A stretch of 64,000 bases of DNA from an uncultured virus (IMG/VR IMGVR_UViG_3300037067_011710) (lineage: Duplodnaviria; Heunggongvirae; Uroviricota; Caudoviricetes), in IMG/VR virus record IMGVR_UViG_3300037067_011710. One strand, 5' to 3'. The notes beneath the pieces were generated by a model. It did not search any database and was not told the origin of the DNA. It worked only from the letters and a program-made list of their open reading frames with translations. This document shows, piece by piece, positions 1-64,000 of the stretch. The position numbers were made by a program, and so were the translations under genes. Every line of letters begins with the position of its first letter. Positions within the stretch are counted from its first letter, which is position 1.

Positions 1-2293
1 CCTTTTCGATGTCGCTGTGAACCGTTCCTCCTTCGTTCACCCCGTTGAATACGCATTCACCGGAAAGTGCTTGCCGCGACGTGCCGGAAGACGCGCTGAT
101 GGTATATGAAAACTTTCCTCCTTCTGCGCTCCCGCTTGCAACAGCAATCTCAAACATCGTCGTCGCAGATCCGTCAGTAAGCGCCTGCTGTGCAACAAGA
201 GTTTTATCTACGAAAGCAAGCTCTGCCGTTGATACCGTAGAGCTCGCCTGCAGCCCTTTATCGGCGTCGAAATATGCAACCATATCTGCAGTTGCATAAT
301 TAAATTTATGCTCAACTAGGCTTGTGATCGCTGCAGACCCGATAGACATTTTTGTAGTCGGTAATTGATCCGCAGAAGCGTCACGAGTCTGAAAAACCAT
401 GCTTCCTATATGACTAGCATTTCCGACTTCTTCAGCACCTATTCTTACTGAAGGGTAATTATTACCAGTAAAATGATCAATACCTATATACGTTTTTCCC
501 TGTGCGCTTCCGGAGCTTCCCTGACTCTGCACGCGAAAGAGCTCTAAATCAGTAGACGCTGACGTCACAACAGATCGGGTATTGGCAGCATCGTAAAACA
601 TGTTGCTCTCGTTGAATGCTGTTGACGAAGAAGCGTATGGAAAATAATTAGTTGTAACTCCATGAGCTGCTGCTGCTTTAGCATTAAGCTGCGTCTGCAC
701 GGCAGACGTCGCACCGGAAAGGTATCCGAGTTCTGTTGATGTCACAGTGCTCGCTTGTAATCCTTTATCGGCGTCGAGGTACACAGCTCTGCTTGCGGTC
801 GAGTAATCAAGCTTGTGTTCGTAATAGCTGATTATTTTTCCATCTGAAGCGATACCAAATCTATTTGTTCCTGTCAAAGTATTATTGTTTGCCGCAGTAT
901 AAAAACCTATTGAGGTAGCTGCATTGAGTAAATTCGATCCTCCACCGATCAATAACTGATTGTCAATATCATCATTAAAAATAACAAGTGCAGCCGACCC
1001 TTCCTCATCATTGTCATATTGTATAGCTGCTATTCTTGCCTCTTTAGGATTATCGTCTGTACGTGTGGTTGCTCCGGACGGATCAGCTCCGAGAAACAGC
1101 GTTTTTCCGCTCGATGAAATATCAAATTTTCCTTTAGGGATTGTGGTATTTATCCCGTCATTTGTTCCGTCATAATAAATATTGCTCGTTCCCCAGGTGG
1201 ATGTAGTAAGCGAATATGGGGTATATCCTGCGGTTACTCCGTGGTATGATTTTCCGGAACTGTCTGAAGCTTCGGCACTGTCGGCCTTTCCATGAAGCGG
1301 TAACCGATCATTAAGCGTATCCCTGATAATGTCGAGGGAGTCTGAAATATTTACGGTAGAAGCCGCACCTATCCCGGTGCGAAAAGACGAGGCAGATATT
1401 CCGCCAACTTTACCATCACCTCGAATAATAGGAACTGTATCGGTCATAGCAATAATAGGAAGATCTTTAATAATCAGAGAATCTTCAACCTGCAATCCGC
1501 CATGTTTAATCCATACCGGCTTCCACGTTCTCGAAGGGCTATTTTCCATACTATCATTTAATGACAATTGTGCCGTCTGCTCATCTATTGCTAAATGATG
1601 AATGCTTTTATCAGGCAATGCATCTTCAGACGTAATCAACGCAAACCTTGAAAACCCTGAATAAAAACCTGTTGTTAGCCGTTCCCAAACCATCCTACAT
1701 ACACCAACATTATATCCGTATTGTGTTCCCCCGTTGTAAAAGTTAATATCAGCAGAAGTACCAGCGTCTATTGACGCATTATATATTAAAAAAGTAGGAT
1801 TAGTTAATGAATAGGTTCCAAAATAAAGAACCGGTCCACCATCGTAATAATTCCAGTTTCCCCACATTAGAGCACTATCGCCAAGAGTTGTTGGTCCGGT
1901 CGAATGCGTCAGATAATTTTTTGGCACACCATGAACAAATCCTCCTGAAACTCCTGCACTGTCAGCATACCCAACGCTGTCAGGGGTATTAAAAGCAGTG
2001 TCGGCAACCCCTGAAACACCGGAACTGTCGGAGTATGTTGAATGCGCTGTTATCGAATCGAGCGGCCATGTTTTGAGCAGGTTTGATGCGCTGTCGAAAA
2101 CCGCCGAATATTTCGGATTGGTGGAAAGAGGCTTTTTACCAACGTAAAGAGCAGAGTCAACCCTTAATCCGCTTTTATGCGTTATGGGGTTAACCGCAAT
2201 ATGAACACTATCATTAAATTCTTTAACAGCAACCGCAGTAAAGAACAATAACAGAATCAATGTTCCGGGTCGGACGATTCGTATGTCACCCAA
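1..2293 (-). CDS. Tail fibre/spike-like protein, partial (runs off window start), with N-terminal signal-peptide-like segment
   Basis: Not in the ORF track, consistent with no stop inside the window. I translated both ends in the same frame: TTG start MGDIRIVRPGTLILLLFFTAVA..., and an internal repeat (Y-[LF]-DADKGLQAS-x-V-x-x-x-EL) at about 220-320 and 720-830. Ser/Thr/Gly-rich, downstream of tail genes. Confidence 0.6.
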   Translation of the reverse strand, partial: MGDIRIVRPGTLILLLFFTAVAVKEFNDSVHIAVNPITHKSGLRVDSALYVGKKPLSTNPKYSAVFDSASNLLKTWPLDSITAHSTYSDSSGVSGVADTAFNTPDSVGYADSAGVSGGFVHGVPKNYLTHSTGPTTLGDSALMWGNWNYYDGGPVLYFGTYSLTNPTFLIYNASIDAGTSADINFYNGGTQYGYNVGVCRMVWERLTTGFYSGFSRFALITSEDALPDKSIHHLAIDEQTAQLSLNDSMENSPSRTWKPVWIKHGGLQVEDSLIIKDLPIIAMTDTVPIIRGDGKVGGISASSFRTGIGAASTVNISDSLDIIRDTLNDRLPLHGKADSAEASDSSGKSYHGVTAGYTPYSLTTSTWGTSNIYYDGTNDGINTTIPKGKFDISSSGKTLFLGADPSGATTRTDDNPKEARIAAIQYDNDEEGSAALVIFNDDIDNQLLIGGGSNLLNAATSIGFYTAANNNTLTGTNRFGIASDGKIISYYEHKLDYSTASRAVYLDADKGLQASTVTSTELGYLSGATSAVQTQLNAKAAAAHGVTTNYFPYASSSTAFNESNMFYDAANTRSVVTSASTDLELFRVQSQGSSGSAQGKTYIGIDHFTGNNYPSVRIGAEEVGNASHIGSMVFQTRDASADQLPTTKMSIGSAAITSLVEHKFNYATADMVAYFDADKGLQASSTVSTAELAFVDKTLVAQQALTDGSATTMFEIAVASGSAEGGKFSYTISASSGTSRQALSGECVFNGVNEGGTVHSDIEK

Positions 2294-2538
2294 TTAGGTG
2301 CTCCTACTCCAAAGTTTGAATCATATTGCCAGTGCAAAACATGTCCCACCTCTATTCGTCTCCAGTATTTCAGCGCCGGAAGGTCGCCGCCGGCTTCAAG
2401 TGCCTGAATCAATGAATCGAGTAACCGTTTATCTGCTTTCTTGTCGAGTTCTCTTTTCAACCAGTTCAGAACACCGGCAATCTCACCAACCACCTGATCG
2501 GTTTTTTGATTGCCGGTTAATTGAAAAGAGTAGGACAT
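2257..2538 (-). CDS. Hypothetical protein (tail module)
   Basis: 93-aa ORF co-oriented and packed in the structural operon. Confidence 0.55.
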   Translation of the reverse strand: MSYSFQLTGNQKTDQVVGEIAGVLNWLKRELDKKADKRLLDSLIQALEAGGDLPALKYWRRIEVGHVLHWQYDSNFGVGAPNWVTYESSDPEH

Positions 2539-2567
2539 AATTTTCCATGATAATTAAAAATACAATA

Positions 2568-3239
2568 CTATGGTAACTTACCAGTAAAATCTAATCGCAT
2601 ATTTATCGGTGCCGTAGCAAATGGCTCACCGGCATTCCTATATACCTCATTAGAAATATGACCTGCTATATATCTAAGATATCCATCCTCCCACCCACCA
2701 TTTCCTATACCAGCTTGCTGTATCAAAACAGGTATAGTAAAAGGACCATTTATCCAATATGGGCCGCCCGATGGGATTTTAAAAGCAAAGGAATTTGAAC
2801 CGCCGTCATAAGAAAGGCTTGAATCCGGGACAAAAAAGAAATTAAATAATTTTCCAGCAATTACAGTATATTCAAAAGTTCCCCACGCAGTATCTGAATT
2901 GTGATTACAATAAACAAAGGCCGGTCCAGAAGTTGTTGTCGATAAGCTTTTATATGCTCCTCCATTTTTGTAATAAAAAGAATCACATCTAACAGCTTCA
3001 CTAAATGTACCATTAACCCCATTATACCCACCGGTATTGTTGATCGAATCAGTAACTAATTCTACTAAAGCATTTACAGTATCAGCAATAACCTTATCAC
3101 ATTCCACTGTTTTTCCAACCGTTAAGCCACTATCAATTTTTACACCGCGTTTAATATGGGCAGAATCGATTCTCGCAGTCCACCCGAAAGACATTCCAAT
3201 CATCACCAACACCAAGAAAATAGTTTTCATACCGGACAT
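2568..3239 (-). CDS. Signal-peptide-bearing fibre-like hypothetical protein
   Basis: MKTIFLVLVMIGMSFG-W resembles a Sec signal; beta-rich body. Confidence 0.6.
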   Translation of the reverse strand: MSGMKTIFLVLVMIGMSFGWTARIDSAHIKRGVKIDSGLTVGKTVECDKVIADTVNALVELVTDSINNTGGYNGVNGTFSEAVRCDSFYYKNGGAYKSLSTTTSGPAFVYCNHNSDTAWGTFEYTVIAGKLFNFFFVPDSSLSYDGGSNSFAFKIPSGGPYWINGPFTIPVLIQQAGIGNGGWEDGYLRYIAGHISNEVYRNAGEPFATAPINMRLDFTGKLP

Positions 3240-4570
3240 ACTGCTTTTCCTCCTGCTACAATGTCGTCATATAGGTACTCAAGCGCGTCGGCGCTGAGCT
3301 GTTTGCTGTATATTCTAATCCCGAAATACTCTCCAGACAGAAGAGTGCGATTCGCTGCAAGGCCGCTCGCCGCTCGTTTATGGTACATCAAAAAACCACT
3401 ATGAGTACCGTATAGCGTCATACCGGCAACCCCGGAGATACCTGAACCTGATTTTATCCAGATCACAACCGTATAGTCGGAAACTGCCGCTGCGTTATCA
3501 AGCGTTGTGGCCCCACAGGAGACCGCAGAATAGCTTTGGCCGTCCGGTCCGGCTATCGCAGTACCCGACCCAAGGTTAAGGCCTGTAACGCGATTCAGAA
3601 GCGGCAGGATGCCCCGGCAAACATGAAGCAACATCCCGGTAGCCAGCTCAAGCTGTATGGTATGCTCGGTCATCGTACGCTTTGCAGTAGACTTTGCCTC
3701 GTCGCTTCCAAGAAAGTTATGGATGTGATTGAGCACTGTAATCTCCGAAGCCGTCCCACTTACCGCCATCTGCTGGCGATTGCTCTTCATTTTCCTGCCA
3801 CTGAATACCACCTCCCCGCCTTCAGGGAAGTTCTCTGCGGTTGCCCCTGCATCGGTCTGCTCACCATCGGCGTAAGCCTTCAGGGTAAGCTGTTGAGCGT
3901 TACGAAGGCCCGTTGCGGCATATCCTTCGGCCCCGCGATTTCGAACGTCATCCGGACGGACATCGATAGAAGAATCCTCATGGGTGATAAATTTTCGTTC
4001 CTCGATGATACTGAATACCGTTTCGGCCTCTCGCTTCTCCCATGAAATTTCAGAGTTCTGTATACCTTCCTTGTCCACTGGCGCCGGACGGTCGTGAACT
4101 ATCCGATCGCTGGTATCTATTTCGTACACCCTGAAATCAGTCTGATCATGGCACACAACCCTGTCCTGGGCGTTGTCGTCTAGAATGCTTGATACACCGA
4201 AGTTATCAGCCGGATCAATCCAGTTTGTCCCGGTTAATTTAGACCACCCGCGACCCTCATTTTCTTCGGTTGCAAACCTCAAACACGTCTCTTCTGCCGT
4301 GGTTTCTCCGGGTACTGAAATTATGAAATGAGTTCTGGTCACCGTCACCGTCGTAGTATCGGAGAGTGTAACCACCTGAACAACAGTGTACGAATTCTCG
4401 GTATAAAAAGTATGCTTCGGATTCTGCTCTTCAGAAGATGTCCCGTCACCGAAATCCCACTCCCACGCCACGGCATCAACGGTGGTATCGGTGAACTGAA
4501 TCACCAGCGGGGTTTCCCCGATTACTTTATCAACGATAAAACTCATGCCAACATCTCCGCCTCGTTCCAA
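3227..4570 (-). CDS. PKD-domain tail protein with C-terminal LamG/ConA-like segment
   Basis: PKD signature IQFTDTT..AWEWDFGDGTSSEEQNPKHTF; C-terminal YTVVIWIK...IRIYSKQLSADALEYLY is LamG-like. The start is probably at 4546. Confidence 0.75.
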   Translation of the reverse strand: MERGGDVGMSFIVDKVIGETPLVIQFTDTTVDAVAWEWDFGDGTSSEEQNPKHTFYTENSYTVVQVVTLSDTTTVTVTRTHFIISVPGETTAEETCLRFATEENEGRGWSKLTGTNWIDPADNFGVSSILDDNAQDRVVCHDQTDFRVYEIDTSDRIVHDRPAPVDKEGIQNSEISWEKREAETVFSIIEERKFITHEDSSIDVRPDDVRNRGAEGYAATGLRNAQQLTLKAYADGEQTDAGATAENFPEGGEVVFSGRKMKSNRQQMAVSGTASEITVLNHIHNFLGSDEAKSTAKRTMTEHTIQLELATGMLLHVCRGILPLLNRVTGLNLGSGTAIAGPDGQSYSAVSCGATTLDNAAAVSDYTVVIWIKSGSGISGVAGMTLYGTHSGFLMYHKRAASGLAANRTLLSGEYFGIRIYSKQLSADALEYLYDDIVAGGKAVCPV

Positions 4571-4965
4571 ACTCCTGCAACTCGTTTGCCGAAATAAATG
4601 CCATCAGTGGTTACACGTATCCTCATGCTACCGTTGGTATCCTGATCTCCGAATGCCAGAGTAAACGGTAATGGGAACTCAATACGGGCATTTGCAATAT
4701 CAATTTTGAATCCAGTGTCATATGTCGCCTTTCCATCGGAGTCCACGAAAACAACACTGTTTTCCGGGATAACCCCGTCCTCGGTGGAATCCTGAAAGGT
4801 TTTGTGAAAATTGCCGTCCTTGTCCGCGAATACAATAGCGTTCCGGTCATTGGCAATACCCATCATTCCCTCGGTCAACTTAGTGATAAGCGTCGCATAC
4901 GGATCGTTCATTCTCACGACAAGCGCTTTTACGTCGGGACTGGCATGTTCATATTCACTAGCCAT
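4543..4965 (-). CDS. Hypothetical tail-associated protein
   Basis: 140-aa ORF overlapping its neighbours; fibre-like motif SVVFVDSDGK. Confidence 0.55.
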   Translation of the reverse strand: MASEYEHASPDVKALVVRMNDPYATLITKLTEGMMGIANDRNAIVFADKDGNFHKTFQDSTEDGVIPENSVVFVDSDGKATYDTGFKIDIANARIEFPLPFTLAFGDQDTNGSMRIRVTTDGIYFGKRVAGVWNEAEMLA

Positions 4966-7258
4966 TGATTACTCCGATTTCCTGATAAATTGTATCCTCT
5001 TCTCCGTCTTCAACATCTTGAATAATGGTATCCTCTTCTCCGCTCTCAACTTCCTGAATCACCTGATATACAGTAGCCGATGGAGTTGTATTCGGAAGAT
5101 TGCGCGTCATCCATAGTTTGAATCCTCCATACGGAGAATAATGGCTTACAAGCCTTGTCGCCTGGTCAAGCTTCTGAAGATAATACCGTGATACCGCATC
5201 TCTTCCTGATTGGTATGCGAAATTCTGCACACTCCACGCCGTGCCATCAAAACTCCTGAAAGCACCGTCGTCTGTGAACGCATAAAGGAGCCCCTCATTT
5301 TTAAACTGTAGTGTCTGCCACAAATTGACACCACGCTTCGGATCAACAATCCCCATTTCAGGAAGTTCGAAAATATTTTCTCCGACTTCTGAATTTCCGA
5401 CGTTCTGTGAATTATTGAGTGCCAGCGATCCAGTCTGCTTCCGCATCAAAACGATTGCCCTGAACGGGAATTTAACGATATGCCGAATGGTTCCCCCGAC
5501 CTTCTTTGCCTGAGTAGGATCCCGATAATACCCTATGTGGTAATCCTTATCCCCGATCTGCGAGTAATAATACCGCATACCGTCTCTGGGAGCGGCCACC
5601 ATGAACCCGTTTCCAATCATTCCGCAATCTGAGCTCGGTATTGGCTTACACTGCCTCCTGGGAACATAAATATCTGTTCCGTACTCGTAAAAATCCTTCA
5701 GGCTTACCGTCGAGATATCGGTAGGATCGTCGGGAACGGTGTCGTTCCACTTGCGACTAAAATTTCCCGACAACGGTTTCATTGTTATCGCCAACTCGGT
5801 AAAATCGTCACTGTCCAGTACTTCGACTTGTACGGTACTGATATACCTTTTAACATACCGGTAAGTTCCATCACTGACAAACACCATTAACCCGACATCA
5901 CCAGACACAAAAGTATCAGTTCCGTCGTTTATGGTCAAAATATTACCGGTCTGACTGGCCTTCATCACACGACCGCCGCCAATTGCACAAGCCAATGACG
6001 TACCATTAAGACCGGCTCCCAGGTCAGTAGATGTCCCGCTATTGAAAACGCTTATACTTGCGGTATTTCCGTTATGGTCCTTTAGAGTACACGAAACATC
6101 TCCAAGTACAAATTCATTCCCCGAAAGAAGCGTTGCCACATTAGCCGCCACATCGATTAAAAACGCTTTTGCCACAGGTATATCAGCGGTATAGATAAAA
6201 AGATCCCGACGATTTCCAATTCCATTTATCGATGATGATACTCCCCCGCTTGATTCTCCTATATTGCGACTGCGATAATCGGTGAAGTGCGTAACGCAAA
6301 GTACTGTATCGGGAAGCGTATACGTTCCAACTTCGTGAGTCACCGCAAGGTCAGCCCCGGGTTCGGTATCGTAATAAACTTCACCATAATCCTTTATCTG
6401 GCCATCCACAAGGTTCATCGCCGATTCAAAAAGGATTTCACTGTCCAACCGGCTCCTATTCCCGGTTCCGGCAAGAATAGAAAAGGAATATCCATGCAGA
6501 TACCCGTATATTTTAGTCACTGTCTCAACCACGTCGACAATCAACACCGAAGGTACCGGGAGGTTAACCGGATGCATCCATGGTTCGGTATCCAAAATAA
6601 TTTTGAATATCCCACCGATTGCCGAAAACAGGAAAACATCATCACCATGCTTTTGCATCCACGACACACCATCAGGGTTTGTGCCGTGAACATTCAATAC
6701 CTTCTTCATAGTGGTCATTGCCTTGTCAAAAATATAAACACATTGCCCATACATTCTGACAAGAACACCCTTCGAATCGTGGTCCTCTTCGGCGTTTATT
6801 TCTCCCCAAAAAACCCAACCATCTCCATCGGCAGTGATATTTATTGCAGTTCCGGCTATGGCATTGGCATAAGAAGTTGCCAGTTTAACCTTATTTGTTG
6901 CAGTAGAAATAATCCAATAAGCGGTACCCTCAGCGAATGGCGACGGCAAAGCTACCCCGGAAAGATAAACGATGTCCCCGGTAATCCAATCGTGGGTATT
7001 CTTGAGGGTAATTTCGTTACCCGAAACATCTACACTCGATATCTCTATTCCCCAACGCCATGAGGTATACGGTCGGCTTCCGCTACGCACCTTATAATAG
7101 TCGCCGAAATCGATAACATTTTCATTGAGTGCAGAGAATTGATTCGGAATCTTCGACGCCGGTTCGCCGGTAAGCATTCCTTGAAATGATGTGATAGCCT
7201 TCGGTATGGGTTTATCACTCGTCCGTGGTTCTCTCGGGATTCTGTTTCTCAAGCTCAT
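4958..7258 (-). CDS. Tail nozzle/DNA stabilisation protein (podovirus-type)
   Basis: N-terminus ITSFQGML...ALNENVIDFG...KVRSG is typical of tail tubular/stabilisation proteins; beta-propeller-like; follows the adaptor. Confidence 0.6.
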   Translation of the reverse strand: MSLRNRIPREPRTSDKPIPKAITSFQGMLTGEPASKIPNQFSALNENVIDFGDYYKVRSGSRPYTSWRWGIEISSVDVSGNEITLKNTHDWITGDIVYLSGVALPSPFAEGTAYWIISTATNKVKLATSYANAIAGTAINITADGDGWVFWGEINAEEDHDSKGVLVRMYGQCVYIFDKAMTTMKKVLNVHGTNPDGVSWMQKHGDDVFLFSAIGGIFKIILDTEPWMHPVNLPVPSVLIVDVVETVTKIYGYLHGYSFSILAGTGNRSRLDSEILFESAMNLVDGQIKDYGEVYYDTEPGADLAVTHEVGTYTLPDTVLCVTHFTDYRSRNIGESSGGVSSSINGIGNRRDLFIYTADIPVAKAFLIDVAANVATLLSGNEFVLGDVSCTLKDHNGNTASISVFNSGTSTDLGAGLNGTSLACAIGGGRVMKASQTGNILTINDGTDTFVSGDVGLMVFVSDGTYRYVKRYISTVQVEVLDSDDFTELAITMKPLSGNFSRKWNDTVPDDPTDISTVSLKDFYEYGTDIYVPRRQCKPIPSSDCGMIGNGFMVAAPRDGMRYYYSQIGDKDYHIGYYRDPTQAKKVGGTIRHIVKFPFRAIVLMRKQTGSLALNNSQNVGNSEVGENIFELPEMGIVDPKRGVNLWQTLQFKNEGLLYAFTDDGAFRSFDGTAWSVQNFAYQSGRDAVSRYYLQKLDQATRLVSHYSPYGGFKLWMTRNLPNTTPSATVYQVIQEVESGEEDTIIQDVEDGEEDTIYQEIGVING

Positions 7259-7911
7259 CGTGACCCCGGATAATCAAGATACTGAGGCTGAAACGGAGTA
7301 AGTCCCGATGTACTTCCCATTCCAGAGTTCAATTTCTTTCGTATCTCCTTGGCAACCTTTTCTATCACCGCAGAATCATACGGTGATTCTCCATACCCTT
7401 CGGTAGTAAACATTGAGACCACACCTTTTCTCAAAAGATAATGCGTCTCCTCCGGAAGAGTGAGTTCAATAGAAATGTCAGTAATTCGCGTCGGTTTGAT
7501 GTAGTACAGGTGATGGTATTTATCGGTTGTCGTTCCAGGATTGCTTCTGAATCGTATTTTTGCTACACTGCTGATATTTGCGTCCCTGCCTTCACAATCG
7601 GCCTGAACATACGATTTATTGCTGTAATAGTATTGCCGTTCGTTTCCGACATTCCTTGAATACCCCTTTGCCGGACTCTCTGAAAATACCGCGGCGGTCT
7701 TTCGACAATCACTCGGGCAATCGTACTCATACACGCTATCATTCGTTACAAGAAGCGGCGGCATTCCAGTCGAAAGAATCTTCTGCGTCTGAAAGCAGTT
7801 CTGCGAATACACAATAAGCTGAACTTCATCAAACGCGTCTATAATCTCCTGCAGGGATGCATTAGAGACGCGCCGTTGAATCATCGTGACATTTGCCTGA
7901 GTAGTCGGCAT
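7255..7911 (-). CDS. Head-tail adaptor protein
   Basis: YEYDCPSDC...YYIKP...LPEETHYLL pattern; position between capsid and nozzle genes. Confidence 0.6.
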   Translation of the reverse strand: MPTTQANVTMIQRRVSNASLQEIIDAFDEVQLIVYSQNCFQTQKILSTGMPPLLVTNDSVYEYDCPSDCRKTAAVFSESPAKGYSRNVGNERQYYYSNKSYVQADCEGRDANISSVAKIRFRSNPGTTTDKYHHLYYIKPTRITDISIELTLPEETHYLLRKGVVSMFTTEGYGESPYDSAVIEKVAKEIRKKLNSGMGSTSGLTPFQPQYLDYPGSR

Positions 7912-8767
7912 TTAATCTTCCAAGGTTGCTACCGGTTCAGGATCAAGCGCTTTTCCCTGTTTCTCAAGAATGGCCTGAATCATTTCCGGTATGTCCTTCG
8001 TCGTTTTGTTGTCACCGTTTTTCAGTCCTATCTTTCGATAGTGCTTTTTGAGTTCGTGAAGCTTCATTGACCTCAAAGCCCCCTCACCTATGGTGACGAT
8101 TTCTTTTCCATCACTAACGGCTATTACTTGGCGTTCAACCAGGTCTTTTTCTTTCTCGTTGAGATTGGCTTCGCGCAAATCCTGATCCTGCTTCTTTCTG
8201 GCAAGCTCAAGGTTCTGGTCGGCGATATTCTTTTCCTCGATTTTAAGATCGGTCACCTGCATTGCTTCGGGCTTGTCGACGTCCCGCTGGAAGGTGTGCA
8301 TCAGCTTGAACCATGCCTCATTAAACTTCTTCGTCTTCGGGTCCATAATCTCAAGTTTCTTTTCCCACATCTTTTCGACAATCTGCCGAATATCGTCATC
8401 AACGATAAACCACGTCTTGTTTGGAAAACACGATGCAAGAAGCTTCATATTTCTTGGTGTAACCGGGCATTCCGCTCTAAACCCGCCGACGCCGCCAATC
8501 GGTCGATGCCATACTATGCTTCCGGGAGAACGATATCGAACAGATAATTCTCCACTGCCCCTGTTTTTACTGATAATGGCATCCTCAAAACCTTCTGTTT
8601 TTTCAAACTCCGCCGTCTTGTTTAGGTCGCTCCAGTTCCACCTCAGGGTAATTACCCGAAACGGATTTCCGTACTCGTCCATCACTCCTTTTGCTTGGCT
8701 TATCCAATACTCACGGGTAAGCACGGTATTTGCCTTAACCGGGATTGTATTGTCTGTGTAAATCATA
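7912..8767 (-). CDS. Hypothetical protein with coiled coil and C-terminal Rho-N/HeH-like motif
   Basis: LRSMKLHELKKHYRKIGLK...IPEMIQAILE motif. Start set at ATG 8767 because the ORF-track GTG lies inside the terminator hairpin. Confidence 0.6.
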
Positions 8768-8790
8768 AATAGTCCTCGTTTGACATCATG

Positions 8791-8821
8791 AAAAGTGCTC
8801 CCCACTTACAGGGCGGGGAGC
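8791..8821 (-). terminator. Intrinsic terminator after major capsid gene
   Basis: Minus strand GCTCCCCGC-CCTGTAA-GTGGGGAGC-ACTTTT. Confidence 0.65.
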
Positions 8822-8833
8822 TTACCCTATTGG

Positions 8834-10129
8834 TTACGTTGCCTGCGTGTAGTAGTTCCCGGTCGGCGGCACTGCGAACGGAATAACAGCAGAACCATCC
8901 TGCTGCATGGTCGTCGCGTCACCACTGGTCACGTCAAATCGAACCTGCTCCATGCCGACACTGCAGAAGATCCCGGCACCGAAATACTTGTCGTACATTT
9001 CGTACTCGTACTCCCAATGGAAATCTTCGGGCATTACCTCACCCATTGCATTCGCAGCAAGCAGAAAACCGATCTGTCGGGCATTCGCGGTCTTATCCCT
9101 CGGATCGCTCGTACCGTCGTCGGCGCGTCCACACCCGTAGTACTTGCAGGTTATGGTGTAATCCGCCCCACCGTCGCTGAGGTAGCTTCCGCTATTGCTG
9201 GCGCTTCCACCAATGGTAATGGTCGGATACCGTGAGTCCTCAACGAAATGAAGTCCCTGAAAGCGTCCGATGGAGTTCGGATACTTCTTCAGAACATCCT
9301 GGCTCATACTGGCTGCTGCGGTCCACAGATACCCGACGTTTCCGTCCTGTATCAGTTTAAGCAGCCATGTTTTCTGCGGTGTCGGGAGGGTAATGACATA
9401 CCCGTCACTCCCGTCGGGGAACAGAATCGGGGTTTTGTGGCCGTCTCCACGCGCCCAATCCTCAAGTTCCATGAAAAACCCAAGGCTGGCACACGCGCTT
9501 ATACCGGTCCCTGCCGCTGTTACCGCGGCCGCAACGGTATCAACCCAATCCTGCGGGTCGGTCACCCACACGGGCTGCTGCGCTGCGCTGCGGTTGGGAA
9601 TAAACCAACTCGGCGAAAGTCCGGAGGGAAGAAAGTGCGGTGCGTCTTCAAGGTTTTCACTCTGAAGCTGAAGAAGGGTCTGCCGGCGCATTTTCCCGAA
9701 ATACTGTTTGTACCACGTCGCCATACCTTCAACTCGATACTCGAACACATTGAAAGGCTTCTTCTCAATGGCACCAATACCATAGTTCTGGTTGGCGGTG
9801 GTTTTCGACAGGTCGGTATACCGGATGGTCCAAAACTTCAGTTCCGCATCTTCCTCGGTAAGCCTCGGGTCCGCATTCGAACCAAGGTTCGGAGCTCCGC
9901 TGAATTCCTTCCGCATTGCCACTTTAATGGTGCGGGACTTAGTTGCATCTGCCTGAATTTTCAGATAAACCTCTTGCGGGATCTGCATTGGTTCATCCGC
10001 TGTCGGATTGATGAAATTGGCTGAAAGCGAGTCGAAAATATCATTGGGAAGATATTCCGACCGTACTTTGGTCAGAATCGTCTCAATGTATAGTCCCTCG
10101 TCAATTCCAGCAGGATAATTGATACTCAT
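8834..10129 (-). CDS. Major capsid protein (N4 gp56-like/HK97 fold)
   Basis: 431 aa after portal and scaffold; SIGRFQGLHFVE and EYEMYDKYFGAGI motifs; followed by a terminator. Confidence 0.75.
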   Translation of the reverse strand: MSINYPAGIDEGLYIETILTKVRSEYLPNDIFDSLSANFINPTADEPMQIPQEVYLKIQADATKSRTIKVAMRKEFSGAPNLGSNADPRLTEEDAELKFWTIRYTDLSKTTANQNYGIGAIEKKPFNVFEYRVEGMATWYKQYFGKMRRQTLLQLQSENLEDAPHFLPSGLSPSWFIPNRSAAQQPVWVTDPQDWVDTVAAAVTAAGTGISACASLGFFMELEDWARGDGHKTPILFPDGSDGYVITLPTPQKTWLLKLIQDGNVGYLWTAAASMSQDVLKKYPNSIGRFQGLHFVEDSRYPTITIGGSASNSGSYLSDGGADYTITCKYYGCGRADDGTSDPRDKTANARQIGFLLAANAMGEVMPEDFHWEYEYEMYDKYFGAGIFCSVGMEQVRFDVTSGDATTMQQDGSAVIPFAVPPTGNYYTQAT

Positions 10130-10132
10130 AGG

Positions 10133-11473
10133 TTATCCCCTGAACGTACCGGCCTTCTGGTATCCGAGATCGATTCCCAATTTCTTGAACTCAGCATAAG
10201 GAGCACTCGCTTCAAAGTCTTTCATTGCCTGAGTTCCATTCCTACAGGCTACTTTGTAAGCATCCATCAGGTCCTTATATCGCTTCGTTTTTTCTTCCTT
10301 GGTCATCGTACTGGACGCCGATGCATCCCCGTTCGCCAGCTTGCTGCCAGGTATCGGAGATACGGTCGATTCGTTTTCTTTGTTTTTCTTCTCTCGAAGG
10401 GCTTTTTCCTCTTCAGGTGTAAGAGAAGTTGGTTTTACAATGTTAAAGGCTTTGCCTTCGCCAAGCATGTCATGATCGATTATCGCGGTCTCCATACCCT
10501 TGGCGTACTTGGAAACCGGGCCTTTCGACGTAAAATCATACGCCATTTCGACAGCCGTCCTTACCTTAGCATAAATCTCCATATCGCGCTTTGGAACACT
10601 ATCGATAAATGCTTTTCCTCGCGCCATTTCAGCAGCGTCCTTGGTTGTTATACCATTCTGCTTGTTGAGATTCTCGCTGATAAGGCCAATCGGTACAGTA
10701 GTTTCAACACCGAATTTCTTTTGAAATGCCGGAATGTCTTCGTCGTACAGTTTCTTCCACGCGCTGACAGCACCATCAGGTGTTGACTCACCTTCCGTAT
10801 CTTCCTTTTTGGGAATTACAGTTCTGAGTTCGTCAATCCTTTTCTGATTCTCCTGGCGCTCAAATGCAAGAAGCTGCTCGTTGTAGACCTCCATGGCGTC
10901 AGTATACTCATCCCGTTTTTCCTGATAACCAGGATCGAGCACACCCTCGTCAAAATCCTTCGGATTTGGCCGTACCGGTTTTGTCGGCTTCTTCACTACT
11001 GGCGTACTTTTGGCTTTCAATTCATCAAGCTCTTTCAGGATTCGATCTTTCTCCTCCTTCAGCTCTTTGAGTTCCCTGCCACGCTTTCCTTCTTTGGCAT
11101 TGATGTTGTCGAGTGTGGTCTGTAGTTGCTGATTGAGGGCATAGATTTTCTTGTGAGAATCAATGGCCTCCTTCGCACTTGCATGTCCCAACTCTTCCCA
11201 CCACTTACCCGACGTATCGTCGGCTATGCTTCCGTCCTTATCGTCCTTGTGCCCATCTTCAGCAGGCGGGACAGGTGTGACAGGTACGGCCTTCGCCGGA
11301 TCGTCGTTTGATACGGAAACGTCTCTTTCTTCGGGCTTCTTCGACGCATAGAGCAGAAACTCGTCGCGATCTTTTTCATTCGCTGGAACTACGATTTCTT
11401 TGTTTTTGATCATAGCTTTGATCTCTTCCGTCGTTTTGCCCTTGACTGCTTCTTTGACCTCGTTTGTCATCAT
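10133..11473 (-). CDS. Capsid scaffolding protein
   Basis: Charged coiled-coil protein between portal and capsid genes. Confidence 0.6.
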   Translation of the reverse strand: MMTNEVKEAVKGKTTEEIKAMIKNKEIVVPANEKDRDEFLLYASKKPEERDVSVSNDDPAKAVPVTPVPPAEDGHKDDKDGSIADDTSGKWWEELGHASAKEAIDSHKKIYALNQQLQTTLDNINAKEGKRGRELKELKEEKDRILKELDELKAKSTPVVKKPTKPVRPNPKDFDEGVLDPGYQEKRDEYTDAMEVYNEQLLAFERQENQKRIDELRTVIPKKEDTEGESTPDGAVSAWKKLYDEDIPAFQKKFGVETTVPIGLISENLNKQNGITTKDAAEMARGKAFIDSVPKRDMEIYAKVRTAVEMAYDFTSKGPVSKYAKGMETAIIDHDMLGEGKAFNIVKPTSLTPEEEKALREKKNKENESTVSPIPGSKLANGDASASSTMTKEEKTKRYKDLMDAYKVACRNGTQAMKDFEASAPYAEFKKLGIDLGYQKAGTFRG

Positions 11474-11655
11474 TTAAAAAACTCCTTCAGAACGTATCTT
11501 GATAGGTTAATTGCGTTTCGGCATTCCTGCCGGGTTATCGTTGTTCTCAACTTTTTTTGCCGTAGTCATCCGGGCGTGTTGAGTTCGCCCCGAAGACTGT
11601 TTGGAAGATAGCGGCCTCTTGCCACTCTCTCCCGGTGTCTGACTGTTTAAATTAT

Positions 11656-13695
11656 TCATGCCGCCTCCATAAGTTGTGGTTGTTCCTGTAATGTTCCACG
11701 TTGAGCTTCTATCTCATCAAACTTTCCTTCGGTTACATCCGGCTGATTGTCAATGACCTGTTGTTGAGGTTGTACTACCGCCGGACCCTGAAGTTGCATC
11801 ATCAACCTTCTTTGATTAAGAGTAAGCGCCAGTGCCGCATTTGCCTTCAGCATCATATACGCTTTTCTCAACTCCTCTTTCGTTTCATCACTGTAATCCA
11901 TAGTCTGTGCCAGGGCCTCCATTATAATCAATTTTGCCAATCGATCATTCGGATCATTGAATTGCTGAAGTGAGCCAAGGTAGTTATCCCTGAGCTCGCT
12001 TCTGATATTCAACCCTGAAAGTGATTTTACCAGAGTACATTTCATTTCCGGCATTTTTGAGATGTTGTTGATAATAATGCGTCTTCCGATCGGATCAACT
12101 CCCGGAGTATTTATTTCAAGCGGTTCACCCTTACCCTCTGACTTGGCGAACGTGCGGGGATACCCGGAATATGTAATCTTTGACTGAAGAGCATACGCCA
12201 TCATCTTTTCAGTTTCATTGCGCTCGATAATCGACATTGGATACTGCTGCCCGACAAGTCCGACCTGAACCTGAGATTGAAACAATTTTCCAGATGCGTT
12301 GGGGTTATCGTTACGAGAATCCATCGCCGCCGGTGAGGTAAGCCAGTCAGCAAGATCAAGCTTCCTCCCTGAGTAGTTGAACATATCGGTGGGAATTGGC
12401 TGGTGCGGAAGTTCAATTATCCCTCCGTGCGGACCTAAATCCTGTGTGGTTCCCTCGGCAACCCATATCTTTGAACCTGGAACATTCGACCGCATTTCAA
12501 TTTCGCGCTTTTTACCCTCATCACCCCCGGCAAGAGCCTCGTCCATTATGTATGATCCCTTGGCGGCGGTCAACATCATCTCGTTTTCATTCATCTGCTC
12601 TTTGTTGAAATCGATGTTGATGTCGTACAGATCATCAACCACTCCTCTGAACTGACCGTACATGCTATTTCCAAGCGGATAGATATTGCAATTATTGGTT
12701 TGAATTCTGTCTTTACCGGCAGCAAGAAACATTTCAATATTCAGTGTAGGACATTTGACTTCAATGCGCTTCTCACGTTTCTTTTGCTTGACTACGGTAT
12801 AGTCACCCTCGTTGAGTCCGGCTTCGACTATATACTGACGCTTTGCTTCCGCTTCTTCTTTTGACCCTTCAGGGAATCCGGTTTCAGGAAACGGACACTT
12901 GTTGATCAAATCATACTCCCAATCCCGTGTATACTTTCGCAGGCTATGAAATGTAATTACCTTATGATAATCTCCCCACTTCTGTTCAGTGGTTTGCCAC
13001 CGCTGGACACCCGCATTATAATCTCCAAAATTTATCCCGGTAAATTCTTCACGCTCTTTCCACTCCGCCAACTCATCAGCAACATTCGGAAACATCTCAA
13101 TTATCTGTGACGGTGTGAACATACCCCACTCGAAATAGTTGTCGATGTCCCATGCATGGGGAGTTTTCCAGCTTGGATCAATGTAAATGTGCGTCGGCGG
13201 CAATGGTTCAAACCCGATATTACCAAACGTGGAATCAAATCTATCACTGATAACCATTCTCTCGTACCCGACACAGACCTTCATGTCCCTCATGGCGATA
13301 ACCTTTGAGGTCTGCCAATCGCAGTTTCGTTTATCGGAGAGAGCCATGTCCGTCAGGTAATTAGCCCAATTGCTATTTTTCCCCGAAACTGTTTCCCATT
13401 TCATGTCAAACCCGTTGGCAATGAAGCTCCCAAGCTCCTTCTCGATCTTTGCTGCCGTGATGTTGTACGTCGGCGGGGTACGTCCCTGATTCTTCAGAAT
13501 CTCGATTACATAGGAAGGCCATTGACCATAGTCGCGCCCCCAATAAAACCTTTGGTTGCGGATGATATGGGTTATCTCTGACTGATAATAATCCTCATAC
13601 CGATTAAACATGTTCTGCAACCACTGGCTGCGAATATATTTAGGCTCCTCTACTGAGGTGGGCCTCGGCTTGGAATAGTCGTATCGGGATTTCAC
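11656..13695 (-). CDS. Portal protein (P22-like)
   Basis: FYWGRDYGQWP...GRTPPTYNIT N-terminal motif; 679 aa; Gln-rich C-terminus. Confidence 0.85.
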   Translation of the reverse strand: MKSRYDYSKPRPTSVEEPKYIRSQWLQNMFNRYEDYYQSEITHIIRNQRFYWGRDYGQWPSYVIEILKNQGRTPPTYNITAAKIEKELGSFIANGFDMKWETVSGKNSNWANYLTDMALSDKRNCDWQTSKVIAMRDMKVCVGYERMVISDRFDSTFGNIGFEPLPPTHIYIDPSWKTPHAWDIDNYFEWGMFTPSQIIEMFPNVADELAEWKEREEFTGINFGDYNAGVQRWQTTEQKWGDYHKVITFHSLRKYTRDWEYDLINKCPFPETGFPEGSKEEAEAKRQYIVEAGLNEGDYTVVKQKKREKRIEVKCPTLNIEMFLAAGKDRIQTNNCNIYPLGNSMYGQFRGVVDDLYDINIDFNKEQMNENEMMLTAAKGSYIMDEALAGGDEGKKREIEMRSNVPGSKIWVAEGTTQDLGPHGGIIELPHQPIPTDMFNYSGRKLDLADWLTSPAAMDSRNDNPNASGKLFQSQVQVGLVGQQYPMSIIERNETEKMMAYALQSKITYSGYPRTFAKSEGKGEPLEINTPGVDPIGRRIIINNISKMPEMKCTLVKSLSGLNIRSELRDNYLGSLQQFNDPNDRLAKLIIMEALAQTMDYSDETKEELRKAYMMLKANAALALTLNQRRLMMQLQGPAVVQPQQQVIDNQPDVTEGKFDEIEAQRGTLQEQPQLMEAA

Positions 13696-13973
13696 AACTG
13701 GTCATCCACCTCATCAATCAGTTTGTTCACGTATTCCACGAACGCCGACCTGTCGGTGAATTCTTTTTGAAGCGGCTGTTTCTCCGGCTCTTTTGAGTCG
13801 ACAGTAGCACAACACGGACCATTGCTGTACATTTCGCAGGTGTATGTCATCTGCGGTGTCCCGTTGATCTCTTTGCGCTCAATCCTTACGTTGATGTTGT
13901 ATCGGTTTGACGCCTTGTCATACTTGGTCAGTTTGGCAAATTTTGCGGCTACTTTTTCTCTATTTGAACCCAT
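13692..13973 (-). CDS. Hypothetical protein
   Basis: 93-aa ORF translationally coupled to portal. Confidence 0.6.
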   Translation of the reverse strand: MGSNREKVAAKFAKLTKYDKASNRYNINVRIERKEINGTPQMTYTCEMYSNGPCCATVDSKEPEKQPLQKEFTDRSAFVEYVNKLIDEVDDQL

Positions 13974-13977
13974 ATCG

Positions 13978-14253
13978 TTACCCTATCTGGTTAAAAACTT
14001 TTTCCTCGGTATAAAGCAACTCATCAAGTCCTTCTTTCGGCCTTGATATGACTTCTATTACAGGGCCTTGGCCTTGGTCGACAATCCTCATCCATCTTTG
14101 GTCAGGGGGACATGAAGAACATCGGAATATCGGTCCGCCTTCGGGGTCGGTCTTGAGTGCAGCTACTTGGGAGTCGGTGAGTATGGCAAAAAAATGACCG
14201 CACTTGCCATTCTTTACGTCGAGAAATCCATTTCTACAACGGACAAGCTTCAT
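13978..14253 (-). CDS. Small Cys-rich zinc-finger protein (Mu Com-like N-terminus)
   Basis: MKLVRC...KCGHFFA...FRCSSC; first gene after leader and terminator. Confidence 0.55.
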   Translation of the reverse strand: MKLVRCRNGFLDVKNGKCGHFFAILTDSQVAALKTDPEGGPIFRCSSCPPDQRWMRIVDQGQGPVIEVISRPKEGLDELLYTEEKVFNQIG

Positions 14254-14263
14254 TTTTCACCAT

Positions 14264-14310
14264 AAAAAAAGACGTTGAAATCACCACAAAATAATGACTT
14301 CAAACGTCTT
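14264..14310 (-). terminator. Leader terminator hairpin just upstream of the head operon
   Basis: Minus strand AAGACGTTTGAA...TTCAACGTCTT-TTTTT. Confidence 0.6.
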
Positions 14311-14419
14311 CGGCTTTGCGTCCATGCTGCCATTTTGCCATCCTTGGCTATTTTGAACGGATTTCGGCATCCGCTGCCGGACTTATATAAACCTCATAAC
14401 GGTTCGCCGTTCATCTATA

Positions 14420-14448
14420 ATAATACTACAATTTTATCGTTAAAGCAA
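14420..14448 (-). promoter_or_regulatory. Sigma70-like promoter for the head operon
   Basis: TTGCTT-17 nt-TATTAT. Confidence 0.5.
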
Positions 14449-14449
14449 C

Positions 14450-15181
14450 TTATACTCTCGTTTTCAAAAGTGCCTCGTACTCCCGTCTGCTATTTCCCAA
14501 TTCTTTTCCGATATACTTCTCATCCCTAAATTGTGCCATACTCTGGACGTGTACCCGATATGGTGATACGGCGCCACCCTTATGGTAGCTCACCATCTTA
14601 TCTTCCTGAACCTGATTTCGCTTCACTTCATACCGTTGCTTTCGATATGCCCAATCAGGGTATAGGTGGTCGAGAATGGCTCCGGGAAGTCGGGGAACGC
14701 TTATCTTTGCCATCTGGTTGATTCCAGGCCACTCTACAAGCCGTGTCTCTCCAATTGCTGATTCAGGTACACCCTTGAACCAATAGCCCGATGGCGGTAC
14801 TCCTTCGCCATGTACCTCGAAATTCTGGTCATGGCAGTAATACCGAATACCTTTATGGAGATACCAGAAACTTAAACAGATATGCGGAAATCCTTGGGAG
14901 CTATTGAATGAGCAATGTAACGCCTTTGATCGATCGGTGTCATCGAGCATCGCATGAGCCATAGTGTACCCGCCCGGGCAGCTTGAAAACGATTTTTGAA
15001 TCCTCTTGTAGTCCTCACCGTATAAAACACAGATATCGAGATCCCCGTCGGGTATTACTCCCTTATTCATGATCAATCCCCAAAGACCACCAAAGCATAG
15101 CCAGTACTGGACCTTGGCATACCCCATGGCCATGTTGATTATCTTTACGGCAGTTTCAATACCTTTTCCTGGCTGTAGCAC
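14450..15181 (-). CDS. LicD-family nucleotidyltransferase-fold protein
   Basis: YWLCFGGLWGLI...IPDGDLDIC and ILDHLYPDW motifs. Confidence 0.75.
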   Translation of the reverse strand: MLQPGKGIETAVKIINMAMGYAKVQYWLCFGGLWGLIMNKGVIPDGDLDICVLYGEDYKRIQKSFSSCPGGYTMAHAMLDDTDRSKALHCSFNSSQGFPHICLSFWYLHKGIRYYCHDQNFEVHGEGVPPSGYWFKGVPESAIGETRLVEWPGINQMAKISVPRLPGAILDHLYPDWAYRKQRYEVKRNQVQEDKMVSYHKGGAVSPYRVHVQSMAQFRDEKYIGKELGNSRREYEALLKTRV

Positions 15182-15575
15182 AATACCTTCTTTGATATGA
15201 TTCCTCGAAAATTGTGTTCTGCAATCTCATTATTAACTTATGAATTTGATCGCGTTCGAACCATGCACCGTGAATCTTTGAAACCGAATCCCCCAATTCC
15301 CAGGTCAAAAGCTCAAGCGCCTCATGAAATGCTGACCGGCATAGCATCTTGTGTGATACTTCATCAAACCCCCAATGAGTAGAAAGTATCATCTGCGCCA
15401 TATGTTCTGACCGGTCATTGTTAACTTGGGTAGCGGCAAGCCCTTCCCTTTTTACGTGAAAAAAAGTAACGCAGTATTCATACATACCGAAATACTTTAT
15501 CCAATATTCACATTCTTTCTTGAATACTTGGAAGTCTTTTTCAGTTGTCTTGTTTGATTTTTTGATCACACGCAC
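15156..15575 (-). CDS. Hypothetical phage protein (AFHEALEL motif)
   Basis: 139-aa ORF in operon. Confidence 0.6.
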   Translation of the reverse strand: MRVIKKSNKTTEKDFQVFKKECEYWIKYFGMYEYCVTFFHVKREGLAATQVNNDRSEHMAQMILSTHWGFDEVSHKMLCRSAFHEALELLTWELGDSVSKIHGAWFERDQIHKLIMRLQNTIFEESYQRRYCATARKRY

Positions 15576-16248
15576 TCCAGTTCCGATCCTTTATCTGTTC
15601 TGCCGGTTTGACTTCGTTTTCGCGCACCACCTGATAATGGTTTGAACTTTTAAACGTTCGCCTCACTATACTCTTGCAGATCATTCCCTTCACTACATTG
15701 ATTACCATACCGTTTTTCAGGCAAGAGTAATTTACCGCAATCATAGTGTCGTTATCGGATACCCTGTCCAACCACACCTTACGATTAATAACACAATTCA
15801 TACCACCAACAAGGCTTTCAAAGTCCGCCTCTCCGGCATGATCAATAAAATACTCCTCATCGATATCCACTCCCAAAAATTGAGAGTATCGAGCATTCAG
15901 ATGTTCATGTTCCGGATAATAGATTTTGTTTTCATTCAAGCGTTCTGTGAGAAACGGTAAAAAAAACTGGGTTCCGACTACGGTATTCTCATCAACTATC
16001 GCAATCCAATCACCGACACACAAACAGGCCAGGATGTTAAGCGGATTCATCGACAACAATCCTGGTGTAATCATTACCTTTTCTGATAATTTACACATCG
16101 ACATAACATCTTTTCTGTCATTACAATAAATTGCTATTTCTTCCACCGGAACTATGCCACGGCAATTCAAAATCGTTTTATGAATGGCATTGAGAGTACC
16201 ACCAGTGTAGACTATTAGAATAGATATTTTCAATTGCACCTCCTGCAT
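15541..16248 (-). CDS. Divergent GT-A glycosyltransferase-like protein
   Basis: KISILIV...EEIAIYCND...GDWIAIVDEN, with a degenerate DxD. Confidence 0.5.
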   Translation of the reverse strand: MQEVQLKISILIVYTGGTLNAIHKTILNCRGIVPVEEIAIYCNDRKDVMSMCKLSEKVMITPGLLSMNPLNILACLCVGDWIAIVDENTVVGTQFFLPFLTERLNENKIYYPEHEHLNARYSQFLGVDIDEEYFIDHAGEADFESLVGGMNCVINRKVWLDRVSDNDTMIAVNYSCLKNGMVINVVKGMICKSIVRRTFKSSNHYQVVRENEVKPAEQIKDRNWSACDQKIKQDN

Positions 16249-17108
16249 ATTCCCAATTCCATCCTGCGACCTAATTCCAATTTCTTTTGATAACCAGGAC
16301 TATTGATTATGGAATCCAGAGATCCAACCTTCAGGACATTCCAATCGGATTCATGATACAACATATCATGGCAGCAAATGGTAACGTTCCCGGTCGGACC
16401 TATCACAGGCTTAATAAAGCTGCCACATTGTTTCATCTTGCTCACAACATGCCCGTCGACCACCGAAAACCGGGTGCTTTTTGCCGGCGCCATGTCGGCA
16501 ATCGTCGCCTCGTCCTCCGGAAGCATCCGATATCCCATGTAGTACCCCATCGGCTTTGCTGCCCATCGCGTTACCCCGCAGTCATTCACGCGCCTCTTAA
16601 TCTCTTTCAGGTGCCATTCGTTATATCGATTAACCACGGTTACAACCGATATGGTGATCCTTTTTGTACGCGCCTCAGTTGCTAACTTATCCAAATTGGA
16701 AAACACCAAATCGTTATTGATGTGCTTCGCAATGTTGTCCTGAATTGTCTGGTCAGGTGCATCGATAGTAACATCGAAATACAACTGACAATTCATTCTC
16801 TTGAATGCTTCGCGCATCTCATACTCATCGATAACGAAACACAGCTTAGTAGCCGTATTCGTCACCATTGCAGAATTCGACATCCTGATTATCATTTTCC
16901 AGTAATTAGGATGTAAAATAGGTTCCCCCGACAGATACGGATAAACATAATCGTATCGTTCACGCTTCAGGATATCCACTATTTTAACGAATGCTTCCCA
17001 AACCATGAACTGCGGCTTCACCATATTTCGATATTGATGAAGACAGTATTTACACTTTGCTCCGCAGGCCGTGGAAATATCGAGCATTACAATTTTCATT
17101 TTCTTCAC
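16230..17108 (-). CDS. Radical SAM/SPASM protein
   Basis: CGAKCKYC; SGEPILHP; C-terminal CGS...GNVTICCHD...CRRC. Confidence 0.85.
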   Translation of the reverse strand: MKKMKIVMLDISTACGAKCKYCLHQYRNMVKPQFMVWEAFVKIVDILKRERYDYVYPYLSGEPILHPNYWKMIIRMSNSAMVTNTATKLCFVIDEYEMREAFKRMNCQLYFDVTIDAPDQTIQDNIAKHINNDLVFSNLDKLATEARTKRITISVVTVVNRYNEWHLKEIKRRVNDCGVTRWAAKPMGYYMGYRMLPEDEATIADMAPAKSTRFSVVDGHVVSKMKQCGSFIKPVIGPTGNVTICCHDMLYHESDWNVLKVGSLDSIINSPGYQKKLELGRRMELGICRRCN

Positions 17109-17841
17109 CTTTCAAACAGTAATTTTTCTCTTTTTTCAAAAAAGATAAAACGTTTTTATTCACCATGCAATATTGGCATGCCGACTGCATGTATTTCTTT
17201 TGAATACATTCACTGGTCGACAGCCTATGTAAAAATCCTTTTCTTACCGGTATCGTCAAACACAGGTCAGCATCAAGCCCATGCAGTAAATTCAGAAATC
17301 TCATTCCACCACATATATCTATCCTGTCTCCGAATATCGTAGGATAGTTACAAGCACACTCTGCCGGCAACGATGCCCTGATCGGCTTATCAGCTTGAAT
17401 AACGAATTCTGTTTTGTCTGAAATATGAACGTTACTCCGGTCGCCAAAATATTTTTCTATGAGTTCAATACTCTTTTCGTTTCCGATGTACCTTGATATC
17501 CTCATGTTATCAACCAAGGAAAGAACATCATTCAGCCACTCAAGGTTTTTACTGGTTATCGCTATTGAATTCGTAAGCATTTTGATCTGATCGGTTATCC
17601 CCGCTTCCTTAATCAACTTCATTGCCTCGATAAGGTTTTTCCATAACAGGGGTTCTCCGCCTGAAAGCAGTACAATTTTGAAATGATATCCGCTTGCTGT
17701 ACATGCATCGATAAACCTTTTAACGCTCGGAATAGACCAATGAAAGTTCCTGTTCTTCTCCATCCATGGAATCACAAAACAGTTTTTACATCGCAACTGA
17801 CATACCGATGTGGTTTTTATTGAAATAATGGGAAAATTCAT
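17050..17841 (-). CDS. Radical SAM protein
   Basis: CQLRCKNC; SGGEPLLW; Cys-rich C-terminus. Confidence 0.85.
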   Translation of the reverse strand: MNFPIISIKTTSVCQLRCKNCFVIPWMEKNRNFHWSIPSVKRFIDACTASGYHFKIVLLSGGEPLLWKNLIEAMKLIKEAGITDQIKMLTNSIAITSKNLEWLNDVLSLVDNMRISRYIGNEKSIELIEKYFGDRSNVHISDKTEFVIQADKPIRASLPAECACNYPTIFGDRIDICGGMRFLNLLHGLDADLCLTIPVRKGFLHRLSTSECIQKKYMQSACQYCMVNKNVLSFLKKEKNYCLKGEENENCNARYFHGLRSKV

Positions 17842-18545
17842 TTATGCAGAAACCTCTTGATCGTCTTCAGCTTGTTCATTCCATGCAGTTCTTCACTGAA
17901 TCTTGGTGGTCTCACTATTGTGGAGTGATTCATTTCGTGAACATTCACGACGAAATGTCCGTCTTCCAGCACAACAGCTCCGAAACTTTTGATATATGTG
18001 TGCTCAACCGGATCAAACCGATACATCCCTTTAACATATTTCTGCACGTAGAATGGTCCACTGCCACAGCAATCATACTTCCACATCTTGCCATTGTAAT
18101 AGCAATATCCATATCCGCGTTGAAAATATCCGTACTGTTCTGATACTGGAAACTCATTTAAAATGTATTCAAACGTATCCCGAGAATACATATCATCAGA
18201 ATCGATACGAACTGCATAGGTAGTATCGTAATTCTCCCTTAAAAGCTTCATAGTATCATTGTAATTTTTAGTCCCGAAATAAAGAAGTTTAACTCTGGAA
18301 TCTTCTTTCATTACTTGGCTAAAAATATTGTCGGTAATATGCTTAGTTTGAATGTTACACATCAAATAATAAACAAATTTTCCATTCTGTACTGCTATGC
18401 TTGGATACGTGAATTTTCTCCATATCATATATCGATCATTGATCCATCCTTCTTTCAGTACCGGATGAACTTCTTGAGTCTTCCAATCTTTGAATGGAAA
18501 TAAGAAAAAATTAAATGGGGTCCAGCACACCACCAGATCATTCAT
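17838..18545 (-). CDS. Putative rhamnosyltransferase-like glycosyltransferase
   Basis: WINDRYMIWRKFTYPSIAVQ...VRIDSDDMY...NVHEMNHST. Confidence 0.7.
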   Translation of the reverse strand: MNDLVVCWTPFNFFLFPFKDWKTQEVHPVLKEGWINDRYMIWRKFTYPSIAVQNGKFVYYLMCNIQTKHITDNIFSQVMKEDSRVKLLYFGTKNYNDTMKLLRENYDTTYAVRIDSDDMYSRDTFEYILNEFPVSEQYGYFQRGYGYCYYNGKMWKYDCCGSGPFYVQKYVKGMYRFDPVEHTYIKSFGAVVLEDGHFVVNVHEMNHSTIVRPPRFSEELHGMNKLKTIKRFLHK

Positions 18546-19255
18546 ACCTCAACAAACTCCATCTTGGCACCTTCCCAATAATACTTTTCATGCTCCTCAT
18601 GCAGCGTTTCTTGAAACAATTCCAGCCTGCCGTAATGTTCCGGTCGAAATATCAAATCTGTACACGGTTCCTGTCGAGCAATTTCACGGTATCCGTCAGC
18701 ATCCGATTTTACCCCATGCACCCTCGGTCGATACGAAAAATGCCTGCATCCCTTCGGGTAATACTCCGGCAGCTTCTTTTCGAAGTACCGATACCAATAC
18801 TTTTCATACTCTGTGTCGTGATACATCGTAATCCCGGCGTGTCGGGCCATAGCCATCAGTGAGTACACTCTTGTTCCGGCGAAAGAATCAACGAACAGCA
18901 AATCAATCTTCAGCTTCTTCGGCAGCAATAGATACCAGTAGTATATTTCCTTACGCTGCTTTAGTATCAGCTTTTCAGGGTATGTGCTGAATACCAGGTT
19001 TCCGAACTGCTTTGAAACGAATACCACGTTTTTTCCGCACTTATCAGCTATGGCATCAATCCATTCCTGGTTGTGCTCTATCCCTACAACCGACTTGCAT
19101 CCTGCCGACCATATCGGGGTGCTGTTCGGTCCACACCCACACTCTACAACAGCTTCAGGCTTGAATACCTTGATTACTGATCTAATCACCGGCTGGTGTG
19201 ACGGCCGCATTTTGATGACTTTCATTCCATGCCTCTTTAAATGTTTTATGAGCAC
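18542..19255 (-). CDS. SAM-dependent methyltransferase-like protein
   Basis: VVECGCGPNST, IEHNQEW, DLLFVDS, HDTE motifs. Confidence 0.7.
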   Translation of the reverse strand: MLIKHLKRHGMKVIKMRPSHQPVIRSVIKVFKPEAVVECGCGPNSTPIWSAGCKSVVGIEHNQEWIDAIADKCGKNVVFVSKQFGNLVFSTYPEKLILKQRKEIYYWYLLLPKKLKIDLLFVDSFAGTRVYSLMAMARHAGITMYHDTEYEKYWYRYFEKKLPEYYPKGCRHFSYRPRVHGVKSDADGYREIARQEPCTDLIFRPEHYGRLELFQETLHEEHEKYYWEGAKMEFVEV

Positions 19256-20069
19256 GCAATGGCGCTTCAGGATTACCGAATTGCTGTTTTGATAAAAACG
19301 TATTGAATTCTTTCAGGTGTCTGCACGTTGATTTATAGAGTTTAACATTTTTCAACCTGATCGGATTCTTCAAATTTCTACATTTGGGATGCCATAAATG
19401 ATACACAGTTTGGTTATGCATAATATAGGTTTTTGATGCAAACTGAGCACGTCTGGCGATTTCATTATCTGGGCCTCCCAGCTCTTCAAACCATTCATTG
19501 CATCCACCAATGGAAAAAAAGAATTTTTTGTTGAATAAAACCATCCCGCCTTCACTCGCTCCGATGGTAGGATGAACGAACATTGACCCTCTTCGTTCTG
19601 CGATATCATTACTAACTGCTATCCCGGATAGAATCATCTTTCGATGAACTTCCGACGTGTAGCAAAGGTTATCCCATGCAATAATCCAATCGCATTCAGT
19701 TATTTCGTTGAGATATGGTTTAGGTGCCCACATATCAGACTCGGCGATAGCGATGGTGTTAAACCGTGCGGCCTTAGCTCCGACATTACAGCACCACCCT
19801 TTGTTGAAGGTTTTATATTCTATTGGTATGATTTTTGCATATCGCTTACCGAGACACATAAATTTATTGATGACATCCACTACCTTTCCGGGCATCATAG
19901 TGTCCTGCAAAACAATCACCAGCTCCAAGGCCTTATGCTTGGCGTAGAATGTGCGAATAGAGAATGCCAGTGCTTCCCATCGATCGGGCATAGCCTTGCC
20001 ATTGTAGGCGTCTCCTATGGGGATTATGACAGAAACTTCATTCATACTTTGGTTCCGTTGGTAAAACAA
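19182..20069 (-). CDS. Glycosyltransferase (GT2 with GT7 C-terminal-like domain)
   Basis: VSVIIP, FNKGWCCNVGA, IGGCNEWFEELGGPDNE, YHLWHP. Confidence 0.8.
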   Translation of the reverse strand: MFYQRNQSMNEVSVIIPIGDAYNGKAMPDRWEALAFSIRTFYAKHKALELVIVLQDTMMPGKVVDVINKFMCLGKRYAKIIPIEYKTFNKGWCCNVGAKAARFNTIAIAESDMWAPKPYLNEITECDWIIAWDNLCYTSEVHRKMILSGIAVSNDIAERRGSMFVHPTIGASEGGMVLFNKKFFFSIGGCNEWFEELGGPDNEIARRAQFASKTYIMHNQTVYHLWHPKCRNLKNPIRLKNVKLYKSTCRHLKEFNTFLSKQQFGNPEAPLRAHKTFKEAWNESHQNAAVTPAGD

Positions 20070-20115
20070 TGTTGTTTTAATTTGATATTCATTTTTCTAA
20101 CTCTACTTTTTTATT

Positions 20116-20340
20116 TTACCCGAGATTTTTCTCACTTTGGTATTCAATTTTCTGACTATTGGCATTTTTTTTAATACTTTTTTTACCCTCTAATTTTACC
20201 AATTGATCAACCATTCCCTTTGTTATTTCTACCTCATACACTGGCAGCCCGGCCATTTTTTTGATTTTTCCAATCACTGGCAAAAAAACACTATTTTTCC
20301 CTTTACCATAGATTAAACTTATTCTTATCTGATTCATCAT
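20116..20340 (-). CDS. Hypothetical protein
   Basis: 74-aa ORF coupled to the upstream gene. Confidence 0.45.
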   Translation of the reverse strand: MMNQIRISLIYGKGKNSVFLPVIGKIKKMAGLPVYEVEITKGMVDQLVKLEGKKSIKKNANSQKIEYQSEKNLG

Positions 20341-21092
20341 ACCCTCTCATTACATTTCTGACAGCAAAACTTCTCAATTTGGTGCAATTCCCATGCAATC
20401 TGCCGGTCAACGTTATTTATCTTGTTAAAAATCGCTCGATATTCTTGCGTATTAACTATCCCCAGCCATCGTTCGGCCCGGTCCCGCGGTATCCTGGCAC
20501 GAAGCCTTATTTTGGCTGCATCAGCGTCGGTCATACCCCTGATTGCTCCGGCGTGGATACCAAAATGCCTTCTCACAAGGGAGTCCCTTGCTGGCAACTG
20601 CATACCTGATTCGGTTATTATCTTGGCGAGAATGTATTCATCTTCTCCCACTGCTTTCCCGATTTCTCCCCGGCGTAACGCCCAATAATACTTCTCTCTG
20701 GCCTCTTTGGTGCGCTTAAACCATGATACGTGCCCGAAGTGCAGGCCGGTCACCGGTCGCCCACCCTTGGCGTTGGAATAGCATTGACCGGTCTGCTGCA
20801 TGCTTTGCAGGTGATACTCCATGAGAGTAGGTTCACTGCGTAGAATAAAGAGATCCACGTCACCGATATAGAAATACTGAAATCCTTCCCGGTAATACTC
20901 GACTGGTGGCTCCATGACATATCTCATGACTGCCCCATAGTACGGTCCCCATCCGTGGCTTTGTGGCGGTCCCCAAGTAGTAAACACCATCGGTCGATAC
21001 TCCGGATACTCATGGTGAATACAAAAGCGCCACAGGTCGGAGAACGCTTGATATCGACCTGTGGCGAACGTGTAGACGAAAAGCTTGTTCAT
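20337..21092 (-). CDS. Glycosyltransferase-like protein
   Basis: YFYIGDVDLFI DxD motif; TGLHF; DEYIL. Confidence 0.55.
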   Translation of the reverse strand: MNKLFVYTFATGRYQAFSDLWRFCIHHEYPEYRPMVFTTWGPPQSHGWGPYYGAVMRYVMEPPVEYYREGFQYFYIGDVDLFILRSEPTLMEYHLQSMQQTGQCYSNAKGGRPVTGLHFGHVSWFKRTKEAREKYYWALRRGEIGKAVGEDEYILAKIITESGMQLPARDSLVRRHFGIHAGAIRGMTDADAAKIRLRARIPRDRAERWLGIVNTQEYRAIFNKINNVDRQIAWELHQIEKFCCQKCNERV

Positions 21093-21601
21093 GCAACCCT
21101 TCCAAAATCACCATGCAACATGCGACTTGCTTCAGCATATGCTTCAGCGGCTTTCTCACGATTATTAAAATATCCAAGAAATTTTAATTTTCTTTTTAAA
21201 TAAATTTGTGCACGCCATTTTTTATTTTGTTTATACCAGTATACACCCTTGAACCCAGATGTGTTATTTTGATGAATTTTCTGATTATGTTGATTTTGAG
21301 AAGCAGTAGCAAATCGTAAGTTTAATCTTCTATTATTCAATCCATTTCTGTCACGATGATCAACTTCAACATCGAAAGGGGCATTTGTAATAAATCGATG
21401 CATGGAAATTGTGTGTCGTTTTCCATTCTCATCACTTCTGGAACAACAACAAGCATACACGGTGTTCTCTGCCGGTACAGCAAACCAATTACGTTTTTTA
21501 ATCAACGAAACATCCATCACATCAATAACCGCCTCATGTCCCCTCGTTAATGGAACATATGCAATATCTCCTTCAATGCGAATATGACGAATTTCGTTCA
21601 C
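21089..21601 (-). CDS. HNH endonuclease with AP2 domain
   Basis: VDHRDRNGLNNRRLNLR; NTSGFKGVYW...KWRAQI...LGYF. Confidence 0.9.
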   Translation of the reverse strand: MNEIRHIRIEGDIAYVPLTRGHEAVIDVMDVSLIKKRNWFAVPAENTVYACCCSRSDENGKRHTISMHRFITNAPFDVEVDHRDRNGLNNRRLNLRFATASQNQHNQKIHQNNTSGFKGVYWYKQNKKWRAQIYLKRKLKFLGYFNNREKAAEAYAEASRMLHGDFGRVA

Positions 21602-21619
21602 AATAAATTGTTTTTTATT

Positions 21620-21919
21620 TTATTCGGAAGGTTTAAAGGCATCACGATTTTCAACCATAATTATGTATTCCTCTTTTACGAATGCATATTGTATTCCATT
21701 TATAGTCTCCGTGAACCCGTCCTTTTGCGTTCCAACCCGGTCAAACCTTACAACATCATCCTGCTGAACCCATTGATTATCAACGCCAGCCAATGAAACA
21801 ACTCCGCGAAATGGAGTTCGGCTGTCTTTAGCACTGTCGGGAATAATTATTTTACCAGTAGTCGATGTTTCTGCACTCTCATCTCTTCGAATAGCGTTCC
21901 ATTTACCTGGACAGAACAT
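21620..21919 (-). CDS. groES: GroES-like co-chaperonin
   Basis: TTGKIIIPDSAK...GVV...G...DVVRF...INGIQYAFVKEEYII. Confidence 0.75.
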   Translation of the reverse strand: MFCPGKWNAIRRDESAETSTTGKIIIPDSAKDSRTPFRGVVSLAGVDNQWVQQDDVVRFDRVGTQKDGFTETINGIQYAFVKEEYIIMVENRDAFKPSE

Positions 21920-22193
21920 GCAAATCCTCCTTTTTTATGTATTTCAAATCGGATGCCTCAAAATTATCTCTTCCGCATCCAAGACATTTCTTTACCGGCT
22001 TACTACTGACCAACAAGACATGGATTGATGCTCCACATTCACATTGCGTCTGATAATCAATGTTTCGTATCCCGTTTATACGACGAATCAAATACTTGCG
22101 CTGATCGTCATTCAGTGTCCTTACCGTTAATTCCTTTTCCAGTTCTTGGCGTGTACTGTTCGTCATCCCATCGATCCAAGCCTGCCTGTTCAT
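21903..22193 (-). CDS. Hypothetical zinc-ribbon protein
   Basis: CECG...CLGC. Confidence 0.55.
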   Translation of the reverse strand: MNRQAWIDGMTNSTRQELEKELTVRTLNDDQRKYLIRRINGIRNIDYQTQCECGASIHVLLVSSKPVKKCLGCGRDNFEASDLKYIKKEDLHVLSR

Positions 22194-22443
22194 GAAGTAT
22201 TCCTTCCCCTATTACCTTATAAATTTCCTCTTTTACTTTGTTATCCACCGCCGCAATCTCTGCGTTCGCTATTTCGGTGAGTTGTTCGCAGAGTTTAACC
22301 ACATCAATCACGTTTTTTAAAGTTCTCTGATCCCGCGGTGCATCCTGCATAAATGCATTGGCTATCAGCTTGATAACGTCAAAATCAATATGAAACTCTG
22401 TTTTTGAGTTCAACCCGACCACAGTGATGATGCTGGTTTTCAA
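22108..22443 (-). CDS. Hypothetical protein
   Basis: 111-aa ORF in operon. Confidence 0.55.
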   Translation of the reverse strand: MKTSIITVVGLNSKTEFHIDFDVIKLIANAFMQDAPRDQRTLKNVIDVVKLCEQLTEIANAEIAAVDNKVKEEIYKVIGEGILHEQAGLDRWDDEQYTPRTGKGINGKDTE

Positions 22444-22982
22444 TTCTTCCCCGGCTCCTTCTGGCGTTCGAAAACCAATTTATCTTCTTCCCTATGAAAT
22501 CCACGATTCAGCAAGAATTTACGCCCCTCCTCGGTACTGTCATCCCAACTGGTTTCAAACCATTCCACTCGGTTATCCTGAAAAGCGCATATTAATAACC
22601 GGTCCATAATGCCTTGCTTACGGTACTTCGGTTTGGTGTGCATGTCCCGGATCGATATGTATATGCGCGGTCTCGGCTTCGACAACGGGGTATCCCTTAC
22701 CTCCAAAACCTTTCCGTTATCGGTAATCGGTCGCACCCATAACTCTAATGTGGCTATGGGCTTATCATTTTTAAATTCCTGCCATAGATAAATTTGAGCC
22801 GGTACGTGTACGCTGCGTATACCATCGGGATCAAGTGGATCACGCGGCTTGATACCATGGCATTTGGGACATACCACTCGCATTTTCTTTGCGTTGAGGA
22901 TGTCCACCTTGATCACATATCCGGTATCCTTGCACTCTTCGCAGTTAAACGTCATCCCGTCTCCTTGTCTTCGGTCGATCAT
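22440..22982 (-). CDS. GNAT-family acetyltransferase with N-terminal Zn finger
   Basis: CEEC..CPKC; IRDMHTKPKYRKQGIMDRLL; FLLNRGF. Confidence 0.75.
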   Translation of the reverse strand: MIDRRQGDGMTFNCEECKDTGYVIKVDILNAKKMRVVCPKCHGIKPRDPLDPDGIRSVHVPAQIYLWQEFKNDKPIATLELWVRPITDNGKVLEVRDTPLSKPRPRIYISIRDMHTKPKYRKQGIMDRLLICAFQDNRVEWFETSWDDSTEEGRKFLLNRGFHREEDKLVFERQKEPGKN

Positions 22983-23169
22983 ACTCGTATGCGAGATTTA
23001 CGGCGTGATTTATCACATCACAATTGTTGACCTGCAAGCAGTCATCAACATGAATTTCATGCATCAGTTTTCTCTCGAAATAGGCAAGCGCTTTTCGATT
23101 TTTTTCTATCACCGAATACACAATATGCTTTGTCTGAGAAATAGGTGTTTTTTTCTGTCCTCTGGGCAT
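22945..23169 (-). CDS. Hypothetical protein
   Basis: 74-aa ORF. Confidence 0.5.
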   Translation of the reverse strand: MPRGQKKTPISQTKHIVYSVIEKNRKALAYFERKLMHEIHVDDCLQVNNCDVINHAVNLAYEYDRPKTRRRDDV

Positions 23170-23199
23170 GCTATAAATATATATAAACCTATATTAAAT

Positions 23200-25239
23200 T
23201 CATAATAAATTTTCGTATTCTGATACCTTTTTTACGGTATCTTGCTGATTACCTATCAACTTCTCCCTAATCTGCATTTTTTTGCGAGAATACGGGACAA
23301 TAAACATCCCCTGATCCGACTTTCGCGTCTCCTCTTTTATATGAGCCTCGATCATCATCAGTGATCTTACCAGTGGATAACCTTGAGGTATCTTTTTATT
23401 CTCATAGCACATCCGGCGCAACTGCACATCAGTCTCAACACAGTCAGAGTGCAAGAGAAGTATGTTGTCGGCAAACATCTTGTTTACCCGAAACACTGAG
23501 GAATGCTCATCATACATAGCCCCCTCAAAAATTCGTATGCCGCATTTCTGCAATTCCTTCTTTATGTTCGACTTTCCCTTCTTTGCCATGGCTTCGTTGC
23601 AAAATATTTTCCTTACTGTGACAAAATGTTCCTGCGATTCCAGTTGAACAATTGCTTTCTCCCTGATTTCCTCTGCCAACAACCGCGGAATCGGATACGG
23701 CTGAAAAATTTCGTTATAGACCTTCAGCTTACGTTTGGCATGAGACCATAAATAGCATCCACCATACACGCCCCCGGTTTCTTCCAACCACAGAACGATG
23801 TATACGCTGACATTTTGAGGTTGAATCTTATCAAACTCGGTTTTCTCTTTATTAAAACTGGAAACATGAACCAGCGGATTGTAATATTCAATAATTGGTT
23901 TCGGGCCTACCAACTTTTTAAACAATCCTGATATAGCATCAGCCCTGTCTTTTTTCCCATATGGGAATCTGGCACATTGAGATAGTGTAGGTTTATTCCA
24001 CGACCCCCGCAAAAATTTAACCCGTCCAAATTCTGCCCATGCTGCCCATGGCCTAAACCTCTCTTCCTTCTGCTCTTTAACTGGATCAGCCTTTGCACTA
24101 AAGCCCTTGAATATCTGAAGAAGATATTCTGACCCCCATTTTCCTGTAGCCTTTGATTCTTCCCATTCTATTTCTACATCCCGTCCGTCTGTCTCTGCAG
24201 TCTGGCGCATTATGTTTTCAGCTTGCCCTGGGGTTTTCTGGAAAGCCTCTATGTCGGTTACATAGAATATCCCATCATATATCCCTCCTTTAGCTCCGGC
24301 CGTTTCACACGGATCATTTTTCTTTTCCTCATCCTTTTCAGTTTCTGCAAGATCCCAATATCGAGATTGTTTCAATTCTGGTGGAATACTATCGACAATC
24401 TCTATCCATGAAGGATCAAATAAATTTCCAGCTTCAGTAATAAGCCAGTTTCCTTTTCCTATTCGTTCCCTAGTTACCCGGTCAGTTCCCATTACCTTTG
24501 CTTTATATTCTTCCCGGTTGGGCATCAGTTCGTTGGTATCAAGAGGAGCATCGATATAGGTTACGCTTGTCGGTGGTCTTCTATCCTCATCTCTTGCATC
24601 AGGAGATACCCATTCTATTTCATCGGTATTCCTGTCCCTTAAAAAATATCGTAGTTTTCCGCTTCTTTCGGGTATAGCATATCCTGTTTCGGGGTCCCAC
24701 CACCATTGAAAAAACTCCGCACACCAGGTATCAGCATCAGCGTTTCCTGTACAAAATGTAAATGGTTTTATTCTACATTCACCATAATTTCTATTCCTGG
24801 TTTGTAAATAAAAAAACTGACTTTTAGTAAACTGTGGAAGTTCATCAAATACTTCACATGTCCAAGCCAATCCTTGGTGATGAAATTTATCCGATTCATT
24901 ATTTAAATGTCCTATTTTTATATAAGCATTTGAAGGAAACGTCCATTCGGTTTTTCCCCTTACACCGTACCCATTGATTGCGGGATAAATATCTTGAGTA
25001 ATATCCCACAACCCACCCCCACCAACAATATCGTTATATTGTCTCCTAAAAATTACTGCGGTATAATCTTTGATATGAGCGTATCGACAAGCTGCAAGAG
25101 TAGAAACAACACTTTTCCCTCCCCCTCCTGGTCCTCCCATAAATGTAATATCGGCAGATGAAAGCAGTGCTTGGGTCTGCGGTCCGGGTTGTGGTCCAAT
25201 TATAGGCCTTCCATCTCCGGAATATCCTACAGGTTTCAA
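23200..25239 (-). CDS. terL: Terminase large subunit
   Basis: PQPGPQT Q-motif, GGPGGGGKS Walker A, VFDELPQF Walker B, RYWDLAET nuclease motif. Confidence 0.92.
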   Translation of the reverse strand: MKPVGYSGDGRPIIGPQPGPQTQALLSSADITFMGGPGGGGKSVVSTLAACRYAHIKDYTAVIFRRQYNDIVGGGGLWDITQDIYPAINGYGVRGKTEWTFPSNAYIKIGHLNNESDKFHHQGLAWTCEVFDELPQFTKSQFFYLQTRNRNYGECRIKPFTFCTGNADADTWCAEFFQWWWDPETGYAIPERSGKLRYFLRDRNTDEIEWVSPDARDEDRRPPTSVTYIDAPLDTNELMPNREEYKAKVMGTDRVTRERIGKGNWLITEAGNLFDPSWIEIVDSIPPELKQSRYWDLAETEKDEEKKNDPCETAGAKGGIYDGIFYVTDIEAFQKTPGQAENIMRQTAETDGRDVEIEWEESKATGKWGSEYLLQIFKGFSAKADPVKEQKEERFRPWAAWAEFGRVKFLRGSWNKPTLSQCARFPYGKKDRADAISGLFKKLVGPKPIIEYYNPLVHVSSFNKEKTEFDKIQPQNVSVYIVLWLEETGGVYGGCYLWSHAKRKLKVYNEIFQPYPIPRLLAEEIREKAIVQLESQEHFVTVRKIFCNEAMAKKGKSNIKKELQKCGIRIFEGAMYDEHSSVFRVNKMFADNILLLHSDCVETDVQLRRMCYENKKIPQGYPLVRSLMMIEAHIKEETRKSDQGMFIVPYSRKKMQIREKLIGNQQDTVKKVSEYENLL

Positions 25240-25838
25240 TCTTGATTCCTGCCATTATCAGGTATGCATAAAAGTGGAATAATAACAGTATTACCTCCTC
25301 CACTCCCACCCTCGGTAATCTTATGATGTTCTGCCAGCAATCGTATCATGGCTTCCTTTGACCACAACTCGTATTCGTACACGTTCTCTATCAGCTTATT
25401 GGTATTTCCATCCTCATCTTTTCCGCCAATGTCAGTAACCCGCTGAGTGTGCTTTATTTTTTTAATCGCCCGACGCCCTGGTCCCATTTCAAAAATATTC
25501 TTCAGAGCAATCCCGCCACCTTCATCTTTTACAAATAAATTGGCAGGATCAGAAAAGGCTATCAATGCTGCCTCTTCCAGAACATTATCAGCAGTTTTAT
25601 TATATCTTTTTAATGCAACATCGACTTTTAGCGCTAAAAAATCTTTTGCCTTTTGAGTTTTTAACAGGTTGTATCCACTACGTTGAGCATTGGATGGACG
25701 ATAACCAGCATCTATAAAAGCCTTTTTTATATCATTACCATTAGAAATATATAAACAAAGAGCTTTTTCTTCTTTAACAGAAAGATTATCTTTTTTTTCA
25801 AATCTATTTACTGCGATTTTTTTCATACCTGACCTCAT
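25236..25838 (-). CDS. terS: Terminase small subunit
   Basis: AFIDAGY, ADNVLEEAALIAFSD, KEAMIRLLAEH; directly upstream of terL. Likely start is 25826 (GAGG SD). Confidence 0.85.
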   Translation of the reverse strand: MRSGMKKIAVNRFEKKDNLSVKEEKALCLYISNGNDIKKAFIDAGYRPSNAQRSGYNLLKTQKAKDFLALKVDVALKRYNKTADNVLEEAALIAFSDPANLFVKDEGGGIALKNIFEMGPGRRAIKKIKHTQRVTDIGGKDEDGNTNKLIENVYEYELWSKEAMIRLLAEHHKITEGGSGGGNTVIIPLLCIPDNGRNQD

Positions 25839-25904
25839 AACGTACTATGCATGCTGACGTTTTGCTTCAAAATGTGCGGAGCGAACAGCATGCGACTGTT
25901 GTAC
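25835..25904 (-). repeat. attC-like site 1
   Basis: TCATAAC..GCATGCTG...CAGCATGC..GTTGTAC. Confidence 0.75.
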
Positions 25905-26050
25905 GAAGTTCGCCCCGCTTCCTTAGTGTTCCCGTGGCGGCATTCCGCGCACAGGACGTGCGCAATCTTAAAAGCAATGGCCTGCTCCGCAGTGCCCACC
26001 GCGAATAGTATTTGTGGTAGTTATGATCCATCTCACGATTTTAGTAAACA

Positions 26051-26908
26051 TTACACCCATCCTTTCGATAAGGTTCCGTTTGCATATACAACCCCGTACA
26101 TATTTCTTGCCGGAGCAAAAATTTTATATAACCCTTTTATCCCGTCCATAAACGATGCTGATAAAGTTTTTTCACACATAAAGCATGATCGCTTCAAAAG
26201 TAGTTTAGCTTTAACGCCGGGAATTATGTTTTTTAATTCAACAAAAGACTGGCACCCACCGTAAAATGGTGATGGCAATTTAATGTCAAATGTGTTTTCG
26301 AAAGAAACGAAGCAATCTTTGCCGTGTTGAATTTCGGATAATTTTATTTCATCAAAACCCATTCCGTCATAATGACGAATGCAGTCCGAAATATCGGAAC
26401 GAGTATACAAATATGGTTTTACTATGTTTAAATTTATCCGCACTTTTTCTTTGGGTAACGAAGCATAAAAAGACTGCCGATCATATTTAGATTTGGTTTT
26501 TCTTATTTCGTCTGCTATCTTTTCATCGTGAGACTGTACTGATAAATTTATTCCGTCGATCAAGGAAATCAATTCTAAAAACAACGCCCTGTTGTCAAAG
26601 CATTTTTTAGGCACCGCAGTTGTTACAAACAATTTCAACTTAGTTTTGTTTTTTAATTCCTTGATGCACGAAACAAGTTCTTCAAGAAATAGGCATGGCT
26701 CCCCTCCAAGAAAAAGAACATCGTCGTATCCGTTGCAATGTTCGACTATTGTTTTTACAATTTCCGGTACATTAGGAACTGCTGCACCAACCCCGTGGAA
26801 TCGAGTGTCAATACAGTGGGCACATTTATTATCACAAGAACTTGTAAAGTGTACATCGAATGAATTATACAGGCCATCACAACAGTTCTTTTTGAAAGGA
26901 TTTTGCAT
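26051..26908 (-). CDS. Radical SAM protein (cassette 1)
   Basis: CDNKCAHC, LGGEPCL. Start reassigned to MQNPFKK because the ORF-track N-terminus lies in the neighbouring att site. Confidence 0.85.
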   Translation of the reverse strand: MQNPFKKNCCDGLYNSFDVHFTSSCDNKCAHCIDTRFHGVGAAVPNVPEIVKTIVEHCNGYDDVLFLGGEPCLFLEELVSCIKELKNKTKLKLFVTTAVPKKCFDNRALFLELISLIDGINLSVQSHDEKIADEIRKTKSKYDRQSFYASLPKEKVRINLNIVKPYLYTRSDISDCIRHYDGMGFDEIKLSEIQHGKDCFVSFENTFDIKLPSPFYGGCQSFVELKNIIPGVKAKLLLKRSCFMCEKTLSASFMDGIKGLYKIFAPARNMYGVVYANGTLSKGWV

Positions 26909-26987
26909 TTTCTTTTCCTCTTCGGCGCACGACGCGCCGTCTTTTTTCTGCCGCCACCTACAATTCAGATTTTGCGGGGCGAATTTT

Positions 26988-27124
26988 GTACAACAGACTC
27001 GCAAATGTGTGCTGGCATCCGGGGGCGTAACCGTACAGCCGATCGGTTCTGTAAGCACCTTCATACAAGGTACACCCTATGCATAAAAGAGACCCCGGAT
27101 GCTTGAACACTTTGCGTGTTAGCG
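26988..27124 (-). repeat. attC-like site 2
   Basis: AAC-AGACT-CGCAAA-T-GTGT..GCATCCGGGG...CCCCGGATGC..ACAC-TTTGCG-T-GTT. Confidence 0.8.
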
Positions 27125-27425
27125 GCTGTTAACCGCGATTCCACAACTCACCTTTCCGGCGCGTGTTTCTGCAACGTACTTTCGAACGGCAGACCGGTAA
27201 CACTGAAAACAAAGCTCCCTGAACTTGGTAAACACAGGCTTCCACGATGGCCTCGGAACACCCTTTGAATCCTTATCGACACACGGTACGATATGGCTGA
27301 ACTCTGAAAAATCACGGATCTGTGTAGAATGGCTGCCGCAACAATCGCAAATTACCTGCTCCATTTTATCTCCTATGTAAGCGCCGGAACTTTAATGCTC
27401 CAGAGCGGTTTATTGACGCTAACGT
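26991..27425. repeat. 435-bp direct repeat, copy 1 (cassette 2)
   Basis: Identical by eye to 28524-28958 (offset 1533); the ORF translations are identical. Confidence 0.95.
27119..27364 (-). CDS. Small Cys-rich protein (cassette 2)
   Basis: CDCC...LCFQC; AGGAG SD. Confidence 0.7.
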   Translation of the reverse strand: MEQVICDCCGSHSTQIRDFSEFSHIVPCVDKDSKGVPRPSWKPVFTKFRELCFQCYRSAVRKYVAETRAGKVSCGIAVNSR

Positions 27426-27590
27426 GCTCAGGCACCAGCCCGAAGTTGACCGACAATCCAATCGTAACAAAACCTCACGATATCAAACTCCTCTTCCGTG
27501 GCACGATGGTTAGTATCTTTAATACTCTGCTGATCATATGCAAATTCCAAATTCTTAACGTCGGGCAATTTTGGGCTGCCTGTGTTATCG
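27417..27590 (-). repeat. attC-like site 3
   Basis: AAC-GTGCT-CAGGC..AGCCCGAAGTTG...CAATTTTGGGCT-GCCTG-T-GTT. Confidence 0.75.
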
Positions 27591-27751
27591 GTCTGTTGCT
27601 CGGCGCTACCCTTGCTCTGCCGGGCATGCTGCAAACCGGCAACAATGTCTGATAACGCAATAACGGCATTTTCAATATTATCGCCCGAACAGCACTCCAT
27701 TAACTAATCGCGAATACTGCCTGCATCTTGTTCAAATGTTGATATTGACAT
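27428..27751 (-). pseudogene. Cassette 3 ORF with in-frame TAG at codon 16
   Basis: AAGGAG SD then MSISTFEQDAGSIRD*LMECCSGD..., continuing in frame into the 90-aa ORF. Confidence 0.55.
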
Positions 27752-27803
27752 AAATGCTCCTTAAATCCACGCCCGGCCTTTAACATGGCCGCCGAGCAAT
27801 TGC

Positions 27804-27931
27804 CGATAACGGCTTGCGGTACGCATGAAGTAAAGTACGACCGCATACCGCTTACCTTTATTTTATGCTACCGCTGTTAGTTTCCGTTTTGCGGCTTTCC
27901 AATTCGGCATGTTGGCCTTGCGTTGTTGGGC
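27804..27931 (-). repeat. attC-like site 4 (composite)
   Basis: AAC-GGCTT-GCGGTA-C-GCATGAAGTAAAG...CTTTATTTTATGC-TACCGC-T-GTT (27876), plus a second core GTTGGGC at 27925. Confidence 0.75.
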
Positions 27932-28118
27932 GTATGTGCCCGTTTTGTACCATAATACCCTGCGGTGGCCTTCTTTGTTCGTAGCGAATAGCCGCCAGCA
28001 TAGCACACTCACGAATCTCTGAGGGTGTAAGCTGCAACGCGTGAATATGATGCTCCAAAGAATCCACCAAAGCCTTAATCAGGGGGTCGTGCATATAACG
28101 ATACTCGATTGACTGCAT
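27858..28118 (-). CDS. Hypothetical protein (cassette 4)
   Basis: RYMHDPLIKALVDSLE...LTPSEIRECAMLA; start set at MQSIEY inside the cassette. Confidence 0.65.
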   Translation of the reverse strand: MQSIEYRYMHDPLIKALVDSLEHHIHALQLTPSEIRECAMLAAIRYEQRRPPQGIMVQNGHIRPTTQGQHAELESRKTETNSGSIK

Positions 28119-28160
28119 TGGCCACCGCCTATAATAAATTGTTTTCAAAACGGGCATTTC

Positions 28161-28298
28161 GCCCAACCTTTACGCAATGGTAGCTGCTCCGCGCCACTTG
28201 CACGGAACTTTAGGCCACCAACAATTTACACCATTACAAAACGGGCTGTCGCTTGCTTTACAGTATCTGCGCGGAGTTGATACCTTGCGTTGTTGGAT
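28161..28298 (-). repeat. attC-like site 5
   Basis: AAC-CTTT-ACGCAA-T-GGTA..CTCCGCGC...GCGCGGAG..TACC-TTGCGT-T-GTT. Confidence 0.8.
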
Positions 28299-28493
28299 GC
28301 TCGTAACCTTTGCCACCTTAATATTGGCGCGGTTTATTCTACGCCAAATGGTACAAAAGCTTGCACAACAAGCGTATCCCGAATAAAATGAATTATCATC
28401 GCAAATAGGCAATAATTTTGCACTATGTGGAGACTTTTGAAATTTACAATGCTCCGAGAACTGTTTAAAACTTACTTGTCTATATCCGCGCAT
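28170..28493 (-). CDS. Cys-rich hypothetical protein (cassette 5)
   Basis: Start MRGYRQ inside the cassette; the ORF-track N-terminus derives from att site 6. Confidence 0.55.
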   Translation of the reverse strand: MRGYRQVSFKQFSEHCKFQKSPHSAKLLPICDDNSFYSGYACCASFCTIWRRINRANIKVAKVTSIQQRKVSTPRRYCKASDSPFCNGVNCWWPKVPCKWRGAATIA

Positions 28494-28523
28494 TATAACT
28501 CCAAAGCAAAGGTTATTGCATTC

Positions 28524-28958
28524 CAACAGACTCGCAAATGTGTGCTGGCATCCGGGGGCGTAACCGTACAGCCGATCGGTTCTGTAAGCACCTTCATACA
28601 AGGTACACCCTATGCATAAAAGAGACCCCGGATGCTTGAACACTTTGCGTGTTAGCGGCTGTTAACCGCGATTCCACAACTCACCTTTCCGGCGCGTGTT
28701 TCTGCAACGTACTTTCGAACGGCAGACCGGTAACACTGAAAACAAAGCTCCCTGAACTTGGTAAACACAGGCTTCCACGATGGCCTCGGAACACCCTTTG
28801 AATCCTTATCGACACACGGTACGATATGGCTGAACTCTGAAAAATCACGGATCTGTGTAGAATGGCTGCCGCAACAATCGCAAATTACCTGCTCCATTTT
28901 ATCTCCTATGTAAGCGCCGGAACTTTAATGCTCCAGAGCGGTTTATTGACGCTAACGT
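28524..28958. repeat. 435-bp direct repeat, copy 2 (cassette 6, includes attC-like site 6 at 28521-28657)
   Basis: Identical by eye to 26991-27425. Confidence 0.95.
28652..28897 (-). CDS. Small Cys-rich protein (cassette 6, identical to cassette 2)
   Basis: Same 81-aa translation as 27119-27364. Confidence 0.7.
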   Translation of the reverse strand: MEQVICDCCGSHSTQIRDFSEFSHIVPCVDKDSKGVPRPSWKPVFTKFRELCFQCYRSAVRKYVAETRAGKVSCGIAVNSR

Positions 28959-29082
28959 CAAGCGAATATGTGAAGTGGCGGCACAGCCCCTCCCGACCGC
29001 GTTAAGCTCTTGTCGGGGCCAACACCACATGTTAACAGCACATAAGTCTGCTTGCCGCCATTTTATATATTCGCTGTTGTGT
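28950..29082 (-). repeat. attC-like site 7
   Basis: AAC-GTCAA-GCGAATATGTGAAGTGGCGGCA...TGCCGCCATTTTATATATTCGC-T-GTT. Confidence 0.8.
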
Positions 29083-29221
29083 GAACGTAAAGAAGGCTTC
29101 CATAGTGTAAGCGCGTGCTCGGTCGTCTTGACTAACTACCATTACGAATACACACTGGACGGTAAGCCCCAGGAACCAAACTAATAACGCGCCTACAACC
29201 ATAAAAGCCTTCTTTATTTCC

Positions 29222-29300
29222 ACACAACGTTTACGCAGTGCGAAGTCGGCGCTTCGCCGATTTGTGCGGAGTCTTCGGAGCCACACTGCGTTTGTTAAGC
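29222..29300 (-). repeat. attC-like site 8
   Basis: AAC-GTTT-ACGCAGTG...CACTGCGT-TT-GTT. Confidence 0.7.
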
Positions 29301-29464
29301 GAAGTTTTGGCGGCTACCGCTGTCTTCAGAGGTTTGCAAACCTCTGAGCCACACCATACTGTTTCTTCGTTTTCAAGTTTAACCTTGTAGGGTAAATCAC
29401 AATCTTCATCGTCAACAGCAACAATGACGCCACTTAATACAACTTTTGTTCCTATCTCAAGCAT
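29231..29464 (-). CDS. Small SH3-like beta protein (cassette 8)
   Basis: GGAGG SD then MLEIGTKVVLSGVIVAVD...PYKVKL. Confidence 0.6.
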   Translation of the reverse strand: MLEIGTKVVLSGVIVAVDDEDCDLPYKVKLENEETVWCGSEVCKPLKTAVAAKTSLNKRSVAPKTPHKSAKRRLRTA

Positions 29465-29500
29465 GTAAACCTCCTCCAATTTAAGAGCCGACAAAATTTT

Positions 29501-29632
29501 GTTTAACGTGTGCCGTGTTATGCTCGTGCCGACCTATACGATGGGCACTCAACTCCATCATTCTCTAAGTCACAACCCTCTGCACGTAAAGCACATGATG
29601 GGCAAAGGCATGGCATAACGCGGCTGTTGTGC
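29501..29632 (-). repeat. attC-like site 9
   Basis: AAC-GTGT-GCCGTGTTATGC...GCATAACGCGGC-T-GTT. Confidence 0.8.
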
Positions 29633-29745
29633 GAAGGTTTTAACTCCTCCGCAGATTTAGCGCATTTGTGGTCAACTGCTAATTCACGAGTCGGAAACTT
29701 CGCCTCGCACTTATCGCACTGATAAAAAGTAAGTATTGTTCTCAA
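29518..29745 (-). CDS. Zn-finger-like small protein (cassette 9)
   Basis: AGGAGG SD, TTG start; YQCDKCEAKF...HKC. Confidence 0.6.
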   Translation of the reverse strand: MRTILTFYQCDKCEAKFPTRELAVDHKCAKSAEELKPSHNSRVMPCLCPSCALRAEGCDLENDGVECPSYRSARA

Positions 29746-29778
29746 ATGCGCCTCCTAAATAAAAGCGTTAAAACTTTT

Positions 29779-29918
29779 GTACAACGGGTTGCTAAACGGG
29801 TTTAGTTTGCCCGTTGGTTGACACAGGGTTTATCGAAACATTTAAGCGTCGTCATCTCGGAAAAGCACTTCTCTCCGTGTTTGAAAAAAGGGCAAATTGA
29901 ACCCTTTGGCTGTTGCAC
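29779..29918 (-). repeat. attC-like site 10
   Basis: AAC-GGGTT-GCTAAA-C-GGGTTTAGTTTGCCC...GGGCAAATTGAACCC-TTTGGC-T-GTT. Confidence 0.85.
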
Positions 29919-30098
29919 GTCTGTGGCCGGTGACTCCACCTGTTGCCGGGCGACAACCTCAGCCCCGATAATAGTATAGTGCGGATACTCAGCGATTAGG
30001 CGCTCCACCTCCGGAAGTTGTACGTCTACCGTTTTAAGCGAAAACTCACTTTGATCGAATCCGCACTGGTGGCACTCTCGTAAAATGATTCTTAACAT
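29802..30098 (-). CDS. Hypothetical protein (cassette 10)
   Basis: 98-aa ORF filling the cassette. Confidence 0.6.
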   Translation of the reverse strand: MLRIILRECHQCGFDQSEFSLKTVDVQLPEVERLIAEYPHYTIIGAEVVARQQVESPATDVQQPKGSICPFFKHGEKCFSEMTTLKCFDKPCVNQRAN

Positions 30099-30151
30099 AT
30101 AAGCTCTTTCGTTTTAGCCCGGCTTACAATCGTGATCTCACCGGGCATTGC

Positions 30152-30240
30152 GTGCAACGGTTTGCCGCACAGCCGAAGCTGGCGACTACAATTTATCTTC
30201 CACAGCCGACTTCGCCAGTTTTGGCTTGCGGCTGTTGGCT
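30152..30240 (-). repeat. attC-like site 11
   Basis: AAC-GGTTT-GCCGCA-C-AGCCGAAGCTGGCGA...TCGCCAGTTTTGGCT-TGCGGC-T-GTT. Confidence 0.85.
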
Positions 30241-30917
30241 GTTGTAAATCGCGCTTCCGAAGTGTTCTCCGGGGCGCTCCTCGCGCACACGATGTGCGCT
30301 CTTAATTGTTTTCCAATGTACTCGGTGTACGCAGGTGGGATTGCCTCAGAAAGCTCTTCCCGAGTAACCCACCAATCTACGCCCATTGCCAATGCTCCAT
30401 CAGCCCGCTTATAGTTATGCCCTGCGCATGTGATGAAATCGTAGTTCTCTAAAGTGTGATAGCACCCCTTCGATGGGGCCATACGACCCCAGTGGTTACA
30501 GGAGCCGGGAAGCATGATCAGGAAATTCGATTCGAATTTACGATGTCGAAGCACCCGCAAATTAAACATTGTTCCGCACAAAGTTATAGCGTTGATTAGT
30601 GGGGCATCGGGGACGTTTTCTATAACGAAAGGGACTCCGGATTGCTTTAGTCTTTCGCGAACAGGAGCCACCAAATCCGGGTAGTCAATTTCTGGATGCA
30701 GATACGCAAGTCTGGAATATTTTTGACATGGCGGGCTGGCGTGTATTGCATCAAAACCTGAAATAGGATACGTTGTTGCGTCTGCCTGGTGAAACTCGAA
30801 CGGGTAATGCGGCTGCGGGTTAATATCCACCCCGACCACGTCGAAGCCAGCGCGGCTATAGCCGACACTGCAACCGCCAGCCCCGCAGAACAAATCAAGT
30901 AATTTTGGTTTTCGCAT
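30186..30917 (-). CDS. DNA (cytosine-5)-methyltransferase, short phage type (cassette 11)
   Basis: LLDLFCGAGG, HASPPCQ, IENV, EAIPPAYTEYIG. Confidence 0.9.
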   Translation of the reverse strand: MRKPKLLDLFCGAGGCSVGYSRAGFDVVGVDINPQPHYPFEFHQADATTYPISGFDAIHASPPCQKYSRLAYLHPEIDYPDLVAPVRERLKQSGVPFVIENVPDAPLINAITLCGTMFNLRVLRHRKFESNFLIMLPGSCNHWGRMAPSKGCYHTLENYDFITCAGHNYKRADGALAMGVDWWVTREELSEAIPPAYTEYIGKQLRAHIVCARSAPENTSEARFTTANSRKPKLAKSAVEDKL

Positions 30918-30996
30918 TTTGTCTTTCGCGGCCCCGGACGGGCCGATTCTGTTTTGCGCCCCGGCTATAATAATTTGCCTTTGCGCGATTTATTGC

Positions 30997-31069
30997 AGCT
31001 AACGTGTTGCGGCATAGGTGACGTTCGGCTTTGCGAATGTGCGAAGCGAACACCTTGCCGCTGTTATAC
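30997..31069 (-). repeat. attC-like site 12
   Basis: AAC-GTGTT-GCGGCA-T-AGGT..GTTCG...CGAAC-ACCT-TGCCGC-T-GTT. Confidence 0.85.
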
Positions 31070-31093
31070 GGCGTTTGAAAAGTTTACCACCAG

Positions 31094-31675
31094 TCATAAT
31101 GCGCCCCACTGTTCCGCCATGGCACGCGCGATTCCGCTGTACGTGATGGAACGAATGAGATGCCGGTTGGGACTCGGCGGCAACTTGTGAATACGACCAA
31201 CTCTTCCGGAGACAATATCGGTTGCCCGGAGAGCCGGAAGCCCACTTAACCACAAACAAGTTGCTTTAGTTTCACCATGACCGAACTGCCACGGATGTAC
31301 TATTTGCGTATACCGTTTACCAATGATCTCAAGTGCCTTTCCGTGAGGAATGGGATTTTCGACGCAGATGCTTTTTGCGTTGGCATTAAGGCACTTCTCA
31401 AAAAAATGGCAAGCCTGCACCATTTTGCACCATCGACCCGGTTGAGTATAAAGCCAACGCACACCGCTGTTGCAGAGATAAGTACAATCCGGGTGTGCAA
31501 TAACTAAATCCCATTCCTCGCATAATAACTCGGAGACATCCCCATGGATATGCGAACCCCGCTCCGAACTGGATGGAAGTAAATCGCAAGATACGGCATG
31601 GTGACCGTACTCAAGAAAGGAATCGCGCACCGTTCCGCTGAACTCACACGCTACGAGAATTTTTTTAGGGCGCAT
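31094..31675 (-). CDS. DNA cytosine methyltransferase-like protein, minimal phage family (cassette 12)
   Basis: ILVACEFSGTVRD, WDLVIAHPDCTYL, ENP, PWQFGH..KATCLWL, RSITYSGIARAMAEQWG. Confidence 0.8.
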   Translation of the reverse strand: MRPKKILVACEFSGTVRDSFLEYGHHAVSCDLLPSSSERGSHIHGDVSELLCEEWDLVIAHPDCTYLCNSGVRWLYTQPGRWCKMVQACHFFEKCLNANAKSICVENPIPHGKALEIIGKRYTQIVHPWQFGHGETKATCLWLSGLPALRATDIVSGRVGRIHKLPPSPNRHLIRSITYSGIARAMAEQWGAL

Positions 31676-31707
31676 TTATAATCTCCAGAAACTTTTCAAA
31701 TGTTGTA

Positions 31708-32061
31708 TAACTACTTCAAAGCCGTAATGGCCCTGCGTATCTCGTTGATCCTGTTAATATCTCTTTCTTTAAGAAAATCCATTTTCTTTCCAATCTTTCT
31801 TAAAAACGAAGCTACTATCGCATGTACGTTATCCNNNNNNNNNNNNNNNNNNNNNNNNNNNNNNNNNNNNNNNNNNNNNNNNNNNNNNNNNNNNNNNNNN
31901 NNNNNNNNNNNNNNNNNNNNNNNNNNNNNNNNNNTAACTACTTCAAAGCCGTAATGGCCCTGCGTATCTCGTTGATCCTGTTAATATCTCTTTCTTTAAG
32001 AAAATCCATTTTCTTTCCAATCTTTCTTAAAAACGAAGCTACTATCGCATGTACGTTATCC
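31708..32061. other. Scaffold gap (100 N) flanked by a 127-bp duplicated overlap
   Basis: 31708-31834 equals 31935-32061. Confidence 0.9.
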
Positions 32062-32183
32062 GAAACAGTTCCTCCAGCAAACCCATAAAGAATATTTATC
32101 TCTGCCTCATATAAATAAACTTTGTGCTGTATTCGGACACGATTTCTAGCCATTTTAATGGCAGTGTGATCAGTTGCAATCAT
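31938..32183 (-). CDS. Hypothetical protein whose TAG stop overlaps the array entry GTT
   Basis: 81-aa ORF; TTGAAG-TAG-TTA. Confidence 0.65.
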   Translation of the reverse strand: MIATDHTAIKMARNRVRIQHKVYLYEAEINILYGFAGGTVSDNVHAIVASFLRKIGKKMDFLKERDINRINEIRRAITALK

Positions 32184-33010
32184 TTTAGAGGATCAGCCTG
32201 TCGTTGCGTTATCCGAAATGCTTCTATCATCGCCCGATATTTCGCCCGGTCTTTGTCACTAGACTTGGGAAGCGAAAAATATTTGTCCGCAATTTTTATT
32301 TGCGCTTCAACCTCTTTGGATGTCATTGGCGACTGCTTGCCATCGTTGAAATCAACGTCAGTGTTCTTCACACGCTCACCACGAGCAATCCGGTCGATAA
32401 CCTCAGTTTGTACACCCCTACGTGCTCTGGCCGTCTTAAGTGCAGCCGTTGGGCTTATAGCTCCTTCTTTTACGGCCTGCCTGATATCGGCAGGAGCTTC
32501 GAGCAGTTTGATAAGGTCCCTGATGTGCTGGTCACTACACCCGAGTCTCTTTGCAATATCTGATTTTTTCATTCCACCATCAACCAATTCTTTTATGGCT
32601 GATGCCTTATCGTCTGCACAAAGAGGCTCTGTGGTGGTACCATAGGAAAGCTGTTTCAGTATCAGATCAGCTCCAGAAAGCTTTTTTCCGCAAACTTTCT
32701 CTTCGAGTTCACAGTACAGCTCTGTTTTTTCCCATGATAAATTGGCAATTGCATAATTTGCAGCCCTGTGACGACGTTCTCCGTCAGTGTACTCGAACCA
32801 TTCCTCATCGTCCGACAGATATCCCCTTACAGGATCGCGCTGCCCCTCAAGGACTAGGCTATTCGCCAGTACCGCTATCGACTCTTGCGGGAATTGAGTC
32901 CGTATGTTCCGTTCCCCTCGGCGTATCTTGGATATCTGTATCCAATACCCGTTTCCGTCCCGGCGCACCCATGTCTTGTCCCTGATCCCCATCGTTTTTA
33001 TCCTTTCCAA
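32180..33010 (-). CDS. ParB-like nuclease/HTH protein
   Basis: GQRDPV...TDGERRHRA; HTH KKSDIAKRLGCSDQHI. Confidence 0.8.
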   Translation of the reverse strand: MERIKTMGIRDKTWVRRDGNGYWIQISKIRRGERNIRTQFPQESIAVLANSLVLEGQRDPVRGYLSDDEEWFEYTDGERRHRAANYAIANLSWEKTELYCELEEKVCGKKLSGADLILKQLSYGTTTEPLCADDKASAIKELVDGGMKKSDIAKRLGCSDQHIRDLIKLLEAPADIRQAVKEGAISPTAALKTARARRGVQTEVIDRIARGERVKNTDVDFNDGKQSPMTSKEVEAQIKIADKYFSLPKSSDKDRAKYRAMIEAFRITQRQADPLK

Positions 33011-33281
33011 AAAGATTCAACTGCTCAACCCCTCCGCGAACTATAACCATTGCCTCGGCAATCATGTTCGCCTTTCGATTGATTACAGCATCGAATTCCA
33101 TCTTTATCTCATTTCCCCACTCTTTCGACGGCACGGTGAGTAAGTCGAGTTTCTTTCCCCACTTCACTTTTATGGTGCCATCCTTCCGAGCAACAACAAG
33201 TATTCGTATACCTCGAAGAGTCTTTTCCAGCTTGTTGAGGTCACGTACTTGCTTATCAATACTATTCATTTGTTCCTCCAC
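32859..33281 (-). CDS. Hypothetical protein
   Basis: 140-aa ORF in operon. Confidence 0.55.
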   Translation of the reverse strand: MEEQMNSIDKQVRDLNKLEKTLRGIRILVVARKDGTIKVKWGKKLDLLTVPSKEWGNEIKMEFDAVINRKANMIAEAMVIVRGGVEQLNLFGKDKNDGDQGQDMGAPGRKRVLDTDIQDTPRGTEHTDSIPARVDSGTGE

Positions 33282-33471
33282 ACTTTATCCGATGCGCCAC
33301 CGTGATGGCATCGTTAATAATGTCGGCGTTCGGAATATCTTTAACTCCATCAACCCGACGTTCCCGAACCATTACTTGCTCAAGATCAGCAAGTTTACCA
33401 CTGTTTGCTCCAGTGATGGTAACCATAACACCAGAGCATTTACCTATTGACATTTCTTTTTTTGCTGGCAT
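33262..33471 (-). CDS. Small DNA-binding-like protein
   Basis: 69-aa ORF. Confidence 0.5.
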   Translation of the reverse strand: MPAKKEMSIGKCSGVMVTITGANSGKLADLEQVMVRERRVDGVKDIPNADIINDAITVAHRIKCGGTNE

Positions 33472-33498
33472 AATTTAAATATAATGAATAATTGTTAT

Positions 33499-35523
33499 CT
33501 ATGCAAATATTTTGTTGTAAATATTTTCAGGTATTTGCCGCTTGTACTTTTTCAAAATATGCTTAGCAAGTACCGCCTGTTTTGCGGTAATCGATTCGCG
33601 CTCCGATAGCTCATGCCCTATCTTGGTATCAATTTTATTATATCCAATGTCGTTCAATGACCGCGCGTAATCTCCGTCCATACCGCTCATATATTTCAAA
33701 GCGGCGTGAATCTCTTGAACTATTTCAGTGGTCAAACCATGCGCCTCTTCGATAATCCGTTCACGCTTCAGCCACCGTGTCGATTTCTCAACTTTTACTT
33801 CCCGATTCTGCACGGTATTCAGTGCCGATTCTACTACCTCCTGTTTTTCAATGAGCGTTTTTGCCATCAGAACATCAATTGAATCCTTGAGTACCAGGTG
33901 ATACACATTTACCGTGTCGGTCTGACCTATTCTATGAAGTCGGTCTTCGACCTGAGAAAGGTCGCCAGGGGTCCAAGGAAGCTCTACAACGTCGATCACC
34001 GATGCCGCGGTAAGGGTTATCCCTACTCCTGCAGCCTTGATCCCCAAAACGGCCACGCGACACTTTGGATCAGTTTGAAACCAGTCCACCAACTGCTGAC
34101 GCTGGTCTATTGGAGTATCACCGTAAATGGCAACTGATTCGTCTTTCCAATGGTTTGCAATCGCCTCGATCATTTCGTGGTGCCATGCCGCGATAACCAC
34201 TTTGTCAGAATTTTCAAGTTGATCTTCAACGAATTTTATCACATAGGGAATCTTTGCGATAGCCGTGGATTTTCGCATTGCAGCCATTTCGTCAAACCTA
34301 AATTTATTTTCAGACTCCAACCGTTCGATTGCCACTTTATAAGCATGTTCATCATCGTCGGCCTTGGCAATCTCAACAGCTACTTCAAGAGCTTCGGTGT
34401 TTGTTCGTTCGATATATTCCTTCTCCCGGTTGATCGCTGCCACTACCGTGCTGTCGGTTTCGTCGTATTCGAGTTCGATAACCTGCCTCACTTTTGGAGG
34501 AAGTTCGGTAAGCACATCTTTTTTCAGTCGGCGTATCATTATCGTCTCACGAAGTTTAACCTGAAGTTCCTCAAGCTTTTCATCTGAAGCGTGGCCTTTA
34601 AAATCCATGCCATACCCGTTACTATGTACGTCGCAGTACCGTTTATGAAAATACCAAAACGTCTTTTGATTCCAGTGCTCCGGATCGAGTAGGGAAATCA
34701 ACGGCCATAACTCTGCTGGTCGATTGCATACTGGCGTCCCGGTCAGCCCGATAATGTGCGCTGCATCCAATTTGTTGTACACCCGCTCGTCGTCTTTTTT
34801 ACTTCCCCCGGCTATCGACCTGAAGCCAAGTGTTCGAGTATTCCTGATAAAATGCATTTCATCCAGAATAACGAGATCCCACTTTATACTCGTTACCCGC
34901 TGGTTGTTTTCCAGCTTCCGCAGCACCTCATAATTGATCACCACAAAATCGTACCCGTCTTCAGGCATCGGAACCCTCTTTGAATCCCCTATAGCCATTT
35001 TAAATGACCTGGTGAGCCACCGTTCAGCTTCGTTGATCCAATTGGTTTTAATCGATGCTGGACACACTACAAGAACGGTTTTAACACTCGGATTGCAGTT
35101 GATAAACCCAAGCGCCTGAATCGTTTTCCCGACGCCCATTTCGTCACAATTGAGAGTATTCACACGCTGCAACGAATACTCGATTCCAGCTTTCTGAAAC
35201 GGATAGTAGTCATATCCTTCAGGATGCGGAAATTCCATTTTAGAACTCGCCGCTCTGCTTGCTGCGAGGCTTACCGTCTGGTGAACTTTTATCCCGGCAA
35301 GTTCTTCACGAAGTTCGGTGGATACTGCATACTCCGCCAGTTTCGCGGCCTTGTCCCGGTCAATGGTATACCACACTTTTTTCGTCGGGCACCATCCAAA
35401 CCCTGCAGTTTTTGGAATCATCCGCTCATCGTATGTGGATTGCAGATAATAAACAGTGTCGTCTTCATGAACCCACCGAGCCCAGTCACCATTTCCATTA
35501 TCGATAGTAGTAAGGAGTTTCAT
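33499..35523 (-). CDS. SNF2-family helicase (HARP/SMARCAL1-like)
   Basis: DEMGVGKT, ILDEMH, LTGTP, GVGITLT, QVEDRLHRIGQ. Confidence 0.92.
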   Translation of the reverse strand: MKLLTTIDNGNGDWARWVHEDDTVYYLQSTYDERMIPKTAGFGWCPTKKVWYTIDRDKAAKLAEYAVSTELREELAGIKVHQTVSLAASRAASSKMEFPHPEGYDYYPFQKAGIEYSLQRVNTLNCDEMGVGKTIQALGFINCNPSVKTVLVVCPASIKTNWINEAERWLTRSFKMAIGDSKRVPMPEDGYDFVVINYEVLRKLENNQRVTSIKWDLVILDEMHFIRNTRTLGFRSIAGGSKKDDERVYNKLDAAHIIGLTGTPVCNRPAELWPLISLLDPEHWNQKTFWYFHKRYCDVHSNGYGMDFKGHASDEKLEELQVKLRETIMIRRLKKDVLTELPPKVRQVIELEYDETDSTVVAAINREKEYIERTNTEALEVAVEIAKADDDEHAYKVAIERLESENKFRFDEMAAMRKSTAIAKIPYVIKFVEDQLENSDKVVIAAWHHEMIEAIANHWKDESVAIYGDTPIDQRQQLVDWFQTDPKCRVAVLGIKAAGVGITLTAASVIDVVELPWTPGDLSQVEDRLHRIGQTDTVNVYHLVLKDSIDVLMAKTLIEKQEVVESALNTVQNREVKVEKSTRWLKRERIIEEAHGLTTEIVQEIHAALKYMSGMDGDYARSLNDIGYNKIDTKIGHELSERESITAKQAVLAKHILKKYKRQIPENIYNKIFA

Positions 35524-35735
35524 TTCGTCGGACTCCCAAAAGATACAGAGTGTTCTCCTTCAGAAATATGGGTGCGACACCACCGAAAATGATCTCGATG
35601 GGCAATATCTAAAATTTGTTCTTCAGTTTCGTTTTCTGCCGAAACAATTAAAACCATCGTTCCCTGCGCCTTATCGTAATCAACTCGTACTTTCATGTTC
35701 ACCACCCTTTCTTGATTAATATCAAATATAATCAA
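35520..35735 (-). CDS. Hypothetical protein
   Basis: 71-aa ORF coupled to the helicase. Confidence 0.5.
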   Translation of the reverse strand: MIIFDINQERVVNMKVRVDYDKAQGTMVLIVSAENETEEQILDIAHRDHFRWCRTHISEGEHSVSFGSPTK

Positions 35736-35741
35736 TTAAGG

Positions 35742-36239
35742 TTATGGTGTCAATAGTTTTTTATACTCTTCTGCAATTTTTTCAAATTTGTCGATTTCTT
35801 TTATGGCTTCATCCACGCTTCGACACACCTTCCATTCCTCACCTTCCCACTTCTGCTTGCCGTGGAGCTTGCCGATCGCTCTACCCTTACTGTCCTGGGT
35901 CTTTAGTTCCAACAACAGCGCCAGAGCCAAACCGTCGCCCAGCGGAATTATCACCGTGTTGTCCGGTTGTCCTCCGAACATACCGAAAAACCATTTCTGT
36001 ATACCAGCCGGAGCTTTCATCTTTATCCAGCGAAAAAAGCCGTCCGGTATCCGATAGTACTTCAACCGCTTCAACGCCAAGTATTCGTCCACCGCTCCCT
36101 GCATCAGCGATTCGGGGCACTCTGCCACCATGGTTTTACTCTCGTCGGGTTGACTCCATCGTTTTTTTGGGAACATCATACCTTGTCCTTTTAAAAAACC
36201 CCCTACGCCGTATTCCGCCACGCATCCGGCCGAGTACAA
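35742..36239 (-). CDS. VRR-NUC-like PD-(D/E)XK nuclease (putative resolvase)
   Basis: GQPD...LELKT...GKL..KQ...VCRSVDEA. Confidence 0.7.
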   Translation of the reverse strand: MYSAGCVAEYGVGGFLKGQGMMFPKKRWSQPDESKTMVAECPESLMQGAVDEYLALKRLKYYRIPDGFFRWIKMKAPAGIQKWFFGMFGGQPDNTVIIPLGDGLALALLLELKTQDSKGRAIGKLHGKQKWEGEEWKVCRSVDEAIKEIDKFEKIAEEYKKLLTP

Positions 36240-36286
36240 TCATCACTAATCACATCTATCACTGGCAGTTATTTTATAGGGGGAAA

Positions 36287-36679
36287 TTATTGATATCCAA
36301 ACGTTAAATCACTTGTTTCGTTTTTTTTGATTACGTACTCAAACTTTATTCGAGTAATCTCTATATCATCAGGACACTTGTTTGCATTGCAGAACATTTT
36401 AATAAATTGTTTTGGTGTCATTTTTGGAAACCCTTCGAGAAAACAGTCTCTCTGTGTTATTTCGTTCAACATTTGCCTTGCGGTCGATACCACTTTTATA
36501 ACGGTAATCTTTTTTATCTTCTCACCCTTTTTCAATCCTTGACATTTTTCAACAACCTGAACGTATTCTCCAACCTTTAAAAATCTCCATCCAAGTCGTC
36601 TGGTAACAAATTTAGTTTTATTCCGTATCTGTTCAGTCGTCAGAGAAAAACTCATATTCCTCATATTTCCTCCACACAA
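36287..36679 (-). CDS. ASCH-domain protein
   Basis: MRNMSFSLTTEQIRNKTKFVTRRLGW...EGF...RIKFEY. Confidence 0.8.
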   Translation of the reverse strand: MCGGNMRNMSFSLTTEQIRNKTKFVTRRLGWRFLKVGEYVQVVEKCQGLKKGEKIKKITVIKVVSTARQMLNEITQRDCFLEGFPKMTPKQFIKMFCNANKCPDDIEITRIKFEYVIKKNETSDLTFGYQ

Positions 36680-36846
36680 TCAAATTTGACCATTATAGCA
36701 ACCGACCCGTTTCCTTTGGTAACATCTTTATACTCATCAAACATTTTTTGACTTACTTCCCTATCGGCAATAGGGATTATAAAATGTTCGTTATTCTTTG
36801 GAGATCCTTTTAGCCTGTAATGGTGATAGGCTTCTAATTTTGGCAT
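36661..36846 (-). CDS. Hypothetical protein
   Basis: 61-aa ORF in operon. Confidence 0.45.
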   Translation of the reverse strand: MPKLEAYHHYRLKGSPKNNEHFIIPIADREVSQKMFDEYKDVTKGNGSVAIMVKFDCVEEI

Positions 36847-36995
36847 TTAATTTTTACTTGGCATTGGTAAAAAAACATCTGATATTTTAACATTCGTTGC
36901 AATACCATACCTATATCTACACTCGTCGCACAACCACGTACCATCAGTGCATAGGTGAGGGTATTCCGCCCCACAATTAGGGCATACTGGATAAC

Positions 36996-37355
36996 TCATA
37001 ATTGTCCCTCGTGAGTAAAATCTGGAAGCATATCATTGTCACAATTATAAAGATGTAAACAGTACGGATGAATATTTACATAATCTTTTTCATTTGGAAG
37101 AATCTGAATTGCTTTTTTGTTTCTTCCAATGAAAGTATTTTTTACTTCCTTTAAATCTTCCCACGTCGGTAATCGATCTGGTTTAGCACACGATACATGC
37201 AGCCACCATTTTCCGTCATGGTTCTCCATTCCACAAATAACCGACATACCATCGTTTCGCAAATATCGTTTCTGAATATTCATGTAATTATCTATAAAAC
37301 GATATCCCGACAATAAAATTGTAACCCTATCAGGTAATTTCCAATCTGCTATCAC
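36996..37355 (-). CDS. Conserved phage hypothetical protein
   Basis: WLHVSCA..RLPTWEDLKEVK..F...YVNIHPYCLHL. Confidence 0.75.
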   Translation of the reverse strand: MIADWKLPDRVTILLSGYRFIDNYMNIQKRYLRNDGMSVICGMENHDGKWWLHVSCAKPDRLPTWEDLKEVKNTFIGRNKKAIQILPNEKDYVNIHPYCLHLYNCDNDMLPDFTHEGQL

Positions 37356-38687
37356 TCAAAACCCCTTCGCTATATTTTTAAACTGTACCGTCGTTTTATC
37401 AAACATTACATTGGCTATACCTATCGGTCCATTCCTACTTTTATCAACTATCAGTTCGGCCATTCCCGACAGCTCCAGCTTGTCGTCATACAGTTCCGGT
37501 CGGTGCACAAAAATGATTGTTTCAGCATCCTGGTGCAGTGCTCCGGTTCCTCGGAGGTCAGCTGAGTTTGGTCTTCCGGTTTTCTTTTTCCGGTCCGGCT
37601 TATCGAGCTGGCACAGTAAAATAATAGGGATGTTGAATTCTTTTTTTGTTTTGAAAATCCACCCCGATATCTCACTCAACTCCGCGTACTCTTCACGCCT
37701 CTTATAATCCATCATGTGCAGGTGGTCTATAAAAAATATCTGACAGCCATACTTGCGAATCATTTGCCGGATCACGCTGCGGACCTTCATTATTCCCACT
37801 CTCGCCGTATCGTCTATCCATATCGGGAGTTCAGAGATTGTTGAGAAAGCTTTCTGAACCTCGGGTAAATCATGTCTTGCCGTGAATCCGTGCATCATTT
37901 TAAAAACAGATACGTTTGAAAACATTGAGTTTAGTCGATATCCCAGCTGTTTGCGCGTCATCTCAAGGCTTATTATTCCCACCTTTATCCCGGCCAGCGC
38001 CATATTGACTGACATAGTGAGCATCATTGCCGTTTTCCCATTGCCCGGCCTGCCGGCAAGTATGATATATTCCGACTCCGAAAAATAACCAACGAGTCCA
38101 TCAAGGTCAGCGAGTCCCGTCTTATATCCATATTCGCTATCCGGATCGTGACGTATCGACATATCATCTATGGTGTCACGTACCACATCAGTCATTGAAT
38201 AAATGGTGTTTCGTTGCAGATCGTTTTTTGACGAAATATCAAATATTTTACCCTCGGCGTAATCTATCAACTCATCCCTGTTTTTGCCCTCATAGCATTC
38301 GTTGGTTATTTCAGCGGATGACTTTATTAAACTTCGTGCAGTTTCTTTTTCGAGAAGAATTTCACAATAGTACTCCATATTCGCTGATGTCGCTACAGCC
38401 TCGGCTATTTCCCCAAGATACGGTTCCCCTCCAACATCCCCAATGCTTCCGTTTTTCCTCAGCGCTTCTGCTAGGGTAACAAGGTCAATGCTGATATTTT
38501 TTTCGAACATATCAGCTATGGTGGTAAAAACTGTTCGGTTGGCCGGGAGGTAAAAACTGTTCTCGGTTAGTTGTTCAACGGCTATGGATGTACAATCGCT
38601 GTCACTTATCATTGATCCAAGAACAGTGAGTTCTACATCAATAGCCTGGGGGGGTATCCGTTCGGTTGCGTAATCGAGCTGATTCAC
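37356..38687 (-). CDS. dnaB: Replicative DNA helicase DnaB
   Basis: PPQAIDVE, AGRPGNGKT, SLEM, IDHLH, DLRGTGALHQDA, KSRNGP. Confidence 0.95.
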   Translation of the reverse strand: MNQLDYATERIPPQAIDVELTVLGSMISDSDCTSIAVEQLTENSFYLPANRTVFTTIADMFEKNISIDLVTLAEALRKNGSIGDVGGEPYLGEIAEAVATSANMEYYCEILLEKETARSLIKSSAEITNECYEGKNRDELIDYAEGKIFDISSKNDLQRNTIYSMTDVVRDTIDDMSIRHDPDSEYGYKTGLADLDGLVGYFSESEYIILAGRPGNGKTAMMLTMSVNMALAGIKVGIISLEMTRKQLGYRLNSMFSNVSVFKMMHGFTARHDLPEVQKAFSTISELPIWIDDTARVGIMKVRSVIRQMIRKYGCQIFFIDHLHMMDYKRREEYAELSEISGWIFKTKKEFNIPIILLCQLDKPDRKKKTGRPNSADLRGTGALHQDAETIIFVHRPELYDDKLELSGMAELIVDKSRNGPIGIANVMFDKTTVQFKNIAKGF

Positions 38688-39142
38688 TTGTATTTTACTT
38701 CCAATTCTTCCATAGCTTCGATTACGGCCTGCTTTCTCATCGACTCCGGCTTACGGCATATCTGGTCATAGAGTCTCTTCCATGGTGCCAGCTCTTCGTC
38801 TGTAGGTGGATCTGAAGGCTCAGGTGGAAAATGAGGATAGTTCTGCCTTTCAGGGAACTCGGTTATGACTGAACACCATAGAGCTGACGGTATCGGGTAT
38901 TCGCTGCGTCGGCTATTGGTATATTCATCGGCAAGCTGCTCAAGAGCATAGGTGATCTTACCTGGTGCCGGTAATGTGCTATACTGATCGTGTTCAATGT
39001 GCCAATCAAAAGCCTTTTGCAACTCGTCAGGCTTCAATTTACCAAATATTTTAAACCATACACCGCACTGAAGTTGTGTCATTACAACACCATAAAACTC
39101 AAGAAACCAATTAATTTTTACATCAAATTCAATTCTTGTCAT
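38684..39142 (-). CDS. Putative helicase loader/inhibitor-like protein
   Basis: Position between initiator and DnaB; W...F...LQKAF...PAPGKI. Confidence 0.45.
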   Translation of the reverse strand: MTRIEFDVKINWFLEFYGVVMTQLQCGVWFKIFGKLKPDELQKAFDWHIEHDQYSTLPAPGKITYALEQLADEYTNSRRSEYPIPSALWCSVITEFPERQNYPHFPPEPSDPPTDEELAPWKRLYDQICRKPESMRKQAVIEAMEELEVKYK

Positions 39143-39948
39143 ATTATTCGTGATCCTCCTGGTGGAATATCTGTATGTTTTTTCCCGTTATTATTCATTC
39201 CAATATAGATTTTTCCTTCATTCCATCTCATTCGGCAGGTGTCCATTGAAAGGATATTATCGCGCCACGTAAAACCGTTCGGCCGGGGCGGCATGTCATG
39301 ACACTCATTTATTATTTTTTTAATATCCTCCAGTGCCCGTTCATCCCTCTGTACCATTAACCGAACAGTGTTGTCCCATTTAATAAGTGTCTCTTCAGTT
39401 ATCTTCTGCTGCCTCGTTTCTAATACACGCTTTTTTAGAAGATCAGAACATTCACGATATTCAGGGACTATCTCTTTTATTTGATCTTCTTTTGTTACTA
39501 GGTTATTTGTATTAGGATATATGGCGGAACTTTCTAAGGCAGGGCCTGCACTTTTTTGGGCAGGGACCGCTGCACTTTTTTGGGCAGGTGCTTCCATTTT
39601 AGTACCGCGGTCGTATTGTGGAAAAGAAACAAGGGCTTTTATTTTTTCTTCAATGAACCGGTAATAAGTCCTATTCCCCAACTCAATATATCGCTCCATT
39701 AATCCGTTTTGAACAAGCTTCGACATTATTCTTCCAACCATTTTACTGCTGCTTATTTCGCATATCGGAAGTTCGTCTATAAGCCACTCATAGGATATCC
39801 AGAAATACTCTTTGTCGTTCACCCGGATAGTTTTCATTTTACCGGTGTCGCGGAAATCCACGATACACCTGATTATTTGAACATCCACACAATCTATTTT
39901 GTTGAGAAGTAATTCGAGATGATTGAATCCGCAAATAGAGTGTTTCAT
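39139..39948 (-). CDS. Replication initiator protein (winged HTH)
   Basis: YFWISYEWLIDELP...; linker with repeated PAQKSA; C-terminal FTWRDNILS; upstream of dnaB. Confidence 0.7.
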   Translation of the reverse strand: MKHSICGFNHLELLLNKIDCVDVQIIRCIVDFRDTGKMKTIRVNDKEYFWISYEWLIDELPICEISSSKMVGRIMSKLVQNGLMERYIELGNRTYYRFIEEKIKALVSFPQYDRGTKMEAPAQKSAAVPAQKSAGPALESSAIYPNTNNLVTKEDQIKEIVPEYRECSDLLKKRVLETRQQKITEETLIKWDNTVRLMVQRDERALEDIKKIINECHDMPPRPNGFTWRDNILSMDTCRMRWNEGKIYIGMNNNGKKHTDIPPGGSRII

Positions 39949-40220
39949 TGCATTCTCTTTTCCCGTTCCCGTAGCATGGCAACAGCGATATCAAATGATT
40001 TTTTAGCAATTTCATCATTTCTGTAAAAGTGTCCGTCTTCACCATACTCTGTGAAATACAAATAAGATATCATACTTTTCATCGCTCTTGCTGCAAAATA
40101 GTCGAGTAATGTAACTCCAGGTTTTAACGGATCTGTAATAACAAACCCGAAATCAACCTTTAACTGCGGAAATACCGGTTGGTTGTTTGGTTTATCGGGC
40201 ATATCATTCTCCTTTCCCAT
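39945..40220 (-). CDS. Conserved phage hypothetical protein
   Basis: PVFP...GVTLLDYFAARAM...IAVAMLRERE. Confidence 0.75.
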   Translation of the reverse strand: MGKENDMPDKPNNQPVFPQLKVDFGFVITDPLKPGVTLLDYFAARAMKSMISYLYFTEYGEDGHFYRNDEIAKKSFDIAVAMLREREKRMQ

Positions 40221-40453
40221 TCCAGTAGCATAGCTTCTAGTCGCTTTGTTTTATTTTTTTCGTCCTCTAAAATATCGGTTAAAAATTTAATCTCGGAATT
40301 ATACCGTTGCTTTAATAGACTTATTTCGAAACTCTTAGCAAGCTCACCTATTTTTATACTCATTTCAAAATTATTCCTGAATAACTCACAACGATATGTA
40401 ACTTTTTTTTGAACCATTAATTCAATTTTTTTCTTTGATATAAAAAATGGCAT
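40160..40453 (-). CDS. Hypothetical protein
   Basis: 97-aa ORF. Confidence 0.5.
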   Translation of the reverse strand: MPFFISKKKIELMVQKKVTYRCELFRNNFEMSIKIGELAKSFEISLLKQRYNSEIKFLTDILEDEKNKTKRLEAMLLEWERRMICPINQTTNRYFRS

Positions 40454-40628
40454 TATTACTCCAAAATAAAAAAAACCCGCGCTCTGTTTCAGGCCAACTC
40501 ACCCGCCCGGACTCACACGGGCAAGGCAGTTTAAAACAAAACACGGGTATTAATTTCGTGTCTGTGAGTCATGTCAAATAGTGCTATCCGGGCCAACGGG
40601 TAGCACTGGTGATAAATATACTAGAAAA

Positions 40629-41388
40629 TCATTTCACTTGCAATGGAAATTCATGTCCGCATTTCGGGCATTTGATAAGGTTCTCAATTTTTTTCTGAAG
40701 CTGAATGTTTTCATTCCGGACCGCTTTGATCTCTTCATTCTTTTTTTCCTGAACAATCCTTGTCCGCTCTATAGCCGCTTTCCGGTCAGCTTCGGCCTTA
40801 CGTTGCGCCTCCTCAGCCTGTCGAGTTTTCAACTGTTCTTGCCGAACCTTTTCATCGGCCTCTCTGCGCAACCGGTCGGCCTCTATTTTTTCTGCACGTA
40901 GCTTCTCATTCTCAAGCCTTATCCTTTCACGTTCTGCGCTGTCTGTGGCTTCCTTGGCGATACGATAGGACTCTGCCTTGGCTTCCGCTACCTTACGGTC
41001 GCGTTCAGCCTGCTCTGCGGCTTCTTTGGCGGCCTTAAGCTCAACGAAGTGTTCCTGCTGATCGAGATATTCCTCGATTGGTTCAATGAGCCCTTTGAGT
41101 GTATTCGCAATTAGGTAGGTCGATCGCTTTACCTTCCCGGAGCGACGATTCTTTCATTTCTTTGCGCGTCTTCTCGATGGCAATACGCTTCTCTCGTAGA
41201 AACAACCGGCCAACCCTCGCCATTTTCATGTCCGCAGTCTGGTTGGCATCGGTGACTTCAATAGCACACGCCTTCTCTTCCCATTCTTTGGCGATTTTAA
41301 AAGCTTCACCGAACTTCTCCGTCATCAGATTCTTTTGAATCTGGCTGAGTCCGCTTTTTTCGATCAATACCACCAAATCAGTTCCCAT
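40629..41388 (-). pseudogene. Coiled-coil phage protein split by a 4-bp duplication
   Basis: CCTACCTA at 41112-41119; removing one CCTA joins ...GKAID to LIANTLKGLIEPIEEYL... and reads open to the stop at 40629. Confidence 0.75.
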
Positions 41389-41617
41389 TCTTTAACTCCA
41401 TTTCAAACGTTCTTAACATGATACAACGGCCATTATCAAATAATATCTTATTGTGAATAGCCATCTTTTTTTCTTCTTCACTCCAAAGTTCATATATTGG
41501 ACATCGAGCGGCCATTAAATAACACTTTGAACACGAATACTCAATGTGCTGTGTCTTCATTTGACTTATAAAAATTTCCTGATATTTTTCTTCCAGTAAA
41601 TTCTCTCCGGAATACAA
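41378..41617 (-). CDS. Cys-rich hypothetical protein
   Basis: 79-aa ORF. Confidence 0.45.
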   Translation of the reverse strand: MYSGENLLEEKYQEIFISQMKTQHIEYSCSKCYLMAARCPIYELWSEEEKKMAIHNKILFDNGRCIMLRTFEMELKNGN

Positions 41618-42222
41618 TGATCAGTTACGCTTTTAATCCAATCCTTGTGCGGTGGAACCGCTCCCTTTCCGGTCTGTGCTCCGACGATAACCGGATCAAC
41701 CTTGAACGGTATCTGAATCCGGATGCTTCCGAGTAGTGGCTCGATTGAAAAGAACGTCCGTGGGAGATCCATAGAGTACAGTATTTTGTATCTCTGACGC
41801 TCCAAGTCCTCGGCTCCGGTAATGGTGATACCCTGCCGGGTGTTATCGGGCCACTCGAATCCTTGGTACGAAAGCGGCTCTTTGGTGAGAAACATAAAAA
41901 TGTGCTGTGGATACTGCGCCAGAATACCAAGCGTATAATTCATATACTTCCTTGAGCAGTATTCAATGTCGGTGTATGGGCCAATAAAAAACGTAGATGG
42001 CTTTTTTATCTTCTTCAGTCGATTAAGCTGCTCAGGAAGTTCAGTTACAACATTGAAATTGTTGCCTCCGTACAGATGTCTTACTCTGGGCCATACACGA
42101 TTACGAACCCAGCAGTAGGAACAATTTCTTTGGCAACCAACTTGCTGATGAATCGTATAGTCAAGTCCAGGCCAATCAATTGATGTCTTCATACCCTTGA
42201 GACTCTTTCGCACGGTCCGCAT
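41566..42222 (-). CDS. DUF5131/Gp37Gp68-like radical-SAM-related protein
   Basis: KTSIDW, GCQRNCSYCW, HIFMFLTK, FSIEPLLG, IVGAQTG. Confidence 0.8.
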   Translation of the reverse strand: MRTVRKSLKGMKTSIDWPGLDYTIHQQVGCQRNCSYCWVRNRVWPRVRHLYGGNNFNVVTELPEQLNRLKKIKKPSTFFIGPYTDIEYCSRKYMNYTLGILAQYPQHIFMFLTKEPLSYQGFEWPDNTRQGITITGAEDLERQRYKILYSMDLPRTFFSIEPLLGSIRIQIPFKVDPVIVGAQTGKGAVPPHKDWIKSVTDHCIPERIYWKKNIRKFL

Positions 42223-42536
42223 AAAGAAGTTTTGGTTATCGTCCTATCAGGAAGATTACTTTCGGGGTTAAATAGTATGACTCTATGCCTGGTTTTGTGG
42301 CATTGTGGACACCAGTATTCTATAATTACTTTTCTTGTCTGGTGGTTGTACACTCTCATTAACTGCTCATCATGTACCTTTCTAATTTTTTCTTCGCACC
42401 AGTGATCAACGCAGTCTGTTATATCCTCATGGCAATAGTGACATATCTCCTTTTTCTTCGGTTTGTTAACGAATACGATCATTACAATTGATACAACTGC
42501 CAGAAAGACAAACCATGGTATAAATGTTCCTTCCAT
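42189..42536 (-). CDS. Membrane-anchored Cys-rich hypothetical protein
   Basis: N-terminal TM segment; CxxC pairs. Confidence 0.55.
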   Translation of the reverse strand: MEGTFIPWFVFLAVVSIVMIVFVNKPKKKEICHYCHEDITDCVDHWCEEKIRKVHDEQLMRVYNHQTRKVIIEYWCPQCHKTRHRVILFNPESNLPDRTITKTSLCGPCERVSRV

Positions 42537-42537
42537 A

Positions 42538-42972
42538 TCATCCTCCGTACTTTAAAATAAAATCATCATATCCCATATCGTCGGGCCAAGGTAGATAATA
42601 CCCCTGCTCAAGCGCATCTTGGTGAACAAGATCAACAAAATCTTTGAATTCTCCAGTAGTAAGTTCGGATGTTCCGGTTACCGTTTCTATTTCTTTTCCA
42701 AAGCAGATATCGTGATAAACGGTAAGGAACTTTTTTTTGAAATATTCCTTCCATACTGCTGCGCTTGTTCCTGTCTCATCTTCAAGGCACTTAAACCATA
42801 GGTGAATTAATTTGTTCTGAGAAAGACTTCTTTTCTTCTTGACAGGTTCGAAAACGGCGGTAAACGGTTTAGAAATATCAATCTGTTTTATCAGATCAAT
42901 AAACCTATCCCGATCACCGCTGTTTCGAACTATTAACTTCATTTCGGCATTACCGTCTTGAGTACCGGCCAT
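42538..42972 (-). CDS. NinB/Orf-like recombination accessory protein
   Basis: KRSLSQNKLIHLW...TSELTTGEF..F. Confidence 0.75.
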   Translation of the reverse strand: MAGTQDGNAEMKLIVRNSGDRDRFIDLIKQIDISKPFTAVFEPVKKKRSLSQNKLIHLWFKCLEDETGTSAAVWKEYFKKKFLTVYHDICFGKEIETVTGTSELTTGEFKDFVDLVHQDALEQGYYLPWPDDMGYDDFILKYGG

Positions 42973-43325
42973 TCACCGGGTTCAAATACCCATTTCACCC
43001 CGTTATGAATAATACAGTGCTCTTCGTTCAGAGGTCCCGACTTGAAAGCAGCAAGAGCCATCCTGCATAACCACGCATGTAGCCCTTCGCCGTTGTGCTT
43101 GGTTCCGGTCCACAATCCGAGCAGCCGGTTACTGGCCGAATCAATTGCGTGTCCGGAAACGTCAATCTCCGGGGTAACAGTTCCACGCCGGTCGAGTTCG
43201 GCTCTGGCAATGTCGGACTTTGAGTGATTTGACTGCACCATCCATTTGAGGTATGGCACAGGTACTCTCGTATAGAGAGTACCGATATGCTTACCGAAAT
43301 CGACAACGAGATTATGGCTATTCAC
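42939..43325 (-). CDS. Hypothetical protein with DUF3820-like N-terminus
   Basis: FGKHIG...VPVPYLKWM. Confidence 0.65.
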   Translation of the reverse strand: MNSHNLVVDFGKHIGTLYTRVPVPYLKWMVQSNHSKSDIARAELDRRGTVTPEIDVSGHAIDSASNRLLGLWTGTKHNGEGLHAWLCRMALAAFKSGPLNEEHCIIHNGVKWVFEPGEWPVLKTVMPK

Positions 43326-43663
43326 CAGCTGCCTCCACTCTGGTCAACATTTTCACTTCCTGCCGCATTGTCAGCTTTAAACTTCGTCACTCCGACTTTG
43401 AATGCCAGCATGTAGTGATAGTGCTTTCCGTCGTTTTCGTCATGGCAGTACTCTCCGGCACACATTACCCTGTCTCCTTTGCGAACCTGCTTGCATGTTT
43501 CAACAGCTCCGCCGATGGCCTTCACGTTCACCCATGTAGTGGGCCAATCGTCGCCTTTGTTCTTGGGAGGCTTTGACACGGCCACCGAAAACCGTGCCAT
43601 CGTTCCCTTGTCATTCATTTCTGGATCTCGCCCTACATTGCCTTCAATACACCAATTGTTCAC
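43322..43663 (-). CDS. ssb: Single-stranded DNA-binding protein
   Basis: MNNWCIEGNVGRDPE...FSVAV...TTWVNV...KGDRV. Confidence 0.88.
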   Translation of the reverse strand: MNNWCIEGNVGRDPEMNDKGTMARFSVAVSKPPKNKGDDWPTTWVNVKAIGGAVETCKQVRKGDRVMCAGEYCHDENDGKHYHYMLAFKVGVTKFKADNAAGSENVDQSGGSW

Positions 43664-43709
43664 AATTCCTCCTTTTTAGTTTCAATCCAAGCGTCCGTAA
43701 AGAGCACGA

Positions 43710-44624
43710 CTAGAAACATTCGCCCGGATCAATCAGTTCCGTATGATTATAAATTACATCTACGATTGCGTTTTGCTGCTCCTCGGATAGACCTTGGGCA
43801 GAATCGGCCTTATATTCTTCCATCAACCATTTTCGCCAATTATCAACCTTTATTTTTTTCAGCTTGATGCCGATAACGATGCGGTCATAGGCTGTCTTTC
43901 CCACCAATTTGTTTTCATCGGGTAGCGGTGGAGCTTTAAATCCGTCCGGATTCTGCTGTTCGTTTGGGTCCCACGGTAGATCATCAGTTGCAGGAGTTAC
44001 TCCTACCGGAAGTGCCGACGTTACCGGTGTGGCCGTCTTCTGGGGCTGCTGCGGGGCTGTCGCCCTACGGGGGTTGCCCCGGGTCGGTCGCGGTCCCGGC
44101 TGGCTTGCAGGGGCTGGTTGCTGCGCCGGAGCGAGTGGCTGCTGGGCTGGTCTCCCGGTTGCTGGAGGTCGGCGGTCGGCGGGTAGTCGCTGGTCCATAT
44201 CGTTTCCGTTACCGGCACTTCCGTCGTCGTCATCTTCAGTAGAAATCCCCAAAATAGCAGAAATAGAATATCTCTTGCCATAGGTTATTGTGCTTCCAAT
44301 GGATTGAATTTTTACATCCGCAGGTTTCATCTTGAGAGTTTCTTTGATAAACTGGCCACTCGTGTGAAACAACATAGTCTGCACAATAACCTCGCCTTGA
44401 TCAACGGATGGAAATTGAGATATTGCCAATCCGCTTTCAGATAACGGCTTTCTGATAGCTTCGAATATTGCTCCAAGGTCAGCGTATCGATAACTTTTAT
44501 CTATCCACTTACCGTTTTTTTCAAAGACTATTTTTGCCTCTTTATTCATAACGACCGGAGAAACTGCACCCTGAAATTTTACTAGAGCCGTAATCAACTC
44601 GTTAATCTGTTCACTCTTTTCCAT
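43710..44624 (-). CDS. erf: ERF-family single-strand annealing protein
   Basis: SEQINELITALVKFQ, YRYADL, HTSGQ, IGSTITYGKRYS...EDDDG; start reassigned to MEKSEQ. Confidence 0.88.
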   Translation of the reverse strand: MEKSEQINELITALVKFQGAVSPVVMNKEAKIVFEKNGKWIDKSYRYADLGAIFEAIRKPLSESGLAISQFPSVDQGEVIVQTMLFHTSGQFIKETLKMKPADVKIQSIGSTITYGKRYSISAILGISTEDDDDGSAGNGNDMDQRLPADRRPPATGRPAQQPLAPAQQPAPASQPGPRPTRGNPRRATAPQQPQKTATPVTSALPVGVTPATDDLPWDPNEQQNPDGFKAPPLPDENKLVGKTAYDRIVIGIKLKKIKVDNWRKWLMEEYKADSAQGLSEEQQNAIVDVIYNHTELIDPGECF

Positions 44625-44760
44625 ACCATTTTCTTTTCTATGCCGGGATCGGCTACTCATTATTAAACCGGGAATGGGGATTGTTTGTATGGTAGCCATC
44701 TCTGGACCTATCTCATACAGCGAATCCCCTTGTATTATCTCCCGGCTGATCCGGTCGGTG

Positions 44761-45447
44761 TTATTTACCCCACTTATCGAATTTCATCAGACGCGCTCTC
44801 GAATCATACGTTTTTCGAAGATCAAGAAAGAGTTCTCTGGCAGCGCTGGCCTCCTCCTGCAATACTGGAACTTCCTCGAAACCTTCCACGTCGTTACGGC
44901 CAACACGAGTGATAATTATCTTATCGATGTTGTGGCCGTGTTCTCTGGCGAGAATTCCATATCCGCCAGCAACCTGTACTTTATGCTCCATGAAAATGCC
45001 CTTACAGGTTTTTATGTCAACAAGAACGGTTTTCCCTTTGATGGTACCGATAATATCGATAGTGCCTCCAAATCGATGCTGCTCACTGACAAGTTGCAAC
45101 TCGTTGTGAGTCGGCACAAACCCTTCTTTATCCTGCCAGAGCATCCATTTAATATATGAATTCTCTGCAAGCTCAATCTGGTTTTTGGTGTAGTCGTCGA
45201 GGTTGGGTTTTTCATTTTTACAATGGCACTCAATCATGTAGTGTGCCAGAGTCCCGATAGTCGCCAACTCATCGACGTACTTGGTCGAATCGATACCTTT
45301 CAGGCCCAACCCGTTCGCCCACTTCACAAGCGCAGGCTTGTCGAGGATTCCGGTGATTGTAGTGGTTCCCGGCACCCTGGTTCCATCCGCCAACTTGTAG
45401 ACGGTATGAGTTTTTGCCACTTTCGCAGCCTGTTCGTGTTCGGTCAT
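44761..45447 (-). CDS. PD-(D/E)XK exonuclease
   Basis: VPGTTTI, IGTLAHYMIE, FGGTIDII...VDIKT, QVAGGY. Confidence 0.85.
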   Translation of the reverse strand: MTEHEQAAKVAKTHTVYKLADGTRVPGTTTITGILDKPALVKWANGLGLKGIDSTKYVDELATIGTLAHYMIECHCKNEKPNLDDYTKNQIELAENSYIKWMLWQDKEGFVPTHNELQLVSEQHRFGGTIDIIGTIKGKTVLVDIKTCKGIFMEHKVQVAGGYGILAREHGHNIDKIIITRVGRNDVEGFEEVPVLQEEASAARELFLDLRKTYDSRARLMKFDKWGK

Positions 45448-45614
45448 TCTGCACTTCCTTCCGTTGATGTTTATTTTCCAACCCTCTCAGGTAATGGATA
45501 TACTGAGCCATTGCCAGAGCATTATAATACTCCTCGTGCTCTTTGGATATAATACCCACTACCAACAACTGGTTATTTACCTGTAAAAATAGAAGTAGAT
45601 TTCTGAGTGACATA

Positions 45615-45806
45615 TCAGCACTTGTGATGCTTGTCTTTCACCGCCGTTGACTCATAGCATTCAGGGCAATGGTACTTCTCGTAAAACTTGAGAAGTTCCT
45701 CCATGAATCCCTGCTTTGTCATATTGGGTTCCATTTGCTTTAAGGCATTAAACCTTTCAGCAATATCCAACCGAACATTTAGCGATGTAAAACCTTTACC
45801 CGGCAC
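45615..45806 (-). CDS. Small ribbon-helix-helix-like regulator
   Basis: FTSLNVRLDIAERFNALK...; AAGGAG SD; first protein gene of the early operon. Confidence 0.55.
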   Translation of the reverse strand: MPGKGFTSLNVRLDIAERFNALKQMEPNMTKQGFMEELLKFYEKYHCPECYESTAVKDKHHKC

Positions 45807-45825
45807 TTTATCTCCTTATTGAAAA

Positions 45826-45948
45826 GGTCACGGGGTAGGGATTCAAACCCTACAGTTTCCGGGTCGCTCGTCAGCAACCTTGAGAGAATGCCCGTCGGAC
45901 TCTCTTCCGGTTTGATATCCGGTCCCTTACTCTCTTGGATACACCGTG
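45826..45948 (-). ncRNA. tRNA-like RNA with expanded anticodon arm
   Basis: Acceptor CACGGTG/CCCCGTG-ACC; D-arm TATCCAAG..GTAAGGGA; T-arm TAGGG-TTTGAAT-CCCTA; about 60-nt multi-hairpin insert. Confidence 0.6.
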
Positions 45949-45956
45949 TTGTTTTA

Positions 45957-46120
45957 ATTGTTTTGCGAGAGGCCGGACATCACTCCGGAACTCTCTCCCG
46001 CATTCTTCCGCCTCTCGTTGCCGTTGGGCGAATCATTTCACCTGTGGTATGGTCGCGGTATTGAACTGTGATTTTTCGAACGGCGATGTATTCCGAACGA
46101 TTAACCCCTCGCAAAACAAT
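45957..46120 (-). ncRNA. Second structured, tRNA-like RNA
   Basis: 13-bp closing inverted repeat ATTGTTTTGCGAG; CCGGA-GTGATG-TCCGG hairpin stacked before the 3' strand. Confidence 0.45.
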
Positions 46121-46140
46121 CAATCAAAGAACGTACTGTA

Positions 46141-46169
46141 AATATACGGTAGTTTAAAGTTGTTGTCAA
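46141..46169 (-). promoter_or_regulatory. Consensus sigma70 early promoter
   Basis: TTGACA-17 nt-TATATT with AT-rich upstream sequence. Confidence 0.85.
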
Positions 46170-46196
46170 TAGTTAAATAAAATTATTTTTGGAAAT

Positions 46197-46226
46197 AAAA
46201 AAGCCCCGGCTTTGAGGGTCCGGGGC
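46197..46226 (-). terminator. Intrinsic terminator ending the virion operon
   Basis: GCCCCGG-ACCCTCAAAG-CCGGGGC-TTTTTT. Confidence 0.85.
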
Positions 46227-46270
46227 ACATCAACGGATCGGTCAACAAGAAAGGATGGTTTTAATATACT

Positions 46271-49200
46271 TTATTCATTAGCCGACTGCAATTCTTTTAC
46301 ATACTTGCCGTATAGCCGCTGCTGTCCTGCGGTCAGTTTATTGATACGCATTTTAGCTCTGGCACGATCAATTTGTTTTTCAGAATCCTGAAGCTTCTTT
46401 ATCGTTTCAAAGCTTCCAGGATAATCCTTTTTCAATTCTTTCTCATAATATTCTTTTACTTCAGGCACACCATCGGCAATCATTTTCTTGAGAACTTCTT
46501 TTTGCTTGTCCGCATTTTTAGTATCTCCAGCCTGCGTATAGTTGCGGATTATTTTTTTCTGCCTGATAATATCACGCTTGAATTCTGCGGGTGGAGCATT
46601 GCGTTTCTCGCGCTTTAATACCGATTCGTGCCCTCCTCCATACCACCAATATAATTCCTGACCAATAACTGGAAGAACGCGAATACTCTGAAGGTCTTTC
46701 CACGCAAAGTCATTCGGTCCCGGTGTGGTTGCTGCCTTCTGTATTTTGGTAACATCCTTTCCGATGTAGTCAACCCAGCTTATTTGAGGAGCAATTAAAT
46801 TTAAAACAGTATTTTTTATTCCATCGGTACGAAATTTCCAAGTAGTGTATCTGCTGATAAGGGCAAGTTTAAGCATGTTATCGGTCAAGTATTCTCCGAA
46901 ATTTGCCTTCCGTCGAAACAGGTAGTCCTTAAATGCATCCGTGCCAATTCCGCAGGCAACAAGGAACGCCATCAGTGTCGCTACTCTCAAGGCTGCTTCT
47001 TTGAAATCCTTCTGTGTGGTTGCCGTAGCCATCCCTCGCTTGGCTTCGTCTATAATAGCATTAAGCTGGTTTATCTGGTACGTCTTAAGTGCATAAGCAA
47101 TCCTACCCCTCGGCATGTCCAGGTACGCCTGGGGCACTTGTAGGAGCGTTACAGGCTGAAATTTGCTCATCTGATTCAGCATGAGAAGTTTAACGTTGTC
47201 GGAGTCAACACCGTTCGATAAATCATTAATAACGGAATCCGTCTGGTCACCAAAAATATTTTTCAAATCGTTTTTTAAATCCTTACTCAACTTTCCTGAC
47301 TTCGCCATACGCTGATACTTTCTCAGGTTAGCTTCAAGAAAAGCATTTTTGAAAATACTGTCACCCCATTTAATTCCTACTGCCTTAAACAGTTTATCAA
47401 CCGCATCAGCTATCTTGCCGGGATCTCTAAACTCTCCCGCGACATTGTCTACTCCAAGGTCTTTTACCGTGAGCCCGGTCTTACCAAACAGCGCCTTTAC
47501 CACTGCCGGTATCTCTCCGACGCCAGTGGTGTAAAATCCGAAAGCAGCATCAGCCATCTGGCTGAACATCGAGCTGAATCCGCTTCCCATGGTTGTCATG
47601 TACCCAAGGTTTTTAATAGCGGCAAACGATTTGTTTGTCGGTTTGTAATTGAAAAAGCTTTTCAGTATCCCGATAAGTTCATCTTGCTTTCGAGGGTCTA
47701 ACTTCTTATCCTTGATCAGTTGCGAAACATATTCTCCGATACTGTCATCGATGTTGTTAATTTCAAGCTCAGTGTCTTTTTGCTGTGGATCAAAGAACTC
47801 TTTTCGAGCAGCCTTCTTAATCATGCGCTCAACATATAGCGGAATGGCAACCATCGTATCTTCGAGAAGGCTGTTCATCTCGTTGCTGATAAGTTTTACT
47901 TTGCGTTCCTTTAAATTTCCCGGCTTTGCGGCGTTCATCCTGTCACTGTATCCGCGGATGTATAGATCGAGAAATTCTTCCTGCTCTTCGTCGGTCATCG
48001 TCCGGCCGATTTTCTTTTCCTTTTCTCGAATAGCCTCATCAATGCTTCCCCACTCAGGGACACCCCGTATAAAGTTCCGGTAAGCATCACGGTCCTTGCT
48101 CATGCGCGGGAAGTAGTCTTTCAAGTACCCGGTTTCATACCCTGCCGCCATGAGTCTTTTAATGAGTCCGTTGAACGTATCCCGGTAGGATTTCAGTGCC
48201 TCCTCAAAACCGTACTGCTTTGCCAACTCGTTTATTTTTTCGGTATCCGCCTGCTTGGCTGCAAGGTCGAATACCCGATAATCTGCATTCGGCATTTTCT
48301 TGAGAGCGTTGAGCAGTGGGAGAATCTTGCGTGTGGCCTTGGCGGTATCGAGCGTAATCCCGCTCACGTGCTTCTGCACCTGGTCCCTGATTACCGGGGA
48401 AATATCCATCAACCTGCCGGTAGTCGTCCGGAGTAACCACCGTGCCGTTTCTCCGGCGTTACGTTTGTTGGCGTAGATTTTTCGTATTTCCTTGGCGGAT
48501 TTCTTTTTATTGAAACCCTTGGCTTCTTCGTAGAGTTCGGGAAGGTCAGCCTCGGTCACCTTCTTGGAGAACATTGGTTGACCTTCTCCGGATTTCTTTG
48601 AGTATCGTATATCAGGGTATCCTCCAACTGCATCAATGATTTTTTTATCTACTTCTCTGGCGCTCTCTTTTCCCTCGTACTTGTCGCGACGTTTTTGGTA
48701 TTGATATTCTTCCCTGTCCTTATTTCCATGTCTATCAATCCATTCTTTTTTTGCCGCTTCTTTGGCATCAGCGTCATCGACTTTTCCCGGCACTGTGGTT
48801 TTATGGTAGTGACCATCATAATAAAATTCAATGACGGTTTTTGGTATAGCTTCTTTTTCTTTGATTATTGCCAACTCGTCCAATACTTTTTTGTCTATTT
48901 CTCCATTATAGCTATCAAACAAATTACGACTTTTTTTTGTGTCTAAAAAGTTTCTCCAGTATGAATTGTTCTTATTTTTTTCAGCCCACGAAGCAGCCTC
49001 TACAGCATTATCAACGTTATACGAATATTTCCATCCTCCGGTATCCTTTGGATTTTCAACAGTAAATTTATCGCCGTATAAATAAATTTTTTCTTTCTGC
49101 ACAGGTTCATCATATTGGATCTTTGTTTTTATATTATTCCAATCGGGTTCCCCTTTTATCGTTACTTTCTTTCTCGTATCCCCATGCAAAACGTCTCTTT

Positions 49201-52200
49201 CTTTTACTATTGGAGCTTCTTTCTTCCAATCGCCATACAAATTAGCAACGTTGTAGTTGCCAAAAATATCTTCAATTGGCATTATATAATCATTGTTTTT
49301 ACCTTTCATTAATATGGAATCAATACCCATTTCTTTAAGTGATTCAACTACATTACCATCCCCTATTTCTTCACCAATACTCGCTAAAAACATGATGTTT
49401 GGGTTATAGGCTTGTTGCCTAATCTGACTTTCCCTGCTCATCATTGCTTCTGTCTCTTCGGTAGACGATGAACGGGCCTCTATTTCTAATTCGTTTGGCT
49501 GCTTCGGATTTACAAGGGCGTCGTAATATGCATTAAAAACACCTTCAAGCCTATCCCTCTTACCTTTAAACTTCGCCCAATCGCTACCATTAGGCAAATC
49601 ATCAACCAATTTTTCTACAACATTAATAGACATCTTATAACTTAAATCAAGAGGATTTTTATACTTAACAACATAGGGAGTATCCTTTGACCCAACTTTC
49701 TTTCCGACAACAAACCAGCTTCCAATACCAAATCGATATTTCATAGGAAGTATTTCATCGGCAAATTCAGGAGAATAAACCAAAGCGGTTTTTGGAGTAT
49801 TTAATTCTTCTATTTCATTTGACTCTATACGCTTTTCTCCACTGGTTATATTTTCGATTTCATTTTCATCGTATAAGTCTTGAATCGTTCTGGTTATTGC
49901 ATCCATTCCAGCTTTTAAGTGCTTCGGTATCTCAACCCACTTTTTAAAGCCCGGTTGTTTTTGAATTGATTTAAAAAGGTCCTCCTGAAATCGTTGCTTC
50001 AATTGATCTGGAACTTCGGGATCGTCGTAATCAACTGTCGTTGCGGAAAGCTCTAGTTGTATTTCATCGAGCCTGTCCTTTTCTTTTTGAGAAAGTTTTG
50101 TTCTCCATGAAGTAAGGAAATCGTCGCCGCCAAGCCTTCTTTGTCCCGCCTCCATTATTTGTTGAGCTTCATTTTTTAAAATGTACGAAGTAGGCATTCC
50201 CTGTAATTTTTTTATTTTATAAGAAAGTTCTCTCCATTCATCCGATTCTTCTGAAGTGAGGTTATCCATCCAATCTTCATTGTACATAACATTCATTCGC
50301 TTAAAAACGCCCTGTTGAATGTCATACATTCTTTTTTCGAGAACATCTATTTCCTTTTCAGTTTCCGGCCCCCACTTAAAACGTCTCGAAGCCGCCATGC
50401 GCTGCTCCCCGGTCGCCTGTTCCCCGCCATACTCCCGGAGAATACCCTTCAGTGTATCGCGCAGTCCTTCTACGTCCTCAACGTACTGCGCGTACCTCTT
50501 TGTGTCCTTGCGGCCTGTAAAAGCCTTGGCGAGCCTGTCGAGTATCTCAATGAGTTTATTGATAAACGCTTGAAGTATGGTCTTGTCTTCGGCAATCGAT
50601 TTCCAGAAATTCGGTTCGGCCATCATCTCGCCGGCAATGTCGGCCATCGTCTCGTCGCGGCCTTTTCGCGCTACCAGTTCCGCACCCTTCGGTGTAAGTT
50701 TTACGGCGTCCCAGAATGCAGCTGTATAATCAGGGTTCTGCTGAATGAAGTGGGCAAATTCGTGGTAGGCAACAAACTGAATAGGCTTCTCTGCGGTTGT
50801 GGAAATGAAGATGCGGTTCGCCACTTCGGGCACCTTCGCGCCCTTGATCATGAATCCATCAAAGGCGTACCCGAGATCCCGTTGAAGCTGCCGGTCGTCT
50901 ACGTCGAGCCAGACAACCTCTTTACCGGTTACCTTTTTTATGACTTCGGAGAGTTCTTTCTGCTCTGCGGTTCCTTCGACAATGCGGATGGCTCCCGGTG
51001 CTGGCTTTTTTCCTTCACTGGCATAAACAGCTCTTGCCACTTGTTCCTCATCACGAGTAGGGGCTGTTGATTCTTTGGTCTGCCTTTCACTTGGCTTCCT
51101 CTTTTTGGAGAAGCGAACGTCCTCACCGCTCAGATACGCCTTGATGTAACCTTCTGGGATAATGCCCTTACCGCGGGGTCCACTTGAAAATTCGTCGCGC
51201 ATCATACGCCGGGCAATCTCTTTGCCGAACAGTTTGCTGAGTGTTTCCTGGTTCCACTCGGCCTCACCGTTTTTCTCGGTGTACCCGGTGCCTGTTTTTA
51301 TGGAGTAGGTGAATCTTTCGCCTGCGGCATAGCGGTAAAACTCTATCTGTTTGACGCCCTTGAGCTTTCTTTCGTCGGCTGCGGATACCGAACTAAAATT
51401 TCCGGCTTTGGTACGAATAGATTTTCCTCGCTGATAGGATATCTCGTCATTGAATTCTCGTTTGAAATTATCGTAAAGTCGTCGGGTTTCTTCATGATCG
51501 CCTTCTTTGATAGCCGTTTCGAGATCGGCTTTATACCTGTCCGCCAGATAGTAATATACTTCCTCTTTGGAATTTTTGAAGGATTCTCCGTCATCGAGTG
51601 CATCAAACCTGTCTTCGGTGATACCACCGAATAGTCGGGTAAGTACTGGTTCTAGGTCCTTTGCAGCAATCAGGTCATCAACGATAACTTCCTGTTTCTT
51701 TGAAGACTTACTCGGTGTTTCCTGTGCAAAAAGATCGATCTGGTCGGGATTCTCATATCGCTTCAAAAAAAGCGTTTGCTGACTGCCTTCGATATTCTGA
51801 TTCTCGAACATAGGCAACCCGGACATATCTGCTTCCCCGCCACGTCTTCGTTGTATCCGGCCTTTCACTTCAGCGCGTTCGATGCGCTTCTTTTCTTCAC
51901 TCTCAATTTCTGACAGTGATTTTTCTCCGCCGAATACGTTTTGCTGCATCGGTTCTTTTTTGGAGAACATCACTTTCCCACTCGTATCTCTCGCCATTGT
52001 AATCTCATTGTAAACATCATCAACGGTCTGGTTGTAGAGCAAGCGGGGAGCAATGGCAGTAAGTACCTTCTGTGAGACTTCAGTACGCTTACCTGCCTTT
52101 ATGTCAGCTACCGCGGTCTTTGCTTCATCCTCGGTAATCCCGGATGCCTCAGCAAGGTCTACGGATGCAGCGCGGTCGATAAGCTGAACCACGTTGTTGT

Positions 52201-54736
52201 GCAACTTGGTCGCCGTCTTACCTTCGACCAATCCTTTTTTGATGTAACGATTGAGAATAACGTCGGTCACTCGGGTGTGAAGCTTTGAAAACGGCTTCGT
52301 CTTTGGAAATTCCACCTCAAGTTTTTTAAGGTCTTCCGGGCCTTTGATTATCGGTTCTTTCTGAGTAGGAGCCGTCACGGTGGGCGGCTCCAATGTTTCA
52401 CCTTTTAACAGGGCTTCGGCTTGCCCTTCGGGCCTTTCGGCGGTCGTCCTCTCGGCATTTGCCCCTCCTTTCTTGCTTTTAAGGTAAGATTTAATTCTCT
52501 CAACGGTATCACCTGGGTTAATGGTAACCGGTATTCCGTCTTCGGTTTTAAACTGGTAAGTATTCTCTGTCGTATACGCTCCACCCTGCTTTGGCTGGCC
52601 GATGATCGGCTTGCTTCCAACATATTCAAGACCCCCCACTTGTCCGGCGATAGATTTTGCTACCGCTTCGGGATCTGCCTGGCGTACGTCGGCAATCTTT
52701 TTCTTCAACTCTTCAAGTCCACCTTCGCGTGTGATATTCACGTTGCTGCCGGTAAATTCATCCCGGAAAGTCATGGTTGGCTGAACTGCCTTACCCGGTC
52801 GGGCAATCCCCTCCTGTGCTCCGCCGTACTTTATGCCATCGATCTGCTTTTCGAGTTCCGGGCCGAGCTTATCAAACTCTTCGTTTTTGTTGAGGATTAT
52901 TCCACGTTGTTTCCGTTCGACTTCAGGCAGCGCCCCTCCCTCATACTGCCTTCCGCCGATCGATCGCCCTTCTTTGCCGTATGCTGATACCTCCCCAACT
53001 TCTTCTTTTGAAAGCTTCGACACGTCGGCCTTGGGTATTCCTTGCGCACGGCGTAGTACCTCCTTGGCTTCTTCTCCGGTAATACCCTCTACGATAGCCT
53101 GCTTCTCCTGGGCTGTCCCTGCTGCCTTCAGGCGTTCAACCATGCCAACTATACGATTCTCGTCAAGAGGTTCAATTACTTCGACGTTCGCTTCTGCTGG
53201 AGCTTCAGGAGCCCCCGCTCCTGCATCGTCCCGTAGATGTACGCCTTTCGCTTGTTCCCCACCAAGCCCAGCCTGTCCGCCTGTCGCTCCAATTTCTGTT
53301 CTACCTTCTTCGGCATTTGGTCCTCCTTTTGGATATTGCATTGCTGAAAAATCTTTTTCAACTTCGGATATCGGTTTCTGTGACGATGCTGGCGCTGCCG
53401 GTTGCTCTATCTGCTTACCCTGAATTGCTCCTATGCCCTTGGCGGCGGCACCGGTAACCCCACGGATAGCCCCGCCGCCGATCGCCCCGAAGTATGCCTG
53501 TTCGAGTGCGCTCTTTACCGACTTGTCGAGGTCAATAGCGTCACGCTGCTTTCGGTAGAACTCCGCCTTGCCCGGGTGCTTCTTTTCGGCCTGTACGAAC
53601 GCTGCGTACTTCATGGCGTCGCTCAGCATTGCCTGGGTGAACTCTTCGCCACCTTCAGCGAGAGCACCTATCCCAACGTCTCCGAGTTCCCCGGCAATTC
53701 CCTTAAGCACCTTTTTAAAAATAAGCCCCTTGGCTTTATCGCTTACCACTTTCTCAAAGGCTTTGGTCGCAACCTTTCCCTTCATCACACCTTTCACCGG
53801 AGCAAATAGGATCTCGCCGCCCATCCGCTCTACTCCGCCGGAGAGTAGACCATAGACATCGCCGTACTTATTCAGCAAATCGGGGTCATCAAGTCCCGAC
53901 GCTTTGGCCTCGTCTATCCATCCGGTCTTTTCTACAAGCCCGGGAACGGCCACTCCTGCCACCGGAACGGCGCTGAGCAGATTGGTCGCCCCCGATTCGG
54001 CGGCAACCGTAGCGGCTGCGGTAACCGTCCTGCCAATGTTTTTAGGATTCAGAGCGTCTTTGTGCTTCAGCCATTCATGGGCATCCTGTAATTCCTGTTC
54101 GGTCTGCTGAGTTTCGGGTGTGGTCGGGCCTTTGATCTTCTCGGCTGCGCCAATCATCTTTTCACCGACAGGTTTTAGAACCTTTTCGCGGATTCCCCCG
54201 GCAATCTTCTCGGCTTGTGGTTTGGTTACCGCGAGATTCTTGTAATACTGAACGTATCCCCTCTCGGTTGCGTCGACCGGCTTTTCACCACTTTCGACAA
54301 TCGATTTTCCCATGTCGTACATGGTACGTTGATTTTCGTCCAGTTCTTCATACGTTAAGGCCTTCTTGCCTTCCCCCTGAAATTCATATCCAATACCCGA
54401 CATTACCCCGGCACCAGCTCGTCTCACATCTTTTGCAAAAGCTTTACCTACTGTTTTTGGGGTGAATCCTGCAGGGGTTACCGAAGTAGGTTCAAATGGC
54501 TCTTCGAACGTCGTTGAAGTCTGGGTAGTGGAAGGTTCGGCAACGTTCGCCGGTCGGCTTACCGTTATCGGCAAGGGTTGACCAAGTCCACTTTGCGGAG
54601 GTTCTTCAGGTTCAAACTGATCTGCGGCAGAAAATATTTCCTCAAGGTCTGCATCGGTCGGGTCGTTTTCGTCATCCCAATCAAATGTAATCTCCCTTCC
54701 GGTTTCACTATTTAATACCGTGTATTCTCGCGCCAT
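46271..54736 (-). CDS. Large polyvalent (ejection/internal virion) protein with zincin-like HExxH motif
   Basis: 2821 aa; AYHEFAH; recurrent [FY]SKK linkers; helical C-terminus; last gene of the virion operon. Confidence 0.8.
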   Translation of the reverse strand: MAREYTVLNSETGREITFDWDDENDPTDADLEEIFSAADQFEPEEPPQSGLGQPLPITVSRPANVAEPSTTQTSTTFEEPFEPTSVTPAGFTPKTVGKAFAKDVRRAGAGVMSGIGYEFQGEGKKALTYEELDENQRTMYDMGKSIVESGEKPVDATERGYVQYYKNLAVTKPQAEKIAGGIREKVLKPVGEKMIGAAEKIKGPTTPETQQTEQELQDAHEWLKHKDALNPKNIGRTVTAAATVAAESGATNLLSAVPVAGVAVPGLVEKTGWIDEAKASGLDDPDLLNKYGDVYGLLSGGVERMGGEILFAPVKGVMKGKVATKAFEKVVSDKAKGLIFKKVLKGIAGELGDVGIGALAEGGEEFTQAMLSDAMKYAAFVQAEKKHPGKAEFYRKQRDAIDLDKSVKSALEQAYFGAIGGGAIRGVTGAAAKGIGAIQGKQIEQPAAPASSQKPISEVEKDFSAMQYPKGGPNAEEGRTEIGATGGQAGLGGEQAKGVHLRDDAGAGAPEAPAEANVEVIEPLDENRIVGMVERLKAAGTAQEKQAIVEGITGEEAKEVLRRAQGIPKADVSKLSKEEVGEVSAYGKEGRSIGGRQYEGGALPEVERKQRGIILNKNEEFDKLGPELEKQIDGIKYGGAQEGIARPGKAVQPTMTFRDEFTGSNVNITREGGLEELKKKIADVRQADPEAVAKSIAGQVGGLEYVGSKPIIGQPKQGGAYTTENTYQFKTEDGIPVTINPGDTVERIKSYLKSKKGGANAERTTAERPEGQAEALLKGETLEPPTVTAPTQKEPIIKGPEDLKKLEVEFPKTKPFSKLHTRVTDVILNRYIKKGLVEGKTATKLHNNVVQLIDRAASVDLAEASGITEDEAKTAVADIKAGKRTEVSQKVLTAIAPRLLYNQTVDDVYNEITMARDTSGKVMFSKKEPMQQNVFGGEKSLSEIESEEKKRIERAEVKGRIQRRRGGEADMSGLPMFENQNIEGSQQTLFLKRYENPDQIDLFAQETPSKSSKKQEVIVDDLIAAKDLEPVLTRLFGGITEDRFDALDDGESFKNSKEEVYYYLADRYKADLETAIKEGDHEETRRLYDNFKREFNDEISYQRGKSIRTKAGNFSSVSAADERKLKGVKQIEFYRYAAGERFTYSIKTGTGYTEKNGEAEWNQETLSKLFGKEIARRMMRDEFSSGPRGKGIIPEGYIKAYLSGEDVRFSKKRKPSERQTKESTAPTRDEEQVARAVYASEGKKPAPGAIRIVEGTAEQKELSEVIKKVTGKEVVWLDVDDRQLQRDLGYAFDGFMIKGAKVPEVANRIFISTTAEKPIQFVAYHEFAHFIQQNPDYTAAFWDAVKLTPKGAELVARKGRDETMADIAGEMMAEPNFWKSIAEDKTILQAFINKLIEILDRLAKAFTGRKDTKRYAQYVEDVEGLRDTLKGILREYGGEQATGEQRMAASRRFKWGPETEKEIDVLEKRMYDIQQGVFKRMNVMYNEDWMDNLTSEESDEWRELSYKIKKLQGMPTSYILKNEAQQIMEAGQRRLGGDDFLTSWRTKLSQKEKDRLDEIQLELSATTVDYDDPEVPDQLKQRFQEDLFKSIQKQPGFKKWVEIPKHLKAGMDAITRTIQDLYDENEIENITSGEKRIESNEIEELNTPKTALVYSPEFADEILPMKYRFGIGSWFVVGKKVGSKDTPYVVKYKNPLDLSYKMSINVVEKLVDDLPNGSDWAKFKGKRDRLEGVFNAYYDALVNPKQPNELEIEARSSSTEETEAMMSRESQIRQQAYNPNIMFLASIGEEIGDGNVVESLKEMGIDSILMKGKNNDYIMPIEDIFGNYNVANLYGDWKKEAPIVKERDVLHGDTRKKVTIKGEPDWNNIKTKIQYDEPVQKEKIYLYGDKFTVENPKDTGGWKYSYNVDNAVEAASWAEKNKNNSYWRNFLDTKKSRNLFDSYNGEIDKKVLDELAIIKEKEAIPKTVIEFYYDGHYHKTTVPGKVDDADAKEAAKKEWIDRHGNKDREEYQYQKRRDKYEGKESAREVDKKIIDAVGGYPDIRYSKKSGEGQPMFSKKVTEADLPELYEEAKGFNKKKSAKEIRKIYANKRNAGETARWLLRTTTGRLMDISPVIRDQVQKHVSGITLDTAKATRKILPLLNALKKMPNADYRVFDLAAKQADTEKINELAKQYGFEEALKSYRDTFNGLIKRLMAAGYETGYLKDYFPRMSKDRDAYRNFIRGVPEWGSIDEAIREKEKKIGRTMTDEEQEEFLDLYIRGYSDRMNAAKPGNLKERKVKLISNEMNSLLEDTMVAIPLYVERMIKKAARKEFFDPQQKDTELEINNIDDSIGEYVSQLIKDKKLDPRKQDELIGILKSFFNYKPTNKSFAAIKNLGYMTTMGSGFSSMFSQMADAAFGFYTTGVGEIPAVVKALFGKTGLTVKDLGVDNVAGEFRDPGKIADAVDKLFKAVGIKWGDSIFKNAFLEANLRKYQRMAKSGKLSKDLKNDLKNIFGDQTDSVINDLSNGVDSDNVKLLMLNQMSKFQPVTLLQVPQAYLDMPRGRIAYALKTYQINQLNAIIDEAKRGMATATTQKDFKEAALRVATLMAFLVACGIGTDAFKDYLFRRKANFGEYLTDNMLKLALISRYTTWKFRTDGIKNTVLNLIAPQISWVDYIGKDVTKIQKAATTPGPNDFAWKDLQSIRVLPVIGQELYWWYGGGHESVLKREKRNAPPAEFKRDIIRQKKIIRNYTQAGDTKNADKQKEVLKKMIADGVPEVKEYYEKELKKDYPGSFETIKKLQDSEKQIDRARAKMRINKLTAGQQRLYGKYVKELQSANE
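53176..53316 (-). CDS. Nested 46-aa basic protein in an alternate frame of the polyvalent gene
   Basis: AAGGAGG-5 nt-ATG; MPKKVEQKLERQADRLGLVGNKRKAYIYGTM. Confidence 0.5.
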   Translation of the reverse strand: MPKKVEQKLERQADRLGLVGNKRKAYIYGTMQERGLLKLQQKRTSK

Positions 54737-55905
54737 TATCTCACGCTCTTGATTACAAATTTCGATTTCTTTGTTGGTGTCGGCTGCGCTCCCGGTCGTG
54801 TGGTTACCGTTCCACCCTTTTCCTTGAGTAGCCCCTCATAGTCGCTGTTGATATCTTGAAGGTCTTTAAGTTGAAACTTCAATTCGTTGAGTTCTTCAAG
54901 AAAACTTTGGGTATCTTCCTGAGAAATAAGCGGCATAAACGTATTGGGATCGGTTTTGCCGGAATTTGTTTTCAGGTTCGTTTCAAGAGCTTTTATCTTC
55001 AGCTCAATATTAAGCCGGTCAACTTCGTTTTTAGACTGTGACTTGAGAATATCACGCCGTTCGTCGCTGGTCAATCTGTTCTGCTGAATAGATGCTCTCC
55101 ATGACGCTATCCGGTTACGTTCAGCGTCATTTAATGCCTTCTGTGCTGCTGCTGCTTCAAGACGTTTATTTATTGCAATCTGATTAGCCGTCTGTTGTGC
55201 CTTTATTGGTCCTTCCATTCCTTTTACCGGCTGTTCGCCTATGGCTTTATACGTCTGTGCTTGTGTTTGGCCGGGAACAAATTTACCCATTTGCCTCGCG
55301 TACTGTTCGGCTTCGGCAGTTTGCATCTGAGGACCAAGTTGTTCTTTGGTCACCCCGTATTTCTGGCCGATCGCTTCTACCTCGGTAGGTGTGACAGGTC
55401 CCTTATCTGCTGTACCTTTGGCACCAATGGCCTGTAACGTTTCGGGTGTCATACCCTCTTTGTAAACACCCATCTTATCGACTTCGGTATCGGGAGTAAC
55501 CTTACCCTGTGATCGCGCTTCGATGTCACCAATTGCCTGTTGAATTCTCTTTCTGGCAGCGATTTTATTGTAGCCTTCAAGCGCTTTTACTATACGGGTA
55601 TTGTATTCCGGCCCTTCCACTTTTCCCGGCTTAGCTATTTTTAGAAACGTTGATTTGTCCATATTAAAAGCATCTGAAAACTCATCGTCAGGAATATCCT
55701 GTACAAAAGCGCTTACTTCGGAATAAACCTGCCCATTGGTTACCTGTCCCTCTTTGATGGCGTCGTTGAAAAGCTGCATCTTCTCGTATTCCATTTTTTG
55801 CTGCGGATATTTTGCAATCCTGTCGGCAAGGTCTATTCCGAGAGACGCTATCCAATCGTACTGAGGAACAAATTGAGCTGTATTATGGCCGTAGAAATCG
55901 CCCAT
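54736..55905 (-). CDS. Putative ejection/internal virion protein
   Basis: Helical Gln/Ala-rich 389 aa directly upstream of the polyvalent gene. Confidence 0.55.
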   Translation of the reverse strand: MGDFYGHNTAQFVPQYDWIASLGIDLADRIAKYPQQKMEYEKMQLFNDAIKEGQVTNGQVYSEVSAFVQDIPDDEFSDAFNMDKSTFLKIAKPGKVEGPEYNTRIVKALEGYNKIAARKRIQQAIGDIEARSQGKVTPDTEVDKMGVYKEGMTPETLQAIGAKGTADKGPVTPTEVEAIGQKYGVTKEQLGPQMQTAEAEQYARQMGKFVPGQTQAQTYKAIGEQPVKGMEGPIKAQQTANQIAINKRLEAAAAQKALNDAERNRIASWRASIQQNRLTSDERRDILKSQSKNEVDRLNIELKIKALETNLKTNSGKTDPNTFMPLISQEDTQSFLEELNELKFQLKDLQDINSDYEGLLKEKGGTVTTRPGAQPTPTKKSKFVIKSVR

Positions 55906-56360
55906 TAACCCATCCTTGTCGGGGTGCTTTTTCCATATAGAGAAGAAATAAATTGTTGCATGTCAACACCATTCTTTGAAAGCATACTCAGTGAAGTCCC
56001 GAGATTGGCGATCGATGATTTATTCGCTACCTCACGGTTCATCATTTTTTCGTAACTGAATTGATTCTCATTCAGCTTCAATTGACGTTTCTTCAATCCA
56101 GTCTGTATTGCCTGTTCTTTCAGGGTATCACTCCTGGCAATTCCTGCAAGCTCTAGAGATTGTTCTCCTGCCTTTTTTTGCGCCCTGTTACTGGCTACTC
56201 CCGCAGCAGTGGTTGCCGTAGCTGCTATAATGGCAGCAATAATGGCGCTTATTCCAAAATCAGCATACAAAACACCTTCTGGTGGCTTATCGAATATTAC
56301 AAGTGCTACTGCCGACAAAAAAAGAATATTTAAAAAAATATCTTTAACTGTAACTTTCAT
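55905..56360 (-). CDS. Putative small ejection protein with hydrophobic N-terminus
   Basis: ISAIIAAIIAATATTAAGVASNRAQKKA. Confidence 0.55.
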   Translation of the reverse strand: MKVTVKDIFLNILFLSAVALVIFDKPPEGVLYADFGISAIIAAIIAATATTAAGVASNRAQKKAGEQSLELAGIARSDTLKEQAIQTGLKKRQLKLNENQFSYEKMMNREVANKSSIANLGTSLSMLSKNGVDMQQFISSLYGKSTPTRMG

Positions 56361-56361
56361 A

Positions 56362-59124
56362 CTACGCCTTTCCTATCGTTCCATCGTCATCGAAGTAATA
56401 ACTTTGATTTTTACCATCCGGCATTTTTAATGTGAATCCAACCGCTTTCGGAGTCTCAAGATAGCTTACAAGCTGACCGGTTATAGACGTTCCCATCTTT
56501 GCCGTCGATCCAAGCGGATCAGTTATTTTGAATCCAATTATTTTACCAAGACTTTCATCCATCGTTATTTTAAACGCCGATGAAAGCGTGGTACTCCTTC
56601 TGTTTTTATTGTCAGTTTCCTGTGTAACATTACTTGATAAATATTTTGTATCAGGTAATTCAAGATAATAATCGGATTTTTTCAAAGCAGTTGGATCGTT
56701 CTTCAATACTTCAAACAACTTTTTTGAATTATTGATGGAAAGTAATTCCGAATAGTTTCCGACATTCAATGCGTTCAATCCGCTAACCCCGGTCTTATAC
56801 GCTTCGATAGTCGGATATCCCGACTTCTCCCATTCCTGACGATCAACGGTTATTCCATATTTATCGGCATCTTTCTGAAGCGTATTCCACGCCGTAGTTT
56901 CCTGCGAAGTAGAAGCGAATTTATATCCCGTAGTTCCCCTGTCAACTGAAACTTTAGTTGCGGCTACCGTGGAAGCTTCTTCGGGTATGGTCCATATCTG
57001 ATTACCTTGAGAATCATTCAGGCCTATAATGTTACCCTTTTCCCCATAAACAGGTACAGCCCCTTGGGTAACGCTCAACATTGCTGCGAGTTCGGCAACC
57101 TGCTTTATCTGCTTCGCCTGCTTCGGATCGCTTATCACAAGTTCCTGGTACCATTTTTCTTTTTCAAGACCAGCAAGCGCAGCATCGGTTTGAGAAATAG
57201 TGGTTGCCGCATACTGGTTGTCGGCCCATGACGTATCATACATCCCTGTATTTCCACTGGCCTCCCAATATGCCTGAAGTAATTTATCAGCCTGCTTATC
57301 TGTTTTCGGATTCCACCCGGCTACATTTTTCATCGTCCCGAAATAATTGGCAAGAGCTGTTCCGGCCTCACTGTCTTGTTGTCGCTGTGCTTCATCCCTT
57401 ATGATATCAAGTTTATCGGCTTCTATCTCAAGACTTCCCGAAACATGTTTGCCATCTTTTTCGTACCCAAACAGTTGAGCTTCATCCAGAGTAAGCCCCT
57501 GCTTTTTTATGGCAAGTTCGTCTCCCATTATTTCGAGACTTCCGGCAATATGCTTACCGGTTGTCTCGTCGGTATATCCATAAAGTTGCTGCGCGGCCCT
57601 CTGATCCTCGGCATTAAGTATACCCATTCTGCCTTTAACAACCTCACCGGTGGTTTCATCAGTATAGCCCTCCAATTCTCTCCGCTGCAATTCCACCGTT
57701 TTTTCGTTAAGGCCAAAACTTTTGGCCGATAAAGAAAGAGCACCATCAACATGCTGAAGCTCGGTACTCCGACGCGAAATCTCGCTCGGATCGGATATTA
57801 CTTCTCCGGTTTCCTGATCGTAGTAATACCCGTAGAGCGAACTCACTTCCTGTCCCGCTCTCTCGGCCGCAATCTGAACGCTACCCTTTACCCATTGCCC
57901 TGTCTTGGTATCAACATAACCTTTGATTTGTGCTTCGGTCAAATTAAGTCCCTGCCGGTTGATTGCATCAGCGCTATTCGCAAGCTCAAGAGTTCCCATA
58001 ACATGAACTTTATTTCCCAACGCATCAGTCGTATCATACCCGTATGCTGCATCGGCGGCTCTTTTATTTTCGTCGGAAAGAAGATCATACCGCCCGGCAT
58101 GCTTTACTCCATCCTCGTCGGTCCATCCCCACATTTCTTTTTTCTGTTCCTCAAAAGTCTTTCCCTGAAGATCAAACTGTCCTGCTGATATTTCAAGGCT
58201 TCCAGCAATACGATTACCGTTTTCATCGGTATACCCATAAAGGGTTGCCTCTTGCATATCGATACCCTTTGACGTGAAATAAGTATCGGTATTTTGACGC
58301 ATCTGTGCATATTCTTCCGGAGTCAGATCGGTTCCAAGCTCCTTATTTATTCTGTCTACCGAATAACCAGAAGCGATACGCGACATTATTGACCCCTGCT
58401 GCTGATCGAGCGTCGTCTGTTCCGCCTGGGTAACTCCTATTCCACCCATTTGAACATCCTGCTGCTGCTTGGTACGGGCATAGTTGCGCTGTTCGGTCAT
58501 AGTATTGAGATCGGGAGCCACTCCACCGAACATCGATGTGTATGCCGTTTGTAGCGACTTAAGACCTTCGGGTGTACTCGGGTCATACGTGGTGAGCATA
58601 CGCTCCCAATCAGTTTGCTTCTGTGCTTCTGCCGTCGCCTTTTCAGCCTGTGTCTGCTGACGTTCGGCGAGTTGTTGTCCCATACCCGACAGTCCTCCGC
58701 TTACCAACTGGGTTGCCGCCGTATTCGCAAGGCTTTGCTTCTGGCTGGCAATTTCTCCCATCATTTTTGACCGTTCACCGCTCAGGTTTCTGGCGGTGGT
58801 CTGGGCAACGCTTCCGATACCCTCTTGAGTAAGACCTGCCTGTGCCCCTTCCTGTTTGGCTGCTCCCATAGTCGCCATTGCTGCGCCACCGAATTGTTGT
58901 CCAGCACGGTTCTCAAGGTTCTGAAAAATCGGACTGGTTCCCGCCGCCATCTCTCCAATAGCACGCATACCCTGATCATAGTATGTCTTAGGGTTACCCA
59001 TTCCTACAGACGTGCTCGAAGATTTCGGAGCTGTAACCATTCCGGTGCCAATGGCTGTTGTGGCTGGTTTTGCGTCACCACCCCAAACGTCATCTGGAAT
59101 ATCATCCATCCAGCTTTTTGCCAT
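56362..59124 (-). CDS. Repeat-containing putative internal virion protein
   Basis: 920 aa; Gln/Ala-rich N-terminus; about 8 GY-D..G....G-L repeats. Confidence 0.6.
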   Translation of the reverse strand: MAKSWMDDIPDDVWGGDAKPATTAIGTGMVTAPKSSSTSVGMGNPKTYYDQGMRAIGEMAAGTSPIFQNLENRAGQQFGGAAMATMGAAKQEGAQAGLTQEGIGSVAQTTARNLSGERSKMMGEIASQKQSLANTAATQLVSGGLSGMGQQLAERQQTQAEKATAEAQKQTDWERMLTTYDPSTPEGLKSLQTAYTSMFGGVAPDLNTMTEQRNYARTKQQQDVQMGGIGVTQAEQTTLDQQQGSIMSRIASGYSVDRINKELGTDLTPEEYAQMRQNTDTYFTSKGIDMQEATLYGYTDENGNRIAGSLEISAGQFDLQGKTFEEQKKEMWGWTDEDGVKHAGRYDLLSDENKRAADAAYGYDTTDALGNKVHVMGTLELANSADAINRQGLNLTEAQIKGYVDTKTGQWVKGSVQIAAERAGQEVSSLYGYYYDQETGEVISDPSEISRRSTELQHVDGALSLSAKSFGLNEKTVELQRRELEGYTDETTGEVVKGRMGILNAEDQRAAQQLYGYTDETTGKHIAGSLEIMGDELAIKKQGLTLDEAQLFGYEKDGKHVSGSLEIEADKLDIIRDEAQRQQDSEAGTALANYFGTMKNVAGWNPKTDKQADKLLQAYWEASGNTGMYDTSWADNQYAATTISQTDAALAGLEKEKWYQELVISDPKQAKQIKQVAELAAMLSVTQGAVPVYGEKGNIIGLNDSQGNQIWTIPEEASTVAATKVSVDRGTTGYKFASTSQETTAWNTLQKDADKYGITVDRQEWEKSGYPTIEAYKTGVSGLNALNVGNYSELLSINNSKKLFEVLKNDPTALKKSDYYLELPDTKYLSSNVTQETDNKNRRSTTLSSAFKITMDESLGKIIGFKITDPLGSTAKMGTSITGQLVSYLETPKAVGFTLKMPDGKNQSYYFDDDGTIGKA

Positions 59125-59133
59125 AGTAGAGCC

Positions 59134-59556
59134 TTATGCTGAAAAGTAAATTTCTGTAAATGTAGAACTTGACCCCGCCAGATAAACAGAATGGACGCAA
59201 CACTGGTGACGTGTACGGGTAGTAAGAGTATTAACTATATGCTTCTGATATCGTGTAGCCCCGTTTCCCCACTCCGCTCCGTATCCAATTTCGTCCATCT
59301 CAATCACCGCATCGGTATAAGTTGTCTCACCGGATACTCGATGCATGTAAATACCACGACAAGAAAATGGAACATGCCACTCTGCTTGATTCGGACACAA
59401 TTGCCATCCTGCTCCATCCCATAGATTAAATTGCCATCCGGCAATGTTTGACCGTATCGCAGCTTGTCCGTGTTCTCCCAATATGGCATGAACCGGATTC
59501 CCGCCCGGAACTGTCGAGTGGTACATAATCGGTACTTGGTCATTGTTCATCGGCAT
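59134..59556 (-). CDS. Hypothetical protein
   Basis: 140-aa ORF with GAGG SD. Confidence 0.6.
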   Translation of the reverse strand: MPMNNDQVPIMYHSTVPGGNPVHAILGEHGQAAIRSNIAGWQFNLWDGAGWQLCPNQAEWHVPFSCRGIYMHRVSGETTYTDAVIEMDEIGYGAEWGNGATRYQKHIVNTLTTRTRHQCCVHSVYLAGSSSTFTEIYFSA

Positions 59557-59568
59557 AACTACCTCTTT

Positions 59569-59985
59569 CTATAAAATATACGCAAATTCAGTGAAAGCAA
59601 ATGAATTATTTACACTAATCACTTCTGCAGGCATTTCAGTAACCGTATATGTCTCACTTACAATTGCCGCTCCCATCCCGGAACTGAATCCCGCCGGTGT
59701 CAGCCGAATGGTAAACGTATCTCCAACATTGAGCGTTACCGGCAAGGTGTACCCAAAGGAAAATGTATAGACAAGACGTTCCGTGTCTCCGCTTCCAGCC
59801 GTCACCCTTGGGCAAAGCCAATAAATATCATTCGCAACATCAGAATATGGCCCTATCGGTACTTTAATCGGATCGTTCTCGGTGAGTTCGGTGTATCCAC
59901 CACCGTTAATATTTATCTCGGCCATCCAATACCGAACGCCCTGTACCACATTGGCAATCGTTATCCTGTCTCCAATTGCTGGCAT
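59569..59985 (-). CDS. Hypothetical beta-rich protein
   Basis: 138-aa ORF coupled (TAATG) to the upstream gene. Confidence 0.6.
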   Translation of the reverse strand: MPAIGDRITIANVVQGVRYWMAEININGGGYTELTENDPIKVPIGPYSDVANDIYWLCPRVTAGSGDTERLVYTFSFGYTLPVTLNVGDTFTIRLTPAGFSSGMGAAIVSETYTVTEMPAEVISVNNSFAFTEFAYIL

Positions 59986-62567
59986 TAGTTTACCCTCCCG
60001 ATCACATGCATCGTGTGCGCTGTCGGATCATCGTTCATTATTCCGTACCTGTTTTTTACCTTCGACCGGTAATAATAGTTCAACGGAACTCCTGCAGGAA
60101 TTCTGATCTGAATTGAATCCGTTCCTGACTCATTAAACCACCCTATCATTGGAGCAATAATCGTTCTTCCTCGGTTTATCCATGTAGTGCATGCCTCCGC
60201 AGAATCACCGATATCAGTAGAAAATTTCAGTGTCCCGGTATCCCCTATACGAACGTAATCCCAATCAACATCACGCTGCACCCGGGCCGCGAAGGAAGAA
60301 ATGATAGGTTTGATCGAAAATATCACGCTGTCGGTATGGTTTCCGGTGATCACATACGATCCGGTTGCCGATGTCCCGCTGTACGTGCCGCCGTACCGCA
60401 CGAAGGTCCATCCTGACGTTGGTACAGACACATAATTTATCGTAGTCCCATAAGGTCTAGAAAGGCCTCCTGCGATAGTCCACGTACCCAATCCTATTAT
60501 GGTAGTGTCGACGGTAAACGAATCAATATCAAAATACGCCGTAACCGTCCCGTCACCGCTTGCCGTGGCAGTGGTGGTCGAATCGGTGGTATCGGCTATT
60601 GCGATATCGGTAGTCGATCGAGTCCAGCGTACAAAGCCGTAATGTGCGTCGCTGGTGGCAGTTATATTGGTTGCCACGCCTCCTTCTACTGCCGTCGGTC
60701 CTGATGGAGTAGTAGATCCGTTCCCAGCGTCAGTAACGGTGAGAGTGCGTATTACAGCGGCGATATTAAGGGTTGCCGCGGTAGAGGTATCGGCCCCCCT
60801 TGGATCGGTCGCTATGCACCGGTATAGATATCCGTCCTCTGCTGTCGCCGCGGCCCAAGTGAGAGTATCATTGTCAGATGATGCAACATCGTCGTATCCT
60901 CCCCCGTCATTTACCTGCCATTTATACGTTATGGCCCTTGTGCTGGTTGCGGTAATATGAAATATCACTGTCTGACCATCCGACACGGTGGTGTCGTGCG
61001 GATCAAGTGTGATCGTCGCGGTGTCATAAATACCACCAAAATAAATTGAGTCCGACGAATCGGCTGAATACTGATCCTCCACATACGGAGTAAACCACCC
61101 TACCGGTACATTCGAACCTGGAACGTATACTATTTGGGTGTCATTCGAACTGACAGTCGTCACAATAGTGTCATTAATTTTCAGACTGTCTTTTGTCCTA
61201 TTACCGTACCAACCGTGATTAATCAACGTGTCATTTGCGTAAACTGTATCACCGTCAACTTTTACACCACCGCAGGTAACCGAGTCCTGCTTAATCGAAT
61301 CAAGGATAACGTCGATTATTGCATACCCAGTATCGACTGAATCGCCGTCGCAGTTATAAGCGATGAGCGGAATCGAATCTCTTTGAATGTCAACAAGAGA
61401 GTCATCAAATACAAACGTGGTATGATTAAGAGAGATGTGATCAGGCAGCGTCCCGATAGGTGCAACCGAATCGCACGAGTCACACTTTCCTGTAAATTCA
61501 AAAGTAACCCCAACGGTACACGGTGCAAATGTCGTATCATGCCAAAGTGGATCATCGCAAGATTCCTCTGAACCGTATTCATACGGACCGATCTCCTGCG
61601 TCGTTCCGTGACTTACTCCGTCTTTATCAGTAGTAAAGTTAAACGGAGCGGCATCAGAGTGAGTACTTGTCCCGGAATCGATAAGATTCGAACCGGAAAG
61701 CAAATGAAAGTCCTCACTTCCCTCAGTGATAGAAGTGAACTTTGCTCCGGAAGATATTGAGTAAGCTATATTTCTTAATCCATCAGATGATCCTGTCGTA
61801 TCGCTCGCTGCGCATGTGGTCATCGTTCTGGTTCCATAAAATCCATAACCGCCTTCTGAGCGGGAAAAATGACCGTAAGTATTTTTCATGGTGAGAGTAC
61901 CGGCGTCGTTGAAAACTCCGAACCATCCACCTATAATAATGGATGAATAAATGATGCATATGCCAGAGGTTACTGCTACACCTGCGTTGTCAAAAGATAC
62001 ATAAGTCGCTTCGTTTGGAGACGTGGTCTCTGTGTTCCATATTCGCACTAAAGCAGGAGATTGTACCCTTACTGCTTGACATGCAACTGTCGATGTTCCG
62101 TTCGTCTCAAACCGGCACCCTTCAATATTTACCGTATCTTGAGCCACGATACAAGCCTGCAATGCGGTAACACCCTGAACTTTTATAGTAATATTCTTAA
62201 GCCATAGGTGTTCTTGCGTAATCGATATTCCAGACTTGTCGGTATAAATTCGTGGATGATTTAACGAATCATTTATTATCATCACGTAACACGTATCACT
62301 TGTTGTCCAGTCATTGTTGAATGCAAACGGTATCGAGTCTTTCTTTGTTCCGCGGCAATGAATATGCATTATATTCCCACCGTCGTCAGTTAGGTTTTGA
62401 GAGAGGGTGTCCATTGCTGCGCTGTCTGTGGCAATAGCATTTGTCCATGAAGTTCCGTCGCCAAGCCCTCCGGAAACGTCAGTGTCTACATACCTGTCAA
62501 TAACGGGAGGGGTAGCGGTAACTGCAAAAGCAAACAAGAAAAAGATAATCCCTATTACTATTTTCAT
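59985..62567 (-). CDS. Signal-peptide protein with beta-helix, Ig-like and InlB-B-like repeats
   Basis: MKIVIGIIFFLFAFAVTA; GDGTSWTNA; DFHLLSGSNLIDSG..IGPYEY; Ig domain TYKWQ...DGYLYRC; GFVRW/WTFVRY repeats. Confidence 0.75.
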   Translation of the reverse strand: MKIVIGIIFFLFAFAVTATPPVIDRYVDTDVSGGLGDGTSWTNAIATDSAAMDTLSQNLTDDGGNIMHIHCRGTKKDSIPFAFNNDWTTSDTCYVMIINDSLNHPRIYTDKSGISITQEHLWLKNITIKVQGVTALQACIVAQDTVNIEGCRFETNGTSTVACQAVRVQSPALVRIWNTETTSPNEATYVSFDNAGVAVTSGICIIYSSIIIGGWFGVFNDAGTLTMKNTYGHFSRSEGGYGFYGTRTMTTCAASDTTGSSDGLRNIAYSISSGAKFTSITEGSEDFHLLSGSNLIDSGTSTHSDAAPFNFTTDKDGVSHGTTQEIGPYEYGSEESCDDPLWHDTTFAPCTVGVTFEFTGKCDSCDSVAPIGTLPDHISLNHTTFVFDDSLVDIQRDSIPLIAYNCDGDSVDTGYAIIDVILDSIKQDSVTCGGVKVDGDTVYANDTLINHGWYGNRTKDSLKINDTIVTTVSSNDTQIVYVPGSNVPVGWFTPYVEDQYSADSSDSIYFGGIYDTATITLDPHDTTVSDGQTVIFHITATSTRAITYKWQVNDGGGYDDVASSDNDTLTWAAATAEDGYLYRCIATDPRGADTSTAATLNIAAVIRTLTVTDAGNGSTTPSGPTAVEGGVATNITATSDAHYGFVRWTRSTTDIAIADTTDSTTTATASGDGTVTAYFDIDSFTVDTTIIGLGTWTIAGGLSRPYGTTINYVSVPTSGWTFVRYGGTYSGTSATGSYVITGNHTDSVIFSIKPIISSFAARVQRDVDWDYVRIGDTGTLKFSTDIGDSAEACTTWINRGRTIIAPMIGWFNESGTDSIQIRIPAGVPLNYYYRSKVKNRYGIMNDDPTAHTMHVIGRVN

Positions 62568-62576
62568 TTAAACCCC

Positions 62577-64000
62577 TTATTTGTGGGTACAGTACACACG
62601 GCCGTATTTTTTTGTCGAGCCATAATTAGACTCATGTGCCCCGGCGTCAGGTGCTGTCCCATATAATACCACGGTTCCGTCAGAATCTTTGTATAGCCAT
62701 ATCGATGCATTGTCAGACCATGTTTTGTTCGATGTCAAGAAAAGGGTATCATCATATAGTGAATCAGTCCCATAACTAATTGATTCGATTTGTGCCGTAT
62801 TCGATACCGTACCTACCGATATCCAATCTGCGGCAACTACTGCACCGCCTCCTGCACCATTACCCCAACCAGGCTGAAAATGCTTTGCATCATCAACGAT
62901 TAGTGTATCGGTATTGTTCCCGGCTCCGTATGCTTGCGTCAAACACGTCCCTGAATCTATAGCGTTTGATGTCGATTTCAAAGTGAAGTCAGGTTCATTA
63001 TTTACCGTTGTTATATCAGATCCATCCGGTGTTGACGGCCAATACCAGTCTACGTTTGTGTTATTTACTACAGGCGATGCATAATCGTTTTCTGCAGTAA
63101 AATCAGGTTCAGTGGTATAATTGGGTGATAGTATCCAATCTCCGCACACATCGTATCCAGTGCAGGAGTCCATCATCCATCCTTCGTTATACATATGGGA
63201 TACTGCAATCGTGTCTCCGGTGTAATTTTTCCAGAAGATGTTGTTTTTGATAACTCCACCATAGGAGTTAACCGGGAAATGTTCCTCATTTGCGGCGATA
63301 TATATTGTGTTTCTGTCGGGTGGATTTGACCGTCCAGGTGGATTTATTGCATCGGGAAAATTTGCTCCGAATCCGTTTGCAAAAAATGAATTATTGTAAA
63401 TGTGATTATAGCTCATCCTGCCATCAGTGGCGATTGAATGAGATTCAAAAAGAATTGCAAATGCTCCGTTGGCATACATATCGTTGTATCGAACGATATT
63501 GTTAGCTATTCCGAGGTGCATGGCTGCGGCATCGTTACTGTTGTTTACATTTTCCGATCCGTGTGAAATACGGTTTCCCTCAATGAGATTGTACCCGTGA
63601 TGAAAATCGGCATTATGGACCCCCTGCATCTGTATAATGCGGTATCCGTGCCAGATATCGACCTCATATTTTTCCTGAACTGCGTCATAGATCGAATCAA
63701 CAAAGTACCATTGCTCATTGTGTAGAATATTATTACGCAACACATTTTTATAGTTTAAAATTAAAACAACTTGGTGGCCACCTTGAGACATATCATTGTT
63801 TTCAATCACATTATCGTGAGTCTCGTCTTTACAGGTGTCTCCGGTGGTATTCCCGCAATCCTCCCACCCAATATCGAGACAGGAGGAAACATCCTCAAGC
63901 GTATATCCTCCCATTTTCTGCCATTTACAATGATGAACCCAATTGTAGCTAGAATTATGTTGAATCTCAGAAGCCGCCATCGCCGGGTTATTCGTAATCC
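62577..64000 (-). CDS. Right-handed beta-helix (pectin lyase-like) protein, partial
   Basis: NVIENN, NVLRNN, NLIEGN, IKNNIF; DFTLKSTSNAIDSG; APDAGAHE; likely starts beyond the window. Confidence 0.75.
   Translation of the reverse strand, partial: ITNNPAMAASEIQHNSSYNWVHHCKWQKMGGYTLEDVSSCLDIGWEDCGNTTGDTCKDETHDNVIENNDMSQGGHQVVLILNYKNVLRNNILHNEQWYFVDSIYDAVQEKYEVDIWHGYRIIQMQGVHNADFHHGYNLIEGNRISHGSENVNNSNDAAAMHLGIANNIVRYNDMYANGAFAILFESHSIATDGRMSYNHIYNNSFFANGFGANFPDAINPPGRSNPPDRNTIYIAANEEHFPVNSYGGVIKNNIFWKNYTGDTIAVSHMYNEGWMMDSCTGYDVCGDWILSPNYTTEPDFTAENDYASPVVNNTNVDWYWPSTPDGSDITTVNNEPDFTLKSTSNAIDSGTCLTQAYGAGNNTDTLIVDDAKHFQPGWGNGAGGGAVVAADWISVGTVSNTAQIESISYGTDSLYDDTLFLTSNKTWSDNASIWLYKDSDGTVVLYGTAPDAGAHESNYGSTKKYGRVYCTHK

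Follow-up and report, generated by a model that had tools for sequence, protein, structure and literature searches.

The window analysed here, 64,000 nucleotides of an uncultured Caudoviricetes virus, carries directly ahead of the phage DNA-packaging genes (terS) a region on the minus strand, from 31711 to 25835, in which 12 units of 272-1153 bp can be delimited. Each unit has GTT at its start, one main co-oriented ORF and an AAC...GTT hairpin at its end. This division had been put forward in the original prediction, and its coordinates and lengths are confirmed. The G residues of the minus-strand GTT at the junctions (J0 to J12) lie, in order, at 31711, 31003, 30158, 29785, 29507, 29228, 28956, 28527, 28167, 27810, 27423, 26994 and 25841. 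The insertion point of the array is a single GTT that lies 3-15 nt ahead of terS and shares sequence with the stop codon of a small conserved gene. The 3' end of this gene, whose product has 81-100 aa in relatives and belongs to no family, occupies 31711..31834 on the minus strand, and its TAG stop codon (31713-31711) contributes the G to the G|TT of the first junction. No hairpin lies ahead of J0, which acts as an attI-like entry point; the IMG/VR contig G001 terminates precisely here, at ...GTAGTTA. At the other end (25236..25840, minus strand), the ancestral entry site has its distal half, TTATGA, which is directly followed by terS (Terminase_2), the same arrangement as GTTATAG and terS in the related phages L004 and L005. 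A scaffold gap of 100 N (31835..31934), with about 115 identical bases on either side, precedes the first junction by 124 nt, and the join across it is probably real because the two contig ends overlap.

The array comprises 12 cassettes, 11 of them different, and its cargo consists of two orphan DNA methylases, one radical SAM enzyme and nine small proteins, all encoded on the minus strand. Cassette 1 (31003..31710, 708 bp) encodes a DNA methyltransferase of 193 aa (ORF 31675-31094) and ends in a 73-nt site (31069-30997) whose R'' sequence GTATAAC matches the cassette's own start GTTATAC. A C5 cytosine methyltransferase of 243 aa (ORF 30917-30186) is encoded in cassette 2 (30158..31002, 845 bp), where AGCCAAC in the 89-nt site (30240-30152) has one mismatch to the start GTTAGCT. 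Cassette 3 (29785..30157, 373 bp) specifies a 98-aa protein of no family (ORF 30098-29802) and has a 140-nt site (29918-29779, GTGCAAC/GTTGCAC), while cassette 4 (29507..29784, 278 bp) specifies a 75-aa protein with a TTG start (ORF 29745-29518) and has a site of 132 nt (29632-29501; GCACAAC and GTTGTAC, one mismatch). They are followed by cassette 5 (29228..29506, 279 bp; 77 aa, ORF 29464-29231) with a 79-nt site (29300-29222; GCTTAAC and GTTAAAC, one mismatch) and by cassette 6 (28956..29227, 272 bp), which encodes a hydrophobic protein of 56 aa (ORF 29202-29032) and ends in a 133-nt site (29082-28950, ACACAAC/GTTGTGT). Cysteine-rich proteins are encoded in cassettes 7 (28527..28955, 429 bp; 81 aa, ORF 28897-28652) and 8 (28167..28526, 360 bp; 107 aa, ORF 28493-28170), with sites of 137 nt (28657-28521, CGCTAAC/GTTAGCG) and 138 nt (28298-28161; ATCCAAC and GTTGGAA, one mismatch), respectively. 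Cassette 9 (27810..28166, 357 bp) encodes a 99-aa protein (ORF 28157-27858), and its site (27931-27804) offers two candidate inverse cores: the outer one, GCCCAAC, matches the cassette's own start GTTGGGC, and the inner one, ACTAAC, closes the better hairpin. In cassette 10 (27423..27809, 387 bp; 90 aa, ORF 27700-27428) the 174-nt site (27590-27417, CGATAAC/GTTATCG) lies within the ORF. Cassette 11 (26994..27422, 429 bp, 81 aa) is an exact copy of cassette 7. The last and longest cassette, number 12 (25841..26993, 1153 bp), encodes a radical SAM enzyme of 285 aa (ORF 26908-26051) with weak matches to viperin-like and TatD-linked radical SAM proteins; it also holds a conserved 67-nt piece (25970-25904) and ends in a 70-nt site (25904-25835, GTACAAC/GTTGTAC). 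Sites 12 and 1 are homologous, with covarying stems. The two DNA methylases and the radical SAM enzyme had been named correctly in the original prediction, but its zinc-finger proteins come down to cysteine pairs in translations, without a family match. The cargo is probably accessory or anti-defence equipment that would be expressed with the late operon.

The inverse core of a unit had been claimed to match that unit's own start and not that of its neighbor. When the reverse complement of each unit's first 7 nt was sought in its last 200 nt, it was found exactly in eight units and with one mismatch in the remaining four; heptamers from other junctions gave an exact match in 1 of 140 comparisons, and none of 100,000 random re-assignments in a permutation test was as good as the observed sum. 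The hairpin and core matches also hold up against shuffled sequence. A strict geometry (AAC, 0-2 nt, a 6-mer, its exact complement, 4-5 nt, GTT) occurs nine times on the coding strand of the array, every time at a junction, compared with a mean of 0.31 matches in the shuffled region. Elsewhere, there are four matches in the other 58 kb of the coding strand and one on the opposite strand within the array. With one mismatch allowed, 11 of the 12 sites fit, against a high background (22 matches, shuffle mean 5.3). The spacings of site 12 differ from the rule. On the bottom strand, folding z-scores are around -4 at eight of the 12 sites and weaker (-1.4 to -2.7) at sites 3, 4, 8, 9 and 10, and the bottom strand gives the more stable fold in ten sites.

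In these hairpins, the inner stem directly adjoins the inverse core (....AAC) but is separated from GTT by an unpaired spacer of 4-5 nt, the only such spacer present. On the R'' arm the spacing thus amounts to 0-2 nt and on the R' arm to 4-5 nt; extra bases reside on the R'/L' arm, which has none in classical sites. Furthermore, every cassette has its own terminal inverted repeat, formed by its two ends, which measures about 25 nt and contains a small conserved mismatch. The mean duplex energy is -18.7 kcal/mol for a cassette's own ends versus -7.0 kcal/mol for other pairs, and the own pair scores best in 19 of 22 cassettes. In single-stranded DNA, this terminal repeat may juxtapose both crossover points of a cassette. 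Because the spacer is on the opposite arm and because of the cassette-specific terminal repeats, the sites are of a distinct type and not classical attC. The signature of integron cassettes that had been proposed for the region therefore stands as far as mobile cassettes with a G|TT footprint are concerned, but not for the sites themselves.

Several observations bear on cassette movement. An identical run of 435 nt (26991-27425 and 28524-28958) that spans cassettes 11 and 7 extends from G|TT to G|TT between different neighbors, and beyond 2-4 shared bases the sequences on either side of the duplicates are unrelated. In sequencing run X2, the Logan contig for 26991-27425 is covered about twice as deeply as its neighbors. 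Alternative junctions were sought in assembled contigs of such runs, not in reads. A contig from X2 joins 30999 to 31708 and omits exactly 708 nt, the length of cassette 1, which makes it a population variant. It has a depth of 40.6 versus 36.6-40 for the contigs with cassette 1, the shorter side of the joint measures only 26 letters, and the two sites joined have only GTTA in common. Run X3 yielded a 2973-nt contig with both ends of cassette 2, in which the matches come to within 2-3 nt of J1 and J2 before other sequence takes over, and three contigs from run X6 diverge exactly at J11. IMG/VR contigs break at J0 and within the duplicated site. Two runs from different studies contain 99% of the sampled array words, junction words included; X2 is a run with this share and may be the source sample. 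Judged from these sequences, the region is a real and currently mobile cassette array.

At the same locus upstream of terS, the relatives L004 and L005 (terS 57% identical) carry three and two cassettes. They differ by a 358-nt cassette, gained or lost at the same spot, with only seven mismatches in about 20 kb of flanking sequence. The position of this indel is ambiguous over 25 nt, the length of a direct repeat that flanks it, so that homologous recombination between similar right arms could also explain the difference. The contigs L014 and L126 feature a recombinase gene and then about eight cassettes, and the own-start rule is exact in all six that were checked. The first 17 nt of cassette 6 equal the first cassette start behind the L014 recombinase gene, and cassette 2 is homologous to methylase cassette c5 of the L014/L126 array, with similarity from GTT to just beyond the inverse core. 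Since similarity between homologous cassettes breaks at the inverse core too, a pure G|TT-only model is insufficient.

The phage itself encodes no tyrosine recombinase among the ORFs of at least 60 aa in the window, and none was found by tblastn or in the covering IMG/VR contigs (G001-G004), together about 67 kb, or the whole 67,345-base scaffold apart from some 340 bases. This agrees with the original prediction, which had suggested an IntI-like recombinase supplied from elsewhere. In three of three IMG/VR contigs from other phages, a cassette-type GTT start is situated 3-9 nt behind the stop codon of a gene for a Xer-like recombinase of 266-280 aa. Sites of the same type follow in both contigs long enough to judge; the third ends 121 nt past the first cassette start. 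The protein aligns over its full length with XerA-like 4a8e, and with VchIntIA (2a3v) in two segments, about 50 residues of the integrase remaining unmatched; on TIGR02249 it reaches 125 bits, the cut-off being 265. By these alignments it is a Xer-like recombinase that is about 50 residues shorter at the position of the extra domain of integron integrases. Relatives of at least 43% identity were found neither in 185,579 species genomes (best 34%) nor among the metagenome-scan matches listed (best 35%). As the only recombinase found to adjoin arrays of this site type is short, Xer-like and devoid of the integron-integrase insertion, "IntI-like" is the weaker option, and an enzyme of this kind is most likely the cognate recombinase.

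We consider a mobile, integron-like array of 12 cassettes with distinct sites, served in trans by a Xer-like recombinase, to be the best explanation, and we favor it with moderate confidence. Each cassette would consist of a gene and a folding site downstream, with exchange taking place at the G|TT that closes the site on its 3' side. The first junction would therefore admit new cassettes, and loss, gain or copying would affect cassettes as whole units. The recombinase would be of the type whose gene, in other phages, immediately precedes arrays that share the type of site and have homologous cassettes, and it may be supplied through co-infection or by a host prophage.

It is conceivable, if rather less probable, that the region is an ordinary CALIN, i.e. 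an integrase-less cluster of classical attC sites, whose cassettes are swapped with a chromosomal integron of the host by the host's IntI during infection. Phage-borne CALINs as such are already published: seventeen are on record, five with methylase cassettes, and IntI1 recombined five of six tested phage sites; TJE1 sites are recombined by this enzyme (PMC9892861), which leaves room for a host integron integrase. This reading is consistent with the AAC...GTT cores and the G|TT footprint, with the single ORF in each cassette, with the methylase cargo and with the better folding of the bottom strand, which is also described for attC (PMC5027507). The CALIN of Tetrasphaera phage TJE1 (NC_019930; Qi et al. 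2023, PMC9892861) likewise consists of co-oriented single-gene cassettes without integrase upstream of terS, has an AAC...GTT site behind each ORF, and its inverse cores match their own starts in three of three cassettes. However, TJE1 has three sites instead of 12, its spacers measure 3 and 3 nt (5 and 6 nt in aadA7, sequence from the supplement), its extra base is on the L'' arm, and its cassette ends pair over about 8 nt with only -8 to -12 kcal/mol. Extrahelical bases near L'', the arm opposite the bottom-strand AAC, are also what PMC5027507 describes for attC. Moreover, the Xer-like enzyme, but no IntI, was seen next to arrays of the present type, and this system, in contrast to TJE1, yielded population variants as well as a candidate recombinase other than IntI.

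We regard it as improbable that the array is a fossil, assembled once and inherited as a block, with differences arising by homologous recombination or replication slippage between hairpin arms. The 99% share of array words in runs from two studies, the 25-nt direct repeat at the L004/L005 indel and the phage's genes for ERF, an exonuclease, NinB and SSB are in line with this scenario, but the GTTA shared at the cassette 1 deletion and the unrelated flanks of the duplicate argue against it, and the covarying end complementarity retained in 19 of 22 cassettes indicates continuing selection for folding. The absence of any recombination system, with the hairpins as transcription terminators between phage morons or the pattern as a product of chance or misassembly, can be practically dismissed: the scaffold gap adjoins the array and the internal 435-nt repeat might mislead an assembler, but independent IMG/VR and Logan contigs cover the array with the duplicated unit at twice the depth, chance is excluded by the permutation and shuffle controls, none of 11 terminator-like matches (shuffles 7.5, sd 3.1) coincides with a junction hairpin, no T-run follows these hairpins, and the same architecture recurs in L004, L005, L014 and L128.

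A Xer-family enzyme that moves small gene modules is also known from the pdif modules of Acinetobacter plasmids (PMC7399989). These modules have double-stranded 28-bp XerC/D sites on both sides and are not known to form one-directional G|TT arrays. With classical integrons, the preferred trans-served array shares the cassette logic, the G|TT crossover, first-position entry, imperfect hairpin sites of 57-174 nt and the better folding of the bottom strand; it differs in the unpaired features on the other arm, the long terminal repeats, the lack of the IntI extra domain in the candidate enzyme and the complete absence of a recombinase from this phage's copy. In integrons, intI is divergent with attI in between, whereas in the recombinase-bearing arrays the cassettes have the orientation of the recombinase gene, whose stop codon marks where the array begins. 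CTX-type phages integrate as folded single strands via XerCD and would have in common with the array both a Xer-family enzyme and a folded single strand as substrate.

The window belongs to a tailed phage with nearly all its genes on the minus strand, among them those for a P22-like portal (11656-13695), the large terminase (23200-25239), the small terminase TerS (25236-25838) and a ParB-like protein (32180-33010). It also encodes an SNF2 helicase, DnaB, ERF, an exonuclease, NinB and SSB. On the minus strand from 31711 to 25835, thirteen GTT junctions (J0 to J12) delimit 12 units with lengths of 708, 845, 373, 278, 279, 272, 429, 360, 357, 387, 429 and 1153 bp. Just as the original prediction had it, all 12 units (272-1153 bp) start with GTT, carry one main co-oriented ORF and are closed by an imperfect hairpin that starts with ....AAC and ends with GTT....; sites made up of an inverse core ....AAC and a core GTT.... 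are thus present once per cassette and in a single orientation in 12 of 12 units. Beyond GTT, the pattern GTTRRRY fits only two of the 11 different cores in the array.

Reverse-complementing the first seven bases of a unit gives its AAC-ending heptamer, exactly in eight units and with one mismatch in the other four. Exact occurrence of the heptamer of another junction was noted only once in 140 comparisons. Over the four variable positions, mismatches sum up to 4 for own starts versus 35 for the starts of the next cassette, and none of 100,000 random re-assignments equalled the own-start match, which upholds the claim that each inverse core mirrors the start of its own unit and not that of its neighbour. 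A strict geometric rule detects nine sites in the array, all of them at junctions and on the coding strand, compared to 0.31 in shuffled sequence, so that the core and hairpin matches do not lie at chance level; the rest of the coding strand (58 kb) yields four matches and other viral loci totalling 1.2 Mb give a background of ~0.7 matches per strand and 10 kb. The L'' and L' boxes form an exact 6-bp pair in nine sites, and 11 of the 12 sites fit with at most one mismatch. Folding z-scores are around -4 at eight of 12 sites and weaker (-1.4 to -2.7) at sites 3, 4, 8, 9 and 10, and the bottom strand gives the more stable fold in 10 of 12. A search of Rfam at E <= 1 over positions 24000-34000 returned no family. 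Intrinsic terminators between morons do not explain the hairpins, as none of 11 terminator-like matches coincides with a junction hairpin and the hairpins lack a T-run behind them, the sequence 3' of which reads AAMC GTT..... Site 9 (27804-27931) features two candidate inverse cores: the outer one, GCCCAAC, fits the start of its own cassette and is similar to the left arm of site 8, and the inner one, ACTAAC, closes the better hairpin. This double inverse core could be the trace of a fused or rebuilt site.

We compared the site architecture with that of integron attC sites, using reference features from Nivina et al. (2016; PMC5027507) and the sequences of aadA7 and of Tetrasphaera phage TJE1 (NC_019930), for which a cluster of attC sites lacking an integrase (CALIN) has been published. 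In 14 of 15 sites examined, 12 from the window and three from the related phage contig L004, the inner stem begins 0-2 nt after AAC and is set apart from GTT by an unpaired spacer of 4-5 nt. The R'/L' arm, on which this spacer lies, also carries additional single extra bases. The window sites show neither of two attC traits, an unpaired spacer in the centre of both arms and extrahelical bases close to L''. According to Nivina et al. (2016), the extrahelical bases of attC are located near L'', on the arm opposite the bottom-strand AAC, whereas the window array has them on the same arm as that AAC. The TJE1 sites resemble the window array in that three of three cassettes follow the own-start rule, but they have 3-nt spacers on both arms and an extra base on the L'' arm, in contrast to 0-2 versus 4-5 nt and the R'/L' arm in the window. 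Judged by their predicted folds, the window sites are not classical attC sites. Of the integron-cassette signature originally claimed, the cores, the own-start footprint and the bottom-strand fold therefore hold, but spacers and extra bases are unlike attC. In TJE1 (L447), the CALIN opens a 12.8-kb region (1-12800) of accessory genes that are loosely packed and precede terS; the first junction of the CALIN, ...GTCCAACCA joined to TGTTGGAT, spans the ends of the record, and only three attC sites have been published there.

In each cassette, the opening ~28 nt pair with ~28 nt terminating in the inverse core. Mean duplex energy is -18.7 kcal/mol for the ends of the same cassette versus -7.0 kcal/mol (sd 2.4) for non-own pairs, and the own end pair is the best one in 19 of 22 cassettes from four arrays. 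The end sequences vary between cassettes yet stay complementary, save for a small conserved mismatch beside the heptamer, and this covariation argues for a folded single-strand substrate, in which a long terminal stem would join the two crossover points of one cassette. In TJE1, cassette ends pair over ~8 nt only (-8 and -12 kcal/mol).

Movement of the array cassettes is supported by five lines of evidence. Units 7 and 11 share an identical stretch of 435 nt (26991-27425 and 28524-28958); this duplicate reaches from G/TT to G/TT, the slash marking the junction, and both flanks are unrelated between the copies. In X2, one of the sequencing runs searched as assembled contigs, 99% of sampled words are present, and it may be the source sample. 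Here, the duplicated unit makes up a separate contig with about twice the depth of its neighbours. Another X2 contig joins 30999 to 31708, so that precisely cassette 1 (708 nt) is missing; the joined sides have no more than GTTA in common. The depth of this contig is 40.6, compared to 36.6-40 for the contigs with cassette 1, 59 for cassettes 2-6 and 68 for the backbone. As the shorter side of the joint comprises just 26 letters, this is good but not final evidence; it agrees with the end of IMG/VR contig G001 at the very same junction. This contig of the window phage (35,075 nt) corresponds to the window from 31935 on plus 3,009 nt outside it, terminates exactly at ...GAAGTAGTTA and has no overlap with the first 6 kb of the window. 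A query with the 32 nt left of J0 returned as its sole IMG/VR match the contig ending there. The variable first junction coincides with a scaffold gap of 100 N (31835-31934) that has ~115 identical bases on either side, where the assembler left two overlapping contig ends unmerged. A further IMG/VR contig, L003, begins within the duplicated site and extends through terS. Since the longest contig on record with the same terS and terL has 67,345 nt, about 67 kb of the phage were examined.

Run X3, which stems from another study, contains a 2973-nt contig with both ends of cassette 2, in which the matching sequence breaks off at a distance of 2-3 nt from J1 and J2; 752 other letters are situated between these ends, and the sequence outside is unrelated. 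In the same run, a different hairpin precedes cassette 1. In run X6, J11 is the exact point of divergence of three contigs. The phage backbone (23000-25650) is almost uncovered in X3, X6 and X8, which as contig runs give no sign of absence by missing cover, and is represented in X3 and X6 by single low-depth bins only.

The terS family is small (three clusters), and scans with it retrieved only L003 and the relatives L004 and L005 (57% identity), while a scan with a terL profile gave distant terminases only (<=39% identity), none of them with chained sites. L004 and L005 share the locus of the window array, with a homologous small gene ending in ...AAGTAGTT followed by cassettes, GTTATAG and terS. 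There are three cassettes in L004 and two in L005, the difference being a 358-nt cassette, and the flanks differ by seven mismatches in ~20 kb. Related phages thus do vary by cassette at the terS-upstream locus. Owing to the likeness of the two right arms, the indel can be placed only to within 25 nt, and homologous exchange is therefore possible for that one event. Finally, the array of an unrelated phage (L014/L126), which encodes a family A DNA polymerase, an Enc34-type SSB and DUF2800, holds a homologue of window cassette 2. Similarity between the two extends from the junction GTT to one base past the inverse core AGCCAAC, and the hairpins flanking them are unrelated.

The own-start footprint alone fits exchange at the 3' GTT as well as at the 5' AAC, so other facts are needed to place the crossover. 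The unpaired bases on the unusual arm led us to consider a reversed cassette, in which the site precedes the gene and crossover occurs at the inverse core. However, the duplicate, the deletion of cassette 1, the contig ends in X3 and X6 and both array ends, with no hairpin before cassette 1 and a full hairpin after cassette 12, all give the 3' GTT. These facts rule out the reversed arrangement for the main events and put the main crossover at the 3' GTT of each hairpin, as in integrons. The break in similarity at the inverse core between homologous cassettes may indicate that the other strand is sometimes used. Crossover at the 3' GTT would give ...AAGTAG/TTATGA as the ancestral empty site of the window phage and ...AAGTAG/TTATAG as that of L004, in each case with a GTT that overlaps the small gene's stop codon immediately ahead of terS.

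In line with the original prediction, no integrase was found in the window: neither a PF00589 domain nor a tyrosine recombinase relative was found in its ORFs of at least 60 aa or in the four IMG/VR contigs of the phage (G001-G004), and tblastn did not reveal such a relative in the window either. L014, on the other hand, contains a 268-aa ORF with an R...HxxR...Y signature (PF00589, E 1e-26) that stops 7 nt before GTTGTGTGGAAATAAAG, a 17-mer that is also the start of window cassette 6. It is followed by about eight cassettes of the window site type, with an exact own-start match in six of six checked. A loose cassette detector proved too noisy, with 1387 calls over 7.6 Mb of strand and 194 when 150 loci were shuffled, so only the strict chained test was kept; over 446 loci, it found more than one chained pair only in L014. 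The recombinase family comprises 33 clusters (43-100% identity, contigs up to 52 kb). Three IMG/VR contigs carry members (L014, L127 and L128), and in all three a cassette-type GTT start lies 3-9 nt past the stop codon, tying site type and recombinase family together in other phages. L128 has two complete cassettes of the window site type, and the L127 contig ends too early to judge.

The L014-type enzyme aligns end-to-end and continuously with the XerA-like structure 4a8e. Its alignment with VchIntIA (2a3v) falls into two pieces (51-171/54-175 and 209-253/263-307), between which 37 residues face 87. The additional domain of IntI, with the I2 helix, has its place between the conserved patches, and the two-piece alignment did not reveal this IntI-specific domain in the L014-type recombinase. 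Scores stay below the cut-offs for both the IntI model TIGR02249 (125.5 bits, cut-off 265) and the best NCBIfam match, XerA_Arch (130 bits, cut-off 220). Taken together, the continuous and the split alignment and the two model scores suggest that the recombinase encoded by L014, L127 and L128 is Xer-like and lacks the integron-specific insertion. A profile search of 185,579 species genomes gave no close relative (best 34%), and neither did the matches listed from a metagenome collection (best 35%), a result of little weight in either direction. Two other candidates, L201 and L188, turned out to be ordinary integrases, the latter with arm-type repeats. Of the IntI-like tyrosine recombinase originally proposed to be supplied in trans or encoded outside the window, supply in trans still appears plausible, but the enzyme accompanying arrays of the same type is Xer-like and apparently insertion-less.

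In the most probable mechanism, single-stranded phage DNA would fold each site, a Xer-like enzyme provided in trans would swap one strand at G/TT, J0 would be the entry point of new cassettes and the cargo would be expressed with the late operon. Operation of the window array by a host IntI stays a serious rival because other phage-borne attC sites are recombined by IntI1 (PMC9892861). That the phages possess a system separate from integrons, characterized by cassette-specific terminal inverted repeats of ~25 nt, a hairpin with its unpaired bases on the other arm than in attC and an insertion-less Xer-like enzyme encoded or borrowed, is a possibility that we place slightly below even. Terminal repeats in single-stranded DNA would let a cassette unite its own two crossover points, and the enzyme would be encoded by some phages and borrowed by others, including the window phage; unrelated phages could then share a single stock of cassettes with accessory and anti-defence genes.

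Phage CALINs have already been published (PMC9892861), some of them with methylase cassettes or in virulent phages, and what is new are therefore the site type, the candidate enzyme, the array size and the population-level evidence for movement. A full-text search with incomplete coverage of journals returned no paper on Xer-like-run cassette arrays in phages. We rate the window array as large and demonstrably variable, with a distinct site architecture and a candidate non-IntI enzyme. If a separate system is indeed operated, phages would use a plug-in locus before the packaging genes, and site-specific recombination, in place of the usual mosaicism, would carry methylases and small accessory genes from one phage lineage to another, unrelated one. 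Hairpin-type cassette recombination would then be tied to a recombinase without the integron-integrase insertion. In the abstract of PMC7790495, this insertion is credited with the switch from double- to single-strand recombination, and a natural insertion-less enzyme acting on hairpin sites would make the origin of integrons testable. The pair of site and enzyme could also become a compact cassette-exchange tool.

The predicted cargo of two DNA methylases and a radical SAM enzyme is present in cassettes 1 (methyltransferase, phrog_757), 2 (C5 cytosine methyltransferase, PF00145 and phrog_363) and 12 (radical SAM enzyme with weak viperin-like and TatD-linked rSAM matches). The small proteins predicted as zinc fingers could not be assigned in this way: the remaining nine cassettes encode small proteins of no family, several of them cysteine-rich, without a match in PADLOC, NCBIfam, Pfam or PHROGs. 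These nine are candidates for anti-defence genes. Past the core heptamer, cassette 5' ends have GTT-N4-N-(C/A)AAT in common (e.g., window 30960-31003 and 28120-28167, L014 5916-5960, L004 9626-9670), and several starts feature a promoter-like TTATTATAG(G/C)CGG 30-40 nt further on, so that expression signals may travel with the cassettes.

A conserved piece of 65-105 nt precedes the inverse core in cassettes 2 and 12 (minus strand, 30233-30338 and 25904-25970; L126 10796-10901). It holds GCGCAC-N5-GTGCGCG and then ...GAGAACACTTCGGAAGCG.... and has no Rfam match. Window cassette 2 and the fifth cassette of L126 are 92% identical in this piece, compared to only ~55% for the methylase proteins. 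In X2, X3 and X8, the 67-nt piece also occurs with other, mutually identical flanks ending in a terminator-like hairpin, and in X2 this form is deeper than the phage. The piece may be a structured RNA or DNA element.

Elsewhere in the window, a 2,821-aa ORF (46271-54736) and neighbours of 389-920 aa are without Pfam or PHROG match. The large terminase (23200-25239) has 679 aa, and its two terminase domains stop near residue 440; the ~240 C-terminal residues, without Pfam match, are kept in about 25 full-length relatives. Of its cultured relatives, tblastn places Methanoculleus viruses nearest, with 40% identity across 62% of the protein length. Within the structural region, positions 14450-20069 encode a LicD-family protein, a radical SAM/SPASM enzyme, a second radical SAM protein and a family 2 glycosyltransferase, a modification cluster that is unusual for a phage.

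What the first reader, a model, noticed from the sequence alone, without database searches (positions are those of the whole stretch)
25898..31711. Each cassette has its own extended terminal inverted repeats (7-bp core, 4-5-nt loop, 6-12-bp box)
Seen: complementarity between a cassette's two ends continues beyond the core. Examples: GTTGTAC-AAAAT-TCGCCCCGC vs GTTGTAC-GAAGT-TCGCCCCGC (cassette 1); GTTGTGT-GGAAA-TAAAGAAGGCTT vs GTTGTGT-GAACG-TAAAGAAGGCTT (7); GTTAGCT-GCAA-TAAATCGCGC vs GTTGGCT-GTTG-TAAATCGCGC (11); GTTATAC-AACA-TTTGAAAAGTTT vs GTTATAC-GGCG-TTTGAAAAGTTT (12). Some form of this occurs in all 12 cassettes. Inference: a box-spacer-box recombinase site forms by pairing the two cassette ends with the gene looped out, the reverse of classical attC where both boxes lie within the hairpin. 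This suggests a different excision mechanism.
Basis: partly seen in the sequence, partly recalled or inferred. Interest (0 to 1): 0.85.

Follow-up and report, generated by a model that had tools for sequence, protein, structure and literature searches.

The report
Split long-stem phage gene cassettes
Each swappable gene cassette in this phage begins and ends with matching sequences that are the two halves of an unusually long recombination hairpin, a variant of the integron gene-capture system that related phages run with a simpler enzyme.

Summary
The window is a phage. Bases 25841-31711, read on the minus strand, hold 12 single-gene cassettes (11 unique) between a ParB-like gene and the small terminase.

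Beyond the 7-nt core, each cassette's ends match its own other end far better than other cassettes' ends: exact run 9.2 vs 3.5 nt, 0 of 100,000 permutations. A third helix follows at a fixed +35 nt in 36 of 38 cassettes. The spacer holds a conserved mismatch.

It is not a reversed attC. An attC-like inner hairpin still lies between R'' and R'. A duplicated cassette and a 708-nt presence/absence variant both end at G|TT. So the ends are the base of one long hairpin, split on integration.

A classical Vibrio integron array shows no such extension; a scan of phage TJE1, which carries a CALIN, found none. The window has no recombinase. A syntenic relative has a 272-aa Xer-like tyrosine recombinase, without the IntI insertion, abutting its array.

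I rate it a new variant of the integron kind. Four searches found no description. Earlier notes of this scan report similar split stems on other DNA.

The parts
25841..31711 (-). Whole cassette array: 12 cassettes, 11 unique, all genes on the minus strand
   Evidence: Lies between the stop codon of the 81-aa ORF and the start of the small terminase gene.
31003..31710 (-). Cassette c12 (708 nt), DNA methyltransferase 31675-31094
   Evidence: R' 31711-31705; H2 31700-31689; H3 31676-31668; H3' 31106-31098; H2' 31085-31074; R'' 31069-31063; inner hairpin 31062-31004. phrog_757 hit, 2.9e-55. Absent from part of the population of run X1.
30158..31002 (-). Cassette c11 (845 nt), C5 DNA methyltransferase 30917-30186
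   Evidence: R' 31003-30997; H2 30992-30983; H3 30964-30956; H3' 30277-30269; H2' 30254-30245; R'' 30240-30234; inner hairpin 30233-30159. PF00145 and phrog_363 hits. Run X3 has the same ends around a different 752-nt body.
29785..30157 (-). Cassette c10 (373 nt), 98-aa ORF of no known family
   Evidence: R' 30158-30152; H2 30144-30138; H3 30123-30117; H3' 29951-29945; H2' 29933-29927; R'' 29918-29912; inner hairpin 29911-29786.
29507..29784 (-). Cassette c9 (278 nt), small ORF that reads into its hairpin
   Evidence: R' 29785-29779; H2 29774-29767; H3 29751-29743; H3' 29668-29660; H2' 29644-29637; R'' 29632-29626 (one core mismatch); inner hairpin 29625-29508.
29228..29506 (-). Cassette c8 (279 nt), small ORF
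   Evidence: R' 29507-29501; H2 about 29496-29487 (10 nt with one mismatch); H3 29473-29467; H3' 29335-29329; R'' 29300-29294 (one core mismatch); inner hairpin 29293-29229.
28956..29227 (-). Cassette c7 (272 nt), very small ORF
   Evidence: R' 29228-29222; H2 29216-29205; H3 29192-29187; H3' 29116-29111; H2' 29099-29088; R'' 29082-29076; inner hairpin 29075-28957.
28527..28955 (-). Cassette c6 (429 nt), 81-aa ORF; identical copy of c2
   Evidence: R' 28956-28950; H2 28943-28938; H3 28922-28914; H3' 28695-28687; H2' 28669-28664; R'' 28657-28651; inner hairpin 28650-28528. The unitig 28524-28958 has double depth in X1.
28167..28526 (-). Cassette c5 (360 nt), about 109-aa ORF
   Evidence: R' 28527-28521; H2 28515-28506; H3 28491-28486; H3' 28332-28327; H2' 28313-28304; R'' 28298-28292 (one core mismatch); inner hairpin 28291-28168.
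27810..28166 (-). Cassette c4 (357 nt), about 102-aa ORF; its inner hairpin is broken or composite
   Evidence: R' 28167-28161; H2 28156-28146; H3 28128-28120; H3' 27970-27962; H2' 27947-27937; R'' 27931-27925. The hairpin departs from the intact form seen in run X3 at 27903.
27423..27809 (-). Cassette c3a (387 nt) with a long (160-nt) inner hairpin at 27583-27424
   Evidence: R' 27810-27804; H2 27799-27790; H3 27777-27771; H3' 27625-27619; H2' 27605-27596; R'' 27590-27584. The stem arms CAGGCAGCCC and GGGCTGGTGCCTG were read.
26994..27422 (-). Cassette c2 (429 nt), duplicate of c6
   Evidence: R' 27423-27417; H2 27410-27405; H3 27389-27381; H3' 27162-27154; H2' 27136-27131; R'' 27124-27118; inner hairpin 27117-26995. 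Identity with c6 starts and stops at the G|TT cores (100%).
25841..26993 (-). Cassette c1 (1153 nt), radical SAM gene 26911-26051 plus a remnant of a methyltransferase 3' end
   Evidence: R' 26994-26988; H2 26983-26974; H3 26957-26949; H3' 25942-25934; H2' 25918-25909; R'' 25904-25898; inner hairpin 25897-25842. PF04055 hit. The remnant was read.
31711..32183 (-). 81-aa ORF upstream of the array. The G of its stop codon TAG is the G of the first core (attI-like junction)
   Evidence: No likeness to the recombinase family. It sits where the syntenic relative L054 has its recombinase. The coordinates include the scaffold artefact below.
31836..31934 (.). N-run. The flanks 31708-31835 and 31935-32062 are the same about 128 nt, so two contigs overlap here, starting at the array boundary
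   Evidence: The loose end in run X1 at 31834 continues as 32063 onward. G001 ends at this point.
32180..33010 (-). ParB/KorB-like gene, conserved neighbour of the array in the relative L054
   Evidence: PF17762, PF08535. Synteny.
25236..25838 (-). Small terminase subunit, the downstream boundary of the array
   Evidence: PF03592.

Best explanation
The array is an integron-like store of mobile single-gene cassettes in a phage. Each cassette's terminal inverted repeats are the two halves of the lower part of one long, multi-helix recombination hairpin.

In the excised circular cassette, or wherever the single strand folds back on itself, the element reads as follows from the outside inwards:
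- H3: 6-10 bp, starting about 35 nt from the core.
- An internal loop of about 13-18 nt with conserved motifs.
- A small loop with conserved A.A and C.A mismatches.
- H1: the 7-nt AAC/GTT core, often plus 2 bp.
- A 1-nt versus 4-nt spacer.
- An attC-like inner hairpin.

Strand exchange takes place at G|TT inside this stem. On integration, H1, H2 and H3 are therefore split between the two ends of the cassette, while the inner hairpin stays at its 3' end.

Shown: the pairing, its geometry, the G|TT unit of gain and loss, and the absence of the extension in classical arrays.

Inferred:
- The enzyme is a compact Xer/XerA-like tyrosine recombinase without the IntI-specific insertion. It abuts such arrays in related phages but is missing from this one, so this array would depend on an enzyme supplied in trans.
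- The site is recognised as a folded single strand.
- The long outer stem makes the circular form the better substrate. It may also make up for the missing IntI domain.
For: 1. Self versus non-self complementarity of the box: 9.2 vs 3.5 nt, 10 of 11 rows, 0 of 100,000 permutations.

2. Third helix: 36 of 38 unique cassettes (window plus L026, L027, L040, L042, L054) have an exact run of 6 nt or more starting at +33 to +42 on both ends. Self mean is 8.5 vs 4.6, and 0 of 20,000 permutations reached it.

3. Conserved asymmetry of the spacer. Position 4 beyond the core is a Watson-Crick pair in 1 of 38 cassettes (C:A 27, A:A 8). Position 3 pairs in 12 of 38. Position 5 is A:T in 25. Position 2 covaries (T:A 16, G:C 6). 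A follows R'' in 38 of 38.

4. Box sequences differ between cassettes while pairing is kept. Window c7 and the first cassette of L042 share core and spacer but differ at three consecutive H2 positions on both arms in a compensating way.

5. Unit of exchange. The duplicate c2=c6 is bounded by G|TT on both sides and includes the downstream hairpin. Run X1 holds a contig that skips exactly 708 nt, 30999->31708, at depth 11.3, beside a c12-bearing unitig at depth 6.8. Run X3 has c12 next to an intact c4 hairpin.

6. Folding of in-silico circular junctions with DNA parameters. Own 5' end gives mean -42.6 kcal/mol, against -33.4 for the native array junction and -33.7 for non-self partners. Self is lowest in 8 of 11. 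H1+H2+H3 are all present in the minimum-energy fold of 8 of 11. Both strands fold.

7. Controls.
- Fifteen cassettes of a classical V. anguillarum chromosomal integron have 7/7 cores and 1-4 more contiguous bp, but no box (self 2.7 vs non-self 3.1) and no H3 (4.2 vs 4.7).
- The TJE1 phage genome, reported to hold a CALIN, gives only background hits.
- The other fetched loci, about 77 of them encoding other Xer-like recombinases, give only background.
- The three-tier detector gives one hit in the 58 kb of the window outside the array.

8. Recombinase. L042/L052, L053 and L054 encode recombinases that are 100, 54 and 49% identical to P0001. In each, the first cassette core starts 0-6 nt after the stop codon; that is 3 of 3 loci with downstream DNA. 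L054 is syntenic with the window: DnaB, SNF2 at 60% amino-acid identity, a 150-aa gene and a ParB-like gene, then the recombinase where the window has an unrelated 81-aa ORF.

9. The recombinase aligns end to end with XerA (4a8e). Against IntI4 (2a3v) it has 38 residues where the integrase has 88.
Against: - No recombinase of this family is in the window: tblastn, a profile against 760 six-frame ORFs, Pfam on the ORFs of 120 aa or more. Nor is one in G001. Activity here is inferred from relatives and from one population variant.
- No circular junction, single-stranded intermediate or cleavage site was observed.
- Recombinase and array sit together in only 3 loci, and one of them has only 144 nt downstream.
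- In 3 of 11 cassettes (c11, c9, c8) the minimum-energy fold prefers partly different local pairings. Self was not the lowest-energy partner in 3 of 11.
- H3 is G+C-rich, so self is the unique best match in only 20 of 38 rows, and 16% of non-self pairs also reach 6 nt.
- The relatives' cassettes were picked by a detector that requires core plus box. They show nothing about how universal the box is; only the H3 and spacer statistics are independent of that choice. I also dropped 5 rows as nested or spurious, by judgement.
- Two pairs of homologous cassette bodies at about 80% identity have unrelated inner hairpins on both sides. The simple model, in which the hairpin travels with the upstream gene, does not predict this.
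- A role of the same pairing in RNA is not excluded.
- One earlier scan note with a like reading is marked 'part of it fell'.
Confidence: 0.7

Rival explanations
1. The working site is formed in the array itself by pairing a cassette's two ends with the gene looped out: core, spacer and box would act as the R-box, spacer and L-box. Excision would go through this stem by a route unlike attC x attC.
For: The geometry of core, 4-nt partly unpaired spacer and box is as regular as an R box, UCS and L box. The body with its inverted repeats is the co-inherited unit in two homologous pairs whose inner hairpins differ on both sides. In a single strand of the array the ends can pair, at 150-1100 nt apart.
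Against: The duplicate and the 708-nt variant both run G|TT to G|TT and carry the downstream hairpin. Cutting both strands of the end stem would leave hairpin-hairpin joints without a core, and none was seen. An attC-like inner hairpin with its own conserved spacing is present at every junction.
Confidence: 0.12
2. The complementarity serves RNA. The 5' and 3' flanks of each gene would pair in the transcript to form a processing or stabilising stalk, as the flanks of 16S rRNA do for RNase III (recalled, from no call). Recombination would be incidental.
For: Pairing brackets each ORF. H3 sometimes includes the start codon (c12). The internal loop carries conserved motifs of unknown role.
Against: The pairing is anchored exactly on the AAC/GTT crossover core and is continuous with it. 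Rfam gave no match in the array. This model does not explain whole-cassette gain and loss at the core, nor a recombinase abutting the arrays.
Confidence: 0.08
3. Each cassette is a small transposon-like element with terminal inverted repeats, moved by a transposase.
For: Terminal inverted repeats of 20-45 nt flank each gene.
Against: No transposase was found among the ORFs scanned. There are no target-site duplications. All units lie head to tail in one orientation and are joined by hairpin linkers. The cores are AAC/GTT as in attC, and a tyrosine recombinase abuts the arrays in relatives.
Confidence: 0.03

Closest known systems
Classical integron gene cassettes and attC sites recombined by IntI (R''-L''...L'-R', folded bottom strand, crossover G|TTRRRY). 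Passages of PMC8946536 were read.
   Same: - Single-gene cassettes in one orientation.
- Imperfect hairpin sites bounded by xxxxAAC ... GTTxxxx.
- Exchange at G|TT.
- The 7-nt core at a cassette's start complements the inverse core before its own hairpin.
- An unpaired spacer and an extra base in the inner stem.
- Site sequences vary while structure is kept.
   Different: - The stem continues about 45 nt below the crossover as two more helices (H2, H3) at fixed distances, with conserved mismatch loops. A classical Vibrio array lacks this.
- The inner spacer is 1 vs 4 nt rather than about 5 vs 5.
- The extra base lies on the R'/L' arm (read by eye).
- The associated recombinase lacks the roughly 50-residue IntI insertion.
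- That recombinase is co-oriented with the cassettes and abuts them, rather than being divergent.
CALINs (clusters of attC sites lacking an integron-integrase) in phages: Qi et al. 2023, PMC9892861. Outline, section 3.4 and passages read.
   Same: A recombinase-less cassette array in a phage. The cassettes encode DNA methyltransferases. The authors report 17 CALINs in phages and 5 methyltransferase cassettes.
   Different: Their sites were found with attC models, and 5 of 6 were recombined by IntI1. Here the sites have the extended stem, and relatives carry a Xer-like enzyme. The genome of their phage TJE1 shows no three-tier cassette. Whether attC models detect the present sites could not be tested.
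Xer recombination of folded single-stranded phage DNA (CTX phage attP with XerCD). Only the abstract start of PMC3442271 was seen, in the listing; the rest is recalled.
   Same: A Xer-type enzyme without the IntI insertion acts on a hairpin folded from one strand and exchanges one pair of strands.
   Different: That system integrates a whole phage at dif through a compact dif-like site. Here there are arrays of gene cassettes with cassette-specific stems and an AAC/GTT core.
Archaeal XerA and archaeal integrons (best PDB match 4a8e; NF040815)
   Same: The recombinase is closest in sequence to XerA: 130 bits in NCBIfam, and colinear with 4a8e.
   Different: The score is below the family cut-off (130 vs 220 bits). 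The context is a phage cassette array, not chromosome dimer resolution.

Membership tests
Integron (IntI + attI + attC cassettes) | An integron integrase that carries the IntI-specific additional domain (I2 helix region) | tested here: not met
   The window has no tyrosine recombinase. The relatives' enzyme scores 125.5 bits against TIGR02249 (cut-off 265), in two stretches. Against 2a3v it has 38 residues where IntI4 has 88.
Integron (IntI + attI + attC cassettes) | Cassette-associated sites that are imperfect inverted repeats bounded by RYYYAAC ... GTTRRRY | tested here: met
   All 12 junctions have xxxxAAC, a hairpin, then GTTxxxx. Cores are mostly GTTRYNN.
Integron (IntI + attI + attC cassettes) | Exchange at G|TT, so that the unit is TTxxxx-gene-hairpin-G | tested here: met
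   Boundaries of the duplicate c2=c6. The 708-nt presence/absence variant of c12 in run X1.
Integron (IntI + attI + attC cassettes) | Sites detected by the curated attC models (IntegronFinder, HattCI) | not testable with these tools
   No attC model is held. Rfam gave no match in the array.
Integron (IntI + attI + attC cassettes) | intI divergent from the array, with attI and the Pc promoter between them | tested here: not met
   In L042, L053 and L054 the recombinase is co-oriented with the array and ends 0-6 nt before the first core. Sigma-70-like promoter matches are not enriched in the array: 11 found vs 8.1 +/- 3.3 expected.
CALIN (cluster of attC sites lacking an integrase) | Two or more attC sites with no integron integrase nearby | tested here: inconclusive
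   There are twelve attC-like sites and no recombinase in 64 kb. Whether they count as attC by the defining model could not be tested.
Xer/dif modules (pdif modules, IMEX) | A compact, roughly 28-bp dif-like site with two sequence-conserved 11-bp arms around a 6-bp centre | tested here: not met
   Junctions are 56-160-nt hairpins. The boxes differ in sequence between cassettes and only the pairing is kept. The site definition is recalled.
Transposon or MITE with terminal inverted repeats | A transposase and target-site duplications | tested here: not met
   No transposase family among the ORFs scanned. The units abut through hairpin linkers with no duplications.

The most novel reading that the evidence does not exclude
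This is a distinct phage-borne gene-capture system, parallel to integrons. A compact Xer/XerA-like tyrosine recombinase without the I2 region works on folded sites of about 200 nt built of four helices, with the crossover deep inside the stem.

Each cassette therefore carries about 45 nt of private, structured inverted repeat at each end, and only the free circle rebuilds the full site.

The inner hairpins may be exchangeable linkers, with crossovers at R'' as well as R', that is on either strand. New cassettes may arise by swapping cargo inside a pre-existing pair of ends, as the methyltransferase remnant in cassette 1 suggests.
Probability: 0.45. Interest if true: 0.85.

Novelty: new variant of a known kind. 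Interest (0 to 1): 0.72.

Why it matters
Integron integrases are held to have gained single-strand recombination through the I2 helix (abstract start of PMC7790495, seen only in the listing). Here, cassette arrays with attC-like cores travel with an enzyme that lacks that region, and the sites are much longer. If confirmed, hairpin-based gene capture would not be tied to IntI, and part of the work could be done by the DNA site rather than by the protein.

The arrays also show how phages of unrelated backbones share counter-defence genes such as methyltransferases as ready-made cassettes.

Two observations bear on the open question of how cassettes are born: the methyltransferase remnant inside cassette 1, and the variant in run X3 with the same ends around a different cargo.

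Tried and rejected
- Searches used a pattern with the wrong gap (16-21; the true gap is 15). The viral scan found nothing. The 21 genome-contig hits were chance matches such as uvrC-like genes. The corrected pattern was checked on the window before the metagenome scan.
- Small and large terminase as queries found only the window's own contig.
- The search of named phages found only mycobacteriophage methyltransferase genes, not arrays.
- Rfam gave no match. It cannot see a structure whose halves lie at opposite ends of a cassette.
- I first read the conserved 67-nt '3' module' of c1 and c11 as a structured non-coding element. It is better explained as the conserved 3' end of a methyltransferase gene, kept as a remnant in c1.
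- I first counted 'c3b' (27559-27424) as a 13th cassette. I now read it as the loop of a long inner hairpin.
- The 81-aa ORF is not a recombinase remnant.
- L127, from a record with the same leading number as the window's contig, is an unrelated integrase.
- The 5'-side loop motif as a sigma-70 -10 element: no predicted promoter lies there.
- Runs X3, X6 and X8 hold only small shares of the stretch. I use them only for the specific joints listed, not for habitat or host.

Full report
WHAT THE WINDOW IS. All long ORFs lie on the minus strand. They include a P22-like portal, large and small terminase, ParB-like, SNF2, DnaB, Erf, an exonuclease and NinB, so this is a phage. The window's own assembly is not held. 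A 35-kb viral record (G001) covers the part to the right of the N-run. Bases 25841-31711 lie between an 81-aa ORF that follows the ParB-like gene and the small terminase gene.

CHECK OF THE OBSERVATION. The four quoted examples are in the sequence as written. A blind inverted-repeat search lists cassette-end pairs among its 25 longest hits: I1, I3, I5, I12, I13, I18, I23, I24. I fixed the cores by reading the minus strand.
- For the 11 unique cassettes I compared the 25 nt beyond the core at each 5' end with the reverse complement of every 3' end.
- Own pairs share exact runs of 12, 10, 7, 8, 5, 12, 6, 10, 11, 10 and 10 nt (mean 9.2).
- The 110 non-self pairs average 3.5, with a maximum of 7.
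- Self is the unique best in 10 of 11 rows, and 0 of 100,000 permutations reach the observed sum.
The weak cases are c8 (one mismatch in a 10-nt box), c6/c2 (6 nt) and c10 (one indel).

ORIENTATION AND CROSSOVER.
- One cassette occurs twice (c6 at 28956-28527, c2 at 27423-26994). The copies are identical from G|TT to the next G|TT and include the hairpin downstream of the gene. The sequences on either side differ. The unit is therefore TTxxxx-gene-R''-hairpin-G on the minus strand, as in integrons.
- Public contigs laid on the array add a population variant. In run X1, a possible source of this DNA, one contig joins 30999 to 31708 and skips 708 nt with a 4-nt ambiguity, at depth 11.3. Cassette 12 is exactly 708 nt (31710-31003), and the unitig bearing it has depth 6.8, against 14-17 for its neighbours.
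- The duplicate's unitig has double depth (37).
- In run X3, cassette 12 follows an intact, short form of the c4 hairpin. The window's c4 hairpin departs from that form at 27903.
- Also in X3, a contig keeps both ends of c11 (30155-30303 and 30941-31005) around a body of 752 instead of 637 nt.
- The N-run (31836-31934) is flanked by the same roughly 128 nt (31708-31835 = 31935-32062). Two contigs overlap here, starting at the array boundary, as expected for an assembly-graph branch.

I collected 38 unique cassettes: 11 from the window, 12 from L026, 4 each from L027 and L040, 5 from L042 and 2 from L054. Five detector rows were dropped as nested or spurious, by judgement.
- Spacer. On the R' side the core is followed by n-n-A-A-T. 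On the R'' side it is preceded by A-C-n-n-C. Position 1 pairs in 21 of 38 cassettes and position 2 in 22 of 38, with covariation (T:A 16, G:C 6). Position 3 pairs in 12 (A:A 19) and position 4 in 1 (C:A 27, A:A 8). Position 5 is A:T in 25. The 'loop' is thus a small conserved mismatch next to an extended core.
- Third helix. A further complementary run starts at +33 to +42, mostly +35 to +37, on both ends. It is 6 nt or longer in 36 of 38 cassettes. Self mean is 8.5 vs 4.6, and 0 of 20,000 permutations reach it. H3 is G+C-rich, so self is the unique best in only 20 of 38 rows.
- Internal loop. Between H2 and H3 lie 13-18 nt with recurrent motifs: ACTnnGGWRG on the 3' side and TT(A/G)TAG on the 5' side (read). 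Their role is unknown.

THE INNER HAIRPIN IS STILL attC-LIKE. Every R'' is followed by A (38 of 38) and then a stem. Every R' is preceded by 4 nt, mostly NRAC. The stem has a CAAG-like box a few bases in. In several sites read by eye (c5, c6, c11, c12) there is a single extra base on the 3' arm. This matches the textbook picture of R and L boxes, unpaired spacer, extrahelical bases and a variable end (passages of PMC8946536), with different spacing. The outer helices are therefore an addition to the attC design, not its mirror image.

For the 11 unique window cassettes I joined by code 60 nt upstream of R'', the site up to G, and 60 nt of a 5' end, then folded with DNA parameters.
- With the cassette's own 5' end the mean energy is -42.6 kcal/mol. 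The native array junction gives -33.4 and other cassettes' ends give -33.7.
- Self is the lowest in 8 of 11.
- H1, H2 and H3 all appear in the minimum-energy fold of c12, c10, c7, c6, c5, c4, c3a and c1. c11, c9 and c8 partly choose local alternatives.
- The bottom strand folds slightly better (-45.6), which decides nothing.

CONTROLS.
- A classical chromosomal integron carried by Vibrio phage MK672802 (intI plus 15 cassettes) has 7/7 self-complementary cores and 1-4 further contiguous pairs. It has no box (self 2.7 vs non-self 3.1) and no H3 (4.2 vs 4.7).
- The genome of phage TJE1, for which Qi et al. report a CALIN whose sites IntI1 recombines, gives only background hits. I did not locate its attC sites myself.
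- The other fetched loci, about 77 of them encoding other Xer-like recombinases, give only background, and the window outside the array gives one three-tier hit in 58 kb.

RELATIVES AND THE ENZYME.
- A pattern from the shared 3' end of c1 and c11 found arrays in metagenome contigs.
- In L042 (the same contig as L051 and L052) a 268-aa tyrosine recombinase (PF00589, 94 bits) ends 6 nt before the first core.
- It has a family of 33 clusters at 43-100% identity, on contigs of up to 51 kb. The next relatives are at about 33% identity.
- Two further members on viral contigs (54% and 49% identical) are also followed at once by a cassette of the same design. That makes 3 of 3 loci with downstream DNA, one of them with only 144 nt.
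- NCBIfam scores are below every cut-off: XerA 130 of 220, integron integrase 125.5 of 265.
- The protein is colinear with XerA (4a8e). It lacks about 50 residues that IntI4 (2a3v) has between the matched blocks.
- L054 is a relative of the window's phage. DnaB, SNF2 (60% amino-acid identity), a 150-aa gene and the ParB-like gene are colinear. The recombinase then sits where the window has an unrelated 81-aa ORF.
- The window holds no such recombinase.
- L042 is a different phage backbone (PolA, DUF2800 nuclease, Enc34-type SSB). Its DNA matches to the window are confined to the c11-like cassette.

HOW IT MOST LIKELY WORKS. The complementarity of the ends follows from where the strands are exchanged. 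A circular cassette carries one long imperfect hairpin. The crossover at G|TT lies about 45 nt above its base, so integration leaves half of H1, H2 and H3 at each end. Because box sequences vary while pairing, spacing and two mismatches are kept, the site must be read as a folded structure, as attC is. The steps beyond this are inferred:
- The Xer-like enzyme is the recombinase.
- The extended R arm, with its conserved mismatch, is its recognition element.
- The full site exists only in the circle, which would favour capture over loss.
- The long stem stands in for the missing IntI region.

AN OBSERVATION THAT DOES NOT FIT. Two pairs of homologous bodies at about 80% identity (c1 with L046; L026 with L054) have unrelated inner hairpins on both sides. 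Exchange at R'' on the other strand, or recombination within conserved ends, could explain it. Two pairs are too few to decide.

RIVALS. An RNA stalk (0.08) does not explain the cores or the cassette variants. Transposon-like elements (0.03) lack any supporting feature.

COMPARISON WITH PRINT AND WITH THIS SCAN. Phage CALINs with methyltransferase cassettes are described (PMC9892861; section 3.4 and passages read). Four full-text searches listed no paper describing stems that extend beyond the R box, or a Xer-like enzyme with phage cassette arrays. The library lacks most subscription journals, and I read only the listings apart from the two papers named. Earlier notes of this scan describe split long stems on cassettes in other phages and bacteria, several beside Xer-like enzymes. 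They are unchecked AI notes, they came after my reading was formed, and one is marked 'part of it fell'. They agree with this report but are not independent support.

VERDICT. It is wrong in calling the site a reversed attC with a new excision route. I class it as a new variant of the integron kind.

Noticed in passing
window 25999-25905 (minus strand): Downstream of the radical SAM gene in cassette 1 lies an open frame reading ...AIAFKIAHVLCAEC.... It resembles the C-terminal ...IGKQLRAHIVCA... of the c11 methyltransferase. The last roughly 120 nt of c1 match the 3' ends of methyltransferase-type cassettes in L026, L045 and L050. This looks like cargo replaced inside an older cassette's ends.
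   Followed up: partly
window 31836-31934 and flanks: Scaffold gap. About 128 nt are duplicated on either side (31708-31835 = 31935-32062), so two contigs overlap, beginning at the first cassette core. The true sequence is probably continuous.
   Followed up: yes
window 27924-27811: The hairpin after cassette 4 is composite. Its first 22 nt match an intact short hairpin seen in run X3. Then come about 40 other nt, a second ...ACTAAC core and another hairpin. This may be the remnant of an empty or deleted cassette.
   Followed up: partly
window, loops between H2 and H3 of every cassette (e.g. 25933-25919 and 26973-26958): Conserved single-sided motifs, ACTnnGGWRG before the 3' box and TT(A/G)TAG before the 5' H3. 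They are not complementary to each other and are not predicted sigma-70 promoters. Function unknown.
   Followed up: partly
window 14450-23000: Between the portal and terminase genes lie two more radical SAM/SPASM genes, a LicD-like gene, glycosyltransferase-like genes and an HNH-AP2 endonuclease. This is an accessory block without the cassette design.
   Followed up: no
window 46271-54736: A 2821-aa ORF with no Pfam family at E <= 1e-4.
   Followed up: no
L053 about 7830-7840; window 31713-31711: In both, the G of the upstream gene's TAG stop codon is also the G of the first cassette core. The insertion point therefore overlaps the end of the upstream gene.
   Followed up: partly
L029, L041, L049: An unrelated repeated element in other metagenome contigs matched the search pattern by chance. 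L041 has long inverted repeats of its own.
   Followed up: no

What the first reader, a model, noticed from the sequence alone, without database searches (positions are those of the whole stretch)
26991..28958. One cassette duplicated exactly from crossover core to crossover core
Seen: 26991-27425 and 28524-28958 are identical by eye, separated by three other cassettes. Identity starts at cAAC and stops at AACgt, within 1-2 nt of the two GTT cores (unit 429 bp). Inference: this is a footprint of recent site-specific excision and re-integration. It also shows that the low-coordinate AAC of each hairpin, the one with the 5-nt spacer, is the crossover point.
Basis: seen in the sequence. Interest (0 to 1): 0.85.

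Follow-up and report, generated by a model that had tools for sequence, protein, structure and literature searches.

The report
Duplicated gene cassette in phage array
One small gene with its hairpin site is present twice, letter for letter, inside a row of twelve integron-like gene cassettes in a phage genome, and the same row is still gaining and losing cassettes in natural samples.

Summary
Window 26991-27425 and 28524-28958 are 435/435 identical, and identity stops within 1-2 nt of two AAC/GTT cores 429 bp apart.

The window is a ~67 kb tailed-phage genome with all genes on the - strand. No tyrosine recombinase was found.

The repeat is one unit of a 12-cassette array (25841-31711) between an 81-aa ORF/parB-like gene and terS. 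Each cassette ends in an imperfect hairpin, xxxxAAC-A-L''...L'-(4-5 nt)-GTTR. The bases before AAC are complementary to the first bases of the same cassette (45/60 positions, against 20/60 for the next cassette). That is the integron cassette signature.

In two metagenome runs the repeat is a separate 435-nt unitig at about 2x the depth of its flanks. A neighbouring cassette (708 bp) is present or absent exactly at the cores.

Distant relatives carry 2-3 cassettes at the same locus.

Most likely mechanism: copy-and-paste site-specific recombination at G|TT by a recombinase supplied in trans. The enzyme is not identified.

The site geometry is not canonical attC (spacers of 1 and 5 nt, not 5-6 on each arm).

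Verdict: a new variant of a known kind, the attC clusters already reported in phages.

The parts
26991..27425 (-). Copy 1 of the exact repeat R (cassette C10, core to core 26994-27422)
   Evidence: 435/435 identical to 28524-28958
28524..28958 (-). Copy 2 of the exact repeat R (cassette C6, 28527-28955)
   Evidence: separate 435-nt unitig at about 2x depth in X1 and X2
27119..27364 (-). 81-aa Cys-rich ORF of R, copy 1. No Pfam or PHROG family; the nearest Atlas clusters are viral hypothetical proteins, with a ZZ zinc finger as a lead only
28652..28897 (-). The same 81-aa ORF, copy 2
26992..27120 (-). Hairpin site S10 of R copy 1: CGCTAAC-A-CGCAAAGTGT...ACACATTTGCG-AGTCT-GTT; its stop codon lies in R''
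   Evidence: dG -26.0 coding strand, -27.8 + strand
28525..28653 (-). Hairpin site S6 of R copy 2 (identical to S10)
27426..28523 (-). Segment B between the copies: cassettes C9 (27423-27809, 90-aa ORF), C8 (27810-28166, 86-aa ORF) and C7 (28167-28526, coding assignment uncertain)
   Evidence: L004 shows B flanked by R on both sides
27421..27586 (-). Site S9 (166 nt). R'' CCGATAAC is complementary 5/5 to its own start GTTATCGG. Found by the strict scan only
27808..27878 (-). Site S8 (71 nt). Its own-start complementarity fails (1/5)
28165..28294 (-). Site S7 (130 nt)
28954..29078 (-). Site S5 (125 nt). R'' CACACAAC is complementary to its own start GTTGTGTG
   Evidence: (I3)
28956..29227 (-). 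Cassette C5 (272 bp). Possible 58-aa membrane ORF. Its 5' end also pairs with the region before R'' (31-nt arms, 81%)
   Evidence: (I1); the ORF was read by eye
29226..29296 (-). Site S4 (71 nt), inside the 3' end of the C4 ORF
29228..29506 (-). Cassette C4 (77-aa ORF 29231-29464)
29505..29628 (-). Site S3 (124 nt)
   Evidence: (I25)
29507..29784 (-). Cassette C3 (75-aa ORF 29518-29745)
29783..29914 (-). Site S2 (132 nt). R'' CGTGCAAC is complementary 5/5 to its own start GTTGCACG
   Evidence: score 7.5
29785..30157 (-). Cassette C2 (98-aa ORF 29802-30098)
30156..30236 (-). Site S1 (81 nt), inside the 3' end of the methylase gene
30158..31002 (-). Cassette C1: C5 cytosine DNA methyltransferase (243 aa, 30186-30917)
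   Evidence: PF00145; phrog_363; its ends recur in other flanks in run X3
31001..31065 (-). Site S0 (65 nt)
31003..31710 (-). Cassette C0: DNA methyltransferase (193 aa, 31094-31675). Present or absent in the population
   Evidence: phrog_757, E 2.9e-55; joint 30999->31708, skips 708, 4 shared letters
31709..31711 (-). First junction J-1: the stop codon TAG of the 81-aa backbone ORF overlaps the GTT. No attC-like hairpin seen upstream (attI-like position)
   Evidence: same arrangement in L007/L008
25841..26993 (-). Cassette C11: radical SAM protein (286 aa, 26051-26911)
25839..25900 (-). Site S11 (62 nt). R'' GTACAAC is complementary to its own start GTTGTAC, but the spacing is looser. Last site, directly before terS
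   Evidence: not recovered by the blind scan
25236..25838 (-). terS (terminase small subunit): backbone gene bounding the array downstream
   Evidence: PF03592
31938..32183 (-). 81-aa backbone ORF bounding the array upstream. No family and no PDB relative
32180..33010 (-). ParB/Spo0J-like protein upstream of the array
31835..31934 (.). 100-N scaffold gap between two copies of a 127-nt overlap (31708-31834 = 31935-32061). The overlap starts at J-1, where the C0 presence/absence bubble branches

Best explanation
The 435-nt repeat is a genuine second copy of one mobile gene cassette: an 81-aa ORF plus its 129-nt hairpin site. It lies in a 12-cassette, integron-like array in the accessory region of a ~67 kb tailed phage, between the replication and packaging modules. 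Shown here: the copies are exact; they end at the GTT/AAC cores of hairpin sites; the repeat has about twice the depth of its flanks; the middle segment is flanked by it on both sides. Also shown: all sites share one geometry (xxxxAAC-A-stem...stem-4/5 nt-GTTR on the coding strand), and each site's R'' matches the start of its own cassette. Another cassette is polymorphic exactly at the cores, and distant relatives have cassettes at the same locus. Inferred: a cassette was excised as a circle closed at G|TT from one replicating phage genome. It then inserted at the GTT of another site in a genome that still had the original. This is the 'copy and paste' outcome known for integrons, where single-strand exchange is resolved by replication. 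Further inferred, with less confidence: the catalyst is a structure-specific tyrosine recombinase supplied in trans by the host (IntI-like), because the phage encodes none.
For: Exact repeat and its boundaries.

Depth: about 2.4x (X1) and 1.8x (X2) the mean of the four flanking unitigs.

Linkage: L004 shows R-B-R. Another assembly of the same phage (L002) breaks 123 nt inside the repeat.

Site geometry:
- The blind scan at threshold 8 gives 10 hits on the - strand, 9 of them in the 6-kb array, and 1 on the + strand.
- The array has 9 hits against a mean of 0.15 (maximum 2) in 200 shuffles. Hits peak sharply at spacers 1 and 5, with no enrichment at 5/5, 5/6 or 6/6.
- Background in 797,225 bases of unrelated loci is 42 hits on both strands, or 1.7 per 64-kb strand.

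Own-start complementarity: 45/60 against 20/60, with 0 of 100000 permutations reaching it. For the blind subset: 32/45 against 15/45, with 7 of 200000. It holds 3 of 3 in relatives.

Other cassette-level events: a precise 708-bp cassette polymorphism with 4 shared letters, and a cassette homologue in other flanks ending at the cores.

Folding: the + strand, which would be the 'bottom' strand, folds more stably in 10 of 12 sites, by a mean of 1.3 kcal/mol. Passages of PMC5027507 report the same direction for attC.

Published precedent:
- attC clusters without an integrase occur in virulent phages, some carrying methyltransferase cassettes, and 5 of 6 tested sites were recombined by IntI1 (PMC9892861, section 3.4 read).
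- Integrase activity produces copy-and-paste duplicates (PMC8024014, passages).
Against: - No recombinase of any Pfam family was found. This covers 157 window ORFs scanned, the two records that cover bases 774-27113 and 31935 onwards, and two partial relatives.
- The sites fail canonical attC criteria. Spacers are 1 and 4-5 nt, not 5-6 on each arm. Only 2 of 11 distinct cores fit GTTRRRY. Single-base bulges, where present (S2, S6/S10, S7), lie on the arm opposite to canonical extrahelical bases. One site is 166 nt (canonical values; a validated phage attC oligo shows 5/5 spacers).
- S8 fails the own-start rule (1/5). S9 and S11 were not recovered by the blind scan. The unconstrained folds of S1, S2 and S9 do not give the expected hairpin.
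- Neither copy is in first position, where integrase-mediated re-insertion usually lands.
- Cassettes carry a conserved promoter-like motif, unlike typical promoterless integron cassettes.
- The L007/L008 cassette difference is flanked by a 24-nt direct repeat, so ordinary homologous recombination could explain that event.
- Contig depths are one figure per contig, and the tool warns they are not copy numbers. One of X1 and X2 may be the source sample.
- No read spans both copies.
Confidence: 0.6

Rival explanations
1. The same cassette logic, but the recombinase is not an integron integrase. It could be a universal host enzyme such as XerC/D acting on folded single strands, or an unrecognised phage-encoded enzyme tied to this locus. 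The array would then be a phage-specific analogue of an integron.
For: - The geometry (spacers 1 and 5) is non-canonical yet conserved in the window and in relatives with only 57% terS identity.
- The locus is fixed between the 81-aa ORF and terS in all three phages.
- Cassettes share a phage-type 5' motif.
- No integrase is present.
- Many phage ORFs have no family.
Against: - No candidate enzyme was found. The parB-like neighbour is an ordinary ParB/Spo0J/Noc relative, and the 81-aa ORF matches nothing.
- No resemblance to dif-type arms was seen. This rests on my recall of dif sequences and was not tested.
- Published phage attC sites do work with IntI1.
Confidence: 0.2
2. No site-specific enzyme is involved. 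The duplication and cassette losses arise by homology- or microhomology-driven recombination, or by template switching at hairpin bases. The phage ERF/SSB annealing system could be involved. This would resemble the promoter-stem-loop (PeSL) cassettes that shuffle genes in T4-type phages.
For: - The phage encodes ERF and SSB.
- Each cassette starts with a conserved motif after the hairpin, recalling the PeSL promoter-plus-stem-loop units that recombine and form mini-circles (PMC2839356, abstract).
- The L007/L008 difference is flanked by a 24-nt repeat.
Against: - The flanks of the two R copies share only ACGTT on one side and GTTG on the other.
- The C0 joint shares 4 letters. Both are too short for annealing-based exchange.
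- The hairpins differ in sequence and length between cassettes.
- This model gives no reason for R'' to match the start of its own cassette.
- No T-runs follow the hairpins, and none of the 12 sites is called terminator-like.
Confidence: 0.13
3. The two copies are never on one molecule. The assembler threaded one repeat twice, and the true population is A-R-C plus a separate circular or tandem B-R molecule, or a mixture of variants.
For: - The assembly is a short-read scaffold. It has a 100-N gap with a 127-nt overlap.
- Other assemblies break at the repeat.
- Minor variants exist around the array (joints and loose ends).
- No spanning read was seen.
Against: - B is flanked by R on both sides, and no listed piece joins A or C directly to B. 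101 further pieces were not shown.
- B has the same depth as A in both runs: 15-17 against 16.6 in X1, and 68.6-77.4 against 72.7 in X2.
- R is about 2x its flanks. A free circle would have to be equimolar with the phage in two samples.
Confidence: 0.07

Closest known systems
Clusters of attC sites lacking an integrase (CALINs) in phage genomes (Qi et al. 2023, PMC9892861; section 3.4, passages and one supplement table read)
   Same: Co-oriented ORF-plus-hairpin cassettes in virulent-type phages without intI. DNA methyltransferases occur among the cassettes. Cores are AAC/GTT.
   Different: The published examples have 2-3 predicted sites, were found with canonical attC models, and show 5/5-nt spacers in the one oligo I parsed. 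Here there are 12 cassettes and an asymmetric 1/5-nt spacer. The locus is fixed and shared with distant relatives. There is also direct population evidence of duplication and gain or loss. Whether IntegronFinder or HattCI would call these sites is untested.
Integron cassette arrays with copy-and-paste duplicates (Souque et al. 2021, PMC8024014, passages; Loot et al. 2012, PMC3458562, listing and abstract start only)
   Same: The duplicate is bounded exactly at G|TT. R'' matches the cassette's own start. Other cassettes separate the copies.
   Different: There is no intI, attI or common promoter. The insertion was between two hairpin sites rather than at the first position. The replicon is a phage.
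PeSL mobile regulatory cassettes of T4-type phages (Arbiol et al. 2010, PMC2839356, abstract read)
   Same: Small accessory phage genes are separated by stem-loop plus promoter-like units. Modular shuffling occurs and mini-circles are proposed.
   Different: PeSLs recombine through their conserved sequence. Here the hairpins are not conserved in sequence, exchanges share only 4-5 nt, and the R''/own-start rule points to a folded site-specific substrate.

Membership tests
Integron attC site / gene cassette | Imperfect palindrome with AAC near one end and GTT near the other; second inverted repeat (L box) inside | tested here: met
   12 sites. The blind scan finds 9 of its 10 - strand hits in the array, with 1 hit on the + strand. 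Shuffles give a mean of 0.15.
Integron attC site / gene cassette | Structure conserved while sequence and length vary | tested here: met
   The stems differ completely between sites and lengths run from 62 to 166 nt.
Integron attC site / gene cassette | R'' complementary to the first bases of its own cassette (R box completed only in the circular form); crossover at G|TT | tested here: met
   45/60 positions against 20/60. Blind subset 32/45 against 15/45, with 7 of 200000 permutations reaching it. The duplicate and the 708-bp polymorphism end at the cores.
Integron attC site / gene cassette | Extended consensus RYYYAAC / GTTRRRY | tested here: not met
   GTTR holds in 13 of 13 junctions, but the full GTTRRRY fits only 2 of 11 distinct junctions (read by eye). 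The consensus is from PMC5027507.
Integron attC site / gene cassette | Unpaired central spacer of 5-6 nt on each arm | tested here: not met
   Hits peak at 1 nt and 5 nt (6 of 6 in the array), with no enrichment at 5/5, 5/6 or 6/6. The canonical value is, and a validated phage attC oligo shows 5/5.
Integron attC site / gene cassette | Extrahelical bases on the L'' arm of the bottom strand | tested here: not met
   Single-base bulges are seen in S2, S6/S10 and S7. They lie on the other arm, and most sites have none (read by eye).
Integron attC site / gene cassette | Length 57-141 bp | tested here: inconclusive
   Measured AAC to GTT, 11 of 12 sites are 62-132 nt and S9 is 166 nt.
Integron attC site / gene cassette | Recombined by an integron integrase; called by IntegronFinder or HattCI | not testable with these tools
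   No such program or assay was available.
Complete integron | Adjacent intI (tyrosine recombinase) with attI and Pc | tested here: not met
   PF00589 is absent from G001, G002, G003 and G004, while the control genomes rang 14 of 14. No recombinase family was found in 157 window ORFs.
PeSL regulatory cassettes (T4-type phages) | Conserved promoter plus terminator stem-loop sequence through which copies recombine | tested here: not met
   A promoter-like motif is present. However, the hairpins are not conserved, they lack T-runs, and the exchanges share only 4-5 nt.
IS200/IS605-type single-strand transposons | Subterminal hairpins at both ends and an HUH TnpA | tested here: not met
   There is one hairpin per unit and no transposase family in any ORF.
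Assembly artefact | Repeat depth equal to flanks, or middle segment joined to unique flanks directly | tested here: not met
   R is about 2x its flanks in X1 and X2. B is joined only to R in the listed pieces and in L004. Contig depth is a rough measure.

The most novel reading that the evidence does not exclude
A lineage of integrase-less tailed phages maintains a dedicated cassette-exchange locus between parB/ORF81 and terS. Its folded recombination sites form a class of their own (AAC-A-stem...stem-5 nt-GTT), and each cassette brings its own promoter-like element. The locus would be serviced by a recombinase that is not a classical integron integrase: either a hijacked universal host enzyme or an unrecognised phage protein. 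That would make it a phage-borne analogue of the integron for shuffling anti-defence genes such as methyltransferases and radical SAM enzymes, invisible to current attC detectors.
Probability: 0.2. Interest if true: 0.9.

Novelty: new variant of a known kind. Interest (0 to 1): 0.65.

Why it matters
attC clusters have been reported in a few phages, but as static predictions of two or three sites. Here one phage population shows a twelve-cassette array in motion. One cassette is copied, one is present in only part of the population, and others recur in different flanks in other samples. All of these events sit at the same three-base core.

This suggests phages can reshuffle small accessory genes, including anti-restriction methyltransferases, by cassette exchange rather than only by homologous mosaicism.

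The sites depart from the canonical attC spacing, so they may escape IntegronFinder-type searches. If so, such arrays could be commoner in viral metagenomes than thought.

The finding also turns the open question of which enzyme serves attC-like sites in integrase-less phages into something testable with defined substrates.

Tried and rejected
- The window's own assembly is not held.
- blastn of 26000-30200 against 50,697 phage records gave no match.
- The R protein found only its own phage's contigs plus one weak 19-residue hit, L001. Its function stays unknown.
- Single-protein scans with the radical SAM protein and terS found only the same phage. An alignment was needed to reach relatives.
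- The one genome-contig scan, with the C0 methyltransferase, returned 80 loci at 49-59% identity across many phyla. None had an array of such sites, and the hits there lack the AAC-A-GC signature. They gave no host clue and served only as background.
- Earlier findings were not open.
- A covariance model of the sites was considered and dropped.
- The terminator reading of the hairpins was rejected: none of the 12 sites appears in the terminator-like list.
- The reading of the cassettes as inverted-repeat (MITE-like) elements GTTxxxx...xxxxAAC was rejected, because the duplicated block includes the 3' hairpin and stops at the next GTT.
- Several short joints at 90-95% likeness could not be interpreted. 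Examples are 27625->27770, 27808->27906, 30755->30880, 30268->25932, and the joints skipping about 1.0 kb of the radical SAM gene.
Full report
**1. The observation**

Window 26991-27425 and 28524-28958 are identical over exactly 435 nt, and identity stops at once on both sides.
- The left flanks are ...ttttgta|CAAC and ...gcattc|CAAC.
- The right flanks are AACGT|gctcagg and AACGT|caagcga.
- The only other long direct repeat nearby is a 127-nt pair flanking a run of 100 N.

**2. Context**

The window is not a bacterial integron. It is a tailed-phage genome with essentially all genes on the - strand.
- Structural and packaging genes: P22-type portal and large and small terminase subunits.
- Replication and recombination genes: ParB-like protein, SNF2 helicase, DnaB, ERF and SSB.
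- Other: several radical SAM proteins and a 2821-aa ORF.
- A protein identical to terS sits on a contig of 67,345 nt.

No tyrosine recombinase is present.
- PF00589 is absent from the two virus records that together cover bases 774-27113 and 31935 onwards. The control genomes rang 14 of 14.
- Across 157 window ORFs scanned against Pfam (22 + 47 + 88), no recombinase or transposase family appears.

**3. The array**

Read on the - strand, the region from 31711 down to 25841 consists of 12 units. Each unit has four parts:
- It starts with GTTR.
- It then carries a short leader with a Shine-Dalgarno sequence.
- It then has one ORF.
- It ends in an imperfect hairpin of the form xxxxAAC-A-stem...stem-(4-5 nt)-GTT.

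Two cassettes encode DNA methyltransferases (phrog_757, phrog_363), and one encodes a radical SAM protein. The rest are 58-98-aa ORFs without any family.

The array is bounded upstream by an 81-aa ORF whose stop codon overlaps the first GTT. Downstream it is bounded by terS.

**4. Is the site pattern real?**

A strict scan required AAC, a 1-nt spacer, at least 6 of 7 stem pairs, a 5-nt spacer and GTT. It gave 12 hits on the - strand, 8 of them in the array, and 4 on the + strand.

A blind relaxed scan at threshold 8 gave 10 hits on the - strand, 9 of them in the array, and 1 on the + strand. At threshold 7 the counts were 14 (11 in the array) and 7.

Controls:
- The array region has 9 hits against a mean of 0.15 (maximum 2) in 200 mononucleotide shuffles.
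- A matrix of spacer lengths peaks at 1 and 5 nt, with 6 hits, all in the array. Nothing is enriched at the canonical 5/5, 5/6 or 6/6.
- In 797,225 bases of unrelated bacterial loci the same scan gives 42 hits on both strands, or 1.7 per 64-kb strand.

Limits of the scan:
- S9 was found only by the strict scan, and S11 only by eye.
- The unconstrained folds of S1, S2 and S9 do not show the expected hairpin.

The + strand folds more stably than the coding strand in 10 of 12 sites, by a mean of 1.3 kcal/mol.

**5. The cassette signature**

In integrons the crossover lies between G and TT of the core. A cassette's R'' is therefore complementary to the first bases of that same cassette, not to the bases that follow its site in the array.

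Here the 5 nt before AAC match the complement of the cassette's own first 5 nt after GTT at 45 of 60 positions. Against the downstream neighbour they match at 20 of 60.
- With the duplicate site S10 dropped, 0 of 100000 permutations reach the observed score.
- I had located some R'' boxes knowing what to expect. I therefore repeated the test on the nine sites S0-S8 that the blind scan recovers, dropping S9, S10 and S11. The result was 32/45 against 15/45, and 7 of 200000 permutations reach it.
- One site (S8) fails, at 1/5.

**6. Is the duplication real?**

Logan contigs (31-mer unitigs) of two runs, labelled landfill and groundwater metagenomes, hold 99% of the region's words. One of them may be the source sample. 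In both runs R is a separate unitig of exactly 435 nt.

| Run | R depth | Flanking unitig depths |
|---|---|---|
| X1 | 37.4 | 16.6, 15, 17, 14.1 |
| X2 | 124 | 72.7, 68.6, 77.4, 59.2 |

That is about 2.4x and 1.8x the mean of the flanks. The tool warns that contig depth is one figure per contig and is no copy number, so I use only the ratio between adjacent unitigs.

Linkage:
- The middle segment B has the depth of the unique flanks.
- A metagenome contig, L004, equals window 28646->27303 with 0 mismatches: 123 nt of R, then B, then 123 nt of R.
- Another assembly of the same phage (L002) stops 123 nt inside copy 1.

The only linear path through this graph is A-R-B-R-C. The alternative is A-R-C plus an equimolar B-R circle in two samples, which I rate unlikely. 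No spanning read was available.

**7. Other cassette events**

First, in both runs a contig joins 30999 to 31708, skipping 708 nt with 4 letters (TAAC) shared at the joint. Its depth is 11.3 in X1 and 40.6 in X2. The unitigs of the skipped cassette C0 have depth 6.83 in X1 and 36.6-40 in X2.
- The skipped stretch is exactly cassette C0.
- The branch explains why the scaffold has a 100-N gap whose 127-nt overlap begins at 31708.

Second, in a third run (X3) a 2973-nt contig carries both ends of the methylase cassette (30155-30303 and 30941-31005).
- It has 752 other letters in place of 637.
- It runs on into unlike sequence exactly at 30155 and 31005.
- A 650-nt contig there holds C0 with 3 differences.

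Third, two IMG/VR relatives, L007 and L008, have terS 57% identical to the window's. Between the homologue of the 81-aa ORF and terS they have 3 and 2 cassettes.
- They share the same geometry, and the own-start rule holds in 3 of 3.
- They differ by one 358-bp cassette.
- That difference is flanked by a 24-nt direct repeat, so homologous exchange could explain it.

**8. Mechanism**

The best-supported reading is cassette excision as a circle closed at G|TT, followed by insertion at the GTT of another site in a genome that kept the original. This is the copy-and-paste outcome described for integrons (passages of PMC8024014).

The flanks of the two copies share only ACGTT and GTTG, which is too little for annealing-driven exchange.

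The enzyme is not identified. A host integron integrase acting in trans is the most economical candidate, because attC sites of virulent phages have been shown to be IntI1 substrates (PMC9892861, section 3.4).

Against this:
- The sites do not have canonical attC spacing (5-6 nt on each arm; PMC5027507 passages). A validated phage attC oligo reads 5/5.
- Only 2 of 11 distinct cores fit GTTRRRY.
- Bulged bases are few and lie on the other arm.
- Cassettes carry a conserved promoter-like motif (alignment A1).
- Neither copy is at the first position.

These points keep open a non-IntI enzyme. To a lesser degree they also keep open a PeSL-like, homology-driven process (PMC2839356, abstract).

**9. 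Comparison and novelty**

Clusters of attC sites without an integrase are already known in phages: 17 among 10,705 genomes, with 2-3 sites in the figured examples. Duplicate cassettes are known in integrons.

What I did not find in the papers I read, retrieved by the searches:
- an array of this size in a phage;
- its conservation at one locus across distant relatives;
- the asymmetric site geometry;
- direct evidence from natural populations that cassettes are being copied, gained and lost at the core.

I did not search the literature for the geometry itself, and supplements of other papers were not read.

I file it as a new variant of a known kind.

Noticed in passing
31708-32061: The 100-N gap (31835-31934) lies between two identical 127-nt stretches, so it is a scaffold join with a negative gap. 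The overlap begins at the first cassette junction, where the C0 presence/absence bubble branches.
   Followed up: yes
31003-31710: The methyltransferase cassette C0 is polymorphic in both holder runs. The deletion form has depth 11.3 against 6.83 for the cassette in X1, and 40.6 against about 38 in X2. The same cassette is at depth 29.4, with 3 differences, in a third run where most of the phage is absent.
   Followed up: partly
first 70 nt of each cassette, e.g. 30932-31009, 28096-28173, 26923-27000: A conserved leader follows the core: GTTRnnn(G/A)(C/A)AAT, then 20-35 nt further a promoter-like ATT(A/G)TA(G/A)G followed by a GC-rich run. It also occurs in a cassette of relative L007. Its function was not tested.
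   Followed up: partly
27917-27933 and 28281-28298: The 14-mer CCAACAACGCAAGG occurs twice on the - strand. One copy is the R''-L'' of site S7. The other lies inside the C8 ORF, where CGCCCAAC is a perfect complement of C8's own start while the scanned site S8 is not. This may be a relic half-site or a fused cassette.
   Followed up: no
25900-27000 and 30303-30941: Contigs in X2, X3 and X6 keep both ends of the radical SAM and methylase cassettes but skip or replace about 1.0 kb and 0.64 kb of their interiors. The cassettes therefore have conserved ends and different cargo, or very divergent alleles.
   Followed up: no
27115 / 31048: A contig in X2 (depth 15.1) joins the 3' half of site S0 to the R'' of the R cassette through 11 other letters. 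This is a minor variant of R with a different, shorter hairpin site.
   Followed up: no
14450-20069: A run of genes for LicD, two further radical SAM/SPASM proteins and a family-2 glycosyltransferase lies in the phage's structural region. It may be a modification cluster.
   Followed up: no
46271-54736: A 2821-aa ORF has no Pfam family. ORFs of 920, 860, 766 and 764 aa nearby are also mostly without families.
   Followed up: no
21089-21601: An HNH plus AP2-domain protein, typical of homing endonucleases, lies between small phage genes.
   Followed up: no
28167-28526: Cassette C7 has an implausible Cys/Arg-rich 107-aa ORF on the - strand and a 69-aa ORF with a hydrophobic stretch on the + strand. 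Which one is coding, if either, is unclear.
   Followed up: no
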